From: an uncultured Selenomonadaceae bacterium
GTDB lineage: Bacteria > Bacillota > Negativicutes > Selenomonadales > Selenomonadaceae
NCBI GenBank assembly: GCA_905234195.1
Contig: CAJOFR010000001.1
Span: 99,057 to 163,056 of the forward strand
DNA: 64,000 bases
Direction: 5' to 3'
The notes beneath the pieces were generated by a model. That model ran no database searches. It worked only from the letters and a program-made list of their open reading frames with translations, and was not told where the DNA came from. Shown piece by piece: positions 1-64,000 of the stretch; position 1 is the stretch's first letter, and each line of letters begins with the position of its first letter. Position numbers and translations under genes: made by a program.

Positions 1-164
1 AAATTGTTGACAGCATGAAAAAAAGAGTGATTGAAATCGAGGATGGGCACATAGTTCGCGATGAAATAAAAGGACTTTATGAAAAAATCGGGAAAAAGGA
101 TGTTGTTGTTCCAAAAATTGGTTCAAATAATCAAAAATTCGGAGCTGGTTCTGTAAGGAGGTGA
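1..164 (+). CDS. ftsE: FtsE cell-division ABC ATPase, C-terminal fragment (5-prime end lies outside the window)
   Basis: The frame is open from nt 3 to TGA 162-164. The tail IVDSMKKRVIEIEDGHIVRDE matches the conserved FtsE C-terminus. It lies 10 nt upstream of ftsX, as in ftsEX operons. Confidence 0.6.
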   Translation, partial: IVDSMKKRVIEIEDGHIVRDEIKGLYEKIGKKDVVVPKIGSNNQKFGAGSVRR

Positions 165-174
165 ATTGTGAGGA

Positions 175-1062
175 ATGAAACTACAAAATATCCAATATTA
201 TTTTCGCGAAGTAGTGGTATCAATGGCGCGAAATCGTTGGATGACATTTGCATCTATCGGGACAGTTGCGGTATCGTTATTTGTGCTTGGAATATTTCTG
301 ATTCTAATAGCAAATATGACAAATCTAGCGTCTGAACTTGAAAGTCAGGTGCAAATTTCAGTTTATCTAAAAGATGAACTGAAAACTCAAGATCAAGAAA
401 ATATTAAGAATAAGTTAAAAAATTTGACAAATGTCACTGAAGTCAGGTATGTCAGCAAAGAGGAAGCCTTTCAAACATTACAAAGACGACTTGGCGAAAA
501 ACAAAAAATATTGGAGGCACTTGGAGAATCAAATCCATTACCAAATTCATTCTCTGTAACAGTAAAAATAGCGGATGACGTACAGAAAACGGCAGAAATA
601 ATTTCTAAATTCAATGGCGTTGAGGAAGTTAGTTACGGGCAAGAGGTCGCGATAAATATTTTCGACGTAACGCGTTTAATACGTGTATTGGGTTTCGTTT
701 TAATGATTATACTGACAGGAGCGACAATTTTCATAATTTCTAATACAATTCGATTAACTGTCTTTGCGCGCCGAAAGGAAATCGCAGTAATGAAGTATGT
801 CGGAGCAACCGACTGGTTTATACGTTGGCCTTTTGTCTTGGAGGGTACAGTGTTTGGATTAATTGGTGGCGGTATCAGCGCAATAGCTCTACGAAGTTTT
901 TACTCTGCGATGAGCGAAAGAATTTATTCTACACTTGCGTTTTTTCCGATAGTTGAGCAACATCCGTTCATGAATTATCTTACTGTTGTACTAATACTTT
1001 CAGGAATCGCAGTCGGAGTTTTGGGTAGCACGGTTTCGCTGAAAAAATTTTTGGAGGTGTAG
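175..1062 (+). CDS. ftsX: FtsX cell-division permease-like protein
   Basis: 295 aa. It has an N-terminal TM, a periplasmic loop domain and three C-terminal TMs (motif RRKEIAVMKYVGATDWFIRWPF typical of FtsX). An AGGAGG RBS lies upstream and the gene follows ftsE. Confidence 0.85.
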   Translation: MKLQNIQYYFREVVVSMARNRWMTFASIGTVAVSLFVLGIFLILIANMTNLASELESQVQISVYLKDELKTQDQENIKNKLKNLTNVTEVRYVSKEEAFQTLQRRLGEKQKILEALGESNPLPNSFSVTVKIADDVQKTAEIISKFNGVEEVSYGQEVAINIFDVTRLIRVLGFVLMIILTGATIFIISNTIRLTVFARRKEIAVMKYVGATDWFIRWPFVLEGTVFGLIGGGISAIALRSFYSAMSERIYSTLAFFPIVEQHPFMNYLTVVLILSGIAVGVLGSTVSLKKFLEV

Positions 1063-1065
1063 GGC

Positions 1066-2307
1066 GTGCGCAATTTTTTGTTTTTATTGATAATTTTAAA
1101 TTTAACCATCGGTACGGCATTTTCCGCAGAAACTCTGGAAAGAAAAAAAGCTACGTACGATACTGCGGCCGAGAACGCCCGTCAAATATCGGATTCCATT
1201 CAAAATAAAATAAACTCTGTGTCGGATGTGAAGCGCGTTTTAGACGAGGAAGCAAACTTAGCTACTGCTGATTACGAAGCAAAAAACACCGCACTTAATG
1301 AAACTTTGAAACGCATTGCCGAGAATGAACAAAAACTTTCTGAAATTGAGAAAAACTATAAAAGTAGTCATAAAGTGCTTGAAAAACGTGTTCGAGATGT
1401 TTACATAAATGGGCAGATTTCGTACGTTGATGTTGTTTTTGGAGCTCAAGATTTTGGAGATTTTATAACGCGGATGGATTTGCTTAAGCGGATTTTAATT
1501 CACGATTCGGAATTGATAAATTCCGTTCTTAACGACAAGGCTGAGGTTGAAAATTTAGGGAGAAAACTTGAGTCCGACAGAAAACTTCAAGCAGATCAAA
1601 TAGAAATTGCGGCAAAAGCTAAAAAAATTAAACTTGAAAAGGTCGCCGAGCAACAAGATCTCATAGATAAAATGCAAAGTAATAAAGAAATTTTTGATAA
1701 ACAGTACGATGAAATGATGGCTGCGTCAAAGGAAATTGAACGACTAATCCAGGAAAATAAATATCGTTTGGCGGCAAGAGCGGCTGAACAAGAACAGCGT
1801 CGTCAGGCTCAAAAGGCGAAAGTTCAACAAGAAAAAAAAGATAGGGCTCAAAAAAAATCAAAGCCTGTTGAATCACAAATTCCTCACGAGGACGAGGAAC
1901 CTCAAATTTATGTTCCTGCCGGAAATGGTGCGATGATTTGGCCTGTCTCTGGTCCAATAACTTCTGAATTTGGTTGGCGCGACCATCCGATTTCTGGCGG
2001 ACAAAAATTTCATAGTGGAATTGATATTGGGGCAGATTACGGGGAACCAATTCATGCGGCGAAAAGTGGGGTTGTGATTCACGCAGGGTGGATTGACGGC
2101 TATGGAAATACTGTTATGATAGAGCACGACAATAATATTGTCACGCTTTATGGGCATAATCAAAGTCTTGCTGTCGAAGTCGGTCAGTCAGTTAATCAAG
2201 GACAAGTTGTTGCATACTGCGGATCCACCGGAAATTCTACAGGTCCGCATTGTCATTTTGAAGTCAGGTTGAATGGCGAGCCCGTCAGCCCGTACGACTA
2301 TTTGTAA
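1066..2307 (+). CDS. Secreted coiled-coil M23 (LytM-type) metallopeptidase, a likely FtsEX-associated murein hydrolase
   Basis: It has a signal peptide, a long coiled coil and a C-terminal M23 domain with intact HSGIDI and GPHCHFEV zinc motifs. GTG start. It sits immediately after ftsX. Confidence 0.85.
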   Translation: MRNFLFLLIILNLTIGTAFSAETLERKKATYDTAAENARQISDSIQNKINSVSDVKRVLDEEANLATADYEAKNTALNETLKRIAENEQKLSEIEKNYKSSHKVLEKRVRDVYINGQISYVDVVFGAQDFGDFITRMDLLKRILIHDSELINSVLNDKAEVENLGRKLESDRKLQADQIEIAAKAKKIKLEKVAEQQDLIDKMQSNKEIFDKQYDEMMAASKEIERLIQENKYRLAARAAEQEQRRQAQKAKVQQEKKDRAQKKSKPVESQIPHEDEEPQIYVPAGNGAMIWPVSGPITSEFGWRDHPISGGQKFHSGIDIGADYGEPIHAAKSGVVIHAGWIDGYGNTVMIEHDNNIVTLYGHNQSLAVEVGQSVNQGQVVAYCGSTGNSTGPHCHFEVRLNGEPVSPYDYL

Positions 2308-2317
2308 AGGATTTTTT

Positions 2318-4693
2318 ATGATTAACGATTATTTTAATGTTTTGGAATTTGATAAAATTCGTGCTCAATTAAAAAATTATGCTACGAGTAATTTTGGAAA
2401 AGAGCTTGCCGCATCTATTGAGCCAAATAGCGACGTCGATACCGTTCGCTTTAGTCTCGAATTGACGACGGAAGCCGTGAAAATTTTTGCAGTAACTTCT
2501 CCTCCACTTGGCGGTATTCGCGATATTCGTGAGACTTTAAAAAAAATTGCGCTTGGGAGTTCTGCCGGTGCAGGTGAACTTGCCGATGTTCTTTCGACGA
2601 TGTGTGCTATGCGCAATGTAAAAAAATTTTTTAAGGAAATTGATATAGATGCTCCACATTTGAAAAAACAAGCTACTCAAGTTGAAATTCTCGGCAATCT
2701 TGAAAATCAACTTAACAGCGCGATTGATGAGCACGGCATTGTCAAAGATACTGCGAGCATCGAACTCCAGAAAATTCGTCGAGATCTTCGTCTTGCTCAA
2801 AATAGAGTCAAAACTGAAATTTTTAATATCCTCCATGATGCGGGCAAGCAAAAATTTTTTCAAGATGCAATCATAACAATGCGCGGAGATCGTTATGTCA
2901 TTCCTGTCAAGTTGGAGTATAAATCGCAATTTCCCGGTATTATCCATGACCAGTCAGCGACTGGGGCAACGGTTTTTATTGAACCTATGGCGATTGTAAA
3001 TCTTAATAACGATATTCGTCAACTGGAGGTTGAGGAAAAAAATGAAGTTGCACGGATTTTGCGAATTTTATGTGAGGCAATCAGAAAAAATTCCAATGAA
3101 CTACTGAACAACGTCGAAATTTTAGCGAAAGTCGACTTGGTTTTCGCAAAGGCAAAGTTCGCGCAGGAACTCAACGCGACTGAACCCATTCTTGGAAGTT
3201 ATACGGATTTAAGAGCCGCGCGACATCCCCTAATCTCGCCGAAACACGTCGTACCTATCGACATAAAGCTAGGTGAAGAATTTTCGATATTGCTTGTCAC
3301 GGGACCAAATACCGGCGGAAAAACTGTTTCGATGAAAACTTTGGGACTTTTGGCGTTGATGGCGCAATCTGGGCTTTATATTCCGGCGGCTTCCAATTCA
3401 ATGCTTGCGGTATACGGTAATATTTTCGCTGATATAGGCGATGAGCAGTCGATTGAGCAGAGTTTGTCGACATTCTCGGCGCATATGACGAAAATTGTTG
3501 AAATTTTAAAAAATGTGCAACCAAATGATTTGGTTTTGATTGATGAAATTGGCGCGGGGACTGACCCCGACGAGGGAGCGGCTTTGGCTATGGCGATTTT
3601 GGGGAGACTTTTGAAAATTCAAGTTTCCACTATGGCGACGACTCACTATTCTGAATTGAAAACTTTTGCCTATTCGACTGAGGGAATTGAAAACGCTTGT
3701 GTCGAATTCAATGTCGAAACTTTACAACCGACCTATCGCCTTTTAATCGGAATACCTGGCGCAAGTAATGCTTTTGCTATAAGCAAGCGGCTCGGTTTGC
3801 ACATGAGCTTGATTCGTCGTGCAAAAAAATTTCTCAAAGCGGATCACGCGAATTTTGAAAAGGTTATTTCTGATCTTGAATCAAAGCGACTTGTCTACGA
3901 AGAGAAAAATTTTGAAATTAACAGACTTCAGAATAAAATTGCTAAACGTGAAAAAGAAATTACCGCAATGCGCGACGAAATTGCAAAAACTAAAAGTGAT
4001 ATTATCAAAAAGGCGCGCGAAAAATCTGCGGCTATGGTCAGAGAAACGCGTCGCGAGGCTGAGGAAATTATCGCTTCACTTAAGGAACAATTCAATGATT
4101 CCGGTATTCAACAGCGGCAGAAAATCATTCAAAACGCTCGCGATAAAATCACTGAGGCTGAAATTGAGACTGCCCCTACCATTATTGCCGACAGTTCAAT
4201 CGGCAAGCGCATAAATAAAAAATATCTTTTCGTTGGTGATACAATTTACGTCAAGCCGCTTGACCAACAAGGAACAGTACTTTCTATCGGAAAAGATGCG
4301 AATGAACTTTTCGTGCAGGTTGGCGCGATGAAAATGACGGTTAAAACTTCGGATTGTCGATTTATCAGTCACAATCAAGAGGACAACAGCACCGTGATTT
4401 CTTCGGATGAAAATCGCGGAACTGTTGGACTTTTGCAAAAAGTTTCTACTGCCAGTCGAAATTTGGACGTTCGCGGCATGATGGTCAACGAGGCTGAACA
4501 AATTTGTGGTAAATTTATCGACGACGCGCAGCTTGCCGGTCTGAAACAAGTCTTGATAATTCACGGCAAGGGAACAGGCGCACTTCGTCAAGGTATTCAT
4601 GAATTTTTGCGTTATCATGGCGCCGTTGAAAAATTTCAGCTCGCAGATATTGATGAGGGCGGCGCGGGAGCTACATTAATCACTTTGAAATAA
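2318..4693 (+). CDS. mutS2: Endonuclease MutS2 (MutS domain with Walker A GPNTGGKT plus a C-terminal Smr domain)
   Basis: The motifs GPNTGGKTV, DEIGAGTDP and the Smr tail LDVRGMMVNEA...IIHGKGTGALR are present. I chose ATG 2318 (MINDYFNVLEF) because track start 2273 overlaps the M23 gene. Confidence 0.9.
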   Translation: MINDYFNVLEFDKIRAQLKNYATSNFGKELAASIEPNSDVDTVRFSLELTTEAVKIFAVTSPPLGGIRDIRETLKKIALGSSAGAGELADVLSTMCAMRNVKKFFKEIDIDAPHLKKQATQVEILGNLENQLNSAIDEHGIVKDTASIELQKIRRDLRLAQNRVKTEIFNILHDAGKQKFFQDAIITMRGDRYVIPVKLEYKSQFPGIIHDQSATGATVFIEPMAIVNLNNDIRQLEVEEKNEVARILRILCEAIRKNSNELLNNVEILAKVDLVFAKAKFAQELNATEPILGSYTDLRAARHPLISPKHVVPIDIKLGEEFSILLVTGPNTGGKTVSMKTLGLLALMAQSGLYIPAASNSMLAVYGNIFADIGDEQSIEQSLSTFSAHMTKIVEILKNVQPNDLVLIDEIGAGTDPDEGAALAMAILGRLLKIQVSTMATTHYSELKTFAYSTEGIENACVEFNVETLQPTYRLLIGIPGASNAFAISKRLGLHMSLIRRAKKFLKADHANFEKVISDLESKRLVYEEKNFEINRLQNKIAKREKEITAMRDEIAKTKSDIIKKAREKSAAMVRETRREAEEIIASLKEQFNDSGIQQRQKIIQNARDKITEAEIETAPTIIADSSIGKRINKKYLFVGDTIYVKPLDQQGTVLSIGKDANELFVQVGAMKMTVKTSDCRFISHNQEDNSTVISSDENRGTVGLLQKVSTASRNLDVRGMMVNEAEQICGKFIDDAQLAGLKQVLIIHGKGTGALRQGIHEFLRYHGAVEKFQLADIDEGGAGATLITLK

Positions 4694-4708
4694 AGGCGGT
4701 GTGTTGTT

Positions 4709-5956
4709 ATGAAAGATGTGGATATCGGAGGTAAATTCAAAAAATTAATTCGTTTTGGGCTGGTATTTTCTTTGATATTGGCTGTCGTCATAGGTTACGG
4801 GATTTTCCGTCACTATCATCATGGCGAAGATTTGCAGATAGCCGAAGCGAAAGTAACCGGAACTATGGTTTCAGCGCGAACTTTAGTCGGCGGTAGGACT
4901 CAGGAATTTTTGTTTTCAGATGGTGATGAAGTTCAGGCGGGCGACGTGATTGCACGACTCGAAGTCAAAATCACAGCAAAAGATATAAAACGTCTCGAAA
5001 ATGCGGTTAAACTTGCCAAACAAAATTATGAAAAACTAAAGTTGGGGCAGACCGTCAAAGTTGCAGTTACGAGAACTAGAACATTGCCTGGATCAACGGT
5101 GGCTACTCCTTACTCTATGCCACGAAGAACCACCGGCTCAACTGCTTTATCAAGCCTGGAAGAACGAGCCAGCCGAATGGACGAGCTTTACGAAATGGGA
5201 GCAGTCAGCGCGACCCAACGAGACTCCGCGCGCAGGGCTTACGAAAATGCGAGGATGGAATCTTATTCGTCACCTTCAACACAATATTCGACCATTCCTT
5301 CCAGAGTGATAGAAGAAACTGAATATGTCGATCAGTTGCAACCCACGCCGCCAAAAGTGTTGGAAAATGCCGAAAAATCGGTAAAACAGGCGGAACTTGC
5401 GTTGAATATTGCCCTGCAAGAAGCTCAAAAAACTGATATTGTCGCGCCGGTCAGTGGTACCATTTATTACGTCGCGGAATTAGACGAAAATTTAAATGCC
5501 GGAAATGTTATAGCAAGAATCGGCGACAGCAACGAGCTTTGGCTTGCGGCTGAAGTTTCTGAGGAAGTTTTTAATAAAGTTCAGCTGGGCAAAACGGTAG
5601 ATTACGTAATTGCAGGCAATGATTTAAAAGGTACTGTAATTGAAAAAATTTCTCCCGATGAACCGGAAGAAATTGAAGACGATGAAAATTCCTCAGAAGA
5701 GTCGTCTGACAGTGAAAATATTTCCGAAAATGATCAGAATTTGGAAAATAACGATACCGAAGATTTAAATTTGGACGAAGATACGCAACTCGAGGAAGAA
5801 TCTGACGACGAGGACTTGGACGACGAAGAAAATACTTTGGCGCGTCCGCACAAGCCTCTCAATGACAAGTATATCTTGCGTGTGTCTTTACCTACGGAGC
5901 GAAATTTTGTCTGCAAACCGAATAATACAACTACACTTAAAATTCATTTGTTTTAA
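4709..5956 (+). CDS. HlyD/biotin-lipoyl-like periplasmic adaptor family protein with a long acidic low-complexity insert
   Basis: It has an N-terminal TM, a lipoyl-like hairpin (VQAGDVIARLE ... IVAPVSGTIYYV), a coiled coil and a beta-barrel segment. No cognate transporter gene is adjacent. Confidence 0.6.
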   Translation: MKDVDIGGKFKKLIRFGLVFSLILAVVIGYGIFRHYHHGEDLQIAEAKVTGTMVSARTLVGGRTQEFLFSDGDEVQAGDVIARLEVKITAKDIKRLENAVKLAKQNYEKLKLGQTVKVAVTRTRTLPGSTVATPYSMPRRTTGSTALSSLEERASRMDELYEMGAVSATQRDSARRAYENARMESYSSPSTQYSTIPSRVIEETEYVDQLQPTPPKVLENAEKSVKQAELALNIALQEAQKTDIVAPVSGTIYYVAELDENLNAGNVIARIGDSNELWLAAEVSEEVFNKVQLGKTVDYVIAGNDLKGTVIEKISPDEPEEIEDDENSSEESSDSENISENDQNLENNDTEDLNLDEDTQLEEESDDEDLDDEENTLARPHKPLNDKYILRVSLPTERNFVCKPNNTTTLKIHLF

Positions 5957-5967
5957 AAATTTATAAA

Positions 5968-6474
5968 TTAACGTTTCTTTTTCTTTCTAGATTTGGATTT
6001 AGTTGAATTTTTTGGTGAACGAGTCGCGTTCGCAATTTGTGCTTTAACCTTTTCGTCCTTTTCCTTTTGTTTCTCTGAAGTCTTTTTGTCGCGTTGCATT
6101 TTGGCGTAATCCATACCGATTTTGGCGATTTTGTGCCTCACCGCCATCATAGGATGCGAAAGAAGCATTTTCTTTTGACCGGCATTCATAATTTCTATAA
6201 ATTCCTTCGTCTGGTTTTCACCAAAGCAAGGAGTTTCGCAGCGATCGCAAATCGGCTTTCCAATTCCGTAAGGACAACGCTGAATCCTCAACATAACTGT
6301 CGTTAAAAGCGCGGTACACTTCGGACAAAGTTTTCCGTCCTTAGTGTCGTGGTGACTATTGCAATAAACTCCAAAAGTCTTGCGAATATTTTCTCGCTCC
6401 TTAGGAACGTTATTTTTTAATTCCGGTTCTTTCCTTTTAGGCAGGAGTTTTTTTATCTTGTCGAGTATTCCCAT
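5968..6474 (-). CDS. Nitrous-oxide-stimulated-promoter (YgbA-like) Cys-rich protein with a Lys-rich tail
   Basis: The pattern CNSHH...LCPKCTALL...RCPYG..KPICDRCETPCFG...LLSHPMMAVRH matches my recollection of the YgbA_NO family. Confidence 0.6.
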   Translation of the reverse strand: MGILDKIKKLLPKRKEPELKNNVPKERENIRKTFGVYCNSHHDTKDGKLCPKCTALLTTVMLRIQRCPYGIGKPICDRCETPCFGENQTKEFIEIMNAGQKKMLLSHPMMAVRHKIAKIGMDYAKMQRDKKTSEKQKEKDEKVKAQIANATRSPKNSTKSKSRKKKKR

Positions 6475-6553
6475 AAATTACCCTCTTTTCAATGAAATTT
6501 CATATATTGTAAGCGTTAATCAAAATAAAAGCAAGCAGCAAAGGTTGGTTGAT

Positions 6554-6748
6554 ATGGATTTTTTAAAAAAACATGCCAAACAAATCTCAAATTTGTTGGT
6601 TTTTCTTGCGGTGATTATTGCAATTTTTGTTAAGCTGGACGAGGACGGATCGGATGCTTTTTTTAAGGAAAACGATCTATATATTTTCGCCGGAATTGCT
6701 TTAATTTTTCTTCTGTTTAGTTTTTTTAGTAGGTTTAAGAAAAAATAA
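6554..6748 (+). CDS. Small two-TM membrane protein (64 aa), function unknown
   Basis: ATG 6554 is preceded by AAGG. The product has two hydrophobic helices. The longer track ORF (from 6380) overlaps the ygbA-like gene. Confidence 0.4.
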   Translation: MDFLKKHAKQISNLLVFLAVIIAIFVKLDEDGSDAFFKENDLYIFAGIALIFLLFSFFSRFKKK

Positions 6749-6759
6749 CGGAGTTCGCT

Positions 6760-7821
6760 ATGTCTAAAAATAAATCTCATAAACGGAAAAACACCGTCAA
6801 ACTTAACAAACGAATAAAAATTTCCGCCTGTTACATTGTGAAAAATGAGGCGGAGAATTTGAAGACTTCTCTGGAGAGTTTGAAACAATTTGTAGACGAA
6901 ATTATAGTGGTGGATACCGGTTCGAGCGATGCTACTGTCGATGTTGCCAAAAATTTTGGTGCAAAAATTTTCTACGAATCCTGGCAAAATGATTTTTCCA
7001 CTCCACGCAATATTGCCTTGAATAATGCTTCGGGAGATTGGATAATTTTTCTGGACGCTGATGAATATTTCACGAGTCTTACCGCTAAAAATATTCGCTT
7101 TGCTGTCGAACGTGCTGAACAATTTAGAAAAAATGCTATGCTGGTCTATCTGGTGAATATCGACGTTGATGATGGAAATAAAATTCTCGATGCGAACTAT
7201 ATCATGAGAATTTTTAAAAATTTACCGCAAATCAATTATGTAGGTAAGATTCATGAAGAATTACGCGTTGGAGATAATCCTTTGACTGAAGTCACCTTCG
7301 CGCCGCCAAATATTTTAACCCTGTATCACATGGGCTATTCGTCTAAACTCAATAGAACTAAAGCAGAAAGAAATTTAAAACTTCTTCTTGAAGAGCTGGC
7401 TGAAACAAATGAACCGCAAAGGATTTATGGATATATCGCCGAATGTTATAAGGGACTTGATGATTTAGTTAATGCTGAAAAATTTGCTGTACTCGATATC
7501 GAGTCAGTGAGTCGCCAAAAAATGTTTTCAACTCGTTCCTACAGAATTATGCTTAATATTTTGGCGAATATTCCCGAAAGATTAAGTGACCGTGAAAAAT
7601 TTGCCGCAAAAGCCGTCGAAAATTTTCCGGCAATACCCGAATTTACCGCAGAACTTGCCGAATGCTATGCCGCACAAGAAAATTATCCAAAAGCTGTCGA
7701 AACGATGACTCAAGCGTTGCAAAAATTTGAAAATTATCGAGGTTTGGAGCCGTCTTTCTTCGATAAGGATATGGCAATGTTCGCAGAACACAGAATAAAA
7801 ATTTGGTTGGAAAAATTTTAA
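6760..7821 (+). CDS. Family-2 glycosyltransferase with a C-terminal TPR-like region
   Basis: The GT-A signature is present: ISACYIVKNEAENL, VVDTGSSD, DWIIFLDADEY. A GGAG RBS lies upstream. Confidence 0.8.
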   Translation: MSKNKSHKRKNTVKLNKRIKISACYIVKNEAENLKTSLESLKQFVDEIIVVDTGSSDATVDVAKNFGAKIFYESWQNDFSTPRNIALNNASGDWIIFLDADEYFTSLTAKNIRFAVERAEQFRKNAMLVYLVNIDVDDGNKILDANYIMRIFKNLPQINYVGKIHEELRVGDNPLTEVTFAPPNILTLYHMGYSSKLNRTKAERNLKLLLEELAETNEPQRIYGYIAECYKGLDDLVNAEKFAVLDIESVSRQKMFSTRSYRIMLNILANIPERLSDREKFAAKAVENFPAIPEFTAELAECYAAQENYPKAVETMTQALQKFENYRGLEPSFFDKDMAMFAEHRIKIWLEKF

Positions 7822-7900
7822 ATGAAAAATACTACCACAAATAATTTCTTTGTGTTAAAATAGTCGGCGGCGAAATTTTGTTTTGGAGGTTAAGTAGTAA

Positions 7901-10900
7901 ATGCGAAAAATCAAACCCAATAAAAAAGATGTTGAGAAAAAACGGAAAAAAGTTGCTAAACTTATGGAGGAGTTGTTTCGCTATCACGGCACTCTGCATG
8001 ACGAGGCGAAAACTCTTGAGACGGTGAAGGCAATTAGCGAGCTTGAGCCGGATGATCCGATTCCGGCAGAGAAAGTAGCGTCGATTTATGTAGATTATCA
8101 TAGGACAAACGAAGCTGATAAGGCCGTGACTTATCTGGAGAAAAAGTTTCCGCCGTCGCCGTACAGACTCTTTTTGCGCTCACGTGTTTGCGATTTGAAG
8201 CAGGATTATGGCGGATGTATCGAATATTCTGAAAAGGCGTTAACTTACAACAATATAGATTTATTGACGCGAATGATGGTTTATAATATTTTGGGGCATG
8301 CTTATCGTTATGCCGGCGACGCTCCAAATTCTTTGAAGTATTACGAACTTAGCGCCAAGCTTGATCCGGAAGGCATGAAGGATCCGAATTTGCGCGTCTA
8401 TGTCGATAGAATTAAGCGAGAGGATTATAGCAATTTCCTTTTCAGTTTGCATAACGTTAATGTCAGTCGTGAAAAACTTTTTGAGGAAATTTGCGGATTT
8501 AATGAGCTTTATGAACATGTTCAGAGATTTGAGCACGACCCCGCCACTCATCCAAAGCATGACAAAATTCGCATTGGTTATATTTCTCCGGACATTCGTC
8601 GCCATGTTGTTGCATTTTTTAGCTATGCTTTCTACAAATGCTATGATAAAACTCGTTTTGAAGTTTACATTTACGCTAAAAACAAAGAAGATAAAATTGC
8701 TGAAGAATTTAAAAAAGGAGTTGACGGTTTTAGAAATATTCTCTTTGATGATCCTGCAGTTGCGGCAAAGAGAATTAAAGATGACGAAATTGATATTCTT
8801 GTCGACCTTTCAGGGCATACTGCAAATAACGTGATGAATGTTGTTTGTCACAAGCCCGCGCCTGTGATTATCAGCGCGATTGGTTGGTTCAACACCACCG
8901 GAGTCAAGGCGATTGATTATTTCATGGTCGACAAGTACACTGACCCCGTCGGGCTTAACGAAAAATTCTTTACGGAAAAACTTCTTCGTCTGCAGCACAG
9001 TCATTTTTGTTACATGTGGCATGACGATCCCACCGTTGTTAATCCTGCGCCTTGCACGAAGAACGGATATATCACTTTTATAAGTTTTAATAATTTTACG
9101 AAAGTTACCGATGAGACCTTGCGAGTTTGGGCTAAGATTGTTAATGCCGTGCCCAATGCGAAACTTTACTTGAAGGGAAAAGCTTTTCGTGATAAGTACG
9201 GCACGGACAAGGCGATTGCTCGAATTGAAGCGGCCGGATTGTCGCGCGAAAAACTTATCTATGAGCCTGACGAGCAAAAATATTTGCAGAAGTACTCCAA
9301 AGCGGATATTGCGCTGGATACGTTCCCTTATCCTGGTGGCGGAACTACTTGTGACGCGCTTTATATGGGGTTGCCCGTGATAACTTTGGTGCAAGATCGT
9401 CATAATTCGCGTTTCGGATATTCGCTTTTGAAAAACGTCGGACTTGAGGAACTTTGCACTTTCAGCGAAGAGGAGTATATTCAAAAGGCGGTTGAGCTTG
9501 CGAACGATTGGGATCGCGTCCGTGATTATCATTTGACGATTCGTCGTAAAATGGAGGAGTCGCCCGTCATGAATGATGCCATTTATATGGGCGAGGTTGA
9601 GGCGGCCTATGAAAAAATTTATCATGCTTGGATGAATGGTGAAGAGTTGCCGGACTTTCCGCAGGACGCGCCGCCGATTACTCCTGAAGAGGCTGAAGAT
9701 TGTTATAATCGTGCTTTGGGTTATATTCAACTTGAAAAAGGATTTGCGGACGGCAAAATTAACAACCAGATTAATATCAAGCGTGCACTCTATTACTTCA
9801 CTTTGGCCGCGCAGGCAGATGAGAAACATGGCGCAGAGATTTTCTTGATGATTGCCGCATGTAAACAGGAATTGCTTGACTATGTTGGAGCTTACAAGGC
9901 GATTTGTGAGGCTGGAGAGCATATTTACAAAGAAAACCAAAATCTTGAAAATTTTGCTTCAAAATTCCTGCAACAATACCATGAACGTCGTGCGAAACTT
10001 GCGCTCTTGAATGGCAATCCTGTTGAAGCTGCGGATAATTATGATAAGGCGTCGCAGTATGCTGATAATTTGAAGGAAAAATCTGCGTTTTACAGTTCGT
10101 CTTTGTCGTGTTTGAATTTTACCGATATGTCCAGCGAAGATTTGGCGGCGGCACACTTTGATTATCAAAAATTTGTTGACGCTATCCAGCCTTACACCGA
10201 GTATCACGAGCGCGAAGGCAGAATAAAAATTGGGTATCTTTCGCCGGATTTCCGTCAAGGTGCACTTTTTACAATTTCTTTCGGTCTGCTTGTGTCGCAT
10301 GACAAAAAGAAATTCGAGGTCACTTGCTATAGTTTGAATGAAACGGAAGATATTTACACGAAACTTTTCAAGAGCCGTGTCGAGCATTTTGAAGATGTTA
10401 GCCGCTTGAATTATGCTGAAATTGCGGAAAAAATTCATAACGATAAAATTGACGTCCTCATTGATCTTGCAGGACATTCAGCCGGAAATGCTCTGCCTGT
10501 TCTAGCCTACAAACCCGCGCCGATTCAAATTAGTGGGCTTGGCTATATGGCGACGACCGGCATGAAGACGGTAGATTATTTCATAAGCGATGAGACCATT
10601 GATCCGCCAAATGAGCACGACAAATTCTTCACCGAGAAACTTTTGTACCTGCCTTGTCAGTTCAGCTACGCGCAGCGCGAAGATGTTCCCACGCCGAAAT
10701 ATGCGCCTTGCACAAAGCGCGATTATGTTGTTTTTGGAACAGTTTGTCGCTATCAGAAGATAAATGACGATATTTTGCAAATTTGGAAAAAAATTCTTGA
10801 TCGAGTTCCTAAATCGGTTCTTTTAATGCGCGCGCAGGAATTTGCAAGCAACTCGACTATTGACCAAATTTACGATAGAATGAAAAAAATCGGTATTAAC

Positions 10901-11353
10901 ATGGATCAAGTTTTGTTCCGCCCTGCCGTTCCAAATTATATGGAAGAAATGATGCATCTTGATATTATTCTTGATGCCTATCCTTATGTTGGCGGTAGCA
11001 CGACCCTTGACGCGCTTTATATGGGCGTTCCGGTCGTAACTTTTTACGGTGAGCGTCGTAGTACTCGTTTTGGTTTAAGCATTTTGAAAAGTGTTGGGCT
11101 TAGTGATTTAGCGGTTAATTCGGTGCAGGATTACATTGAGCGCGCAGTTGGACTTGCCAGTGACGTGGGAGCATTGGACGCCATCCACAAAAATCTTCGT
11201 ACCATGGTTAAGAAATCCACTCCCCTGAATGCGAAAGTCTATACGAAAATTCTTGAGCAAAAATTGGAGCAAATTATCGCTGAAAAAGTAAAATTAGAAA
11301 CTTTATCGACTGAAGAAACGTCGTCATCTGAAACTTCACTGGTAGAGAGTTAA
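7901..11353 (+). CDS. Large TPR protein with two tandem GT41 (SPINDLY / O-GlcNAc-transferase-like) catalytic modules
   Basis: 1150 aa. The block IRIGYISPD...[10 protein letters not shown]...[18 protein letters not shown]...[10 protein letters not shown] recurs as IKIGYLSPD...[10 protein letters not shown]...[18 protein letters not shown]...[11 protein letters not shown]. TPR-like helices precede each copy. Confidence 0.75.
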   Translation: [1150 protein letters not shown]

Positions 11354-11369
11354 AAATTCCTCTTCGGAG

Positions 11370-12620
11370 GTGATTAATACGCCGGAGATTGTAAAAAATT
11401 TTATCTGTTTTGAGCCGGAGTATGTGTCAAAATTTCAATGTGACGGCGAAATTTGCGGAGCTCAATGTTGTACAGGGTTCCGGGTCGATATTGACCGGCA
11501 TACTCACTTTAAATATCGTTCTATCAAAGATCAGGATGTTCGCAGAAAAATTCTCGACAGTCTTTTCTGGAATCAGGATTCACAAACTTATCGCATGAAA
11601 CTTGGCGAAAATGCTGTTTGCCCCATGATTTGCGATGGTCATCTTTGTTTCATTCAAAAGACATTTGGCGAGGACTTTTTGTCAAATATTTGCGCTGAAT
11701 TTCCGCGCAGGACTTATGTCGTAGGAGATGCGGTGACGCGGACTTTGAGTTTAAATTGTCCGATTGCTGCAAAAATTGCATTAATTGACAATAATTCCAT
11801 GCAATTTCAAAATGTTGAGATTAGGACAACTCGAGCAGGTTGTTTCTTTTATCGCGCTGTGAGTGATGTTCCTACGCGGAAATTTCTCATTCCTCTTCAA
11901 AAAATAGGGATAGAAATTTTGCAAAATCGAAAATATACTGTGAATGAGCGTTTAGCAACTCTGGGAATCGCGATGTCTATGGTAGATTACCAAATTGAAA
12001 ATTTGTCTGAAGAGATTATAGAGGAATTCGCGGAAAAATTTCGTACGCAAGATTTCTTTGGTACAATGCAAAATAATTTTAGAATTTTGAAATTTGATAA
12101 GCCGGATTATTTGCAGATGATGTTTCGATTATTAGATGAACTTTTTGGCACGGCGATAATTTATTACTCTGAAGAGCAACGGAATTTTGTGCAGTATATT
12201 CCGCAAGCATTTGGTGTTGTTGAAGAAACTTCAAAATCTCTGGAGGAAGGTTATCGCCTTTACGATGAGAATTTTGCGGCCTATGACGAGTTCGTTCGCA
12301 AGCCGTATCCGCAGTTGATGGAAAATTATCTGGCTCATAGTTTTTTTGCAGGTCTGTATCCATGCAGACTCCCGGGAAATTTAATGTTCAACTATTTTTT
12401 ATTTGCGGCAATTTACAAATTTTTTGAGTTCAGTTTAATTTGCATGGCTGGAGTTTTGCGCGAAAAACTGACTCTTGATGATATTTTAGGTTTGATCGGA
12501 AGATTCTCTTTTAGGATTGATCATGGGGCACTTTTTCAGAAAGTCACTCTGGATTATTTTCAGCAACTTTTATCGTATCCGAACGAACTTTTTAACGCGT
12601 TGATTGATTTTGAAAATTGA
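11370..12620 (+). CDS. fliB: FliB-like protein lysine-N-methylase (Cys-cluster family)
   Basis: The N-terminus EPEYVSKFQCDGEICGAQCCTGFRVDIDRHTHFKY matches the FliB/flagellin lysine methylase cysteine-cluster pattern. The GTG start is uncertain because the RBS abuts it. Confidence 0.6.
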   Translation: MINTPEIVKNFICFEPEYVSKFQCDGEICGAQCCTGFRVDIDRHTHFKYRSIKDQDVRRKILDSLFWNQDSQTYRMKLGENAVCPMICDGHLCFIQKTFGEDFLSNICAEFPRRTYVVGDAVTRTLSLNCPIAAKIALIDNNSMQFQNVEIRTTRAGCFFYRAVSDVPTRKFLIPLQKIGIEILQNRKYTVNERLATLGIAMSMVDYQIENLSEEIIEEFAEKFRTQDFFGTMQNNFRILKFDKPDYLQMMFRLLDELFGTAIIYYSEEQRNFVQYIPQAFGVVEETSKSLEEGYRLYDENFAAYDEFVRKPYPQLMENYLAHSFFAGLYPCRLPGNLMFNYFLFAAIYKFFEFSLICMAGVLREKLTLDDILGLIGRFSFRIDHGALFQKVTLDYFQQLLSYPNELFNALIDFEN

Positions 12621-12629
12621 GGGGATTTT

Positions 12630-13265
12630 ATGGATTTTATAAAACAGCCAATGGCGATAGAGAGTCGCAGTATGGAGATAATTGCTCCTTATTTGTCGTC
12701 ATTAAATTTAAATGATGAAGAATTGAAAATTTACTCAAGAATAATTCACGCGACAGGAGATGTGGAATACGCATCTATCATTAAAATTCATCCCTTCGCG
12801 ATTTCTTCTACCAAATCAGTAATTCAGCGTGGAGGAAATATTTTTACAGACGTTGAAATGGTTCGTACCGGAATAAATAAACGAAATTTAAAAAAATTTG
12901 GTGGCGAAGTTTTTTGTAGGATTTCAGACGATAAAGTCAAAATTATTGCAGAAAAAGAAAAAATTACTCGTTCTATGGCGGCAATGCGTGATTTCGGGAA
13001 AGATCTTGATGGGGCGATTGTTGCTATTGGCAATGCTCCCACCGCGCTTTTTGAGGTTTTGCGGCTCGTGCGTGAAGAAAAAATTTTCCCCGCTGTTATT
13101 ATCGGCGTGCCGGTTGGTTTTGTCGGAGCGGCTGACTCGAAAGCTAAGCTCGCCGCTCAAAATGAGATTCCTTTCATTACAGTTAATGGCACAAAGGGCG
13201 GCAGTTCAATCGCTGTCGCAATAGTCAACGCGATTCTTTATCTTTTGGACAATTCGAGGTCTTAA
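12630..13265 (+). CDS. cbiC: Precorrin-8X / cobalt-precorrin-8 methylmutase
   Basis: Motifs IHATGD, IGNAPTAL, GVPVGFVGAADSK and GTKGGSSIAVA are present. Confidence 0.85.
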   Translation: MDFIKQPMAIESRSMEIIAPYLSSLNLNDEELKIYSRIIHATGDVEYASIIKIHPFAISSTKSVIQRGGNIFTDVEMVRTGINKRNLKKFGGEVFCRISDDKVKIIAEKEKITRSMAAMRDFGKDLDGAIVAIGNAPTALFEVLRLVREEKIFPAVIIGVPVGFVGAADSKAKLAAQNEIPFITVNGTKGGSSIAVAIVNAILYLLDNSRS

Positions 13266-13266
13266 C

Positions 13267-14637
13267 ATGGCAATAATTCCAAGATTAATAATTGCCGCAA
13301 CCCAAAGCGGCTCCGGCAAAACTACGATTGTTAGCGGACTTTTAGCCGCGTTGAAAATGCGAGGTTTGGAAGTTCAGGCGTACAAAATTGGTCCCGACTA
13401 TATCGATCCCGGCTATCACGAGATTGCTTCGGGCAAACATTCGCACAATCTGGACACTTGGCTCGTCGGCAGTGAAAAACTCGGCGAGATTTTTTTTAAT
13501 TCATTCGGCGCGTCGGATATTGCGATAATTGAAGGCGTAATGGGGCTTTACGACGGCGGACGCGGTGGAATTAGCTCAACGGCGGAAGTTGCTAAATTTT
13601 TGGATGCGCCGGTCGTTTTGGTAATTGACGCGAAAAGTATGGGTGCTTCGGCGGCGGCGATTGCTCTTGGGTTTCGCGAATTTGACAAATCGATTAATCT
13701 TGCCGGCGTGATTTTGAATAAAATTGGTTCCGAAAGTCATAAAAAAATGATTGTCGATGCACTTGACAAAATCGGAATTAAATGTTTTGGCGCAATTAAA
13801 CGTGACGCGGAACTTGTTTTGCCCGAACGGCATTTAGGGCTCGTACCGACGATTGAAAATAATTTTGATGAAATAATAGAAAAATTAGCTATCAAAATTT
13901 CTAAACAGTTAGATATCGGCGCGCTTTTAGATGTTGCCAACTTACCTTTAAATATAAATTTTGAAATTAGGAACAATAAAAAAATTACTCCTGTTTGTAA
14001 AATTGCCGTCGCTCGTGACAAAGCATTTAGTTTTTACTATGAACAAAGTTTACGTGAATTTGAAAATTTTGGTGCAGAAATAATTTTTTTCAGTCCTCTG
14101 TACGATGAGTTTCTACCTGAAAATATTGACGGATTGATTTTGGGCGGCGGATTTCCTGAAATGTTCGCTCTCCAGCTCGAGGAAAATAAAAAAATTCGCG
14201 CGGAAATTAAAGCCGTCGTTGATAATGGTTTGCCCATTTTTGCGGAATGTGGCGGATACATGTATCTGATGGATTCTATAGCCGATTTTGACGGGAAAAT
14301 TTTTGAAATGTGTGGAGTAATTCCAAGTCGCGCAATAATGACCAATAAATTACAGATGGTTGGTTATATCGAAGCAACTTTAACTAAAAATTGTGTAATT
14401 GGAAAAGTTGGTGACAAATTTCATGCGCACGAGTTTCATTTTTCCAAGGAAATCTCAACCACAGCTGAAGAGGATACTTTTAGTTGCCGGAAACTTAGGA
14501 CTGGTGAGAGTTATTTTGAAGGTTTTTCCAACGAAAATGTTGTAGCCTCGTACTTGCATATTCATTTCGCCGGTTGTGAATCTGCCGCAAAAAATTTTGT
14601 TACAGCTTGTGTAAATTTTCATAATTCAAAAATTTAA
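13267..14637 (+). CDS. cbiA: Cobyrinate a,c-diamide synthase
   Basis: It has an N-terminal P-loop (TQSGSGKTT), a CobQ/CobB-type ATPase domain and a C-terminal GATase (GGGFPE, AECGGYMYL). Confidence 0.85.
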   Translation: MAIIPRLIIAATQSGSGKTTIVSGLLAALKMRGLEVQAYKIGPDYIDPGYHEIASGKHSHNLDTWLVGSEKLGEIFFNSFGASDIAIIEGVMGLYDGGRGGISSTAEVAKFLDAPVVLVIDAKSMGASAAAIALGFREFDKSINLAGVILNKIGSESHKKMIVDALDKIGIKCFGAIKRDAELVLPERHLGLVPTIENNFDEIIEKLAIKISKQLDIGALLDVANLPLNINFEIRNNKKITPVCKIAVARDKAFSFYYEQSLREFENFGAEIIFFSPLYDEFLPENIDGLILGGGFPEMFALQLEENKKIRAEIKAVVDNGLPIFAECGGYMYLMDSIADFDGKIFEMCGVIPSRAIMTNKLQMVGYIEATLTKNCVIGKVGDKFHAHEFHFSKEISTTAEEDTFSCRKLRTGESYFEGFSNENVVASYLHIHFAGCESAAKNFVTACVNFHNSKI

Positions 14638-14638
14638 A

Positions 14639-14667
14639 TTGCAATGCGCGCGCCAAAATGGTAGAAT
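14639..14667 (+). promoter_or_regulatory. Sigma-70-type promoter for rnj (TTGCAA-17 nt-TAGAAT with a TG extension)
   Basis: The hexamers were read directly at 14639-14644 and 14662-14667, with TGg immediately upstream of the -10. Confidence 0.5.
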
Positions 14668-14751
14668 ATTGCCAGCATGAGTGTTCGGATGGTTATTTTT
14701 ATTATCTGAGGAGGCGGATTTTATTGAAACTATTTGGAGGTGTATATAATT

Positions 14752-16425
14752 TTGAGAAATGATCAAAAAATTGAACAAAAACTACAAATAATTCCTCTCG
14801 GCGGGCTGGGTGAGATCGGCAAAAATATGACGGTTGTGCGGTTCGGCGAAGAGATGATTTTAGTTGATTCGGGCTTGATGTTTCCGGAAAATGATATGCT
14901 TGGCGTCGATTTGGTTATTCCGGATATTTCTTACGTCATAGAAAATCAGCATTGCTTGAAGGCAATTATTTTGACGCACGGGCACGAAGACCATATTGGC
15001 GCGCTACCTTACATCTTGAAACAACTTTCGGTTCCCGTTTACGGCACGAAGTTGACGCTTGGGATTTTGGAAGGCAGACTTAAAGAAAATGGCGTCGACT
15101 CCGGAAATTTGCGCGTCGTCACTCAAGGTGAAATTATTGTGCTCGGTTGTTTTAGCGTCGGGTTTATTCGGGTAAATCACTCAATTCCCGATTCTGTCGC
15201 GCTTTCGATTAAGACGCCGATTGGTATGATTGTCCACACGGGCGATTTTAAGTTCGATTATACGCCGGTTGATGGGAAGATGACGGATTTTCGCCGCCTT
15301 GCCGATTTGGGAAATAAGGGCGTGCTCGTTCTGCTTGCCGATTCGACAAATTCCGAAAAGGAAGGTCACACGTTGAGTGAAAAAACCGTCGGAATTGCGT
15401 TCAATCGCGAATTTCAGAACGCGCAGGGGAGAATTATAGTCGCAACTTTTTCTTCAAATGTGCACAGAATTCAGCAGGTTATTGATACTGCCGTTCGTTA
15501 TCGCCGTCGTGTCGCGGTTTTGGGGCGCAGTATGGTCAACGTCGTCAACATTTCTCTTGAGCTCGGGTACATTCACGCGCCGGAAGGGGTTATAATTGAC
15601 GTAGAAGATATTGTCAATTATCCAGCAAATAAAATAGTTATCATTACGACCGGCAGTCAGGGTGAGCCGATGAGCGCGCTGACGCGAATGGCAATGTCTG
15701 ATCACAGGCAGGTTGATATTGTTCAGGGCGACACGGTTATAATTTCTGCGACGCCGATTCCTGGAAATGAAAAAATCGTCGCGAAAACTATCGATAATCT
15801 TTTGAGGCTGGGGGCGAATGTGATTTACAGCCGGAACGAAGGAATTCATGTTTCGGGGCACGCCTCGCGCGAAGAGCTGAAACTCATGCACAATCTTATT
15901 AAACCGAAATTTTTTATTCCCGTTCATGGCGAACTGCACCACCTTTTTGCGCACGCCAAACTTGCCGAAGATCTGGGGATGTCGCGCGACCATATTCTTG
16001 TTGGCGAAAACGGATTTATTTTTGAGTTCACGAAGGAGCGCGGAAAAGTTGTCGGCAGGGTTAATTGGGGCGTCGTTTTGGTTGACGGGCTTGGTGTCGG
16101 TGACGTCGGCAATATTGTTTTGCGGGATCGCCGTCAGCTTGCGCAGGAAGGCGTTGTTATCGTGATAGTCGCGATGAATCACGAGACGGGCAAAATTATT
16201 TCCGAGCCGCAGATTATTAGCCGGGGTTTCGTGTATATCCGCGACGCGTCTGAACTTATCGACGAGGCGAAAAATCGCGTATCGCAGGCTTTAAAAACTT
16301 GCGCCGAGTCAAAGATTGTGGATTGGAGCACGTTAAAAATTCAAATTAAAGATACTTTGAGTCAATTTCTCTTTGAAAGTACTCGTCGACGTCCGGTCAT
16401 TCTTCCTGTCATTATTGAAGTTTAA
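14752..16425 (+). CDS. rnj: Ribonuclease J (metallo-beta-lactamase / beta-CASP)
   Basis: Motifs IPLGGLGEIGKNM, HGHEDHIGALPY, the beta-CASP region and HVSGHASREE are present. The start is TTG 14752, 11 nt after GGAGG. Track start 14734 lies inside the RBS. Confidence 0.9.
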   Translation: MRNDQKIEQKLQIIPLGGLGEIGKNMTVVRFGEEMILVDSGLMFPENDMLGVDLVIPDISYVIENQHCLKAIILTHGHEDHIGALPYILKQLSVPVYGTKLTLGILEGRLKENGVDSGNLRVVTQGEIIVLGCFSVGFIRVNHSIPDSVALSIKTPIGMIVHTGDFKFDYTPVDGKMTDFRRLADLGNKGVLVLLADSTNSEKEGHTLSEKTVGIAFNREFQNAQGRIIVATFSSNVHRIQQVIDTAVRYRRRVAVLGRSMVNVVNISLELGYIHAPEGVIIDVEDIVNYPANKIVIITTGSQGEPMSALTRMAMSDHRQVDIVQGDTVIISATPIPGNEKIVAKTIDNLLRLGANVIYSRNEGIHVSGHASREELKLMHNLIKPKFFIPVHGELHHLFAHAKLAEDLGMSRDHILVGENGFIFEFTKERGKVVGRVNWGVVLVDGLGVGDVGNIVLRDRRQLAQEGVVIVIVAMNHETGKIISEPQIISRGFVYIRDASELIDEAKNRVSQALKTCAESKIVDWSTLKIQIKDTLSQFLFESTRRRPVILPVIIEV

Positions 16426-16446
16426 AGGCTTTTAATTAAATTTATC

Positions 16447-19400
16447 ATGAATAAAGAAAATTTTGTACACCTACATTGTCATTCGGCGTGGAGTCTTTTG
16501 GACGGTGCCGCGCGCGTTAAAGATTTGGTCAATCAAGCAAAAAGTTTTGGAATGACGGCGATTGCTCTGACTGATCACGGGACGATGTACGGCACGATTG
16601 ATTTTTACAAGGCGGCTGTCAGCGCGGGCATCAAGCCGATTATCGGTTGCGAAGTTTATGTCGCGCCGGAGTCGCGTTTTATTCGTAGTGAAATTGACGG
16701 AGAAAAATATTATCATCTGGTTTTGCTCGCCGAAAATAACGAAGGCTACAAAAATCTCGTGAAACTTGTGTCGATTGCCGCGACGGAGGGTTTTTATTAT
16801 AAACCGCGCGTCGACAAGGGCGTTTTGCGCAAATATCATGAAGGTATAATCGCTCTAAGCGCGTGTATTTCGGGCGAAATTCCAAAGGCCATTTTGAATG
16901 ACGATTTTTCGCGAGCAATTGCCGTCGCGAAGGAGTATGTCGAGATTTTCGGGCGGGACAATTTTTTTCTTGAAATTCAAAATCATAGAATCGAAGATAA
17001 AAAAGAAGAAGAAAAAAAAGTTCGCGACGCTTTGATAAAAATTTCCAGTGAGTTGGATATCGGGCTTGTTGCTACGAATGACTCGCATTATGTGCGCCGT
17101 GAAGATAGCGAACTCCGCGACGTGTTGCTTTGCATTCAAATGAGCAAGACCTTAGATGATGCTAATAATATGCGTTTCTTTTCCGATGAGTACTATTTGA
17201 AATCACCGGAAGATATGCGCACTATTTTTTCTGAAAATCCCGACGCTTGTGACAATACTCTAAAAATTGCCGAGCGTTGCAACGTTACTTTTGAATTTGG
17301 CAAGTTGCAGATGCCGGAATATCCTCTGCCGAAAAATTATACCGACGCGGCGCAATATCTTCACGACCTTTGCTACCAAAAAGTTTATGAGCGTTATTCT
17401 CTGCTGACTGATGAAATTTCTTCGCGGCTGGATTATGAACTTGACGTTATAAAAAAGATGGGCTACGACGGATATTTTTTAATCGTATGGAATTTTATCG
17501 ATTATGCGAAAAAAAAGAAAATTGCCATTGGTCCCGGACGTGGCTCGGCTGCGGGCAGTATCGTATCCTATATTTTGGGAATTACGGATCTCGACCCGCT
17601 GGAGTTTAATTTGCTGTTTGAACGTTTTTTGAATCCGGAGCGAGTTTCCATGCCGGATATTGACGTGGATTTTTGCTACATGCGCCGTGAAGAGGTTATA
17701 GAGTACGTCAAGAAAACTTATGGCGAAGACCACGTCGCGCAGATTGTAACTTTCGGGACTATGGCGGCAAAAGCGTCTCTTCGTGATGTTTTTCGTGTTT
17801 TTAATATCCCCTATTCAGAAAGTTCGCGGATTGTCGCGATGATTCCCAACGAACCAAGAATTACGCTTGACAAGGCTCTGCAAACTTCCAAAGAGTTAAG
17901 ACACGAATACAACAACAACTTCATTACCCAACGGGTGATTGATCTTGCCAGGAAACTTGAAGGATTGCCGCGCCACGCCTCCGTTCACGCGGCGGGTATC
18001 GTTATTTCTAAACTTCCACTGACAAATTATGTGCCCGTCCAAATTTCAAATTCGACGCTCGTCACGCAATACGACAAGGACAAAATCGAGGAGCTCGGAC
18101 TTTTGAAAATGGATTTTCTCGGACTGCGAACACTGACGATAATCAACGAGGCAATCGACAACATAAAGGCAACTAGCGGAATTGAAATTAAAATTGAAAA
18201 AATTCCTCTGAATGATAAATTGACGGCGCAAATGTTATCCGACGGCAAAACCGGAGCAGTATTTCAAATGGAATCGTCGGGCATGACAAAACTTGTGCGT
18301 GATTTGAAGCCGGAGTGTTTTGCGGATTTAATTCCGACCGTCGCGCTCTATCGACCGGGTCCGCTCGGCAGCGGCATGGTTGAAGATTTTATCGACGGCA
18401 AACACGGCAGAAGAGAACCGAATTACCTACACCCGAAACTTGAACCAATACTAAAGGAAACTTTCGGAGTTGTTTTATATCAAGAACAAGTCATGCAAAT
18501 TGTTCAAGCCTTAGCGGGATTTTCGCTCGGACAGGCGGATTTATTGCGGCGGGCAATGGGCAAAAAAAATGCGTCTATCCTAATGGCGCAAAGAGAAAAT
18601 TTTTTAAAGGGTTGCGCGTCAAATGGAATCGACGACAACCTTGCAGAGAAAATTTTTGAATTATTGGCACATTTTGCCGATTATGGATTCAATAAATCTC
18701 ATTCGGCTGCCTACGCGCTTGTTGCCTGGCGGACGGCGTACCTTAAGGCGCACTATCCCGCAGAATTTATGGCGGCTATGCTCTCCAGCGTCATGGACTC
18801 CGACAAAATCGCTCACTATGTCGAGCTGACTAAAAAAATGGGAATAAAAATTTTGCCGGCAGACATAAATGAAAGTGGCGCACATTTTCAAGTTCAGGGT
18901 GATGCGATTCGTTACGCGCTGTCTGCGGTGAAAAATGTTGGCGAACCGGCTGTCGAGAATATTGTCGAAGTTCGCGGAAAAAGCGGAAAATTTAGGTCGC
19001 TTGTGGATTTTTGTTGTCGCGTCGCTCTAAAAAATTTCAGCAAGCGCGGGCTGGAAAACTTGATTAAATGTGGCGCATTTGATTGCGTTGATTCGCGCAG
19101 GACTGCGGTTTTTAAATCTCTGAACTCCGCTTTTTCCGAAGGCTCCCGAAAAAGTAAAGACGACGCGTTCGGGCAAACTCAACTCTTCAGCGATATTGAG
19201 ATTGAAAAAACTGTTTATATGGTTCCAAATGTTAAAGAAAAACCTAAAATTGAAATTCTTGCTTGGGAAAAAGAGGCTCTCGGTTTTTACATGACGGGGC
19301 ATCCTCTCGACGAGTTTGAGAATAAATTTTCCGATTTAATAAAAATAAATAAAATTAAAGCCGGTGAATTTAAAGTCGGCAAGCGCGTTAAGGTCGGCGG

Positions 19401-19851
19401 GCTGATAACAAACGCGCGGCAAATCACGACGCGCAAGGGTGAACTCATGGCCTTCTTGACGCTGGAAGATTTTCGGGACAGTCTGAATGTGACGGTGTTC
19501 CCTGCCGTTTTCAGCACGTGCGTGAATCTTATTTTGCCGGATGAGGCGATTGTCGTCGACGGGAAAATAGATTTCACGAACAACGAATTTCAAATTCTGG
19601 CGGAAAAAATTATCGGCGCGGAGGAATACGAGCCGGAGATTTTTTTGATTGTCCCCGCGCAAATCGAAAACCAAACGACTATTAACAGGCTTTCCAAACT
19701 TTTTGAGGAGCACGCCGGAAAAACTACCGTCAATCTAAACAGGTTCGGCAGGTGGCGGCGGCTTAAAGCCGGCGTCGAAATTTCAAACGGTGATAAATTT
19801 TCTGCAGAATTAAAAAATTTGCTCGGCGCGGAAAATGTCAAATTCTATTAG
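16447..19851 (+). CDS. dnaE: DNA polymerase III alpha subunit (DnaE type)
   Basis: 1134 aa. It has a PHP domain (FVHLHCHSAWSLLDGA), palm/fingers motifs (PDIDVDF, GLLKMDFLGLRTL, FNKSHSAAYA) and a C-terminal OB fold. Confidence 0.92.
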   Translation: MNKENFVHLHCHSAWSLLDGAARVKDLVNQAKSFGMTAIALTDHGTMYGTIDFYKAAVSAGIKPIIGCEVYVAPESRFIRSEIDGEKYYHLVLLAENNEGYKNLVKLVSIAATEGFYYKPRVDKGVLRKYHEGIIALSACISGEIPKAILNDDFSRAIAVAKEYVEIFGRDNFFLEIQNHRIEDKKEEEKKVRDALIKISSELDIGLVATNDSHYVRREDSELRDVLLCIQMSKTLDDANNMRFFSDEYYLKSPEDMRTIFSENPDACDNTLKIAERCNVTFEFGKLQMPEYPLPKNYTDAAQYLHDLCYQKVYERYSLLTDEISSRLDYELDVIKKMGYDGYFLIVWNFIDYAKKKKIAIGPGRGSAAGSIVSYILGITDLDPLEFNLLFERFLNPERVSMPDIDVDFCYMRREEVIEYVKKTYGEDHVAQIVTFGTMAAKASLRDVFRVFNIPYSESSRIVAMIPNEPRITLDKALQTSKELRHEYNNNFITQRVIDLARKLEGLPRHASVHAAGIVISKLPLTNYVPVQISNSTLVTQYDKDKIEELGLLKMDFLGLRTLTIINEAIDNIKATSGIEIKIEKIPLNDKLTAQMLSDGKTGAVFQMESSGMTKLVRDLKPECFADLIPTVALYRPGPLGSGMVEDFIDGKHGRREPNYLHPKLEPILKETFGVVLYQEQVMQIVQALAGFSLGQADLLRRAMGKKNASILMAQRENFLKGCASNGIDDNLAEKIFELLAHFADYGFNKSHSAAYALVAWRTAYLKAHYPAEFMAAMLSSVMDSDKIAHYVELTKKMGIKILPADINESGAHFQVQGDAIRYALSAVKNVGEPAVENIVEVRGKSGKFRSLVDFCCRVALKNFSKRGLENLIKCGAFDCVDSRRTAVFKSLNSAFSEGSRKSKDDAFGQTQLFSDIEIEKTVYMVPNVKEKPKIEILAWEKEALGFYMTGHPLDEFENKFSDLIKINKIKAGEFKVGKRVKVGGLITNARQITTRKGELMAFLTLEDFRDSLNVTVFPAVFSTCVNLILPDEAIVVDGKIDFTNNEFQILAEKIIGAEEYEPEIFLIVPAQIENQTTINRLSKLFEEHAGKTTVNLNRFGRWRRLKAGVEISNGDKFSAELKNLLGAENVKFY

Positions 19852-19856
19852 CTCAA

Positions 19857-20306
19857 TCACCAACGCAGACGCCGTTGCCACTCGATCAGCTCCTTTTTTC
19901 CCAGCGGCAAGTCAATCGATTGCCCGTTGTCGTAATAAAATTTAATTCGGATTTCTTCAGCCAAAAGCATGTCTTTCAAACAAATTTTCGGGAAACTGAT
20001 AAATAATTTATTTTCATTGCGCAAAAAATCTGACGTTTGTCTTGTCGACGCATTTAAATCCCAGGGAATGTTGTCCGTGAAAAGAATCGCCTTTTGCAAA
20101 AGTTGCGCCTTGTCATAGCGATAATCCCACAAAGTAAAAACCGCGCCTTCAAGGTTGCCGTCGCCGTCGCGTGACGCCTTAAAATCTATCGTCGCATATT
20201 CTTCGAGCGTCGACGCTTCTCGGTGATCATAATTCCAAGTGTAACTCATGCCGAAAATTCCCAACAGCATCAGCACAATTCCTATTCCAAAAAAAGTTCT
20301 TTGCAT
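19857..20306 (-). CDS. Membrane-anchored hypothetical protein (149 aa)
   Basis: It has a single N-terminal TM (FFGIGIVLMLLGIFGM). I recognise no family. Confidence 0.45.
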   Translation of the reverse strand: MQRTFFGIGIVLMLLGIFGMSYTWNYDHREASTLEEYATIDFKASRDGDGNLEGAVFTLWDYRYDKAQLLQKAILFTDNIPWDLNASTRQTSDFLRNENKLFISFPKICLKDMLLAEEIRIKFYYDNGQSIDLPLGKKELIEWQRRLRW

Positions 20307-20407
20307 TGTACCCTCCGATTTTTTCGGACTGAATTAAATCCGCTAAAGTATATCACAAACCGCGCCCATTGTCGGGATATTTTTTTTGCCGTTGAAAATA
20401 ATTTTTA

Positions 20408-20436
20408 TTGACAAATTTTCTCATTTGTGATATATT
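20408..20436 (+). promoter_or_regulatory. Near-consensus promoter (TTGACA-17 nt-TATATT)
   Basis: The hexamers lie at 20408-20413 and 20431-20436. It drives the short transcript listed in the next feature. Confidence 0.5.
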
Positions 20437-20442
20437 CTGCTC

Positions 20443-20519
20443 AAGCTTTTCGTTAAGCTCTCCTAAAAATACTACATACCTCGAATAAAGGAATCCGCAA
20501 TGCTCAGGCGGATTTTTTT
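20443..20519 (+). ncRNA. Candidate ~75-nt small RNA or terminated leader upstream of sucC
   Basis: It lies between the promoter above and an intrinsic terminator (AATCCGC-loop-GCGGATT + T7, 20492-20519). It contains a 5-bp hairpin (AGCTT/AAGCT) and a single-stranded CUCCU stretch. Confidence 0.3.
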
Positions 20520-20532
20520 GTTGCAAAAAATT

Positions 20533-20561
20533 TTGCTTTAATCAATTTGTTTTGATATAAT
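20533..20561 (+). promoter_or_regulatory. sucCD promoter (TTGCTT-17 nt-TATAAT with a TG extension)
   Basis: The hexamers lie at 20533-20538 and 20556-20561. It is flanked by a direct repeat, TTAATCAA. Confidence 0.5.
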
Positions 20562-20594
20562 CTTTTTAATCAAAGCAAAAGGGGACGAAATGAT

Positions 20595-21782
20595 ATGAAC
20601 ATTCATGAGTATCAGAGCAAGGAAATTTTGCGTAGCTATGGCGTGGCTGTGCCGAAGGGCAAGGCGGCGTTTTCCGTTGAAGAGGCTGTGGAAAATGCGA
20701 AGGAGCTCGGCAGCAATGTCGTCGTCGTCAAGGCGCAAATCCATGCGGGCGGGCGCGGCAAGGCGGGCGGCGTCAAGCTGGCGAAAAATCTTGACGAGGT
20801 AAAAAATTTTGCGGCTGAACTTCTCGGAAAAGTTTTGGTCACTCATCAAACGGGACCCGAAGGCAAAAAAGTTCATCGCCTGTTGATAGAGGAAGGCTCG
20901 AATATCAAAAAAGAATTTTACTTGAGTTTTGTGATTGACCGTCAAACGGCGCGGGTTGTCATGATGGGCAGTCCGGAAGGCGGCGTCGAAATTGAAAAGG
21001 TTGCCGCCGAAACTCCCGAAAAAATTTTTAAGGAGTACATAGATCCGGTTATCGGGCTGGCACCTTTTCAGGCGACGCGCATGGCTTACGCGCTCGGTTT
21101 TCCGCAAGAGGCAATTCGCAAGGCGTCCGGCTTGATGCTGAAACTTTACGCCGCCTTTGTCGGAAAAGATTGTTCGTTGGCTGAAATTAATCCGCTGGTG
21201 CTGACTGCCGAAGATGACGTTATCGCACTCGACGCGAAACTGAATTTTGACGACAGCGCGCTTTTCCGCCACCCCGATATTGCGGCGTTGCGTGACGAGA
21301 CTGAAGAGGACGCGAAGGAGCTCCGCGCGGCGAAATCCGGTTTGAATTATGTCAATCTCGGCGGCAATGTTGCTTGCATGGTAAACGGCGCGGGGCTGGC
21401 GATGGCGACCGTCGATATTTTAAAACACTTCGGCGGCGAACCTGCGAACTTTTTGGACGTCGGCGGCGCGTCGACTCCGGAAACTACCGCTGAAGCTTTT
21501 CAGATTATGCTTGACGGCGGGCAGGCGCAGGGGATTTTTGTAAATATTTTCGGCGGGATTGTCAAATGCGATAACATTGCGAAAGGTCTGCTTGACGCGG
21601 CGAAAATTATTTCTCCCGACGGAAAATCTTTCCCCGTGCCGGTCGTCGTCCGCCTGGAAGGTACGAACGTCGACATTGCGCGGCAGATGCTGAAAGATGC
21701 GGCTGTCGAAAATGTTATGGTTGCCGAGACTATGGAAGGCGGCGCAGAAAAAATCGTTCGTCTTGTCAAAAATGCAAACTGA
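20595..21782 (+). CDS. sucC: Succinate--CoA ligase beta subunit
   Basis: The start [17 protein letters not shown], the ATP-grasp motifs and GGIVKCD are present. Confidence 0.93.
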
Positions 21783-21794
21783 GGTGAAATTATC

Positions 21795-22709
21795 ATGGGA
21801 ATTTTGGTTAATAAAGATACAAAAGTTATAGTGCAGGGGATTACCGGCAAGGCGGCGACTTTCCACACGAAACAAATGCTTGCTTACGGCACAAAAATTG
21901 TTGGCGGCGTCACGCCGGGCAAGGCAGGGCAAATTGTCGAAGGCGTTCCCGTTTTTAATACTGTTATCGACGCGGTGAAAGCTACGGGCGCGACGGCGTC
22001 GGTTATTTATGTTCCCGCGAAATTTGCCGCCGATTCGATTATGGAAGCAGTCGACGCGGAACTTGACGTCGTGGTTTGTATCACCGAGCACATTCCGGTT
22101 ATGGACATGGTAAAAGTTCGCCGTTATATGGAGGGCAAAAAAACTCGTCTTATCGGTCCGAACTGCCCGGGAATTTTGACAACGGACGAATGCAAGCTTG
22201 GGATTATTCCCGGGTACATTCACAAGAAAGGGCACGTCGGAGTTATTTCGCGTTCGGGAACTTTGACATACGAGGCAACGTTCCAACTGACTGCGGCGGG
22301 TATCGGGCAGACGACTGCGATTGGTATTGGCGGCGATCCCGTCAAGGGGATTGATTTTATTGACGCGCTGAAACTTTTCAAGGAAGACCCCGACACAAAA
22401 GCCGTGCTGATTATCGGCGAAATTGGCGGCAGTGCTGAAGAGGACGCCGCGAAATGGATTGCCGAGAACATGCCCGAAAAACCCGTCGCCGCGTTCATTG
22501 CGGGCAGGCAGGCTCCTGCGGGTAAACGTATGGGGCACGCCGGCGCGATTATTTCCGGCGGCAAGGGCACGGCCGCTGACAAAATTAAAGCTCTCAACGC
22601 GGTTGGTATCGAAGTCGCGGACACCGTCGCACATATCGGCGAAACCGTCGTCAAAACTCTCAAGCGCGCAGGAATTTACGAACAGTGTCACAGTAACTTT
22701 TTGTCGTGA
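21795..22709 (+). CDS. sucD: Succinate--CoA ligase alpha subunit
   Basis: Motifs [25 protein letters not shown] and the catalytic His loop MGHAGAII are present. Confidence 0.93.
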
Positions 22710-23422
22710 CGAATCGCAGTATCTTCAAAACAAAAATAATCGGGACGGTGGCGGGACTCCGTGTACTCGAACTGAATCCCTTCTGAATTAAAAACTCGAC
22801 CGCTGATAATGACAAGACAATTATAATCGTCAAGCTCAAGATAATTTTTGTCTTCGCTCGTCGCAAATTCGGCGGTCATTTTTCTTTTGCTCGTCATGAT
22901 TTTCATTTTGAGTTCGTTTTCGAGATAATCATAGATGGATTTTTTCGCGATTTCCTCATTCAAACCGCGCGCAGCTGAAACGAGAAAATAATTCTTGTCA
23001 AAAATTAAAGCCTTGCCGTCAATACAGCGGACGCGCCGCACGTCGTAGAGTTTGTCGCCGATTTTAAAACCTGTCCTCTCGGAAATTTCCTCGTCCGCCT
23101 CAACTTCCTCCAGGCGAACAACTTTTGTATCGTAGGTGAAGCCGTTCCGCGCCGCCGCCTCCTTGAAAGACTCAATCCCGCCGATTTTGAAAACGTTTCT
23201 TTCCACCGGCTCGTAAATCACGCGAATACGACTGCCCTGCCGCATTTGCACATATCCGCGCTCAATCAAAATTTTTATCGCGCGGTGAACGGTACTTCGC
23301 ACGCAACCATAAATTTTCGTCAAATCCCTCTCCGACGGCAGATAAGAATTGAAAGTATATTCCTGTGTCTCAATTTTGTTTTTCAAATCGTAATAAATTT
23401 TATCGAACTTAGTTTCCGGCAT
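22688..23422 (-). CDS. treR: GntR/HutC-family repressor with a UTRA domain, the likely trehalose operon repressor
   Basis: It has a wHTH ([25 protein letters not shown]) plus a UTRA domain and is divergent from the tre PTS genes. I chose ATG 23422, 9 nt after GGGAG. Its 3-prime end overlaps sucD by 22 nt. Confidence 0.8.
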
Positions 23423-23521
23423 GTTTCTCATCTCCCAAAGTCAACCATTTCCCTTATTATAGCGCGAATTATTTTCAACGGGAATAAAAAATTTTTTTGC
23501 GGAAAAAAATTTTTTATTTGC

Positions 23522-23577
23522 TTGACTTGTCTAAACGAAAATGGTATAAACGATTTAAAGATTGCAGTCTTGTACAA
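23522..23577 (+). promoter_or_regulatory. tre promoter (TTGACT-17-TATAAA with a TG extension) with two HutC-type operator candidates
   Basis: GTCTAAAC (23529-23536, GT-n-TA-n-AC pattern) lies inside the spacer. The perfect palindrome TTGTACAA (23570-23577) lies just downstream of the -10. Confidence 0.5.
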
Positions 23578-23608
23578 ACAAATCCGAATTAAAAAGGGGG
23601 CTTTGGGA

Positions 23609-25564
23609 ATGGGCACTTACACAAAAGATTCTGAAGAACTGCTCAAACTTGTCGGCGGCAAGGAAAATATTGCGGCGGTTTCTCACTGTATGACGCGCAT
23701 GCGATTTGTTTTGGTTGATCCGAAAAAAGCTGACGTCAAGGGGATTGAGGCGATGAAGGTCGTCAAGGGCAGCTTTACTCAAGCGGGACAATTCCAGGTT
23801 ATTATCGGCAACACGGTCAGCGAATTTTACAAGGACTTCACGGCTTTTGCGGGCATTGAAGGCGTTTCGAAAGACGCGGTGAAGGCGGCGGCGGGTGCTA
23901 ACCAAAATATTTTGCAACGGGCGGCGGCTATTGCGGCAGAAATTTTTGCGCCGTTGATTCCCGCGATTATCACCGGCGGTCTTATTCTCGGTTTTAGGAA
24001 CTGTATCGATTCGCTTTATATTTTTGAGAACGGTACGAAGACCCTCGTCGAACTCAGTCCGTTTTGGGCGGGCATGGATCACTTCCTCTGGCTGATTGGT
24101 GAAGCCGTCTTCCATCTCGGTATTCCCGTCGGTATTTGTTGGTCTGTCGTTCGCAAAATGGGCGGCACTCCCATTCTCGGTATCATTCTCGGTTTAACTT
24201 TGGTCTCAAGCCAACTCCTGAACGCCTATGCAGTGGCGACAACTCCTCCCGACCAAATTCCTGTGTGGGATTTTGGCTCCTTCCAATTTCAGCGAATTGG
24301 CTATCAAGCGCAAGTTATTCCTGCAATTCTGGCGGCGTTGACTTTATCTTATCTTGAAAAATTTTTCCGAAGTATAGTTCCCGCCGTAGTGTCAATGATT
24401 ATCGTACCTTTCTGCAGTTTGGTTTTGACTGTAATAGCGGCGCATTTTATTCTTGGTCCTATCGGCTGGAAAATCGGCTCGGCAGTTTCCAGCGTCGTCT
24501 TCAGCGGCATTACCGGCGACTTCCGAATTATTTTCGGCGCGCTTTTCGGTTTTATCTATGCTCCGCTGGTTATTACCGGCTTGCACCACATGACGAACGC
24601 CATAGACTTGCAACTTATCGCGGACTACGGCGGAACCATGTTGTGGCCTATGATTGCGCTTTCCAATATCGCGCAGGGCTCCGCAGTTTTGGGAATGATG
24701 TATCTGCAACGCAAGAACGCGGCGGCACAAGAAGTAAATGTTCCCTCGTGGGTGTCGTGTTGGCTCGGCGTCACTGAACCTGCTATTTTCGGTGTCAACA
24801 TTCCGAAACTGTTTCCTTTTATTTGCGGTATGACGGGCTCGGCGTGCGCGGCAATAGTTTGCGTCTCGACTTCGACAACGGCTAACGCAATAGGCGTCGG
24901 CGGCGTCCCCGGCATCCTGTCGATTCAGCCGCAGTACATGCCCACATTCGCGCTTGCAATGCTCGTGGCTATCGTCGTACCGTGTGTCTTAACGATAGCT
25001 GTCGGCAAGAAAAGGGGTATCGACAAAGAAGCAGAAGCGGCTCAAGCTGCAGCTGAAATAGAGGCAGCGGCAGAGGCGGCAAATGCGGCGGCGGCGGCTA
25101 ATCTCGTCAGCGAAAATGAATTTAAAGCTTACCTTGACGGCGAAGTTATCAGCCTGAAGGAAGTTGGCGACGGCGTCTTTTCCGAAAAAATGGTAGGCGA
25201 CGGTCTTGCGATTAAACCCGCTAACGAAACTGTCTGCGCGCCGGTCTCCGGAAAAATTACCGTGCTCATGGAAGATTCGAGGCACGCTGTCGGCATGACG
25301 CTTTCCAATGGCGTTGAAGTTTTAATTCACGTCGGAATAGATACGGTCGGCATGGGCGGCGACGGATTCAGTTATCTCGTAAAAATTGGCGACGTCGTCA
25401 AAGTCGGTACTCCGCTCTTGAAATTCAGCAAGGCAAAAATCAAGGCGGCGGGTCATCCCGATACGGCAATAATGGTCGTCACAAACCCCAACGGTATCGA
25501 CACGTTTAAATTCTTGAGCGGCATGCAGGGCAAAACTAATCAAACTGTTATCGCGACTTACTAA
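23609..25564 (+). CDS. treP: PTS trehalose(-like) transporter, fused EIIB-EIIC-EIIA(Glc)
   Basis: It has the EIIB Cys motif AVSHCMTRMRF, a multi-TM EIIC, an Ala-rich linker and an EIIA-Glc domain (GDGLAIKP...HVGIDTV). The start is ATG 23609, after AAAGGGGG. Confidence 0.85.
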   Translation: MGTYTKDSEELLKLVGGKENIAAVSHCMTRMRFVLVDPKKADVKGIEAMKVVKGSFTQAGQFQVIIGNTVSEFYKDFTAFAGIEGVSKDAVKAAAGANQNILQRAAAIAAEIFAPLIPAIITGGLILGFRNCIDSLYIFENGTKTLVELSPFWAGMDHFLWLIGEAVFHLGIPVGICWSVVRKMGGTPILGIILGLTLVSSQLLNAYAVATTPPDQIPVWDFGSFQFQRIGYQAQVIPAILAALTLSYLEKFFRSIVPAVVSMIIVPFCSLVLTVIAAHFILGPIGWKIGSAVSSVVFSGITGDFRIIFGALFGFIYAPLVITGLHHMTNAIDLQLIADYGGTMLWPMIALSNIAQGSAVLGMMYLQRKNAAAQEVNVPSWVSCWLGVTEPAIFGVNIPKLFPFICGMTGSACAAIVCVSTSTTANAIGVGGVPGILSIQPQYMPTFALAMLVAIVVPCVLTIAVGKKRGIDKEAEAAQAAAEIEAAAEAANAAAAANLVSENEFKAYLDGEVISLKEVGDGVFSEKMVGDGLAIKPANETVCAPVSGKITVLMEDSRHAVGMTLSNGVEVLIHVGIDTVGMGGDGFSYLVKIGDVVKVGTPLLKFSKAKIKAAGHPDTAIMVVTNPNGIDTFKFLSGMQGKTNQTVIATY

Positions 25565-25572
25565 AACTAAAA

Positions 25573-25627
25573 GCGGGCAATCGAAATTTTCCCTGAGTTT
25601 CGTTTGCCCGTTGTTTAAATTTTTTGT
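25573..25627 (+). terminator. Possible intrinsic terminator/attenuator between treP and treC
   Basis: The stem GCGGGCAATCGAAA / TTTCGTTTGCCCG has one mismatch and an 11-nt loop, and is followed by a T-rich tract. Confidence 0.4.
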
Positions 25628-25693
25628 CGGGTGAAAAATAAATCGGCTTGTAATATAATGTGCGAAAGTAAAAATTTTTGGGGAGGTTTTAAA

Positions 25694-27328
25694 ATGAAAT
25701 TTTCTTCCGGTACAGTCTACCAAATTTATCCTCGTTCATTTTATGATTCAAATGGCGACGGAATAGGCGACATTCGCGGAATTATCGAAAAGCTTGACTA
25801 CATTAAAAGTCTCGGCGTTGATTATATTTGGAGCACGCCCTTTTTCGTTTCGCCGCAACGTGATAACGGCTACGACATCGCGAACTACCGCGAAATTGAT
25901 CCGCGTTTCGGGACAATGGCGGACGTCGAAAAACTTATCGCGGAGGCAGGCAAGCGCGGCATCTCGATTATGATGGACGCCGTTTTCAATCACACTTCGA
26001 CGGAGCACGAATGGTTTCAGCGCGCGCTAAAAGGCGAAGAAAAATATTTGAACTACTATATTTTTAAAGACGGGGAGCCTGATAAGCCGCCGACAAATTG
26101 GGTGTCAAAATTCGGCGGCAATGCGTGGGAATATGTTCCGCACCTGAAAAAATGGTACTTGCATTTGTTTGACGTGACGCAGGCGGATTTGAATTGGGAA
26201 AACCTCGAAGTCCGCGAAGAACTGAAAGATATTTTGCGCTTTTGGAAAAAGAAAGGCGTCAAGGGTTATCGTTTCGACGTCGTCAATTTAATTTCAAAGC
26301 CGGCTGAATTTGTCGATGATAATCAAGGCGACGGGCGCAGGTTTTACACGGACGGGCGGCACGTCCACGAATTTTTGAAAGAGCTCGTCAAGGACTCCGG
26401 TATCGACGGAATGATTACCGTCGGTGAAATGTCCTCCACGTCAATCGACAACTGCATAAGGTATTCCAATCCGAATGAACATGAACTGAGCATGACATTC
26501 AGTTTTCATCATCTGAAAGTCGATTACAAGGGCGGGGATAAATGGTCACTTATGGACGCCGATATTTCCGCGCTGAAAAAACTTTTTGAAGATTGGCAGG
26601 TCGGCATGGCGGAGGGCGGCGGCTGGAACGCTGTTTTCTGGTGCAACCACGATCAACCGCGCGCAGTTTCTCGTTTCGGCGACGACGAAAAATTTCATAA
26701 CGAGTCAGCGAAAATGTTGGCGGCGACTGTTCATTTGATGCGCGGGACGCCGTACATATATCAAGGCGAAGAACTCGGCATGACGAACGCCAAATACACT
26801 TCGATTGAACAGTATCGCGACGTCGAGAGCCTGAACTACTACAAAATTTTGCGCGACGCCGGGAAGTCTGAAGAAGAGGCATTAAAAATTATCGGCGAAC
26901 GTTCACGCGACAACGGGCGCACGCCTATGCAGTGGTCGGCTGAAAAATTCGCGGGCTTTTCGAGTGTCGAGGCGTGGATTTCTTCGCCGGAAAATTACAA
27001 GCAGTTTAACGTTGAAGTCGAGGAGCGCGACGAAAATTCCGTGCTGAACTTTTATAAAATGCTCGTCCAGTTCCGCAAAAATAATCGCGTCGTGCAGGAA
27101 GGCGATATTAATTTCCTTGAGCGCGATAATAACGACGTCATTGCTTACCGCCGCAGTTTGGACGGCGAAGAGTTAATTATTCTGTGCAACTATCGTGGCA
27201 AAAATGTTGACTTGAGCGAAAAAAGTTTGTCCGAGTTCTGCGCGGCGGGCTACAAAAAAATTATCGGCAACTACGAAAATCTTGCCGATAACCTCCGCCC
27301 GTATGAAGTCATCGTCTTCCAAAAATAA
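25694..27328 (+). CDS. treC: GH13 alpha,alpha-phosphotrehalase (trehalose-6-phosphate hydrolase)
   Basis: GH13 motifs are present: YQIYPRSF, DAVFNHTS, GYRFDVVN, VGEM and FWCNHDQPR. The tre context supports the substrate call. The start is ATG 25694, after GGGAGG. Confidence 0.8.
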   Translation: MKFSSGTVYQIYPRSFYDSNGDGIGDIRGIIEKLDYIKSLGVDYIWSTPFFVSPQRDNGYDIANYREIDPRFGTMADVEKLIAEAGKRGISIMMDAVFNHTSTEHEWFQRALKGEEKYLNYYIFKDGEPDKPPTNWVSKFGGNAWEYVPHLKKWYLHLFDVTQADLNWENLEVREELKDILRFWKKKGVKGYRFDVVNLISKPAEFVDDNQGDGRRFYTDGRHVHEFLKELVKDSGIDGMITVGEMSSTSIDNCIRYSNPNEHELSMTFSFHHLKVDYKGGDKWSLMDADISALKKLFEDWQVGMAEGGGWNAVFWCNHDQPRAVSRFGDDEKFHNESAKMLAATVHLMRGTPYIYQGEELGMTNAKYTSIEQYRDVESLNYYKILRDAGKSEEEALKIIGERSRDNGRTPMQWSAEKFAGFSSVEAWISSPENYKQFNVEVEERDENSVLNFYKMLVQFRKNNRVVQEGDINFLERDNNDVIAYRRSLDGEELIILCNYRGKNVDLSEKSLSEFCAAGYKKIIGNYENLADNLRPYEVIVFQK

Positions 27329-28585
27329 TCAACCCTTAAGACGTTTATTTACCCTGTCGCAAAAATCTTCGGCGGCGTGGCGGTAGGCGTCAATCGGTTT
27401 ATCGTCGGTCTCCTGGTAGCCGCGCGAAATGACAACGGAATTTTGCGGATCGACCAGCCAAAAATTTGCGGTGACCGCCCAATAAAAAGAATAATAAGCA
27501 TAATGACCGGAAATATTTTGGTCATAGCGGGAAATTGTCATGGTGTGTTCTTTGCCATCTTTATCCCGCCATTTTCTTTCTTCAAGGCTGACGAGATTGG
27601 TATTCACCGAATAGCTCGGCTCGTGCCAAACCGGAATAAGCCTGCAACTTTCGACACTGCTCCGCAAAAAATATTGCACGGGCAGAGGATTATTTTCGCT
27701 GACGATAATTTTTGCGCCCTTGATATTTTTAATCGCCTCGTCTTGAAAAGCATAAGTCATTGCGTTCGCGTAATGTGCATCCTCTTTAAATTCGCCCTCC
27801 ATTGTCACCGGCGTGAACCCAATCCGAATGCCGCCCGAAGTTTCTTTGCCGGTATTCTTCCCCTTTTTCGCGTCGCCGAAAACTTCCTGGAAGTCCTTAA
27901 CCAAATTTTTGAACTGCCCCTCTTCGTTGACGTTGTAGCTGCGATTTTGTTGGACGGAAGTCAAAATTTTGTTCGCGTTCTTGTCGTAGCCGGTGAATTC
28001 CACAGTCATGCGGTGAAGATAAATTTTCATCTCCGGCAAAACAAAATGCTCCATACGAGATTTTTCGTTAAGAGTTTCATTTCCGTCGGGGCCGCCCGTG
28101 ATTTCCGTCCACGAACTTAGCTGAATATCCCATTCGCGGCGCGGGGAAGTATCCACCTGCACGCGATTTTCCCTGAAGCGCGGCACGATATAGGCATCCG
28201 CCATTAACGCCTCTTCGACGGCGGCGGCGCGTGACTCTTCGTCGGGGAAGGGCGCAAGCAAATTTTCGTATCGTTGCGTCGTAATTTCGTCAAGCTCGTG
28301 AATTTCCTCAGCCAGCCGAATAAAAAGAACTTTGTCCAATTTTTTGCTAAGCCGCTCTTCAAGATAAGCGTTAAGCTTAAAATTTCTCGTGCCCTCTTCG
28401 CCGCGCCGATAATCATTTTGAGATTCCCAAGCGTTGCTTAGCGGGAAAATCACGACCCTTTCAAAATGATCAAAGCCGACGTCCCTGTCGTACCAAAAAA
28501 TTTCGTGCGCCGAAACATTTGACGAACTAAAAAAAATTAAACCGGTCACAATGCCGGCTAAAAACTTTGTAAAAAAATTTTTCAA
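27329..28585 (-). CDS. Secreted protein E of the five-gene operon (418 aa), with two degenerate CsgG/LpoB-like modules
   Basis: The TTG start lies 9 nt after GGGAG. It has an AxA signal peptide (SSNVSA/HE) and the motifs ERVVIFPLSN, ADAYIVPRF and FWLVDPQNSVV. Confidence 0.6.
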   Translation of the reverse strand: MKNFFTKFLAGIVTGLIFFSSSNVSAHEIFWYDRDVGFDHFERVVIFPLSNAWESQNDYRRGEEGTRNFKLNAYLEERLSKKLDKVLFIRLAEEIHELDEITTQRYENLLAPFPDEESRAAAVEEALMADAYIVPRFRENRVQVDTSPRREWDIQLSSWTEITGGPDGNETLNEKSRMEHFVLPEMKIYLHRMTVEFTGYDKNANKILTSVQQNRSYNVNEEGQFKNLVKDFQEVFGDAKKGKNTGKETSGGIRIGFTPVTMEGEFKEDAHYANAMTYAFQDEAIKNIKGAKIIVSENNPLPVQYFLRSSVESCRLIPVWHEPSYSVNTNLVSLEERKWRDKDGKEHTMTISRYDQNISGHYAYYSFYWAVTANFWLVDPQNSVVISRGYQETDDKPIDAYRHAAEDFCDRVNKRLKG

Positions 28586-28603
28586 AGCAAAACGCTCCCT
28601 TCG

Positions 28604-29209
28604 TCAAATATTTTTTTTAATCTTCTCGGCAATTTCGTGCGCCGCCTTCTCCAACGCCTGATTCAAGCAGTCTTCGGAAAATTCCAGCTGCCCGCTGCGA
28701 AAAATTCTTCCGATTCGATTGACGCGCGCTTTAGCAATTCCCTTGCCGGTGAAAATCGCAACCTCTTCGCCGGTGGCAACGTCGAAAATTCTCACGCTCA
28801 AACCTGCGCGAATGCCGTCGCCCTTGCCGATAATTTTTTCGTCGGTGGTGCGGCTCAAGTTCGTCAAGTATCCGACGAGGAGATATTCACAGCCCTCGAC
28901 GCTCGCCACGTCACGAACCTCCGGCGTAATTTTTCCGACCTGCATCATAATTAAAAGCTCGTCCATTATCGCCTTCGTGGTCTCGCCCGTCAAGTCGCGC
29001 AGGTCAGCGCAAGAAATAATCTCGTCCATGATAATCATTGGCGCGGCGTGAAAAACTTCAACCTGCTCATTATCTAGATTGGTAATCGGAACGCGGCTCG
29101 TGAAGTCGACAATTCCAATCACCGGAAAATTTTTTGCCTCCGCTTGAAAATTTATCGCGCCGAAGACAAAAAAAATCGTCGCCGCAAAAATCGCGCGCAG
29201 GACTTTCAT
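28604..29209 (-). CDS. Secreted CsgG/LpoB-like protein D (201 aa)
   Basis: ATG 29209 follows GGTGGAG. It has a signal peptide ending AEA and the motifs FPVIGIVDFTS, GCEYLLVGY and IFDVATGEEV. Confidence 0.65.
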   Translation of the reverse strand: MKVLRAIFAATIFFVFGAINFQAEAKNFPVIGIVDFTSRVPITNLDNEQVEVFHAAPMIIMDEIISCADLRDLTGETTKAIMDELLIMMQVGKITPEVRDVASVEGCEYLLVGYLTNLSRTTDEKIIGKGDGIRAGLSVRIFDVATGEEVAIFTGKGIAKARVNRIGRIFRSGQLEFSEDCLNQALEKAAHEIAEKIKKNI

Positions 29210-29222
29210 TTTCTCCACCACC

Positions 29223-30026
29223 TTAAAATTTAATCGCCTTCAATCCTTTTTTTGTCAGATTCTCCACGAGTTCGCCGGCTTGCTTGTTCAAAACAAAATT
29301 AATCATATCGCCGATTGTATAATTATTTCCGTACTTGCCGATTAAAACATTCGTGGTCAAGCTCGTGCGCTTTTCTATATTCTGCCCCTCAAAAACTTTT
29401 CCGGTTTTCACGTTGACGAGATAATATTCCATTTCGATTTTTGCACGCTTGCCGCGCAAGTCGTCAGTGGAAGGGCTCGCGCCAAAAATCCCGCCGGTTT
29501 TCCGCCAAACATCGGCGTCACGAACGTTGCAGAAGAGCATGTAGTCGACGTCATACTTTTCGCCGAGAGCGCGAACATTTTCCGCAACGGCGGGCGTCAA
29601 ATTATAGGGCTTACCCTCAAGTTTCCTGCGCGCCGCAGTTTTCTTTTCGTCCTGAAAATATTCCTTGCCGAAAATCGAATCGCCGTACCGAATCATTTTT
29701 ACATTCGCCATGCGCCGCAAGTAAAGTCTGCCGTGCGCGATGGCGTCCATGTGAATCGTCGAAAAAATTTCGTCCTCCTCCGTCGGCTCAAAATCAAAAT
29801 CGTTAAGATTATTTCGCGTGGTCACGTTGAAGGAAGTCTGGAGGTTTTCGCGGATAACGTCGTAAAAATTTTCCATGAACTCCGGCTTTAATTCGTAGAC
29901 GCCGTAGCCTGTGACTTCGGCAAGGAGAATGCGCGGCGCGTTATTTTTTTTCAGCGCGTCGAAGGCGGCTTCAGCAGGCATCGCAAAAATCATCGCCGCC
30001 AAAATCAAAAGGAAAAGTTTTTTCAT
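29223..30026 (-). CDS. Secreted protein C (267 aa), a divergent member of the same module family
   Basis: It has a signal peptide ending AEA/AF and the motifs PRILLAEVTG, DVDYMLFCN and LVNVKTGKVF. Its start lies 1 nt after the stop of gene B. Confidence 0.6.
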   Translation of the reverse strand: MKKLFLLILAAMIFAMPAEAAFDALKKNNAPRILLAEVTGYGVYELKPEFMENFYDVIRENLQTSFNVTTRNNLNDFDFEPTEEDEIFSTIHMDAIAHGRLYLRRMANVKMIRYGDSIFGKEYFQDEKKTAARRKLEGKPYNLTPAVAENVRALGEKYDVDYMLFCNVRDADVWRKTGGIFGASPSTDDLRGKRAKIEMEYYLVNVKTGKVFEGQNIEKRTSLTTNVLIGKYGNNYTIGDMINFVLNKQAGELVENLTKKGLKAIKF

Positions 30027-30027
30027 T

Positions 30028-30660
30028 TCAGTACCTGCCTCGCCTGTTCATGTTAGCTATCAGATTTTTCACGAGGACAACGGCAGATTTTTCGAGCGCG
30101 TCATTCACCTGGTCGCCGTTAATTTCGTGACTGCCCACCCGAATAATTCTCAACGGGGCTTTGGTGAAATGCGTCGTCGATTCAGCAACAGAACGCGCCG
30201 TCAATTCCACACGGCTCGTCTCAACATTAATCAGGCGCGCGCTAAGACGAGCAACAACGGTGTAACTGTTACTCGCGAAGCCGGCAATTTCGTTGACGCG
30301 CTTTTTGGAGCTAAGCCCGTCGATACTGCCGACAAGAAGATATTCCGCGCCGTCTATGTTCAAAGTCTGCACAATCGTCACGGGATTAGCCGTTTGCATT
30401 TGAATCATCTGCTCGTCTAAAATTTCCTTGAGGTATTCGCGTTCAAGCAGATCGAATCTTCCGGTGTTGAAAAGTTCGTCGTAAATCACGCCGGTCAAAT
30501 TAATTTGGTCGTCGAAGTTTATATCGGGGGAGACCGCCGCTTTTTTCGTGAAGGGAATGACTGCCGTGCGCGGGTAGTCGTAAATCCCCGCCGCGCAGAT
30601 TTCCGGCAACGCCATTATCAAAAGCGCGCAGATTGTCAAAAAAATTTTTCGTGCGAACAA
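30028..30660 (-). CDS. Secreted CsgG-family-like protein B (210 aa)
   Basis: The TTG start follows GAGGAGGGGG. The motifs are TAVIPFTKK, GRFDLLEREYLKEILDEQ, GAEYLLVGSI and LINVETSRV. Confidence 0.7.
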   Translation of the reverse strand: MFARKIFLTICALLIMALPEICAAGIYDYPRTAVIPFTKKAAVSPDINFDDQINLTGVIYDELFNTGRFDLLEREYLKEILDEQMIQMQTANPVTIVQTLNIDGAEYLLVGSIDGLSSKKRVNEIAGFASNSYTVVARLSARLINVETSRVELTARSVAESTTHFTKAPLRIIRVGSHEINGDQVNDALEKSAVVLVKNLIANMNRRGRY

Positions 30661-30673
30661 TTTTACCCCCTCC

Positions 30674-31570
30674 TCAACGATTTTTATTTTCGTAACGGTA
30701 GCCGCTGCGGTTGCTGACTTTCATTGCGACGCGCTTAAATTTTTTCTCGATTTCCTCCGCCGCAACATTCGCGGCATTTTTTACGGCGTTCCTCTCGGCA
30801 AGATCCTGGCTCGTGCCATTGCCCTTGCCGCTTGCCGTGAACGTGCCGACAATTTCGCCGTTCGTCAGCTTAATAATTTTCGCAGTGACGTCCGCATTTC
30901 CGACGTTAATCGGGTGATTCATGTAGCCACCGGTGCGATAATTCGGGAGCTGAACATTTTGGGCGGCGGCGTGAGTTTTTCCGAGTACAAGATAATCTGC
31001 GCCGTAACTCGAACCAATTCCGACAAGCCCGCGTTCCCCGTTGTAAAGCCTCTCCAACAAAACTGCGTTCTCAAGATTGGCAACAATGTCCGCGTCGACG
31101 ACGTGATTAAATCCGAGTTGCAAAAGTCTGTCGTTCACGGCGGCTTCGCTCAATTCGTCGTGGGTACCGGCGGGCGCGTCGTCCTTCAGCATGATAACGG
31201 TTATGCGCGGGTCGTTCAGCCGCATGATTGTTTCGAGGCGGCTCATCAAATCCGTATCAGCCTCCGCCGCCACGTTCATTCTTGCGCGGACTAGCCAACC
31301 GCCGTCAGAAGTTTTTGTTTCGCTCAAAATTTTTACGTCGTTCACGAAACCCTGCGACGCCGCATAAATTTCGTCAAGCTTGACCATAGAATTTTCAACA
31401 AGAGTATCTGCGTTAATGTAAGTGCCGACAACTTGTTCGACGGCGGCTTGCTCCGCCCTCTTCAGTGCCTCGTCGCGCGTCAAGCCGAATCCTTCCGCAA
31501 CAACTTCCTGCGCGAAAGTGGTTGCCGTCATGAAAATCAAAAGTAGTATCGTGAGAAAAAATTTTTTCAT
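30674..31570 (-). CDS. Secreted protein A (298 aa): an N-terminal LPP20/FlgT-N-like domain plus a CsgG/LpoB-like module
   Basis: ATG 31570 lies 8 nt after GGAGG. It has a signal peptide ending TFA/QE. The N-domain reads GFGLTRDEALKRAEQAAVEQVVGTYINADT. The C-domain has PRITVIMLKD, GADYLVLGK and IIKLTNGEIV. Confidence 0.6.
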   Translation of the reverse strand: MKKFFLTILLLIFMTATTFAQEVVAEGFGLTRDEALKRAEQAAVEQVVGTYINADTLVENSMVKLDEIYAASQGFVNDVKILSETKTSDGGWLVRARMNVAAEADTDLMSRLETIMRLNDPRITVIMLKDDAPAGTHDELSEAAVNDRLLQLGFNHVVDADIVANLENAVLLERLYNGERGLVGIGSSYGADYLVLGKTHAAAQNVQLPNYRTGGYMNHPINVGNADVTAKIIKLTNGEIVGTFTASGKGNGTSQDLAERNAVKNAANVAAEEIEKKFKRVAMKVSNRSGYRYENKNR

Positions 31571-31624
31571 CGTCATCCCCTCCGAAAATTTTTTCCATTA
31601 TACGGCGGCAACTTTAAAACTGCA

Positions 31625-34144
31625 TTAAAATTTTTTCAGAACTTCGCGCAAAAATTTTCCGGTCAGACTTTTTTCGTCGTCGATAATTTCTTCGGGCGTG
31701 CCCTGCGCGACAATAAAGCCGCCGAATTCCCCGCCGCCGGGTCCCATGTCGATAATGTAATCACTGTTCGCAATAACGTCGAGGTCGTGTTCAATGACGA
31801 TAACAGTTGCGCCGGCGTCGACGAGCTTGTTAAAAATCCCCAGCAAATTTTGGACGTCAAGAGGATGCAAACCAATCGTCGGCTCGTCAAAAACAAAAAC
31901 CGCGTCGTCCTGAGTCCTTCCCATTTCTGCGGCAAGTTTCAATCTTTGAGCTTCGCCGCCGGAAAGCGCGGGAGTGTCTTCACCTAAAGTCAGATAGCCC
32001 AGCCCCAAGCCCTGCAGGACGAAAAGTTTATCGCGGATTTTTTTATCGCCGTCGAAAATTTGAATCGCCTCGTTGATTGTCATTTTCATAATCTCCGGCA
32101 AATTTTTCGAGTGCCAAAAAATTTTCTCGGCGTCCTTCCCGTAGCGCGAGCCTTGACAATCCGGACAAGTAACCGTCACGTCGGGAAGAAACTGCACGTC
32201 GAGGGAAATTTGCCCCGTGCCGTCACAAGTCTTGCAACGTAATTTTCCCGTGTTGTAGGAAAAAGCCCCCGCGTTAAATTTTTTAGCCTTCGCGTCCTTC
32301 GTGGCGGCAAAAAGTTTTCGCAGGTCGTCCATTACCCCGCTGTAGGTCGCCACCGTCGAGCGGATATTAATTCCAATCGGCGCGGAGTCGATTAAATTTG
32401 CGCGGGCGATACCTTCGGCGGAAATCTTTTTGACGTGCGCGGGAAGTTTCCTTTTGTCAATCATTGACTGTAACGCGGGAATCAGACTTTCCAAAATCAA
32501 AGTCGTCTTGCCGCTGCCCGAAACCCCCGTCACCGCAACCAATCTGCCCTTCGGAATTTTCAAAGACAGCTCGTGCACGGTATGAATGGGCGCAGTTTCC
32601 ATTTTGATAATTCCCGCGTCGAAAATATTTTCCTTCGGAATTTTCCTGCGCGTCAAAATATTTATCTCTTCGGTGATAAAGCCGGCGATTTTGGAATTTT
32701 TTTCGCGGGAAATTTCTGCGGGGGTGCCCTGCGCGATAATCGTGCCGCCGTCCTTCCCGGCAAGCGGCCCCAACTCAATCATGTAATCTGCGCGCTTTAA
32801 AACTCTGACGTCGTGGTCGACAAGCACGACAGAATTTCCGTCGGCAAGGAGACTGTTCACGACGCCCATAAGCCCTTCGATATTTGACGGGTGCAAGCCG
32901 ATTGACGGTTCGTCAAGAACATAAAGCACACCGGTAGTTTCGTTGCGGACAGCGCGCGCCAACTGAACGCGCTGACGTTCGCCGGTGGAAAGCGTACTGC
33001 TCGCCCTGTCCAACGAAAGATAACCCAGCCCCAAATCTTCAAGCCGCCTTGCATTTTCGAGAAAAGATTCTATAATATTTTCAGCCATCGGGCGCAAATT
33101 TTCGGGCAAAGTCGCGGGAACATCTTTAACCCAAATAATCAGCGCGTCCAAAGTCATCGCCGTAGCTTCGGCAAGATTTTTTCCGGCAAGCATGGACGAA
33201 CGAACTTTTTCACTCAAGCGCGTGCCGTGACAATCCGGACAAATTCCCGTGCGCAAAAATTTTTCGACACGTTTCATTCCGTTTTCGTCCTTGACTTTCG
33301 ACAGCGCATTTTCTACGGTGTACTTCGCGTTAAAATATGTGAAGTCCATTTCGCCGACCGCGCCGCTGGTTTTGTTTTGGTAAATCATGTGGTGCTTGAC
33401 GGGCGCGCCGTGAAAAACAATTTCCCTTTCTTCGGGAGTGAGTTCGCTGAACGGAACGTCGGTACGTACGCCCAAATCCCGCGCAATATCTTTCATTAGC
33501 GACCACATTAGAGTTTGCCAGGGGAGCACCGCGCCTTCGTCAATTGTCAGCGATTCGTCGGGGACAAGCGTCGATTCGTCAACCACGCGCGTAATTCCCG
33601 TGCCTCCGCATGTCGGGCAAGCTCCGTCAGAATTAAAAGCCATCTCCTCCGCGCCGGGTCCGAAAAATTCTTCGCCGCACTCCGGACATTTTATCGGCAA
33701 CATTAACGAAACAGCCATGCTCGGCGCATTCAAGTGACCATTCGGGCAACAGTGACTGCCCACGCGCGAAAACAAAAGCCGCAAGCTGTTCAAAAGCTCC
33801 GACGCCGTGCCAAAAGTACTGCGGACATTCGGGACGCCAGGCCTCTGGTGAAGAGCCAGCGCGGCGGGAACGTGTTTGACTTCGTCGACGTCAGCCCTTC
33901 CTGTCTGTGAAATCCTCCTGCGTGTGTAAGTCGAAAGAGCCTCCAAATATCTGCGCGACCCTTCAGCGTAAAGAGTGCCGAGAGCCAAAGAAGATTTTCC
34001 GCTGCCCGAAACACCGGCAATAGCCGTCAACTTCCCCAGCGGTATATCGACGTCAATGTTTTTCAAGTTATGAACTTTCGCGCCGCGCACAATAATATTT
34101 TTCGGCGGCGTCCGGCTAAAATTTTTTTCTGCAAAACTTTCCAC
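31625..34144 (-). CDS. UvrA-family ABC ATPase paralog that lacks the UvrB-binding domain (UvrA2 / class II-like)
   Basis: 839 aa with two ABC modules (GVSGSGKSS twice, LSGGEAQRL, LSTGERQRV). Only about 22 aa lie between HCCPNGH and CPECG, where canonical UvrA carries the ~135-aa UvrB-binding domain. The insertion-domain-length segment between CPTCGGTG and CPDCHGTRL is retained. Confidence 0.85.
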   Translation of the reverse strand: MESFAEKNFSRTPPKNIIVRGAKVHNLKNIDVDIPLGKLTAIAGVSGSGKSSLALGTLYAEGSRRYLEALSTYTRRRISQTGRADVDEVKHVPAALALHQRPGVPNVRSTFGTASELLNSLRLLFSRVGSHCCPNGHLNAPSMAVSLMLPIKCPECGEEFFGPGAEEMAFNSDGACPTCGGTGITRVVDESTLVPDESLTIDEGAVLPWQTLMWSLMKDIARDLGVRTDVPFSELTPEEREIVFHGAPVKHHMIYQNKTSGAVGEMDFTYFNAKYTVENALSKVKDENGMKRVEKFLRTGICPDCHGTRLSEKVRSSMLAGKNLAEATAMTLDALIIWVKDVPATLPENLRPMAENIIESFLENARRLEDLGLGYLSLDRASSTLSTGERQRVQLARAVRNETTGVLYVLDEPSIGLHPSNIEGLMGVVNSLLADGNSVVLVDHDVRVLKRADYMIELGPLAGKDGGTIIAQGTPAEISREKNSKIAGFITEEINILTRRKIPKENIFDAGIIKMETAPIHTVHELSLKIPKGRLVAVTGVSGSGKTTLILESLIPALQSMIDKRKLPAHVKKISAEGIARANLIDSAPIGINIRSTVATYSGVMDDLRKLFAATKDAKAKKFNAGAFSYNTGKLRCKTCDGTGQISLDVQFLPDVTVTCPDCQGSRYGKDAEKIFWHSKNLPEIMKMTINEAIQIFDGDKKIRDKLFVLQGLGLGYLTLGEDTPALSGGEAQRLKLAAEMGRTQDDAVFVFDEPTIGLHPLDVQNLLGIFNKLVDAGATVIVIEHDLDVIANSDYIIDMGPGGGEFGGFIVAQGTPEEIIDDEKSLTGKFLREVLKKF

Positions 34145-34217
34145 AAAAAATCCCCCGTCAATTTTAAATCCCGCTTATAATACAACCTGAACCTGAAAAT
34201 TATCTTTAAAACTTTTC

Positions 34218-34246
34218 TTGCCTAGTTTCGATTTTAGATTTATACT
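34218..34246 (+). promoter_or_regulatory. Promoter candidate (TTGCCT-17 nt-TATACT)
   Basis: The hexamers lie at 34218-34223 and 34241-34246, upstream of the 34283 ORF. Confidence 0.4.
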
Positions 34247-34282
34247 ATTACAGATTTTTATAATCGGGAGTTTGGAATTTTG

Positions 34283-34657
34283 ATGAGGAATTTTTTTATT
34301 GTAGTGGCGGCGATTATTTTTCTGGACGTTCAAACCTGCGCGGCTGAAAATTTAAAATTCATTGACGCCAAAGGAGATGTCGGCTATTTCGTCGACGTGG
34401 ATACTTTTAAATCGGTGAGCCCTTCCGTCTTTGAAATAAATTTCGTCGTGATAAAAATCGACGTGAATCAAATGGAAGTGACGGCGTTGCAGATAAATCA
34501 CGCGGAAAAAACTTACACGATTCTTTCGACAAAAACTTTGTCCTACGACGAGCGGGCGGAGCTGGCTACGGACGACGAGCAGAGACCCGCGCGGTCATAT
34601 TCAGATAAATCTTTAATGGGCGAAATGGTGCACATTATTCTTTACGGAGGCGATTAA
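34283..34657 (+). CDS. Small secreted protein (124 aa), function unknown
   Basis: It has a signal peptide (FFIVVAAIIFLDVQTCAA/EN). I recognise no family. It lies immediately upstream of the LptD-like gene. Confidence 0.45.
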   Translation: MRNFFIVVAAIIFLDVQTCAAENLKFIDAKGDVGYFVDVDTFKSVSPSVFEINFVVIKIDVNQMEVTALQINHAEKTYTILSTKTLSYDERAELATDDEQRPARSYSDKSLMGEMVHIILYGGD

Positions 34658-34690
34658 AATGAATTTAAAGAAGATACGGATGGTTGTCCC

Positions 34691-36256
34691 ATGAAAAATT
34701 TTTACAGGCTGAAAAAATTTACGGCTGTGTCGCTTTGCACTTTAGGGGCTAATTTTATTTTTTCCGAAGCCCCAAAGGCCGAAGCTGTCTACGAGGCGAG
34801 ATCCGATACAGGCACCGAACTTTTTAACTATATTGAAAATCGACGGCGCGAGGAACGAGCCAACGCTTTGACCGAAGAACAGAAAAAATTGCTGAAAGAT
34901 ATAGAGACGGCGAAAAATAATTTGCCAAAACCTATCCAAGAGGGCGAGCCTGTTCCCGTAGCTTTTGAGGGCAGCAGTTTATCTTTCGACGCCGCGACGG
35001 GAGAATTTTCTGCGGCGGGTAAAGTTGATATCATTCAGCTTGAAGGCTATCGCTTTCAGAGCCGCGAGGCCGCCGGAAATATCAACGAACAAGAAATTCG
35101 CGTGCACGGCAAGGCGCACATGTTGCAGCTGGTTGAGGGCGCGCCGCGTGTCACCCTCGACGGCTATGATACCGTTTACAATTACGGCACGAAGACCGGC
35201 ACAATGGGCAGGGCGCGCGGAAAAGCCGGCGAATATTATATTTCCGGCAAGCGTTTTGAATTTTATCCGGATCATATCGTCGTTTATGACGCCACGCAGA
35301 CGAAGTGCGGAGCGAAGAAACCCGATTATCACGTCGGCGCAAAGAGAATGGAAATTTGGCCCGAACAAATTATTCGCATGTACGACGTCAAATTTTATGT
35401 CGGCGAAAGAATGGTCGGCTCGCGCGGCTATTTTGAAAAAAAGATTGAGGAGGGCGATAACCCCTACTTCCCGCGTCTCGGCTACGATACGGATCACGGC
35501 GCGTATATCGAAGACACTTTCGAGATCCCCGTTATCAACGAACATTTCAAGGGCGTGATACATGCGCATATCGGGACAAAAAGCCACATCCGCAGCAACG
35601 CAGAATTTCATTATGACAACAGGGAATTTTCCGCGAAGGCTTTGTACGGCTACTACTACGACACCAATAAATCTTGGATTAAGAAGGAACCCGGGCTGGA
35701 TTTGCTTTTCCGCAAGCGTATTCCGAATTTACCGATGAGTTACAGCATCGAATACGAAATTGGCGATTGGAGCGCGCGCGGAATTTCGAGCACCCACCAG
35801 GAATTTGAAATTGGTCTGGCTCACGACCCTATAACGCTGTTTAAGAAGTACAATCTTTTTTTGAGCACGAGTTACAAAATTACGAAAGACGACGTGAAAA
35901 CTTCCGGCGTTGGCGATTCAACCGTTAAGGGCATGAATTATCGCGGTGTGGTTATGCGGGAATTTGACGACAGGTTTGCCGCTTATCTCGGCTACGAGTA
36001 CACGAAAAACAATTCTCAAAACTCGGTCTTCGATTTCGGTTTAGACAGTTACTCGAATAAATTTATCGCCGGCGCAAGTTATCGGCTGACTGACAGAGAT
36101 CGCTTTGTTGTCGGCTTAAAATTTGACTCGGCGCGCAGGAGACTTGAAGACGCGGATTATTATTGGTACCGTGACTTGCACTGCTCGACGGCGATTATTC
36201 GCTGGCGGCAAAAGCGTCATAAATGGGAAGTTCGTTGGCAATTTACGCCATGGTAA
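34691..36256 (+). CDS. LptD/OstA-like outer-membrane beta-barrel protein
   Basis: It has a signal peptide, an OstA-like N-domain (GKVDIIQLEGYRFQSREAAGNINEQEIRVHGKAHM), a TKCG...PDYHVGAKRMEIWP segment like the LptD TTC...PxW region, alternating beta-strand sequence and an aromatic C-terminus (RWQFTPW). Confidence 0.55.
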   Translation: MKNFYRLKKFTAVSLCTLGANFIFSEAPKAEAVYEARSDTGTELFNYIENRRREERANALTEEQKKLLKDIETAKNNLPKPIQEGEPVPVAFEGSSLSFDAATGEFSAAGKVDIIQLEGYRFQSREAAGNINEQEIRVHGKAHMLQLVEGAPRVTLDGYDTVYNYGTKTGTMGRARGKAGEYYISGKRFEFYPDHIVVYDATQTKCGAKKPDYHVGAKRMEIWPEQIIRMYDVKFYVGERMVGSRGYFEKKIEEGDNPYFPRLGYDTDHGAYIEDTFEIPVINEHFKGVIHAHIGTKSHIRSNAEFHYDNREFSAKALYGYYYDTNKSWIKKEPGLDLLFRKRIPNLPMSYSIEYEIGDWSARGISSTHQEFEIGLAHDPITLFKKYNLFLSTSYKITKDDVKTSGVGDSTVKGMNYRGVVMREFDDRFAAYLGYEYTKNNSQNSVFDFGLDSYSNKFIAGASYRLTDRDRFVVGLKFDSARRRLEDADYYWYRDLHCSTAIIRWRQKRHKWEVRWQFTPW

Positions 36257-36299
36257 TAAAATTTTTTGTCGAATGAAAATTTGGAAGGAGTTTTTATTA

Positions 36300-37511
36300 A
36301 TGTTCAATGACATGCACAAATCGGCGGGTGTTGCTTATCCGCAGGGCTTCACTGCGGCGGGAGTTCGCGCAGGTATCAAAAAAAGCGGTAACCTCGACGT
36401 CGCGGTAATCTATACCGAAAAAACGGCGGCGGTCGCCGGAGTTTTCACGCAGAATCAAGTTGCGGCGGCTCCCGTCAGAGTGAGCAAGATTGTCGCTGAT
36501 ACGGGCACTGCCCACGCGATTGTTGCCAATGCCGGCTGTGCAAACGCTTGCACGGGCGAACAGGGTCTTCGTGACGCCGAAAAGATGGCCGACATTGCCG
36601 CGAAGGAGCTCGGTTGCCGCCAAGATGATGTTATTGTCGCGTCGACGGGGGTTATCGGCGTTGCCTTGCCTATGGACAAAATGGAGGCGGGAATTAAATC
36701 CGCCGTCAAGGAACTTTCGCGCGAAGGCAGTGTCAACGCGGGCAATGCGATTATCACGACGGACACCTATTCTAAAGCCTGCGCGACCGAAGTTGAAATC
36801 GGAGGCAAGGAAGTTCGTTTCGGGGCAATAGCAAAGGGTTCCGGTATGATTATGCCGAACATGGCGACGATGCTTTGCTTTATCACGACGGACGCCGACA
36901 TTGAAAGGAAGTTGTTGCAGGAGGCGTTAAGCGAAATAACCGAAGTCACCTTCAACATGCTCACCGTCGACGGCGATACCTCCACAAATGATATGGTTAT
37001 CGTGCTTGCGAACGGCGCGGCTGAAAATCCGAAAATCACTTCCAAAAATGCGGACTACGAAAAATTTTATGCGACGCTTAAGGAAATGTGCACCGAACTT
37101 GCAAAACGCATTGCCGCTGACGGAGAAGGCGCGTCGAAATTTTTGACGATTAATGTGCACGGCGCGGAGACTTTCGCGGACGCAAAAAAAATCGGTATGG
37201 CTATTGCGAACTCCCTGCTCGTAAAAACTGCTTTCTTCGGCGAAGATCCGAACTGGGGGCGCGTGATTTGTGCCGTCGGTTATTCGGGCGTGCGCATAAG
37301 CCCAGAAAAAACTATCATAAAATACGGCGGCATCCCCGTTTATGCTCACAGCGTCGGCGTAAAATTTGACGAGAACGAAATTAAAAAGGTCATGACGGCT
37401 CACGACATAACGATTGATATTGAATTGGGTCTCGGCGATTTTGACGCGACTGTTTGGACTTGCGATACCTCCTTCCAGTACGTCAAGATTAACGCCGATT
37501 ATACGACTTGA
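36300..37511 (+). CDS. argJ: Bifunctional ornithine acetyltransferase / N-acetylglutamate synthase
   Basis: Motifs GFTAAGVRAGIKK, the self-cleavage site ATMLCFITTDA and NWGRVICAVG are present. The start is ATG 36300, after GGAAGGAG. Confidence 0.9.
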   Translation: MFNDMHKSAGVAYPQGFTAAGVRAGIKKSGNLDVAVIYTEKTAAVAGVFTQNQVAAAPVRVSKIVADTGTAHAIVANAGCANACTGEQGLRDAEKMADIAAKELGCRQDDVIVASTGVIGVALPMDKMEAGIKSAVKELSREGSVNAGNAIITTDTYSKACATEVEIGGKEVRFGAIAKGSGMIMPNMATMLCFITTDADIERKLLQEALSEITEVTFNMLTVDGDTSTNDMVIVLANGAAENPKITSKNADYEKFYATLKEMCTELAKRIAADGEGASKFLTINVHGAETFADAKKIGMAIANSLLVKTAFFGEDPNWGRVICAVGYSGVRISPEKTIIKYGGIPVYAHSVGVKFDENEIKKVMTAHDITIDIELGLGDFDATVWTCDTSFQYVKINADYTT

Positions 37512-37529
37512 TTTTTGCGGGTGAATCGA

Positions 37530-38165
37530 ATGGAAAAAAAATCCGGCTTTTACGTTTCAAAAATCGACGATAAAATTTTTGCGCGTATCAAGGGAAAATC
37601 TTTCAAGGATAATTGCACGCTCCCGCTTGATGATTTGCGCTACCTGCACCTGCTCCACAAAAACCTGCGCGGCGAAAATTGTGCAGGCGAAATGATTTGC
37701 AACGTCTATATCGTGGCTGACCTGCTGGATATTTTTCAAAAGCTGTACGCTGAAAATTATCCGATAGAAAAAATTCGCCTGATTGACGAGTACGACGCCG
37801 ACGACGAACTTTCCATGCGCGATAATAATTCTTCGTGCTTCAACTTCAGATTTGTTTCGCGCACGACGAAAATTTCTAAGCATGGACTTGCCGCCGCCGT
37901 CGATATAAATCCGCTTTATAATCCTTACGTCAGAATTTGGGACGGCGTTGAGGTTGTCGAGCCGGCAAACGCAAAAGAGTACGTCGACCGAAATAAAAAT
38001 TTCCCCTACAAAATTGACGAGAAAGATTTTTGCTACAAACTTTTCACCGAACACGGCTTCGAGTGGGGCGGGAGCTGGAGCCACTGCAAAGATTATCAGC
38101 ACTTTGAAATTCCCGACGACGTCTTATCAAAAATTTATCCCGAATTAATTAGAGGCTGCCTGTGA
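37530..38165 (+). CDS. M15 (LAS-fold, VanY/D-Ala-D-Ala peptidase-like) zinc peptidase
   Basis: The zinc ligand pattern H-x6-D (SKHGLAAAVD) plus a distal His (DYQHFE) is present, along with the FEWGGSW motif. Confidence 0.7.
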   Translation: MEKKSGFYVSKIDDKIFARIKGKSFKDNCTLPLDDLRYLHLLHKNLRGENCAGEMICNVYIVADLLDIFQKLYAENYPIEKIRLIDEYDADDELSMRDNNSSCFNFRFVSRTTKISKHGLAAAVDINPLYNPYVRIWDGVEVVEPANAKEYVDRNKNFPYKIDEKDFCYKLFTEHGFEWGGSWSHCKDYQHFEIPDDVLSKIYPELIRGCL

Positions 38166-38190
38166 AAAATCTTTTGAGGAGGAATTTTTT

Positions 38191-39387
38191 TTGAAGTCGA
38201 CAACTGAAAACGACAACTTGATAATTTTTTTAAGCAAGCGCATAGATTCGGAAAACGCCGCAGAAATTGACGAAGAGATTGGAAAAATTATTGCCGAGCA
38301 CCCGAATTTAAACCCCGTGTTCGACGCGGAAAATCTCGAATATATTTCCAGCGTCGGTCTGCGCGTTATCCTGAAGTATCGCAAAATGGCAAAGGACACT
38401 TTGATTGTCCGCAACGTCTCGAAGGAAGTCTACGACATTTTTGAAATGACGGGCTTCACGAAACTTTTGACTGTCCGTCGAAAACTCCGCAACATTTCTA
38501 TTGACGGCTGCGCGCAGGTCGGCACGGGCTTGAGTAGCAAAGTTTATCGCATTGACCCCGAAAATATCGTGAAGGTTTACGATTTGAAAGTACCCTTATA
38601 CAAAATTGAGCGCGAAATTGATTTGGCGAAAAAAGCTTTCGTCGCCGGACTGCCTACCGCGATTTCTTACGACCTAGTAAAAGTCGGTGAGGCGTACGGC
38701 GTGGTTTTCGAGATGATTGCGGACGCCGTGAATGTCGGTGACGCGCTTAGTGCTGACAACGGAAAAAATTTCGACGCTATCATGAAAAAATTCGCCGCCC
38801 TGATGAAAACTATGCACAGCACGCCGGTTAATCCGAGCGACGGTTTTCCGTCGATAAAGGGCACGTGGGAAGATTGGGCGAAAGGCATGCGACAATTTTA
38901 CGACGACGCGGAATATTTTATGTTGCGGAAAATTATTTCTGCCGTCCCCGAACGAAATACGATTGTGCACTGCGATTTTCACGCGGGCAACACTCTTTAC
39001 CAGAACGGGGAGATTGTCGTTATCGATATGGCTGACGTCGGGTTTTCGCATCCCGTTTTCGATTTTGCCGCCGGAGCTTTTCACGCAATGGTTAGCGACG
39101 ACAAAGAGGGTATACAAAAATCTTTGAGTTTGTCGCAGGAAAATATTTTGCGCTTTTGGGATACGCTCTTGAGAAATTATTTCGAGACGGCAGACGAAAA
39201 TAAAATCGCCGAGATTAAAAATATTTTCAAGGCGTTTGCACTTTTGCGGGGCGCGCTCTTCCCGATGAAACACGTACAAATTCCCCAAGCGCGGAAAGAA
39301 TTTTTCGTGAACAGTGCCCGCAAAAACTTTTTCCCGAATTTTGATTGGGCAATGGAACAGGCGGCTAAACTCGACGAAATTTTTTAA
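38191..39387 (+). CDS. STAS domain fused to an aminoglycoside-phosphotransferase-like (APH/ChoK) kinase domain
   Basis: The N-terminal ~95 aa look STAS-like (ENLEYISSVGLRVIL...VYDIFEMTGFTKLL). The C-domain has the Brenner motif HCDFHAGN and IDMAD. The TTG start lies 8 nt after GAGGAGG. Confidence 0.65.
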   Translation: MKSTTENDNLIIFLSKRIDSENAAEIDEEIGKIIAEHPNLNPVFDAENLEYISSVGLRVILKYRKMAKDTLIVRNVSKEVYDIFEMTGFTKLLTVRRKLRNISIDGCAQVGTGLSSKVYRIDPENIVKVYDLKVPLYKIEREIDLAKKAFVAGLPTAISYDLVKVGEAYGVVFEMIADAVNVGDALSADNGKNFDAIMKKFAALMKTMHSTPVNPSDGFPSIKGTWEDWAKGMRQFYDDAEYFMLRKIISAVPERNTIVHCDFHAGNTLYQNGEIVVIDMADVGFSHPVFDFAAGAFHAMVSDDKEGIQKSLSLSQENILRFWDTLLRNYFETADENKIAEIKNIFKAFALLRGALFPMKHVQIPQARKEFFVNSARKNFFPNFDWAMEQAAKLDEIF

Positions 39388-39396
39388 GGAGAACTT

Positions 39397-40545
39397 ATGC
39401 TTAACGAAGAAATTTTGAAAAACGAATTGGCGGCAAGACTTTTGGCGAAACTTTTTGCAAAGGACGGCTCAATCGAAAACGCCATTAAAAATTCTCAAGT
39501 CGACGAGGAATTTTTGAACAACCTGACTAATGAACTTGTCGAGAAATTTTTGGACGGCGCGGATTTGAGCGAAGTCACCGCCGAAAAAATTTTCACCACG
39601 CCGAAAAATCCCGATAAGCCCGCCGAAAATCTGCGCGCCGAAAAAATTTTGAACGAAGATAAATTTTTCAGCGCGTCGGACAAAGCTGAAGTGCTCGTCG
39701 AGGCTCTGCCCTATATCCAGGAATTTTACGGCAAGACCGTCGTCGTCAAGTACGGCGGCAACGCGATGGTGAATGACGAGCTGAAAGAGAAAGTCATGCT
39801 CGACGTGGCGTTAATGAAGTACACGGGGATTAACGTCGTTATCGTGCACGGAGGCGGTCCCGAAATTACGCAGTTCCTTAAAAAAGTCGGTAAGGAGACT
39901 TCTTTTGTCAGCGGGTTGCGCGTCACCGACGAAGAGACCGTAGAAATTGCGGAGATGGTGCTTGACGGGAAGATTAATTCCGAAATTGTAAACTTGCTGA
40001 ATCGTCGCGGAGTTCGTGCCGTCGGATTGAGCGGCAAGGACGCGGATTTGATTCGCGCCGAAAAAAAACTTGCCACCGTCTACGATCAAGGCGACAAAAT
40101 TAAAGTTGATATCGGCTACGTCGGCAAGGCGAAGAAAATTGATATTCGCATTGTCGAGGATTTAATTCAAAGGGGCTACGTTCCGGTTATCGCGCCGATT
40201 GGCGTGGGCGAAGACGGCGAAAGCTACAACATAAACGCGGATTACGTGGCGGCGGATATTGCCGGAGCACTCAAGGCGGAAAAACTTTTGTTGCTCACGG
40301 ATACCGAAGGCGTCTACAAAAATTTTGAGGACAAGAGCAGTTTTATTTCGACGCTGACTGCTGACGAGGCGCGCGAATTTATCAAGAGCGGGATTATCGC
40401 CGGCGGAATGATTCCGAAAGTAGAGGCGTGTCTGCGCGCGCTGAATAACGGCGCGGGCAAGGCTCATATTATCGACGGAAGATTGCCGCACTCGATTATT
40501 CTGGAACTTTTCACCGCGCAGGGTATTGGCACGCAGGTAGAGTAA
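39397..40545 (+). CDS. argB: Acetylglutamate kinase with a ~90-aa N-terminal extension
   Basis: The core runs from ALPYIQEFYGKTVVVKYGGNAM to the end (VHGGGPEI, INADYVAA). An AAGGAG RBS precedes ATG 39397, so the extension appears to be translated. Confidence 0.88.
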   Translation: MLNEEILKNELAARLLAKLFAKDGSIENAIKNSQVDEEFLNNLTNELVEKFLDGADLSEVTAEKIFTTPKNPDKPAENLRAEKILNEDKFFSASDKAEVLVEALPYIQEFYGKTVVVKYGGNAMVNDELKEKVMLDVALMKYTGINVVIVHGGGPEITQFLKKVGKETSFVSGLRVTDEETVEIAEMVLDGKINSEIVNLLNRRGVRAVGLSGKDADLIRAEKKLATVYDQGDKIKVDIGYVGKAKKIDIRIVEDLIQRGYVPVIAPIGVGEDGESYNINADYVAADIAGALKAEKLLLLTDTEGVYKNFEDKSSFISTLTADEAREFIKSGIIAGGMIPKVEACLRALNNGAGKAHIIDGRLPHSIILELFTAQGIGTQVE

Positions 40546-40551
40546 ACTTTC

Positions 40552-40844
40552 ATGGAATCGGGCGCGGCAAAAATTTTTTTGAAGCCGCCTTCGGGAAAGA
40601 TCTCGACGAGTTTCATGACTTGTTGTGGATGCCTGAAGCTTTAATTATTCACCGCCAAAAATATTTCGACAACGTTACGAAAGATTGGCGCGAAAAATTT
40701 CATTCGCTTAATCCTTTCGAGCTGGAGGAGATAAAAAAAATTATCGCAATCAACAAATTCAGCGACGCGGTTATTTCTGCGGCGGGCTCCGAAGACGTCC
40801 GCGAAGTGCTGAAGTTTTATAAAATCACCCGCGACAAAATTTAA
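40552..40844 (+). pseudogene. Small ORF (~98 aa if joined) split by a frame change at a T7 run; function unknown
   Basis: ATG 40552 opens a 30-codon frame. The 74-aa track ORF (40620-40844) is open upstream back through the T7 run (40574-40580). One extra T would join them into MESGAAKIFFEAAFGKDLDEFHDLLWMPEAL... Confidence 0.35.
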
Positions 40845-40856
40845 GGAGGAATACTT

Positions 40857-42062
40857 TTGAAAGAAACTCAAGAGCAGATTTTTGCAAGAGATGACAATAA
40901 TTATTTGCCGGTGTTCAATCGTTACAAGATCGTTTTGGAGCGCGGCGAGGGCGCGTATCTTTACGACGTGAACGGCAAAAAATATATCGACTTCCTTGCC
41001 GGAATTGCCGTCAACGTTTTGGGGCACGGCTATGCTCCTCTCGTCGACGCAATTCAAAAACAAGCCGCGAAAGTTATTCACGTGTCGAATCTTTATTACA
41101 CGGAGCCGCAAGCCGCCGCCGCTGAAAAACTCGTCAAACTCAGCGGACTTGACCGCGCGTTTTTTGCCAATTCCGGCGCGGAGGCGAACGAGGGCGCGAT
41201 TAAAATTGCCCGCAAGTTCGCGCACCAAATCGACGCGGAAAAATCTCAAATTATTACGGCGTGGGACAGCTTTCACGGCAGGACACTTGCCACGCTCACC
41301 GCGACCGGTCAGCCGAAATATCACAAGGGTTTTGAACCACTACCCGCCGGTTTCGATTACGTTCATTACAACGACATCGCCGAACTTGAGGAAAAAATCA
41401 GCGACAAAACTTGCGCGGTGATGCTTGAGACGATTCAGGGCGAAGGCGGCGTTTATCCGCCGAAAAATAATTACCTGCAAAAAGTTCGCGAACTCTGCAA
41501 CGAACACGGCGCGCTTTTGATTCTCGACGAAATTCAAGCGGGTATGGGCAGGAGCGGAAAATTTTTTGCCTACGAAAAATACGGCGTCAAGCCCGATATT
41601 GTCACGCTTGCGAAAGGTCTTGCGGGCGGCGTCCCGATTGGCGCGTTTATCGTCACTGAAAAAGTTGCGCGGGCTTTTCACGCGGGGGATCACGGCACGA
41701 CTTTTGGCGGCAACCCTCTTGCTTGCGCGGCGGCTAATGTTGTCCTCGACACAATCCCGAACGAAAAATTTTTGGCGCACGTCGAAGAGGTCGGCAATTA
41801 TTTCAAGGGCAAGCTCGTCGAACTGCAAAAGAAATATCCCGAACAGATTAGCGAAGTTCGCGGCGAGGGTTTGATTTTAGGTTTACAACTCGATAAGCCA
41901 AAAAAATCCGGCGTCGAAATTGTCAACGAGTGTCTGAAACGCGGCGCGATTATAAATTGCACGGTCGGCACTGTTTTGAGATTTATTCCGCCGCTGATTA
42001 TCACCGCCGCGCAGGTCGACGAGGTTATAAAAATTTTGGACGAAGTTTTTAGCGAGGAGTGA
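40857..42062 (+). CDS. argD: Acetylornithine aminotransferase (class III PLP)
   Basis: Motifs FANSGAEANEGAIK, LILDEIQAGMGRSG and the lysine motif TLAKGLAGG are present. The TTG start lies 7 nt after AAGGAGG. Confidence 0.88.
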   Translation: MKETQEQIFARDDNNYLPVFNRYKIVLERGEGAYLYDVNGKKYIDFLAGIAVNVLGHGYAPLVDAIQKQAAKVIHVSNLYYTEPQAAAAEKLVKLSGLDRAFFANSGAEANEGAIKIARKFAHQIDAEKSQIITAWDSFHGRTLATLTATGQPKYHKGFEPLPAGFDYVHYNDIAELEEKISDKTCAVMLETIQGEGGVYPPKNNYLQKVRELCNEHGALLILDEIQAGMGRSGKFFAYEKYGVKPDIVTLAKGLAGGVPIGAFIVTEKVARAFHAGDHGTTFGGNPLACAAANVVLDTIPNEKFLAHVEEVGNYFKGKLVELQKKYPEQISEVRGEGLILGLQLDKPKKSGVEIVNECLKRGAIINCTVGTVLRFIPPLIITAAQVDEVIKILDEVFSEE

Positions 42063-42068
42063 TTTGTT

Positions 42069-43001
42069 TTGCTTAGAGGAAAAGATTTGCTTTCGATTCA
42101 CGAACTAAGCGTCGACGAAGTGGAAGAAATTTTGAACTTCGCGGCGGAGCTGAAGTCTATGTACCGTTCAAAATTCACGCCGGATTTTCTGAAGGGGAAA
42201 ACTCTCGGCATGATTTTTGAAAAGTCTTCGACAAGGACGCGCGTTTCTTTTGAAGTGGGCATGTATCAGCTGGGCGGCAGTGCGCTTTTTCTTTCAAACC
42301 GTGATTTGCAGCTTGGGCGTGGCGAGCCGATAAAAGACACCGCGCGCGTTTTGTCTCGCTACCTTGACGGGATTATGATTCGCACTTTCGGGCACGACCG
42401 CCTTGTTGAGTTCGCGAAGTACGCAAAAATCCCCATTATAAACGGATTGAGCGATTTGCTCCACCCCTGCCAGGTTTTGACGGACTTGGTGACGATTCGC
42501 GAGCACAAGGGAAAAAATTTGCAGAATTTGAAAATGGCTTACGTCGGCGACGGCAACAACATGGCTAATTCTTATCTTTACGGCGCGGCGAAGGTCGGCA
42601 TGGCTCTGACTGTGGCGACGCCCACGAATTACAAGCCGAACGCTGAAGTTTTTGAAAATGCCGTCGAAGATGCCGAAGAGACCGGCGCGGAATTGAGTTG
42701 GACGGAAGATCCCGTTGCCGCCGTGAAGGACGCGGATATTATTGCGACGGACACTTGGGCGAGCATGGGGCAGGAGTCCGAGCACGACGAGCGCAAGAAA
42801 ATTTTCATGCCCTATCAAGTCAACAGCGAACTTTTGAGCCATGCGAACAAAAACGCGATTGTCATGCACTGTTTGCCGGCGTATCGCGGCGAAGAAATCA
42901 CCGACGAGGTTTTTGAGAATAACGCGGAAATTATTTTTGACGAGGCGGAAAATCGTCTGCACACCCAAAAGGCAATTATGGCCTTGACCATGATGGATTA
43001 G
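42069..43001 (+). CDS. argF: Ornithine carbamoyltransferase
   Basis: Motifs SSTRTRVSFE, HPCQVLTD, DTWASMGQE and HCLPAYRGEE are present. Confidence 0.9.
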   Translation: MLRGKDLLSIHELSVDEVEEILNFAAELKSMYRSKFTPDFLKGKTLGMIFEKSSTRTRVSFEVGMYQLGGSALFLSNRDLQLGRGEPIKDTARVLSRYLDGIMIRTFGHDRLVEFAKYAKIPIINGLSDLLHPCQVLTDLVTIREHKGKNLQNLKMAYVGDGNNMANSYLYGAAKVGMALTVATPTNYKPNAEVFENAVEDAEETGAELSWTEDPVAAVKDADIIATDTWASMGQESEHDERKKIFMPYQVNSELLSHANKNAIVMHCLPAYRGEEITDEVFENNAEIIFDEAENRLHTQKAIMALTMMD

Positions 43002-43013
43002 GGATTAGAGATT
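42996..43013. repeat. GATTAGR heptad micro-array (2.6 units) that includes the argF stop codon
   Basis: The sequence reads GATTAGG GATTAGA GATT. The argF TAG (42999-43001) is the TAG of the first unit. Confidence 0.6.
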
Positions 43014-43065
43014 TTTCTCGACACTCGTCGCTAATCTGTGGTAAAATATTTTTGAGGTGATAAAA

Positions 43066-43212
43066 ATGAAACACATTAAAACTGTCAACAAGCCGAGCTT
43101 GCAATCCACGCTGAAAACCGGAGGTTGCGGCGAATGTCAAGCTTCCTGCCAATCTGCCTGCAAGACGAGTTGCACCGTAGGCAATCAGGTTTGCGAACGT
43201 CAGAAGAAATAA
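43066..43212 (+). CDS. scfA: SCIFF six-cysteine ranthipeptide precursor (48 aa)
   Basis: I translated it by hand as MKHIKTVNKPSLQSTLKTGGCGECQASCQSACKTSCTVGNQVCERQKK. The GGCGECQ.SCQSACKTSCTVGNQ core matches the SCIFF family as I recall it. A GAGGTGA RBS lies upstream. It is not in the ORF track because it is shorter than 60 aa. Confidence 0.85.
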   Translation: MKHIKTVNKPSLQSTLKTGGCGECQASCQSACKTSCTVGNQVCERQKK

Positions 43213-43239
43213 TCTGCGCGGATTTTTGACAAAATAAAA

Positions 43240-43272
43240 CTACCGACGAAATTAATCGCCGGTAGTTTTTTT
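43240..43272 (+). terminator. Intrinsic terminator after scfA, probably bidirectional
   Basis: The stem CTACCGACG / CGCCGGTAG has one mismatch and an 8-nt loop. T7 follows and an A-rich tract precedes it, so it also fits the convergent NlpC/P60 gene. Confidence 0.7.
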
Positions 43273-43290
43273 ATTGAGTCCGAAAATTTT

Positions 43291-43959
43291 TTACATCATT
43301 CTGCGCGCGCCGATATAATGCGTGCTGTAATATTGGCTGTTCAAAGAAGAAATCGTCACGCAACCGCGTCCGGAACTTGCATGAATAAATTTGTCGTCGC
43401 CGAGATAAATTCCGACATGTGACGCGCCATAAGTATAGGTGGTGAAGAAAACGGCGTCGCCGGGGATAAGTTCAGACCTGGAAACGGGCGTGCCAACTTC
43501 AAATTGATAATCCGCAGTGCGTGGGAGATTTACGCCGACCTGTTTGAAGACAAACTGAACATAAGCGGAACAATCCAGCCCGTAAGAAGGGCTATTGCCG
43601 CCGAAAACGTAAGGGACGCCGAGATACTGTTGAGCAATGTCCAAAAGTTGGGTATTGATATAGCTGGATTCGGGAGCGGTGTTCGGCATATCCTTGCCGA
43701 CCAGCGCGGCATAAGTCGCCGAACTGACAACGCCGTCCGCCTTTATTCCTTTGGAAGACTGAAAAGATTTGACAGCCTCAACTGTCGCCGGACCGTAGGC
43801 CCCATCCGCAATGACATCGTAGCCGAGATTGACAAGTTTGCCCTGAATTTCTGCAACGTCCTTGCCTTGATCTCCCACCTTAAATGCAGCGAAAGTCACG
43901 GCGGAATTTATCGTTAAAAGCATCAACACCATAGCCAAAGTCCGGAATAACATCATCAA
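43291..43959 (-). CDS. Secreted NlpC/P60 cell-wall hydrolase with a PG_binding_1 domain
   Basis: It has a signal peptide, a PG-binding repeat (DVAEIQGKLVNLGY...DGAYGPATVEAVKSFQ) and an NlpC/P60 core (GLDCSAYVQFVF...HVGIYLG). Confidence 0.85.
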   Translation of the reverse strand: MMMLFRTLAMVLMLLTINSAVTFAAFKVGDQGKDVAEIQGKLVNLGYDVIADGAYGPATVEAVKSFQSSKGIKADGVVSSATYAALVGKDMPNTAPESSYINTQLLDIAQQYLGVPYVFGGNSPSYGLDCSAYVQFVFKQVGVNLPRTADYQFEVGTPVSRSELIPGDAVFFTTYTYGASHVGIYLGDDKFIHASSGRGCVTISSLNSQYYSTHYIGARRMM

Positions 43960-44054
43960 TAAAACACACCTTTCACTTTTTAATCAAATTTTAACAATCT
44001 TTAATGTGATTATAACCTTTTTCCCTGATTTATGCATGAAATTTAGAGACATTT

Positions 44055-44609
44055 TTACAGCTCGGCAGCATGTTCACCCATGCCCTTAATGCAAAGCTCC
44101 ATGAGTTTATCGAGTTCCATGCCCAAATTTTCCGCGCCGCGCTTGATAACTTCGCGGTCACACTTCGCGGCAAAACGTTTATCCTTAAATTTTTTCTTCA
44201 AGCTTTTAACCGTCATGCCCTCGAATTTTTCGGGACGCATCAGCGAATACGCATGAACAATCCCCGTGAGTTCGTCGACGGCGAAAAGAGATTTTTGGCA
44301 ATCCGTTTTCGGCTCAATGTCCGCGCCGGTCAAGCCGTAGCCGTGCGAAATAATCGTTTCAATGTCGTCGTTGGAAATTCCCTCCGGCTCCAAAAGTTCG
44401 CGAACGTGTTGGCAGTGTTCGTCGGGGAATTTTTCAAAGTCGACGTCGTGAAGATAACCTATCGCCTCCCAATGTTCTTTATCCGCGCCGAAATGTTCCG
44501 CCATTGCGCCCATTGCCGCGCTCACCGCCGCCGCGTGAATGAACAAATGCGGTTCGGTTGTATGTTTGCTTAAAATTTCTTTTGCCTTAACCAATGTTAA
44601 TTCGCCCAT
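44055..44609 (-). CDS. HD-domain phosphohydrolase (HDIG-like, 184 aa)
   Basis: Motifs HAAAVSAAM and GYLHDVD are present. A GGAGA RBS lies upstream. Confidence 0.7.
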   Translation of the reverse strand: MGELTLVKAKEILSKHTTEPHLFIHAAAVSAAMGAMAEHFGADKEHWEAIGYLHDVDFEKFPDEHCQHVRELLEPEGISNDDIETIISHGYGLTGADIEPKTDCQKSLFAVDELTGIVHAYSLMRPEKFEGMTVKSLKKKFKDKRFAAKCDREVIKRGAENLGMELDKLMELCIKGMGEHAAEL

Positions 44610-44639
44610 TTAAATTTCTCCTAAAAATTTTTTTAGCAT

Positions 44640-44670
44640 TTTCTTTTCTTTTTTAGAAAAAGAAAAGAAA
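44640..44670. repeat. Perfect 14-bp purine/pyrimidine-tract inverted repeat (TTTCTTTTCTTTTT tag AAAAAGAAAAGAAA)
   Basis: I read it directly. It has a 3-nt loop and lies between the uvrA terminator and the RBS of the HD gene. Confidence 0.5.
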
Positions 44671-44671
44671 C

Positions 44672-44718
44672 AAAAGAAAAATCGCCCGCTGTATTCGCGT
44701 CACGCTCATAGCGCGGGC
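44672..44718 (-). terminator. Possible uvrA intrinsic terminator
   Basis: On the minus strand, the stem GCCCGC...GCGGGC has a large loop and is followed by ATTTTTCTTTT. Confidence 0.4.
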
Positions 44719-44741
44719 ACTGCCGTCATCCATGACGGCTT

Positions 44742-47261
44742 TTAATCTCCGAATAAGATATTTTTTAACGCTTGACCGGTGTAAGAATTTTCGACCTGCG
44801 CGATTTTTTCGGGCGCACCACACGCCACGAGTTGCCCGCCGCGATCCCCACCTTCGGGTCCCAAATCGATAATATAATCCGCATTTTTGATTATGTCAAG
44901 GTTGTGCTCGATAATTATCACCGTGTCGCCGCGATTCACCAGCCGCTGAACAACTTCGATTAATTTTTTCACGTCGTCGAAGTGCAAACCTGTCGTCGGC
45001 TCGTCCATGATATAAATATTTTTCTCTTGAGTTATCGGGCGGGCAAGTTGCGCGGCAAGTTTTACGCGCTGGGATTCTCCGCCGCTCAAAGTATTCGCCG
45101 GCTGACCAAGCTCAATATAACCTAAGCCGACGTCGTGCAAAACCTGCAACATTCTTTTTATCCACGAAATATTTTCAAAAAAAATCAAAGCCTCGTCGAC
45201 GGTCATCGCCAAAACGTCCGCGATATTTTTCCCCTTGTATTTAACTTCCAGCGTCTCGGCATTAAAGCGCGCGCCCTTGCACACGTCGCAAGTAACGTAT
45301 ACGTCCGGCAAAAAATTCATCGGGATTTTCAAAACCCCGTTGCCGCTACAAGTTTCGCAACGCCCGCCCTTGACGTTGAAACTGAATCGGCTGGAAGTGT
45401 AGCCGCGAACTTTAGAGCCGTGCGTTTCGGCAAAAAGATTTCTAATCCTGTCAAAAATTTTCGTGTACGTCACGACATTCGAGCGCGGCGAACGCCCAAT
45501 CGGATCTTGATCAATTTTTATAATCGTCTGCACGCCCAAATTTTTCAAAAGCTCCTTGTCCTTCGACAGGCGCGGATAAATAATTTCTTCGACAAGCGTC
45601 GATTTCCCGCTGCCGGAAACTCCGGTGATAATTGTCAAAATTTCCAGCGGAACCTTAACAGAAAAATCGCGCAGGTTGTTCGCGCTGACGTTTTCAAAAT
45701 CTATGAACTTTTCGGCGCGTCGACGAACGGCGGGGATTAAAATTTTCTCGCGCCCGCTCAAATAATCTCCCGTCAAAGAATTTTTGTTCGCCGCAACTTC
45801 TTCCGTCGTGCCCTGCGCGATAACTTCGCCGCCATTTTTTCCCGCGCCCCGACCAATGTCAACGAGCATATCCGCCGCGCGCATTGTCTCCTCGTCGTGC
45901 TCAACCACGAGCAAAGTATTTCCCAAGTCGCGCAGATTTTTCAGCGTCTGCAAAAGTTTTTGGTTGTCGTGTTGGTGCAGACCTATGGACGGCTCGTCAA
46001 GGACATAGAGCACGCCGGTCAGCGCGGAACCAATTTGCGTGGCAAGCCTTATGCGCTGAAATTCTCCGCCGGATAAAGTTGCGGACTTCCTCGACAAAGT
46101 CAGATAATCCAAGCCGACGTCGCGTAAAAATTTCAGCCGAGATTTAATTTCCTTGAGGATTTGACGAGAAATTTTTTTATCGGTGTCGTCAAGTTTTTCG
46201 TCAAGCTCCGCGAAAAATCTCCCGCAACTTTCAACGGACATATCGACAACCTGCGCGATATTTTTTTCGTCGATTGTGACACCCAACGCGGCGGGGCTTA
46301 GGCGTTGCCCGTGACAATCCGGACAAATGTCGAAGCCGTCTTCGTTGGTTTTAAATTCGTGCACCGCCTGCATCCACTCGAACATACTCGACCAATTCAG
46401 CTGACGAAAAATCCTGCCAAGCCCGCCGCAAGTTTTGCACGCGCCGCGAGGACTGTTAAAAGAAAAAAGTTGCGGCTCAATATCCGGCAAGCTGATTCCA
46501 CAATCGACGCAAGCATTTTTTTCGCTGAAGGTGATTTTATTTTCGCCCTCAACAAACTCAACGGCGGCGACTCCATTCCCGAACTTCAGCGCGGTTTCCA
46601 AAGAGTCAGCCAGCCGCGAGCGAAGACCTTCGCGAATAATCAGCCGGTCAACGACAAGATTAATCGTGTGCTTTTTCGTTTTGGCGAGGTTAATTTCTTC
46701 GTCGAGGTCATAAATTTTTCCGTCGACCTGCGCGCGAACGAAGCCGGCATTTCTCAGCCGCTCAAAAATTTCTTTGTGCTGCCCCTTCTGCTGATTGACA
46801 ATGGGCGCGAGCAAATTAAATCTCGTGCCCTCCGGAATTTTCAAAATCTGCTCAAGAATTTGGTCGACGCTTTGAGGAGTGACGGGCTTGCCGCAATTTG
46901 GACAGTGCGGCTTGCCAATGCGCGCGAAGAGCAAACGCAGATAATCATAAATTTCCGTGACAGTGCCGACAGTCGAGCGCGGATTATTATTCGTCGTCTT
47001 CTGATTAATCGCGATCGCCGGACTCAAGCCCTCAATCAATTCGACGTCAGGTTTATCAGGCAGCCCCAAAAATTGCCGCGCGTAACTTGACAGCGACTCC
47101 ATATAACGGCGTTGTCCTTCGGCGTAAATCGTGTCAAAGGCAAGCGAACTTTTTCCCGAACCCGACACACCGGTTATCACGACAAATTTTTCGCGCGGAA
47201 TTTCCACATCAATATTCTTGAGATTGTGGACGCGCGCGCCGCGAACTTTTATAAAATCCAA
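44742..47261 (-). CDS. uvrA: Excinuclease ABC subunit A, with the UvrB-binding domain present and the insertion domain almost absent
   Basis: 839 aa with a TTG start. Canonical N-terminus [19 protein letters not shown]. The UvrB-binding region is present (HCPNCGKPV...LVVDRLII). Only 34 aa separate CKTCGGLG from CPDCHGQRL. Both ABC modules are intact. Confidence 0.9.
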
Positions 47262-47285
47262 AAAAATTCCCCCGAAAATATTTTT

Positions 47286-48155
47286 TCAAGAAACAGAATC
47301 CAAAGTCACGCGCCCCAATTTTCCCGCGCGGAACTCCGATAAAATCATTCGCGTAGTTTTTTCGACGTCCAACAAACCGCCGCGCCGAATACAGCCGCGC
47401 TTAAAACCAATCTGCTCAAAAAGTTCGTGCCCGTTTTCCGCGAGAGGCTCCGAAATTTTGTAGCGTTCGATAAGCCCCGCCGGATTTTTTTCCGCCAAAG
47501 TTTCCAGCAGGAGACAAACCACCGGCTCCAGGTCGTAAATCTCGTCACTTATCGCAAAAGTCCACGCGAGTTTCAAAGCAACTTCCTGATCTTCAAACTT
47601 CGGGTACAAAATTCCCGGCGTGTCCAAAAGATCCAGCCCCGCGTCAATTTTAATCCACTGTTTGGCGCGCGTGACGCCCGGACGATTTTCAATTTTCGTG
47701 TGGTTGGCTCCGGCGAGTTTGTTAATCAGCGAAGACTTGCCGACGTTCGGAATGCCGACAATCATTGCGCGGGCTGAACGCGGTTTCGCGCCGTGCTTAA
47801 CGAACTTGTGAGTTTTTTCTTCGGCTAAAGTTTTTGCCTCCGCGATTAAATTTTTTATCCCCGCGCCCTTGACGGCGTCTACGGCAACTGCGGTGATTCC
47901 TTCCGCGCGAAATTTTTCCAGCCACGCTTTTGTTTCGGCGGCGCAAGCCAGGTCAGATTTTGCCAGCGCGGATAATCGCGGCTTATCGCCCAACAAATTT
48001 TTCAGCATCGGGTTTTGGCTTGAAAGGGGTATTCGTGCGTCCAGCACTTCGATTACCAAATCGACGAGCTTTAAATTTTCTTGAATCAACCGTTCAGCTT
48101 TTTTCATGTGCCCGGGAAACCACTGCAACGTTTGAATTTTACTTAAGTCCGGCAT
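47286..48155 (-). CDS. rbgA: Ribosome biogenesis GTPase A (YlqF/RbgA)
   Basis: The motifs WFPGHMKKA and the circularly permuted GTPase motifs ([12 protein letters not shown]-like [14 protein letters not shown]) are present. Confidence 0.88.
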
Positions 48156-48178
48156 TTAATCACCTCGACAAAATTTTC

Positions 48179-48207
48179 TTGTTGATAAAGTACGTGTATG
48201 TTAAAAT
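48179..48207 (+). promoter_or_regulatory. Promoter candidate for dedA (TTGTTG-17 nt-TAAAAT)
   Basis: The hexamers lie at 48179-48184 and 48202-48207. Confidence 0.4.
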
Positions 48208-48236
48208 ACCTGCAGAAAAAATAAGGAGCGTGTGGA

Positions 48237-48833
48237 ATGGAACAAATTTCGCAGATGTTTTTGAATTTTATAGACGCTTACGGTTATGTTGCCGTTGCGG
48301 TTTTGATGGCTATGGAAAATGCCTGCATACCCGTGCCCAGCGAATTGATTTTGGGATTCGCGGGCTATTTGGTTTTTGCGGAGCGCATGACTTTTGGCGG
48401 CGCGATTGTTGCCGGAATGATTGGCGGTATGCTCGGCTCAATTTTTGCTTACGTCGTGGGACACACCGGCGGCAGAAAATTCGTCGACAAGTACGGAAAA
48501 TATTTTCTGATAAAAAAATCTCACGTCGACTTGGCTCAAAGGTGGTTCGATAAATACGGAATACGCGCAGTTTTTTTCAGCAGGATGTTGCCGGTTGTGC
48601 GGACGTTTATTTCTCTGCCGGCGGGCTTTGCTCACGTCAACTTCAAGGCGTTTTTATTTTACACGTTCGCGGGCTCGTTGCCGTGGACTGCGCTAATTTT
48701 GTGCGCGGGAGTTTTTCTCGGCGAAAACTGGAAATATTTGCTGGAGATTGGACATGAGGCAAGCATTGCATTTATAGTAATTTTCGTGGCGGTGATAGCG
48801 ATAATCTATTTTCGAGGACGCCGCAAAAAATAA
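48237..48833 (+). CDS. DedA-family membrane protein
   Basis: Motifs ENACIPVPSELIL and RMLPVVRTFISLPAG are present, with multiple TMs. Confidence 0.8.
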   Translation: MEQISQMFLNFIDAYGYVAVAVLMAMENACIPVPSELILGFAGYLVFAERMTFGGAIVAGMIGGMLGSIFAYVVGHTGGRKFVDKYGKYFLIKKSHVDLAQRWFDKYGIRAVFFSRMLPVVRTFISLPAGFAHVNFKAFLFYTFAGSLPWTALILCAGVFLGENWKYLLEIGHEASIAFIVIFVAVIAIIYFRGRRKK

Positions 48834-48845
48834 TTGAAGGAACTG

Positions 48846-49643
48846 ATGAAATTTATGCTTGATGTACAAAATCAGGAGGACGGGCGCGGAATAAAAATCC
48901 GGCGGACGGGAGTAACGAGGGTGCACTTGCCGTTTTTAATTTCGGACGGCGGCGCGGTGCAAAGAGTTTCAGCCGAAGTAAGATTCACCGTGTCGCTTAA
49001 CGAAAAAATTCGCGGCACGCACATGAGCAGATTGATTGAGATTTTAACGGACTGGGTAGAAACTCCGCTGAAAATGTCCGACGTCGAAAAAATTTTGGAG
49101 GACGCAATATCAAAACTCGAAACAGATTTTTCGGCAATACGGTTGGCTTTTAAATTCTTCGTCAAAAAAATCGCGCCGGTCTCCGAAAGAATTTCCCTGC
49201 TTGACGTCGATTGCGAATTTATCGGCGAACTTTCGCGCGGCTCTCGGATGAACTTCAGTTTAATTTTGGTCGTGCCTTTTACTTCGCTCTGCCCTTGCAG
49301 CAAAGAAATTTCGGACTTCGGCGCGCATAACCAACGCTCTCTTTGCAAAGTCAAGCTGGATTTTCGGGACACCGACCGCCTGGACGAAGTCAGTATCGAA
49401 AAAATCGCGGGGCTTGTCGAAAATCTCGGCTCAAGCAAAATTTATCCCATTCTTAAGCGCGAAGATGAAAAGTTTGTGACGGAAACCGCCTATCAAAATC
49501 CAAAGTTCGTCGAAGATATTTTGCGGGACGTCGTGATAAAATTGCGCGGCGTCGAAAATATTTCGGGCTTTGAAGTCGAATGCGAAAATTTTGAGTCGAT
49601 ACACAACCACAATGCTTTTGCCGGTCACCGCGAAATTTTTTAG
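48846..49643 (+). CDS. folE2: GTP cyclohydrolase I type 2 (FolE2/MptA family)
   Basis: Motifs DVQNQEDGRG, RGTHMSR, TSLCPCSKEISDFGAHNQRS, LKREDEKFVTE and ESIHNHNAFA are present. The start is ambiguous (48834 TTG, 48846 ATG or 48855 ATG). Confidence 0.85.
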   Translation: MKFMLDVQNQEDGRGIKIRRTGVTRVHLPFLISDGGAVQRVSAEVRFTVSLNEKIRGTHMSRLIEILTDWVETPLKMSDVEKILEDAISKLETDFSAIRLAFKFFVKKIAPVSERISLLDVDCEFIGELSRGSRMNFSLILVVPFTSLCPCSKEISDFGAHNQRSLCKVKLDFRDTDRLDEVSIEKIAGLVENLGSSKIYPILKREDEKFVTETAYQNPKFVEDILRDVVIKLRGVENISGFEVECENFESIHNHNAFAGHREIF

Positions 49644-50392
49644 AGCACGCTGATAAATTTGTGTGCTTGCGGGATAATTCGGACGTCCGATAATTTTTTG
49701 AGCGCGGTTGCTTGGAGCGACAAGATTTTTTCTGCGGGAATTGCTTGGATTTTTCTGACGGGCGTCACCGGTTGCAAAATCAAGAGGACTTCCGGAGAAA
49801 TTTCCGCGACGAGATTTATTGCCGCCGAAAATTCTTCGTCCGTCGTCTCGCGTGAAATTACAACCTTGATAAATAAATCTTTTTGTCGTGCGATTTTCAA
49901 AAACTTTTTGTGGAGCGCGAAAAAATTTTTCCCGCCGCTGACGCTCGGCAATTTTAAATCCATGCTGATAATATCGACGACGTCGGAAATTTTTTTCAGC
50001 TCGTCAAAGAGAATGCCGTTTGTTTCGAGAAAAATTTTCAAGCCGAGATTTTTCAGCCGCCCGCCCAAAATTTTAACGAACTGCCAATTCAAAAGAGGTT
50101 CGCCGCCCGTGAAACTAACTGAATGCGTCGGGACTTCCTCGACAAAATTTTTCACGATAGCCGCGACTTGATTCACGTCGACGGGATTTTTCATTTCGCG
50201 AAAAGTCATCGCGCCGGCGGCGGTCTCCACCCTGCAAAAATCCGCGCGCCTAAAATCCGTATCGCAATATTCGCAACGCAAATTACAATCCGCAAGCCGA
50301 ATAAAAATTTGGCGGCAACCAATGTATTTGCCTTCGCCTTGAATGGACGAAAAAATCTCTATCACGTTCGCCGCGCCTGAATCAGTTTTCAA
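49640..50392 (-). CDS. queE: 7-carboxy-7-deazaguanine synthase (radical SAM QueE)
   Basis: Motifs IFSSIQGEG, CNLRCEYCDT and FTGGEPLL are present. I prefer TTG 50392, 8 nt after GGGAGA. Track start GTG 50431 would add 13 aa. Its stop overlaps the folE2 stop (TTAG). Confidence 0.8.
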   Translation of the reverse strand: MKTDSGAANVIEIFSSIQGEGKYIGCRQIFIRLADCNLRCEYCDTDFRRADFCRVETAAGAMTFREMKNPVDVNQVAAIVKNFVEEVPTHSVSFTGGEPLLNWQFVKILGGRLKNLGLKIFLETNGILFDELKKISDVVDIISMDLKLPSVSGGKNFFALHKKFLKIARQKDLFIKVVISRETTDEEFSAAINLVAEISPEVLLILQPVTPVRKIQAIPAEKILSLQATALKKLSDVRIIPQAHKFISVL

Positions 50393-50454
50393 AATAAATT
50401 TCTCCCAACGAAATAAATTATAATTTGCCACAAAAATAAAGAAAACGCAAGCCC

Positions 50455-50483
50455 TTGTAATAAAAAATTTTTTGTGCTATTAT
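50455..50483 (+). promoter_or_regulatory. Promoter (TTGTAA-17 nt-TATTAT with a TG extension) for the ncRNA candidate
   Basis: The hexamers lie at 50455-50460 and 50478-50483, with TGc immediately upstream of the -10. Confidence 0.5.
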
Positions 50484-50489
50484 AAATTT

Positions 50490-50727
50490 GAAGATGGAGC
50501 TTGGCTGGGATGTACGAGGACTTTGGTAATGTCTAACCTACATTCAATTTAGGGATTCTGATTTGATGCGGCGGATGGAGAATTGTATTTAACACGAGTA
50601 ACAGAAACCGGTCTTAAGATTTAACCCACCTGCGAGGTCGCAGGTTCTAGACATTGAGAGAATACGGCATTTTGGACTTCATCTTTGGGAGGGGCTGCTG
50701 ACTTTTCGTCGGCGGTCCCTTTCTCGC
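50490..50727 (+). ncRNA. Stand-alone structured RNA candidate (~240 nt), class unknown
   Basis: The 297-nt gap lies between two minus-strand genes. It has a plus-strand promoter. Helices include AATGTCTA (50528-50535) with TAGACATT (50648-50655), the hairpin CCTGCG-aggt-CGCAGG (50629-50644), and AAGATG (50491-96) with CATCTT (50680-85). The terminal 12-bp hairpin (50691-50719) has three G-U pairs, which would be A-C mismatches on the other strand, and is followed by TTTCTC. No plausible ORF is present. Confidence 0.45.
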
Positions 50728-50728
50728 G

Positions 50729-52942
50729 TCAATCAGTTTTTAGCGGGTCGAGGTCAATTTGCACGCCGGGCATTGTGTGGAGTTCGTGGGCGCGCAGAAA
50801 ATTTCTCACCGCGTCCAAATCCAAAGTATGAATCAGCACGACAAACCGATAAACGCCGTCCAAAATTTCAATCGACGCGGAAATAGGTCCGTTAATTTCG
50901 TGGACACTTTCGGCGGCGGCGGTAAGGACTTCGGATTTAAAATCCGCGACGATTTTTTTCGCCAAATCCTTTGCCTTCTTCGCGTCCTTCGCAAAAAATA
51001 AAAGCTTGACCAAACGGCTGTAGGGCGGGAAAAAAGTTTTTTCGCGCTTGGGAAGTTCGTGCTCGTAAAAATTTTTGTAGTCTTGCAGGCAACCAAAAAT
51101 AATCGCGTCGGCTTTCGTGTTGTAGGTTTGCACGACAACCTTGCCGGGAATTTTCGCGCGCCCCGCACGACCGGCGGCTTGCATTATCAGCGCGAAACAT
51201 TGTTCTTCCGCACGAAAATCCGCGAAGTTCAAAATAAAATCCGCGTTCAAAATTCCGACCGCCGTCACGTTGCGAATGTCATGCCCTTTCGCAACCATCT
51301 GCGTGCCGAATAAAATATCGTACTCGCCGCGCCCGAACGCCTCCAGAATTTCTCGGTGACCAAATTTTTTATCGACGGCGTCCCTGTCCATGCGCAAAAT
51401 TTTCGCCTTCGGAAGAGTCACTTTCAAATATTCCTCAAGCTTTTGCGTGCCCGTCCCGAAAAATTTTATCTTCGTGCTTTCACACGCCGGACAACTTTTC
51501 GGCGGCGCGTGACGGACTTCGCAATTGTGACACTTCAGATAACCTTCCGCGTGATAAACCATCGGACGCCCGCAATGCGGACACTGCACCACAAAGCCGC
51601 AATCCCTGCACATGACGAACGTCGAATAGCCGCGCCGATTCAAAAGCAAAATCGCCTGCTGATTATTTTCCAAAGTATCTTCCAACAAATTCGTCAGCGA
51701 ACGACTCAACGCGCTCTTGTTTCCGGCGTGCAACTCCGCGCGCATGTCGACAATCTCAACTTCGGGCAGCGGCTGATTAAAAATTCTGTTCGGCAACTCC
51801 AAATAAATCAGCTCGCCTTTTTGCGCACGATAATAACTTTCCAAAGAGGGCGTCGCGGAACCGAAAACAATTGTCGCGCCGTGAAATTTCGCCAGCTGTT
51901 CCGCCACGACCCGCGCCTGATAATACGGCTGAATTTTTTCTTGCTTGTACGAATGATCTTGCTCCTCGTCGACGACAATCAAGCCGACGTCGTCAATCGG
52001 CGTGAAGAGAGCGGACCGCGCGCCGATAACGACGCCAATTTCCCCGTTACGAATCCTGTGAAAAACTTCGCTGCGCTCCGCGACACTCAAGCCGCTGTGA
52101 ATTACCGCGATGTCAGAAAAATATCCCTTGAAGTTGTGAACAATTTGTCCGGTCAAAGAAATTTCCGGCACTAAAATTATTGCGCGCCTCCCGATTTTTC
52201 GCGCAATCTTTGTCAGTTCGATATAGACTTGAGTTTTTCCGGAGCCCGTCACGCCGTGCAACAAAAACCCTTGAAAAATTTTTTCGAGCAAAAATTTTTT
52301 CACCGTCTCCACCGCCGCGAATTGTTCTGCGTTCAGCGTGATAATTTTTTGCAGAGCTTGCACGTTCGCATAACTGTCGCGGGATATTCGTATTTTTTCT
52401 TCGCGGACAAATCCCGCGTCGATTAGTGATTTTATCGTCGAGCGTGAAATTTTCAGTTCCTTCAGTTCGCTTGAGCGGAGTTCTTTTTTTTCGCGCAGGA
52501 GCCGTAAAATTTTCAAACGCGCAGGAGTTTTTTTGAAGTCCTCTTCCGCGAAATTTTTTCCGAGCTTGAAAATTTGTTCGGACTTCAGCGAAATTTTTCT
52601 GCCGCGTTGTCCCGGCATGAAGAGTGTCATTGCGCGGGAGAGCGGGCACAAATAAAAATCCGCCAGCCATTGCGCCGCGCGGATCATTTCCGGCGTGAAC
52701 CAGGCTTCGTCGTCGATTACGTCGATAATTTCTTTCAGCAGGAAACTAAATTCTTTAGCCGCGTCTGAAATTTCGCGCACGCCGATAACAAAGCCGTCGA
52801 TTTTTCGTGAACCGAAAGGAATTGTCACGCGCCAGCCCGCCGACAAAAAATTCAGCCGCGCGGGGACGGCGTAAGTAAAATTTTTGCAGATGTCTTGCAC
52901 CGGAACGTTCACGCAAACTTCGGCAACCAACAAAACAATCAC
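50729..52942 (-). CDS. priA: Primosomal protein N-prime (PriA helicase)
   Basis: Motifs LLHGVTGSGKT, the DEEQD box, the Cys-rich zinc region (CRDCGFVVQCPHCGRPMVYH...CHNCE...CPACES) and helicase motif VI (QAAGRAGR) are present. The start may be TTG 52933. Confidence 0.9.
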   Translation of the reverse strand: MIVLLVAEVCVNVPVQDICKNFTYAVPARLNFLSAGWRVTIPFGSRKIDGFVIGVREISDAAKEFSFLLKEIIDVIDDEAWFTPEMIRAAQWLADFYLCPLSRAMTLFMPGQRGRKISLKSEQIFKLGKNFAEEDFKKTPARLKILRLLREKKELRSSELKELKISRSTIKSLIDAGFVREEKIRISRDSYANVQALQKIITLNAEQFAAVETVKKFLLEKIFQGFLLHGVTGSGKTQVYIELTKIARKIGRRAIILVPEISLTGQIVHNFKGYFSDIAVIHSGLSVAERSEVFHRIRNGEIGVVIGARSALFTPIDDVGLIVVDEEQDHSYKQEKIQPYYQARVVAEQLAKFHGATIVFGSATPSLESYYRAQKGELIYLELPNRIFNQPLPEVEIVDMRAELHAGNKSALSRSLTNLLEDTLENNQQAILLLNRRGYSTFVMCRDCGFVVQCPHCGRPMVYHAEGYLKCHNCEVRHAPPKSCPACESTKIKFFGTGTQKLEEYLKVTLPKAKILRMDRDAVDKKFGHREILEAFGRGEYDILFGTQMVAKGHDIRNVTAVGILNADFILNFADFRAEEQCFALIMQAAGRAGRAKIPGKVVVQTYNTKADAIIFGCLQDYKNFYEHELPKREKTFFPPYSRLVKLLFFAKDAKKAKDLAKKIVADFKSEVLTAAAESVHEINGPISASIEILDGVYRFVVLIHTLDLDAVRNFLRAHELHTMPGVQIDLDPLKTD

Positions 52943-52946
52943 CTCC

Positions 52947-52980
52947 GGCTAGGGATTAGGGGTTAGAGATTAGAGAGAGA
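52947..52980. repeat. GATTAGR-type heptad array (GGCTAGG GATTAGG GGTTAGA GATTAGA GAGAGA)
   Basis: I read it directly. TAG occurs at 52950, 52957, 52964 and 52971, covering all three frames. TTA (TAA on the minus strand) occurs at 52956, 52963 and 52970, and the first of these is the stop of the DUF1294-like gene. Confidence 0.65.
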
Positions 52981-53297
52981 AAAAATTTTGAAACTAAGCC
53001 GTTCGGATTGAAATAGACCAGCCCGACTAAAATTATCTGCAGGAAAAAAATCACCGGTAAACCGAATTTAAATTTCAAGTGCAACGTCTTGTGATGACAA
53101 ACCTCCATTGCCGCAACCGCGCCGATAGTCCCGCCGATAACCGCCAAAGCCAAAAGATTGAACTCACTGACGCGCCATTTGTCGTGCACCGCGCAATATT
53201 TGTCCCAAGCATACACGGCAAAAGTAATAACATTAATCGCAAGCAAGTAGACCAAAAAGTAAATCAAAATTTTGTCGGAAGAAATTATCTCGGACAT
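52956..53297 (-). CDS. DUF1294-like small membrane protein
   Basis: The motif YAWDKYCAVHDKWRVSEFNLLALAVIGGTIGA matches the DUF1294 pattern. A GAGGAGGG RBS lies upstream. Confidence 0.65.
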   Translation of the reverse strand: MSEIISSDKILIYFLVYLLAINVITFAVYAWDKYCAVHDKWRVSEFNLLALAVIGGTIGAVAAMEVCHHKTLHLKFKFGLPVIFFLQIILVGLVYFNPNGLVSKFFLSLISNP

Positions 53298-53318
53298 TGT
53301 GCGCCCTCCTCAAAAATT

Positions 53319-55250
53319 CTAAATGTCGATGGAATTTTTGCTTTGCTTGAAAAAATAAATCCCGCAACCAAATTTTCGCGGCGAAATTTTTTTCAGCGCG
53401 TCGAAGTCATTTTCAAAATCCCGACCGTCAAGCGCGGCACGATAAATTTTTGTCGTCAGCCCGGTGACCTCCGGCGAATAATCCTGCGCGTCGATACGAA
53501 GAGCCGCCGCGCCCAAAAATTTTTCCACGTACGGCAACAGACACAAATCCTTCGCAAAATAAATGTGCTGATACTCAAATTGATCTACGCGCACCGAATG
53601 AATTTCGCCGGCAGAATCCACAAGCGCAAAGTGTTTGTCCAAAAGTTCGGGCGTCGCAAATTCGTCGTAGTCGGGGTGATAAAGTTTCGTCAAGTTGTGC
53701 TCGGAAATCATGGACTCCGTCGCTCCGTGCACGATAATTTCAATCGGCAACGCGGAATTTTCGACGACGCTGCGAACCTGCGCGAAACTCATTTCAAGGG
53801 ACGCCGTCGCTTGCACAGCCCCGAAACTCTGCAAAAATTCTGCGGCAACGTGATTAAAAAGATTGAAGGAAACGTCCGCGTAAATCGGCAGGTCTGAAAA
53901 TTTTTTGACGAGTTCAAGCGCGCCGAAGTTGCTGACCATGACGCCGTCGAAATTTATTTTGCGGCTCAAAAGTTCAGCAAGCTCGTTCAAAAATTTATCC
54001 TTCGTGATGCGCGGCGTGTTCAAAATAATTTTCGCGCCGGAAGCGTGGGCAAAATCGACGGCGGCTTGAAGTTCGTCGACTGTCCAAATTTTTTGCGGCT
54101 TGAAAATTTCCCCTCCGACGTAAATTTTATTTGCGCCGTTGTCAATCGCCGCGCGCGCAGATTCAAAACTCGAAACCCTTACGTTCAAATCGGGCTTGGT
54201 GTTAGAATTTTTAATCGCGCGTTCTTCGGAAAAAATTTTTTTCGCGGCGGCGTCGTCAAAACTTTTTTCGACAATGCCTTCGCTGAAAAAACGCGGCTCC
54301 CTTTTTCCGCTCAAGCCGAAATCTTTTTTGCTGACTTCGTGAAAAGCAGAAATCGTCGTGAAATTTCTGACGCGCTTTTCGTAAAAATCGCGCCAAACAT
54401 TTTCGTCGAGCGCGTAGCCCGTCGGGTCGGCAATGTATTCGTCAATCGCGTGGCGGTAAGCTGAAACAATCCGCGAAATAAATTCCGGCGGACGCATGCG
54501 CCCTTCAATTTTGAAGGAGTACACGCCGGCTTGAATCAGCTCCGGAATTTTTTGGAGCATGCACATATCATTCAGCGCGAGTTTGTGGGAAGTGTCGTCA
54601 ATAATTTCGCCGCTCTCCTCGTCGATAAACTTGTAAGCCCAACGACACGGCTTGAGGCACCGCCCGCGATTTCCGCTCTGTCCGAACGCAACGCCCGAAT
54701 GAATGCATTGCCCCGAAGACGCAAAACACATGTCGCCGTGAACAAAATGTTCGAGTTCGATACCGGTTTTCTCTTTCAGCAAAGTCATCTCCGGCAAAGA
54801 AAGTTCACGACAAACGACGACGCGATTTATCCCCAGCTTTTTCAAAAACTCAACGAAATGAAAATTGTTGACGTTCATCATAACGGAAGCGTGCACCGGA
54901 ATTTTCAAGCCGAGTTTCCTAATCAAATGGATAACCGCGAAATCCTGAACTATAACGCCGTCGGGTTGAATTTCGTCGAGGAAGCGCAAATATTTTTCCA
55001 GCGGCGCAATTTCTTCCGCGCTCATCAAATTATTCAGCGTGATATAAAGTTTTACGTCGCGGGCGTGCGCAAATTCGACGGCGGCTTTCAATTCTTCGTC
55101 GCTCAAATTAAAATCGTTCCTGTGTACGCGCATGTTAAAATGTTTTCCGCCGAGATAAACTGCGTCCGCGCCCGCGTCAATCGCCGCGACGAACGCCGCC
55201 CATGTTCCCGCCGGTGCCAAAAGTTCAACGGATTTGCGAGTTAATGACAT
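53319..55250 (-). CDS. Peptidase U32 family protein (long, two-module form)
   Basis: The N-terminus ELLAPAGTWAAFVAAIDAGADAVYLGG, the conserved E..HGDMC.ASSGQC..S segment and a second TIM-like module (SFESARAAIDNGANKIYVGG) are present. The start is ATG 55250, 8 nt after GGAAGGAG. Confidence 0.8.
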   Translation of the reverse strand: MSLTRKSVELLAPAGTWAAFVAAIDAGADAVYLGGKHFNMRVHRNDFNLSDEELKAAVEFAHARDVKLYITLNNLMSAEEIAPLEKYLRFLDEIQPDGVIVQDFAVIHLIRKLGLKIPVHASVMMNVNNFHFVEFLKKLGINRVVVCRELSLPEMTLLKEKTGIELEHFVHGDMCFASSGQCIHSGVAFGQSGNRGRCLKPCRWAYKFIDEESGEIIDDTSHKLALNDMCMLQKIPELIQAGVYSFKIEGRMRPPEFISRIVSAYRHAIDEYIADPTGYALDENVWRDFYEKRVRNFTTISAFHEVSKKDFGLSGKREPRFFSEGIVEKSFDDAAAKKIFSEERAIKNSNTKPDLNVRVSSFESARAAIDNGANKIYVGGEIFKPQKIWTVDELQAAVDFAHASGAKIILNTPRITKDKFLNELAELLSRKINFDGVMVSNFGALELVKKFSDLPIYADVSFNLFNHVAAEFLQSFGAVQATASLEMSFAQVRSVVENSALPIEIIVHGATESMISEHNLTKLYHPDYDEFATPELLDKHFALVDSAGEIHSVRVDQFEYQHIYFAKDLCLLPYVEKFLGAAALRIDAQDYSPEVTGLTTKIYRAALDGRDFENDFDALKKISPRKFGCGIYFFKQSKNSIDI

Positions 55251-55302
55251 AAAAAAATCTCCTTCCAATTATTTTATAAATTATAACATTACGGCAAAGG
55301 GC

Positions 55303-55331
55303 TTGCAATATAAACCGTCGTGCGATAAAAT
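55303..55331 (+). promoter_or_regulatory. Promoter candidate (TTGCAA-17 nt-TAAAAT)
   Basis: The hexamers lie at 55303-55308 and 55326-55331, upstream of the methyltransferase-pheS unit. Confidence 0.45.
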
Positions 55332-55371
55332 TGCCTGTATGTATATTAAAATGTTTTGGAGCTGATTTTCT

Positions 55372-56907
55372 TTGAGCAATTGGAGCGACGGATATTTCAC
55401 ACAGTCAACTTACACATACGGCTACTACAGAGAACTAAGCCCGACTTATCAGCGGTTTTGTTTGCTTGCAAGAGGTTTTGCCGCGCCGGAGCCGAGTGAA
55501 GACGACATTCATTGCGAGCTGGGTTACGGGCAGGGCGTCTCAGTAAATATTCACGCGGCGGCGACGCCCGGAAAATTTATCGGCACGGATTTTAATCCCG
55601 CCCACGCGGCAAATGCAAACGAACTTTTAAAAGCCTCGACTGCCGACGCAAAATTTTTCGACGACAGTTTTGAACAGCTGACAGAAAAAAATTTGCCGCA
55701 GTTCGATTCGATAAGCTTGCACGGAATTTGGTCGTGGATTAGTAGCGAAAATCAAAAAATTATCGTGGAGTTTGCGCGGAAAAATTTAAAGCCGGGCGGA
55801 ATTTTTTACAACAGCTACAACTGTTTTCCGGGCTGGGCGGCGAAAAGTCCCATGCGCGAACTTTTTATTCTCTACGACAAATACGCGCACAACAGCTCTA
55901 ACACTTACAAGCGCATTGAGGAGGCGTTGAATTTTACCGACGAACTTTTCAAGGCGAACCCCGCCTACGCGATGATTGTCCCCGAAGTCAAGACGGCTTT
56001 TGAACAGACACGCAAGCTTGACCACGATTATCTGGCGCACGAATATTTTAATCGTGATTGGATTTGCATGTACTTCACCGAAGTTGCGGAGATGCTTGAC
56101 GCCGCGAAATTGGAGTTTGCTTGTTCGGCTGTCCTGCTGGATTTTTTTGACGGCTTGAATTTTCCGCAACCTGCGCGAGAATTTTTGGACAAGATAGAAA
56201 ATCCTGTCATGCGTGAGCAAGCGCGAGATTATTTTGTTAATCAGCAGTTCCGAAAAGATTTGTACATTCGCGGGGCGCGGCATCTGAATCCCTTCGATCG
56301 TTTACAGCGGCTGATGAATACGAAATATGTTTTGCTGACGGCGGGAGAAATTTCCTTGAAGTTGCGCACGAATTTGGGCGAGGCGAATTTGTCACGAGAA
56401 ATTTACGACCCGCTGATTGAGTACCTGCGCGAAGATAATTTTGCGCCGAAGGATTTAAATAAATTTGTTGCGACTCATCCCGAAATTCCGGTAAACGCGA
56501 TTGAACAGGCGATTATTATCCTCGTGCACGCGAACGCCGCCGCGCCTTGCCAAAGTGATTCTGCGATTGCGTTGGTGAAAAATCGTTGCGATAAACTGAA
56601 CGATTATTTTTACAGCCGCGCGAGATTTTCGGGCGATATTAATTTTTTGGCGAGTCCGGTTACCGGCGCGGGGGTTCCCGTCGACAGAATTGCGCAACTT
56701 TTAATTCCCGCGTGGAAGTCCGGAAATAAAGACGCGAAGAAACTTTCGCAGGAACTGTGGAAAATTTTCGACGCGCAGGGGCAAAGGCTTATCATGAGCG
56801 GAAAAACTTTGGAGACGCCCGAAGAAAACTTGAATGAGTTTGAAAAAATAGCGAAGAACTTTTTGGAAAAGATTTTGCCGATTTTTAAAGTATTGCAAAT
56901 TATTTAA
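55372..56907 (+). CDS. Class I SAM-dependent methyltransferase with a C-terminal methyltransferase-regulatory domain
   Basis: The SAM motif I is CELGYGQG and the acidic loop is GTDFNP. The long C-terminal domain resembles the predicted MT regulatory domain family. TTG start. Confidence 0.65.
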
Positions 56908-56921
56908 TGGAGGCTGACTTA

Positions 56922-57956
56922 ATGGAAAATAAAATTTCGGAATTGCGGGCGGCTGCCGCTGAAGCGATAAACTCTGCCGCAACGAACTTGAAGGAGCTGG
57001 AAAATATCCGCGTAAAATTTTTGGGCAAGAAGGGCGAACTCACGACCCTCCTGCGCGGAATGAGTCAGCTTAGCGCGGAAGATCGTCCGCGTATCGGAAA
57101 AATTGTCAACGAGGCGCGCGCGCAGATTGAACAGCTTATCGCTGAAAAAAATTCCGAGCTTAAAGCAAAGGAACTTCAAAATAAAATCGCGTCCGAAAAA
57201 ATCGACGTGACATTGCCCGGGCGAAAAGTTCATTGCGGGCATTTGCACCCGCTGACTTTGACTTTGAATCGCGTCAAAGAAATTTTTATCGAGATGGGTT
57301 ACAGCGTTGAGGAAGGTCCCGAAGTCGAGACGGATTATTTTAATTTCGAGGCGTTGAATTTGCCGAAGGATCACCCCGCGCGCGATATGCAGGATTCGTT
57401 TTACATTACTGAAGAAATTTTGTTGCGGACGCAGACTTCACCGGTGCAGGCGCGGACGATGCAAAAAAATTCTTCCAACGCGCCGATTAGAATGATTGCG
57501 CCGGGCAGAGTTTATCGCCGTGACGATTATGACGCGTCGCATTCGCCTATGTTCACGCAGGTGGAAGGGCTGGTTATCGACGAAGGAATTACTTTCGCGG
57601 ATTTGAAAGGCACGCTGGATTATTTCTGCAAAAAAATGTTTGGCGACAGCGCGCAGATTCGTTTGCGCCCAAGTTTCTTCCCGTTCACGGAGCCGAGCAC
57701 TGAAGTCGATGTCTCCTGTGTCATGTGTCACGGCGCGAACGACACTTGCAAGGTATGTCACGGCAGCGGTTGGCTGGAAATTTTGGGAGCGGGAGAAGTT
57801 CACCCGAAGGTCTTGCAAATGAGCGGCTACGATCCCGAAAAAGTCAGCGGCTTTGCTTTTGGCATGGGTATTGAGAGAATTGCAATGTTGACTTACGGAA
57901 TTGATGACTTGAGATTATTTTTTGACAACGACACCAGATTTTTGAATCAGTTCTAA
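56922..57956 (+). CDS. pheS: Phenylalanine--tRNA ligase alpha subunit
   Basis: Class II motifs are present ([28 protein letters not shown]). ATG 56922 lies 8 nt after GGAGG. Track start 56907 overlaps the upstream stop. Confidence 0.93.
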
Positions 57957-57957
57957 A

Positions 57958-58409
57958 ATGACGGAGAAAATAATTCACGGTGCACTGAACGATAGAAATG
58001 ATCCTACCGGCAGCCATCGCGAAAAGCACTCCGATTTATACTACGAAACTCGACGCAATTCAAAAAAAGAACCGTGGGTAAAAAAATTGCGGCGAACAGT
58101 GGAATGAATGAAAAATCTATTGGTAAAATTTTTGATCACGTTTTTATCAAAGAGCATAATATTCACGGCGAAATTCAGCGTTTTGATTCAAGTTATTACA
58201 TGTCAGAATCTTTTAGGCGGCTTTACGAAGGAAAAAATATTCTGCCGCACGATTTAATTTTGCTGAAACATGAAAGACTTGAAGCCGAATTAATGCAACG
58301 ATACGGCTACAATCAAAGCGATGCACACTTATTAGCGTCAACTAAGCATAATTATTCAGAGGCTTTAGATAAATGGAAAAAGGAGCGTGAATTTTATGGA
58401 GAGACTTGA
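57958..58409 (+). pseudogene. Small ORF (~150 aa if joined) broken by a -1 frame change at an A7 run; function unknown
   Basis: ATG 57958 lies 1 nt after the pheS stop, and that frame ends at TGA 58105-58107. The 111-aa track ORF (58074-58409) is in the -1 frame. The frames can be joined at A7 58080-58086 to give ...YYETRRNSKKEPWVKK/IAANSGMNEKSIGKIFDHVF.... Confidence 0.4.
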
Positions 58410-58632
58410 GCTTTTGGAAGTGAACGAAGATAAAGTCATCTACAAATACTATCCTGAAACTGAAAAAGAAAAATTTGGCGTTGTCTCGGTCAATCGCAAG
58501 ACCGGCGAGCGTAAAATTGAAAAATTGTTTGAAGGATACGGGACAGAGTATGCTTTTCACGCTCTTAGAAGGCTGGAACACTACATAAGCAAGGGCAGTT
58601 TTCCCGTCAGCGGCGGAACAGCTTGGTATTAA
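58396..58632 (+). CDS. Small ORF (78 aa), function unknown, overlapping the previous ORF by 14 nt
   Basis: ATG 58396 lies 10 nt after AAGGAG. The product starts MERLELLEVNEDKVIYKYYPETEKEKFGVVSVNRKTGE... and has no TM or signal peptide. Confidence 0.45.
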   Translation: MERLELLEVNEDKVIYKYYPETEKEKFGVVSVNRKTGERKIEKLFEGYGTEYAFHALRRLEHYISKGSFPVSGGTAWY

Positions 58633-58657
58633 AAATTTTTTGAAAGGAAATGAATAA

Positions 58658-61243
58658 ATGCAAGTATCAACAAAATGGTTGAAAGATTATCTCGAAATAA
58701 ATTGCTCGGCTGAAGAGCTGGCAGAAAAATTTACAATGGCAGGGGTTCCCGTAGAAAATGTTATCCGCGCGGGCGCAGGTCTCGAAAAAGTTGTGACGGG
58801 GCGCATTGAAAAATTGACGAAGCACCCCGATTCGGATCACCTGCTTGTTTGTCAAATGGACGTCGGCGAAGAAAATCTTCTGCAGATTGTGACCGGCGCG
58901 TCGAATGTCGCTGAAGGGCAGGTCGTTCCCGTCGCAAAAGTCGGCGCGAATTTACCTTGCGGCAAAAAAATTTCCAAAGGCAAGCTGCGCGGCGTCGTGT
59001 CGAACGGAATGCTTTGCTCTTCGGACGAACTGAATATAGAGGTTGAAAATCCTGTCAACGGGATTTACATTTTGCCGGAAGATACCCCCGTTGGAGTGCC
59101 CGCCGCTGAAATTTTGGGGCTCGACGACGATATTTTGGAGTTTGAACTTACGGCTAATCGCGGCGATTGTTTCAGCGTCTTTGGTCTGATTCGTGAAGCC
59201 GCCGTCCTCCTGAAAAAAAATCCCGCCTTCCCGAAAATCGAAGTCGACGAAAATGACGAACGTCAAGCCGCTGACTTAATCGAAATTAAAATCGACGCGC
59301 CGGATTTGTGCTCAAGATTTTCTGCGCGCGTTTTGACGGACGTTAAACTTTTTCCTTCGCCCGAATGGATGCAAAAACGTCTCGAAGGCGCGGGGATTCG
59401 CGCGATTAATAACGTCGTCGACGTCACGAATTTTGTCATGGTCGAACTCGGTCAGCCAATGCACGCTTACGATTACGAGGAGATTGCCGGAAAAGTTTTG
59501 AACGCACGCCGCGCAGATAAGGGCGAACAACTTCACACCCTCGACGATTCAAACAGGCTCGCGAAGGGCGGCGAACTCGTTATTGCCGACGCGGAAAAAG
59601 CGGCGGGTCTCGCGGGAATTATGGGCGGCTTTGAAACGGAGATTACCGAAAAAACTAAAACGGTTGTGCTTGAGGCGGCGTCTTTTAATCCCGCGTCGAT
59701 TCGTCGTACAAGCCGCGCCGTCGGTCTCCACTCTGAATCTTCCGGCAGATTTGAACGGGGCGTCAACGAAAAGGCAACCGTCACCGCACTCGACCGCGCC
59801 GCACAACTTTTGCAGGATATGGGCGCGTGCAAAGTCTGCAAGGGCATTGTCGACGTTTACCCCGCGCCGAAATCTGAAGTTAAAGTTCAATTCACCGCCA
59901 AGCAGATTAATGAGCGGCTCGGCACAAATCTTTCCGAAAAGGAGATTGTCGAAATTTTATCCGCGCTCGGTTTTAAGGTCGAGGAAATTTTTGACGCGGA
60001 AGAAAATATGGATCACGTCTTCGATAAAATTTCTTTCGCCGCGAAACATTTTGCCAAGTCCGCAAAAGAACTCGCGCAGAACTCCGAAGTTGACGACTTC
60101 GTTAAAAATATCGGGCAGTCCGTCGGCGAACTTATCAAGCGCAGTAATTCCGTTTCGTCGACGGCGTACGAGGCAACAGTTCCCGATTGGCGCAACGACG
60201 TCACGCTAATGGACGATTTGTCCGAGGAGGTCGCGCGCATTTACGGCTACGACAAAATTCCCGCGACGCTCCCGAAAGGTCAACAGCAGGGGCGTCAATC
60301 CCCCTCCCAAAATTTTATCGACAAGATTAAAAATATTTTGCGGGCGTCGGGAATGAACGAGGAAGTTTCTTTCGCGTTCACGAACGAGGAAACTTTCGAC
60401 AAGCTGCAAATTCCTGCCGACAGCGAATTACGCCGCGCCGTCCCGATTATGAATCCGCTGACCGAAGAATATCGCCTGCTCCGCACGACGCTGGTCGGTT
60501 CCATTCTTGAGAACGCCGCGCGAAATTTCAGCCGCAAAAATGAAGACGTAAAACTTTTTGAAATTGCTCCGGTGTTCTTCCCGAAAAATTTGCCCGTGAC
60601 CGAATTGCCGCAGGAAGTTCAAAAACTGGCCGGTCTTTTGATGGGGCGTCGTGAGCCTAAAGGTTGGGCGCAAAATTCTGCGGACGTCGACTTCTACGAC
60701 GCGAAAGGAATTGTCGAAGAACTTTTCGCGCAGCTGTCGATAAATAACTACACTGTCGAGCCCGGCGAACATTACGCGCTGCATCCCGGCAAGACTGCAA
60801 TTTTCAAAAAGGGACGCGAAATTTTGGCTACGGTCGGTGAAGTTCATCCCGCCGTTGCTGAAGCGTTCGGCGTCACGAAAAAAATCTTCCTCTTTGAATG
60901 TGACGTCGCCATGCTTATGAAATGCACCGCCAAAAAATTTAGCTTTGAGAGCCTCCCGAAATATCCGGCGATTACCCGCGATTTGGCGATTCTCGTTAAT
61001 CGTGACGTTGCCGCCGGAGAAATTGAAAAAGTTATCGTAAAATCTGCGGGGAATTTTTTCAATGGCGTTACTCTTTTTGACGTGTACACCGGCGACAGAA
61101 TTTCTAAAGATAAAAAAAGTTTGGCGTTCACGATTAAATTTCAGTCCGCCGAACGCACGCTCAAAGACGAGGAAGCTGACGAGGCTTTTAAAAATATCCT
61201 GAACGCCGTCGAAAAAACTTTCGCGGCTGAACTCAGAAGCTAA
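58658..61243 (+). CDS. pheT: Phenylalanine--tRNA ligase beta subunit (861 aa, with a ~55-aa insert)
   Basis: It has an N-terminal tRNA-binding OB domain (KHPDSDHLLVCQMDVG), B3/4 and B5 domains, VPDWRNDV...DLSEEVARIYGYDKIP and a C-terminal FDX-ACB domain. Confidence 0.93.
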   Translation: MQVSTKWLKDYLEINCSAEELAEKFTMAGVPVENVIRAGAGLEKVVTGRIEKLTKHPDSDHLLVCQMDVGEENLLQIVTGASNVAEGQVVPVAKVGANLPCGKKISKGKLRGVVSNGMLCSSDELNIEVENPVNGIYILPEDTPVGVPAAEILGLDDDILEFELTANRGDCFSVFGLIREAAVLLKKNPAFPKIEVDENDERQAADLIEIKIDAPDLCSRFSARVLTDVKLFPSPEWMQKRLEGAGIRAINNVVDVTNFVMVELGQPMHAYDYEEIAGKVLNARRADKGEQLHTLDDSNRLAKGGELVIADAEKAAGLAGIMGGFETEITEKTKTVVLEAASFNPASIRRTSRAVGLHSESSGRFERGVNEKATVTALDRAAQLLQDMGACKVCKGIVDVYPAPKSEVKVQFTAKQINERLGTNLSEKEIVEILSALGFKVEEIFDAEENMDHVFDKISFAAKHFAKSAKELAQNSEVDDFVKNIGQSVGELIKRSNSVSSTAYEATVPDWRNDVTLMDDLSEEVARIYGYDKIPATLPKGQQQGRQSPSQNFIDKIKNILRASGMNEEVSFAFTNEETFDKLQIPADSELRRAVPIMNPLTEEYRLLRTTLVGSILENAARNFSRKNEDVKLFEIAPVFFPKNLPVTELPQEVQKLAGLLMGRREPKGWAQNSADVDFYDAKGIVEELFAQLSINNYTVEPGEHYALHPGKTAIFKKGREILATVGEVHPAVAEAFGVTKKIFLFECDVAMLMKCTAKKFSFESLPKYPAITRDLAILVNRDVAAGEIEKVIVKSAGNFFNGVTLFDVYTGDRISKDKKSLAFTIKFQSAERTLKDEEADEAFKNILNAVEKTFAAELRS

Positions 61244-61246
61244 GAG

Positions 61247-61525
61247 GTGGTGAGTGAGTTGAAGGAAGATAATAAGCCGAGCGAACTTCAGCGCGTCAAG
61301 GTTAAGATTTTTGAAGAGGTTTACAATCTCAAAACTGATGATCCCGAAGGATTGTCGCAGCTGGTGCGCATAGTCGATACGAAGATGAAGGCTATCGCGC
61401 GGGACACACGAACTTTGGGGACGTATCGCATTGCCGTTTTGGCGGCGTTGAGAATAGCTGAAGATTACCTGCAACTCAAAAAGGATTATGACGAACTAAG
61501 AGACTTGCTCGGCGAAAATAAATGA
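61247..61525 (+). CDS. zapA: Cell division protein ZapA
   Basis: VKVKIFEEVYNLKTDD...IVDTKMKAI...IAVLAALRIAEDY matches the ZapA pattern and the gene follows pheT as in Firmicutes. The start is uncertain (GTG 61247 or TTG 61259). Confidence 0.7.
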   Translation: MVSELKEDNKPSELQRVKVKIFEEVYNLKTDDPEGLSQLVRIVDTKMKAIARDTRTLGTYRIAVLAALRIAEDYLQLKKDYDELRDLLGENK

Positions 61526-61543
61526 TGTAGCAAAAAAATTCCT

Positions 61544-61577
61544 ACTCCTCTTATTGACAAGAGGGGTTTTAATTTTT
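61544..61577 (+). terminator. Intrinsic terminator after zapA
   Basis: The stem ACTCCTCTT / AAGAGGGGT has a 6-nt loop and is followed by TTTTAATTTTT. Confidence 0.6.
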
Positions 61578-61624
61578 CGGCAGGATTATTTTTTTTAATT
61601 GCGAATTTAAAAGCGGGTGATTGT

Positions 61625-62251
61625 ATGATAGCTTTGATTGATTACGGCGTGGGGAATTTGTACAGCGTCGAAAAAGCATTGGCTGCCGTCGGCGGAAAAG
61701 TTTTGGTGACGAGCAACGCCGCCGATTTAAAACGCGCTGACAAGTTGGTTTTGCCGGGCGTCGGGGCGTTTGGTGACTGCATGAAAAATCTTGAGGCAAC
61801 CGGTCTGATTCCTACGATAATTGAACAAATTTTTATGAAGAAACCGATTTTGGGAATTTGTGTCGGCTTGCAGATTCTGTTTGAAAAAAGCGAAGAATCG
61901 CCGGAAATTAAGGGGCTGGGTGTTTTTAAGGGCGAAGTAAAAAAAATTCGCGCAGGTGGTTTAAAAATTCCTCACATGGGCTGGAACTCTGTTAAGGTCG
62001 GGCGAAAAAATTACCTCGTAAAATTTGGCGCGCCCAAACTTTTGGCGGGCTTGAGCAAGACGCCGTATTTTTATTTTGTTCACAGCTATCACGCCGTGCC
62101 CTCCAACGAAAATTTGGTGACTGCCACGACGGATTACGGCGAAGATGTTACGGCGGCGGTGGAGCTGGGAAATATTTTCGCGACGCAATTTCATCCGGAA
62201 AAGTCCGGCGACGTCGGCTTGCAGGTGCTGAAAAATTTTGTGGAGCTTTGA
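61625..62251 (+). CDS. hisH: Imidazole glycerol phosphate synthase, glutaminase subunit
   Basis: Motifs IALIDYGVGNL, LPGVGAF, the catalytic GICVGLQ and QFHPEKS are present. Confidence 0.9.
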   Translation: MIALIDYGVGNLYSVEKALAAVGGKVLVTSNAADLKRADKLVLPGVGAFGDCMKNLEATGLIPTIIEQIFMKKPILGICVGLQILFEKSEESPEIKGLGVFKGEVKKIRAGGLKIPHMGWNSVKVGRKNYLVKFGAPKLLAGLSKTPYFYFVHSYHAVPSNENLVTATTDYGEDVTAAVELGNIFATQFHPEKSGDVGLQVLKNFVEL

Positions 62252-62281
62252 AAATTTTTTGACTCGAAGGGAGCTGTTATC

Positions 62282-63004
62282 ATGTTAATTTTACCGGCAA
62301 TGGATATTTTGGGCGGCAAGTGTGTCCGTTTAACTCAAGGCGATTTCAAAAAAGAATATATGTATTCGAGCTACCCCGAAGAGACCGCGCTGGAATGGCA
62401 GGACGCCGGCGCAAAATTTCTTCACGTCGTTGACTTGGACGGCGCGAAGGAAGGTTCGCCTACAAATATTTTCACGATAAAAAGTATTTTGGACGCCGTG
62501 ACAATTCCTATCGAAGTCGGCGGCGGCATCCGCAACATGAATGATATTGACAACCTGCTTGATTTGGGCGTGAATCGTGTGATTATCGGCAGCGCGGCGG
62601 TGGAAAATCCGGAGTTTGTTCGCGAGGCGGCAAAAAATTTCGGCGACAGCATCGTTATCGGAATTGATTCGCGCGACGGAATTGTTGCGGTGCACGGCTG
62701 GAATGATTCCGGCGAAATGAAAGCTGACGAACTTGCCGCGCGCGTCGGTGACTACGGAGTTTCTACTGTCATTTGCACGGATATTTCACGCGACGGCATG
62801 CTCAACGGAATTAATCCGGAATATATCGCAGGCATTGCCGAAAAATCCGGCGTGTCGGTGATTGCGTCGGGCGGCGTGCATTCTCTTGACGATATTCGCG
62901 AGCTGAAGTCCCACGAAGATAAAGGAATTGTCGGCGTGGTTATCGGCAAGGCTCTTTACGAAGGCGTTATCGATTTGTCCGAAGCCCTCAAAATTAGTGA
63001 TTAG
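62282..63004 (+). CDS. hisA: ProFAR isomerase (HisA)
   Basis: Motifs ILPAMDILGGKCVRL, HVVDLDGA, IEVGGGIR and IASGGV are present. Confidence 0.9.
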   Translation: MLILPAMDILGGKCVRLTQGDFKKEYMYSSYPEETALEWQDAGAKFLHVVDLDGAKEGSPTNIFTIKSILDAVTIPIEVGGGIRNMNDIDNLLDLGVNRVIIGSAAVENPEFVREAAKNFGDSIVIGIDSRDGIVAVHGWNDSGEMKADELAARVGDYGVSTVICTDISRDGMLNGINPEYIAGIAEKSGVSVIASGGVHSLDDIRELKSHEDKGIVGVVIGKALYEGVIDLSEALKISD

Positions 63005-63019
63005 AGATTAGAGATTAAA
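62992..63019. repeat. GATTAGR heptad array (AATTAGT GATTAGA GATTAGA GATTAAA) that includes the hisA stop codon
   Basis: I read it directly. TAG occurs at 62995, 63002 (the hisA stop) and 63009, covering all three frames. Confidence 0.65.
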
Positions 63020-63039
63020 AAATTTTTAAGGTGAAAAAA

Positions 63040-63801
63040 TTGTTGACGAAAAGAATTATTCCCTGCCTTGACGTGAAGTCCGGGCGGGTTGTCAAGGGCA
63101 CAAATTTTGTCGGGCTGCGCGACGCCGGCGACCCCGTCGAACTGGCGAAACGCTACGACGAGGAGCGCGCCGACGAATTAGTTTTTCTGGATATAACGGC
63201 GTCCCACGAAGGGCGCGGTACAATGGTGGAGGTTGCAAAAAGTTGCGCGGCTCAAGTTTTTATTCCCTTCACTGTCGGCGGTGGTATTCGCACCGTTGAC
63301 GATATGCGAGTTATGCTGAAGGCGGGCGCGGATAAAATTTCCGTCAACAGCGCGGCGGTGAAAAATCCTTCCCTGATTTCGGAGGGCGCGAAAAAATTTG
63401 GCAGTCAGTGCATCGTTTTGGCTGTCGACGCAAAAAAGCGCGCAGATGATTCCGGCTGGGAAATTTACGTCAACGGCGGCAGAACTCCAACAGATTTAGA
63501 TTGCCTCGAATGGATTAGGAAGGGCGTCGCTTTAGGCGCGGGCGAAATTCTTTTGACGAGCATGGACGCTGACGGCACGAAGGACGGCTACGATATTGAT
63601 TTAACGCGCGCGGTTTCGGAGGCTGTTAATGTTCCGGTGATTGCGTCGGGCGGCGCGGGCGAACTGCATCATTTTCTGAAAGTTTTAATCGACGGCAAGG
63701 CGGACGCGGTTTTGGCGGCGTCGGTTTTTCATTACGGCAAGTACACTATCCGCCAAGTCAAAGAGTATCTCAAAAAACACGGCGTCGAAGTTCGTTTTTA
63801 G
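63040..63801 (+). CDS. hisF: Imidazole glycerol phosphate synthase, cyclase subunit
   Basis: Motifs [24 protein letters not shown] and ASGGAG are present. TTG 63040 gives the canonical [12 protein letters not shown] start, 6 nt after AAGGTG. The track start is GTG 63031. Confidence 0.92.
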
Positions 63802-63832
63802 GGGGAAGATAAAATTTTGGGAGGGATTGTTA

Positions 63833-64000
63833 ATGACTTTTGAAGTTACTTTTAATGACGGGGACAGCAAAACCGTCGAACCTTTCATTTTTGGAAATAA
63901 ATGGAGTCGATTTTGAATGTGATGAAAATGATTTAATCGACGTAATTTTTTGCGTTGCAGATAATTCTATCTCTTACGAAGTGTTTGTTGATTGGTTGGA
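63833..64000 (+). other. Unknown small ORF at the window edge, with the reading frame apparently interrupted near a T5GG tract
   Basis: A strong RBS (GGGAGGG, 7 nt) precedes ATG 63833, which opens MTFEVTFNDGDSKTVEPFIFGNKWSRF*. The +1 frame then continues open to the window end (..EINGVDFECDENDLIDVIFCVADNSISYEVFVDWL). There is no hisIE here. Confidence 0.25.

Follow-up and report, generated by a model that had tools for sequence, protein, structure and literature searches.

Within a window of 64,000 nt (the whole stretch of DNA analysed here), from a rumen diderm Firmicute, lies a cassette of five genes, A to E, which probably encodes an undescribed envelope assembly. This conclusion stems from the fact that all products are built from folds used elsewhere for rings under the outer membrane, those of FlgT, FlgP, CsgG and PelC. 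The closest named relatives of the host are Selenomonadaceae, in line with a sequence-only reading of the window which had placed it among diderm Firmicutes, and all named sources of the cassette are uncultured members of this family.

Table 1. Coordinates of the cassette, its genes and the protein modules discussed in the text.
Feature	Coordinates	Strand	Description
Cassette A–E	27329-31576	minus	five tightly packed ORFs
Promoter-like element of cassette	31597..31636	minus	A/T-rich box AAAAAATTTTAATG and TATAAT hexamer, read from sequence
Gene A	30674-31576	minus	longest ORF 300 aa; secreted FlgT-like two-domain protein
A residues 23-107	31256..31510	minus	SHS2 domain of FlgP/LPP20/FlgT_N type; profile match to FlgP
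A residues 120-290	30707..31219	minus	CsgG/FlgT_M-like alpha/beta module; hhalign and Foldseek
Gene B	30028-30660	minus	ORF 210 aa; CsgG-family protein, invariant Cys22 ending signal peptide
Gene C	29223-30026	minus	ORF 267 aa; divergent CsgG/FlgT_M-like protein
C residues 153-259	29250-29570	minus	clearest CsgG/FlgT_M similarity
Gene D	28604-29221	minus	longest ORF 205 aa; CsgG-family paralogue of B
Gene E	27329-28585	minus	ORF 418 aa; secreted, two tandem CsgG/PelC/LptE-like modules
E N module	~27851-28504	minus	AF2 model
E C module	~27332-27850	minus	AF2 model

The five ORFs lie back to back with spacers of 1–18 nt, and both the coordinates and the gaps of the sequence-only reading were reproduced exactly (13, 1, 1 and 18 nt from A to E, using the longest ORFs). 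The most likely start of gene A is the ATG at 31570, which has a ribosome-binding site (GGAGGGG) 6 nt upstream and gives a product of 298 aa, in agreement with the gene call and with an exactly matching protein (P0032). Gene D most likely starts at the ATG at 29209, which would bring the C–D gap to 13 nt. The A/T-rich box of the promoter-like element overlaps the stop codon of the uvrA paralogue and the TATAAT hexamer occupies 31602–31597. This block is conserved upstream of A in L002 and L004–L007, with GTATA.T invariant, and may act as the promoter of the cassette.

Judged from their conservation, A–E are true genes and not chance ORFs, since the order of the cassette is kept on many contigs at 25–80% identity. 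Gene order and protein sizes are retained in the window, L012/13, L014, L023/24, L025, L011 and L021. A comparison of gene neighbourhoods, which had been suggested as a check, thus showed the same gene order in no fewer than seven contexts with unrelated flanking genes, at identities as low as ~25%. The lowest orthologue identities are ~25% for D and E, 31–32% for B, 33% for C and 40% for A. Versions with six to nine genes (L002–L010, L015 and L017) add LPP20, FlgT_N and CsgG/LpoB paralogues. What had been described as one module amplified to five paralogues is therefore not a one-off but a conserved cassette with larger versions in relatives. It has a restricted, scattered distribution (103 representatives among 1.84 billion proteins) and some genomes bear several such clusters. 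Solitary copies of E (L020) and C (L026/27) imply that these two at least are able to function without the rest of the cassette. In none of the flanks examined with Pfam (window neighbours and more than ten related loci) is there a partner gene of the flagellar, curli, Pel or PBP kind, in agreement with the earlier statement that no partner genes are recognisable.

At the N-terminus of each product a hydrophobic segment precedes an AxA-type site, and no transmembrane-like segment occurs further on. These type-I signal peptides, already proposed for all five from the translations, are supported by a Kyte-Doolittle scan and by inspection of orthologue N-termini, and they are conserved across orthologues. 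Families A, C and E have plain AxA sites without a conserved Cys, as do the D orthologues (A5 N-termini). The signal peptide of B ends in an invariant Cys (C-x-A; 13 of 13 aligned orthologues and also L025), which is preceded at position −1 by I, L, T or V and by eye does not form a canonical lipobox. The claim that none of the proteins has a lipobox Cys is thus literally true, as there is no canonical lipobox, but the invariant Cys leaves the non-lipidation of B unsettled. Negativicutes have no LolA–E and no lipidated outer membrane proteins were found in Veillonella (PMC5007114, PMC5491611). The absence of lipid anchors is consequently expected in the cassette proteins; canonical ones were not recognised, which is a property of the lineage and not an unusual feature of these genes.

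Protein A combines two domains. The A-family profile matches C. jejuni FlgP (9hmf_C) with an E-value of 6e-6, FlgP residues 84–167 aligning to the SHS2 domain with a single one-residue gap. This domain carries an insert of ~27 residues between the helix and the second strand, of low confidence in the AF2 monomer model. The alignment runs across the region of the hairpin insert through which FlgP forms concentric rings (PMC12222027). A match to FlgT_N (PF16548) is found in 19 of 27 A homologues and one to LPP20 in 10 of the 27; the protein of the window lacks a Pfam match below 0.1. The AF2 model of A is of moderate quality (pLDDT 68). In Foldseek its top match is FlgT (3w1e, E 3.7e-9 over 303 columns), with 8z5n_0 also among the top matches, followed by CsgG, LptE and GNA1162. 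The LPP20/FlgT-N-like domain which the first reading had recognised in A is confirmed by these results. The C-terminal module matches FlgT, CsgG, LptE and GNA1162 with a probability of 1.0, and in the model the protein ends, at residue 300, behind the helix closing this M-like domain.

Membership of the CsgG family is clearest for B, which matches Pfam CsgG (PF03783) along almost the full length of the model (E 7.4e-13, 48.7 bits against a gathering threshold of 20.8, HMM 12–202 of 210), and whose family profile matches E. coli CsgG (4uv2, E 0.007). The CsgG assignment made for all five thus holds for B, which alone passes the PF03783 threshold. A Pfam search gave no direct match to PF03783 in D, nor in A or E. 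D is nonetheless similar to B over its full length (27% identity by BLASTP, E 8e-13; hhalign 99.2%); its orthologues in L012–L014 bear a precomputed FlgT_M match and its profile matches FlgT weakly (0.05). The C-terminal domain of A is related to D (hhalign 92.8–94.6%), and A aligns with B at 48–80% with PRITVIML, GADYLVLGK and IIKLTNGEIV in register. For C, Pfam gives CsgG at 0.061 (13 bits, below cutoff) and FlgT_M at 0.12, while FlgT_M is matched by 9 of the 34 family members and CsgG by 5; hhalign scores are 49% with B and 64% with D. These sequence comparisons support homology to B for D, for the C-terminal domain of A and, weakly, for C, which, as a weaker assignment, appears to be a divergent, insertion-bearing CsgG/FlgT_M relative. 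The three-part signature said to be shared by all five products is hence upheld for A, B and D and less well for C, whereas in E it has no support at the sequence level.

Indeed, E has no sequence match in Pfam, NCBIfam or the PDB. In its confident AF2 model (pLDDT 83, pTM 0.77) two halves repeat one topology, and Foldseek retrieves CsgG (4uv2/4uv3), PelC (5t10/5t11/5t0z) and LptE, all with a probability of ~1, although the E-values are 1e-4 to 1e-3, whole-chain TM-scores are low and all derive from one AF2 model. Homologues of half the length exist and the gene is split into a pair in L019, both consistent with the two modules suspected from the start. The model thus predicts E to be a pair of tandem alpha/beta modules, and the protein represents a new sequence family. 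Predicted structure places E in the shared module family, but the motifs quoted from its translation are no valid signature, since they stem from two different modules. Overall, the profile searches that had been proposed for the products, and the structure comparisons of A and E, found FlgT, FlgP and CsgG folds but did not place the set in a characterised system.

From the folds and the operon structure we infer co-assembly, a ring shape and a location under the outer membrane. Our preferred reading, to which we give slightly less than an even chance, is that A–E co-assemble in the periplasm, near the outer membrane, as a hetero-oligomeric ring- or disk-like scaffold. Five Sec-exported proteins with two folds known from oligomeric rings under the outer membrane would form a structure similar to the H-ring or basal disk of flagella, which relatives may enlarge with their extra LPP20, FlgT_N and CsgG/LpoB paralogues. 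Since the lineage has no Lol pathway, the scaffold would be attached to the envelope through protein–protein contacts and not through lipid anchors. Among the proteins with these folds, FlgT forms C26 and FlgP/FlgO C58 rings (bioRxiv 10.64898/2025.12.02.691832). CsgG is a nonamer and PelC a dodecamer, according to the PDB titles of the matched structures. Against the scaffold stand the solitary copies of E and C, the moderate model of A, the narrow distribution, the fold of E, drawn from one AF2 model with modest Foldseek scores, and several proteins of the same fold, LpoB, LptE and GNA1162, which are not known as ring formers. A bolder version, which we think unlikely, is a new multi-ring machine that lies beneath the outer membrane in Selenomonadaceae and is built from FlgT-like and CsgG-like paralogues that are not lipidated, E among them. 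Such a machine could be an analogue of the flagellar disk in diderm Firmicutes or a new anchoring or export complex and, if real, would show how a ring scaffold is attached to the outer membrane without Lol or outer membrane lipoproteins.

As a special case of the scaffold, the cassette could specify a flagellar motor accessory, a Selenomonadaceae counterpart of the H-ring (FlgT/FlgP/FlgO) or basal disk (FlgP/FlgQ) with rings around the LP-rings of lateral flagella. Selenomonads are flagellated, FlgT itself is the best structural match for both domains of A, the near-gapless alignment with FlgP includes its ring-forming region, and the larger cassettes of relatives include a second FlgT_N protein as well as one of the LPP20 type. 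However, there is no flagellar gene within ~10 kb in the contexts examined or in the 64-kb window, FlgO and FlgP family matches (Pfam, NCBIfam) for B–E are below significance, and several clusters can occur in one genome. In addition, A has no FlgT_C, and none of 12 upstream regions carries a sigma-28-like motif (using the usual consensus, assumed to be valid for this lineage); with the missing flagellar neighbours, these results speak against membership of the cassette in a flagellar H-ring, and we consider the wider accessory role rather improbable.

We give still less weight to the possibility that the products form no common complex and act singly in the periplasm as binding or regulatory proteins like LpoB, LptE and GNA1162, clustered only through tandem duplication; they might, for instance, modulate peptidoglycan synthases, hydrolases or factors of outer membrane biogenesis. 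In relatives the additional paralogues F and H, and only these, pass the Pfam LpoB threshold (PF13036), GNA1162 (4hrv) and LptE (4rh8) align with the C-terminal domain of A at TM 0.5–0.56, and E and C can stand alone. L021–L024 have peptidoglycan-related genes upstream (MurJ-like, M23 peptidase, NlpC/P60, polysaccharide deacetylase and MupG) and the divergent neighbour is often an uncharacterised beta-barrel-like protein, but neither is conserved across contexts. B reaches 13.6 bits against the LpoB equivalog TIGR02722, whose cutoff is 110.55. Moreover, all five members are retained in strictly the same order, down to ~25% identity and in differing neighbourhoods, which argues for a joint function.

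Least probable in our view is a CsgG-type secretion channel in which B, possibly with D, forms an outer membrane beta-barrel pore exporting a substrate, and A, C and E act as periplasmic adaptors or plugs, like CsgE/CsgF in curli or HfaB in holdfast anchoring: the CsgG match of B, the likeness of E and A to CsgG and PelC structures and the secreted CAP-domain and C-type-lectin proteins around the cassette in L011 fit this idea, but no csgE, csgF, csgA/B or other candidate amyloid substrate gene is conserved beside the cassette (window neighbours and more than ten loci), a canonical lipid anchor is absent, E has long strands of high polarity, and mature B has ~186 aa against 262 in CsgG, its segment aligned to CsgG residues ~134–154, which we take to be the first transmembrane hairpin, being ~6 residues shorter and containing K/R/E.

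Several characterised systems share features with the cassette. The CsgG-like/DUF4810/DUF799 (GNA1162) trio, LpoB and LptE have the alpha/beta fold class common to the cassette modules; they differ in being lipoproteins, which the cassette proteins are predicted not to be, no recognisable lptD or PBP gene is adjacent, and none of the five matches DUF4810 or DUF799 in Pfam at E<=1. Leptospira LipL46 (NF033164) is a lipoprotein of spirochaetes whose model has 413 positions; no other named family aligns over both domains of A (E 1.4e-11, A 32–286 against model 56–317), and A2 of relatives matches it as well. The match of A is partial and, scoring 43.7 bits where the equivalog cutoff is 400, indicates a distant homologue only. 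LipL46 is treated in the papers found as a surface protein and adhesin, and we found no cellular function assigned to it there. PelC (5T10/5T11/5T0Z) gives the best per-target TM for the E modules, up to 0.61. It is a ring-forming periplasmic lipoprotein, whereas E is a tandem duplication, presumably non-lipidated and without sequence similarity to it; no pel genes occur in any cassette context and the likeness is one of fold only. CsgG (PF03783; 4UV2/4UV3), a nonamer with a 36-strand transmembrane barrel, is the family to which B belongs; through B it is linked to D, to the C-terminal domain of A and, weakly, to C. B is much shorter, with a truncated hairpin, and csg partners are missing.

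The sequence-only reading had associated the products with the CsgG/LpoB/GNA1162 module, but the closest characterised analogue is neither curli nor LpoB but the H-ring/basal-disk set FlgT/FlgP/FlgO. There are differences: A shares only ~14% identity with FlgT and lacks the FlgT_C domain, which holds the T-ring (MotX/MotY), and neither MotX nor MotY appears among the Pfam-annotated flanks of related loci or the immediate window neighbours. Five to nine paralogues, predicted not to be lipoproteins, take the place of three H-ring proteins. Nevertheless, A has the N and M architecture of FlgT (Vibrio H-ring; 3W1E, 8Z5N), SHS2 followed by a CsgG-like alpha/beta domain, its SHS2 domain is detectably homologous to FlgP of the C. 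jejuni basal disk (9HMF), and the cassette, like the H-ring, combines SHS2 and alpha/beta modules in a set of proteins all of which are exported.

The five neighbouring minus-strand ORFs proposed in the sequence-only reading were found at identical coordinates (see table) and are separated by intergenic gaps of 13, 1, 1 and 18 nt. The likeliest start of gene A is the ATG at 31570, giving a product of 298 aa: an RBS (GGAGGGG) lies 6 nt 5′ of this codon and the identical start is called in public contigs. For D, the most likely start is an ATG four codons inside the ORF. As had been claimed, an AxA-type site follows a hydrophobic N-terminus on all A–E products (hydrophobicity scan and reading of the N-termini), and none of them includes a later hydrophobic segment.

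Features of the cassette and its surroundings, in the window and in related public contigs (handles beginning with L)
Feature	Location	Strand	Description
A	30674–31576	-	ORF, 300 aa
B	30028–30660	-	ORF, 210 aa
C	29223–30026	-	ORF, 267 aa
D	28604–29221	-	ORF, 205 aa
E	27329–28585	-	ORF, 418 aa
UvrA paralogue 1	31625–34144	-	839 aa
UvrA paralogue 2	44742–47261	-	839 aa
Signal-peptide protein	34280–34657	+	125 aa; half of a conserved gene pair
Signal-peptide protein	34691–36256	+	521 aa, ending ...WQFTPW; weak beta-barrel hints (OMP_b-brl, PorP_SprF)
Trehalose PTS operon	22688–27328		GntR/TreR-like gene, treB (EIIBC-EIIA), treC
Up to four added genes between D and E	L007 6529–9967		Likewise in L002–L004, L006, L015, L017
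F			Added in relatives; Pfam CsgG/LpoB/FlgT_M
G			Added in relatives; LPP20 domain and unassigned ~150-aa C-terminal domain
A2			Added in relatives; FlgT_N and additional C-terminal domain
H			Added in relatives; CsgG/LpoB
ECF-type sigma factor gene	L007 11212–11769	-	Also in L015, L016; convergent with E

A single CsgG/LpoB-like module had been proposed for all five proteins. This stands for B, D and the C-terminal domain of A, is weaker for C and fails for E at the sequence level. B matches Pfam CsgG with an E-value of 7.4e-13 (48.7 bits for a threshold of 20.8) over HMM positions 12–202 of 210, and its family profile retrieves E. coli CsgG from the PDB at E 0.007. D, which shares 27% identity with B (BLASTP, E 8e-13; hhalign, 99.2%), is by sequence a full-length paralogue of B. 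Residues ~120–290 of A align with D at hhalign probabilities of 92.8–94.6% and with B at 48–80%, and the three motifs of the sequence-only reading fall in register in this alignment. The window C protein has marginal Pfam scores (CsgG, 0.061; FlgT_M, 0.12), and within its family FlgT_M is matched by 9 of 34 members and CsgG by 5 of 34; a PDB profile search with C gave no match. The assignment of C draws on these recurrent weak Pfam matches and on hhalign values of 49% against B and 64% against D; its topology appears to fit a CsgG-like module with an insertion of ~70 residues.

E shows no sequence similarity to A–D, nor does one half to the other (all hhalign probabilities <2%), and has no match in Pfam, NCBIfam or a PDB profile search. 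The three motifs attributed to it were drawn from different halves of the protein. Its link with the CsgG-like fold is provided by predicted structure only. In the AlphaFold2 model, which is confident (pLDDT 83, pTM 0.77), both halves run through one series of elements: strand-helix-strand, then four to five long strands and a C-terminal helix. Foldseek matches this model to CsgG (4uv2, 4uv3), PelC (5t10, 5t11, 5t0z), LptE and PqiC at a probability of ~1, albeit with E-values no better than 1e-4 to 1e-3, PelC reaching a TM of up to 0.61 on the target. Half-length homologues cover residues 1–240 only or 245–412 only and, in L019 (859–2144), each half has its own gene, the two overlapping, which shows that the halves are separable units. 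The suggestion that E holds two modules is thus upheld by both the model and its homologues. The family includes 31 clusters in an index of 5.8 billion proteins and 103 representatives among 1.84 billion proteins. E also occurs as a solitary gene (L020 8001–9230) and as a tandem duplicate (L011 7194–9861). Judging from the model, E would define a new sequence family of the CsgG/PelC/LptE fold, for which there is no existing family model.

The N-terminal part of A relates it to flagellar proteins. Against the PDB, the A-family profile retrieves 9hmf chain C (E 6e-6), a 171-residue “putative lipoprotein” of the C. jejuni motor model which we take to be FlgP; A residues 23–107 align to residues 84–167 of this chain with one single-residue gap. 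Pfam FlgT_N is matched by 19 of the 27 A homologues and LPP20 by 10 of the 27. Together with the FlgP match this bears out the earlier assignment of an LPP20/FlgT-N-like domain. The model of A is of moderate confidence (pLDDT 68). In Foldseek it is matched best by Vibrio FlgT (3w1e; E 3.7e-9 over 303 columns) and by 8z5n_0, which belongs to a Vibrio LPHT-ring entry and is presumably FlgT; CsgG, LptE and GNA1162 come next. These profile and predicted-structure matches argue that A is a FlgT-like protein with N and M domains, in which the FlgT_C domain is absent. Residues 51–77, which link the helix of the N-terminal SHS2 domain to its second strand, are modelled with low confidence in the monomer. 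The corresponding insert of FlgP forms the ring-building hairpin (PMC12222027) and, by analogy, that of A may act in a similar way. A would be a FlgT relative both outside proteobacteria and outside a flagellar gene context.

CsgG, FlgO, FlgP, PelC, LptE and LpoB are lipoproteins in Proteobacteria. In diderm Firmicutes, Lol, Lpp and the Bam lipoproteins are missing and no LptE is known. AxA sites are kept, with no conserved Cys at this position, in the family alignments of A, C and E, and D orthologues are alike; the claim that a lipobox Cys is missing therefore holds for these four. B also lacks a canonical lipobox, but is not necessarily non-lipidated: the signal peptide ends in a Cys (residue 22; C-x-A) which is invariant in every orthologue, down to ~28–32% identity. 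Since it is preceded by I, L, T or V, this Cys is not a canonical lipobox and may be either a non-canonical one or the −3 residue of a signal peptidase I site under unusual constraint. LolA–E are absent from Negativicutes and the outer-membrane proteome of Veillonella parvula revealed no lipidated outer-membrane proteins (PMC5007114, PMC5491611), so that non-lipidated cassette proteins are unsurprising. Non-lipidated counterparts of the A–E type fit the lineage and are not, as had been thought, a peculiarity of the operon.

The order A-B-C-D-E, with similar gene sizes, is found in the window and in L012/13, L014, L023/24, L025, L011 (with E duplicated) and L021, where the flanking genes are unrelated to each other. 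The lowest identities among these cassettes are ~25% for D and E, 31–32% for B, 33% for C and 40% for A. The window cassette is the minimal five-gene form: among close relatives, L005 and L008–L010 gain G, an LPP20 protein, and L002–L004, L006 and L007 hold a nine-gene set (A, B, C, D, F, G, A2, H, E). A second cluster of four genes, two of which match CsgG/LpoB, follows closely downstream of the L017 cassette on the other strand (12351–15192, -), suggesting that the fold has expanded more widely in these genomes. A solitary C adjoins a TetR regulator and glmS in L026 (6001–6804). Among GTDB species genomes, the nearest relatives of E were found in nine uncultured rumen Selenomonadaceae/Selenomonadales MAGs, a set that reflects matches to short peptide patterns and not the full taxonomic range. 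Every named member of the clusters is a “hypothetical protein [Selenomonadaceae bacterium]”. From this pattern-based scan we rate the cassette as a conserved multi-paralogue envelope set specific to one diderm Firmicute clade. Among 72,556 plasmids, tblastn with A and E found no match. A phage or defence origin was rejected: A–E have no PADLOC match and no PHROGs match below E 1e-4, the sole one being phrog_29351 (unknown function) for B at E 1.9e-4. Our literature search found neither a description of the cassette nor a paper linking Negativicutes with CsgG-like clusters, and nothing useful on Selenomonas motor structure.

As first noted, there are no recognisable partner genes: flagellar, curli, pel and PBP genes are absent from all cassette flanks examined. 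A promoter-like block upstream of A, in which GTATA[AC]T follows an A/T-rich box, is kept in five close relatives, and 12 upstream regions contain no sigma-28-like motif. In the window, this block (~31597–31636) lies directly 3′ of the stop codon of the first UvrA paralogue, an insertion that only in this genome separates the cassette from the divergent genes usually next to it. The two UvrA paralogues are 36.5% identical; the C-terminal ATPase half of the first matches PADLOC mad3 (3.9e-69), probably through generic UvrA similarity. The genes for the two signal-peptide proteins lie divergently beside the cassette in L005–L010 and L015, and neither product could be placed in a family. The idea that the larger one is a Negativicutes LptD, with the cassette proteins as LptE-like partners, was rejected, having found no support in Pfam, NCBIfam or the PDB, also when a profile of 7 sequences was used; COG1452 recognises the V. 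parvula LptD, and the neighbour is missing from most other contexts. On the other side, the treC stop codon abuts that of E (27328/27329) and no intergenic terminator was detected at the junction. In some relatives, the ECF-type sigma gene, absent from the window, overlaps the last few bases of E.

The cassette comprises five co-oriented, close-packed genes with a conserved upstream element of their own and Sec signals on all five products, and the set is strongly conserved as a unit across different neighbourhoods. CsgG (9-mer) and PelC (12-mer) form ring oligomers under the outer membrane. Vibrio FlgT forms 26-mers and FlgP and FlgO 58-mers (bioRxiv 10.64898/2025.12.02.691832), while FlgP forms concentric rings in Campylobacter (PMC12222027). 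As these folds build rings elsewhere, we infer, tentatively and at slightly below an even chance, that A–E would come together near the outer membrane as a hetero-oligomeric scaffold, ring- or disk-like in shape, which the extra paralogues would enlarge in relatives. A flagellar version of this scaffold, suggested by the likeness to FlgT and FlgP, is unlikely as it fails on gene context, on FlgT_C and on the promoter. Somewhat more doubtful is that the proteins are independent LpoB/LptE-like binders, for which solitary E and C genes and occasional peptidoglycan-gene neighbours speak, against the strict co-conservation of all five. A CsgG-type pore is the least probable reading, since substrate and partner genes are absent and B is short with a truncated, charged hairpin.

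The diderm Firmicute envelope is poorly charted, and this conserved set of exported proteins with ring-building folds offers a concrete handle on periplasmic or outer-membrane-proximal building without lipid anchors. If flagellar, the cassette would extend the evolution of the H-ring and basal disk to Firmicutes; if not, it would represent a new use of these modules. It is a concrete, testable lead into an under-explored envelope. None of the five proteins can be assigned, as a system, to the H-ring, LpoB, the DUF4810/DUF799 trio, PelC, LipL46 or curli, although by Pfam B is of the CsgG family and the domains of A–E belong to known superfamilies.
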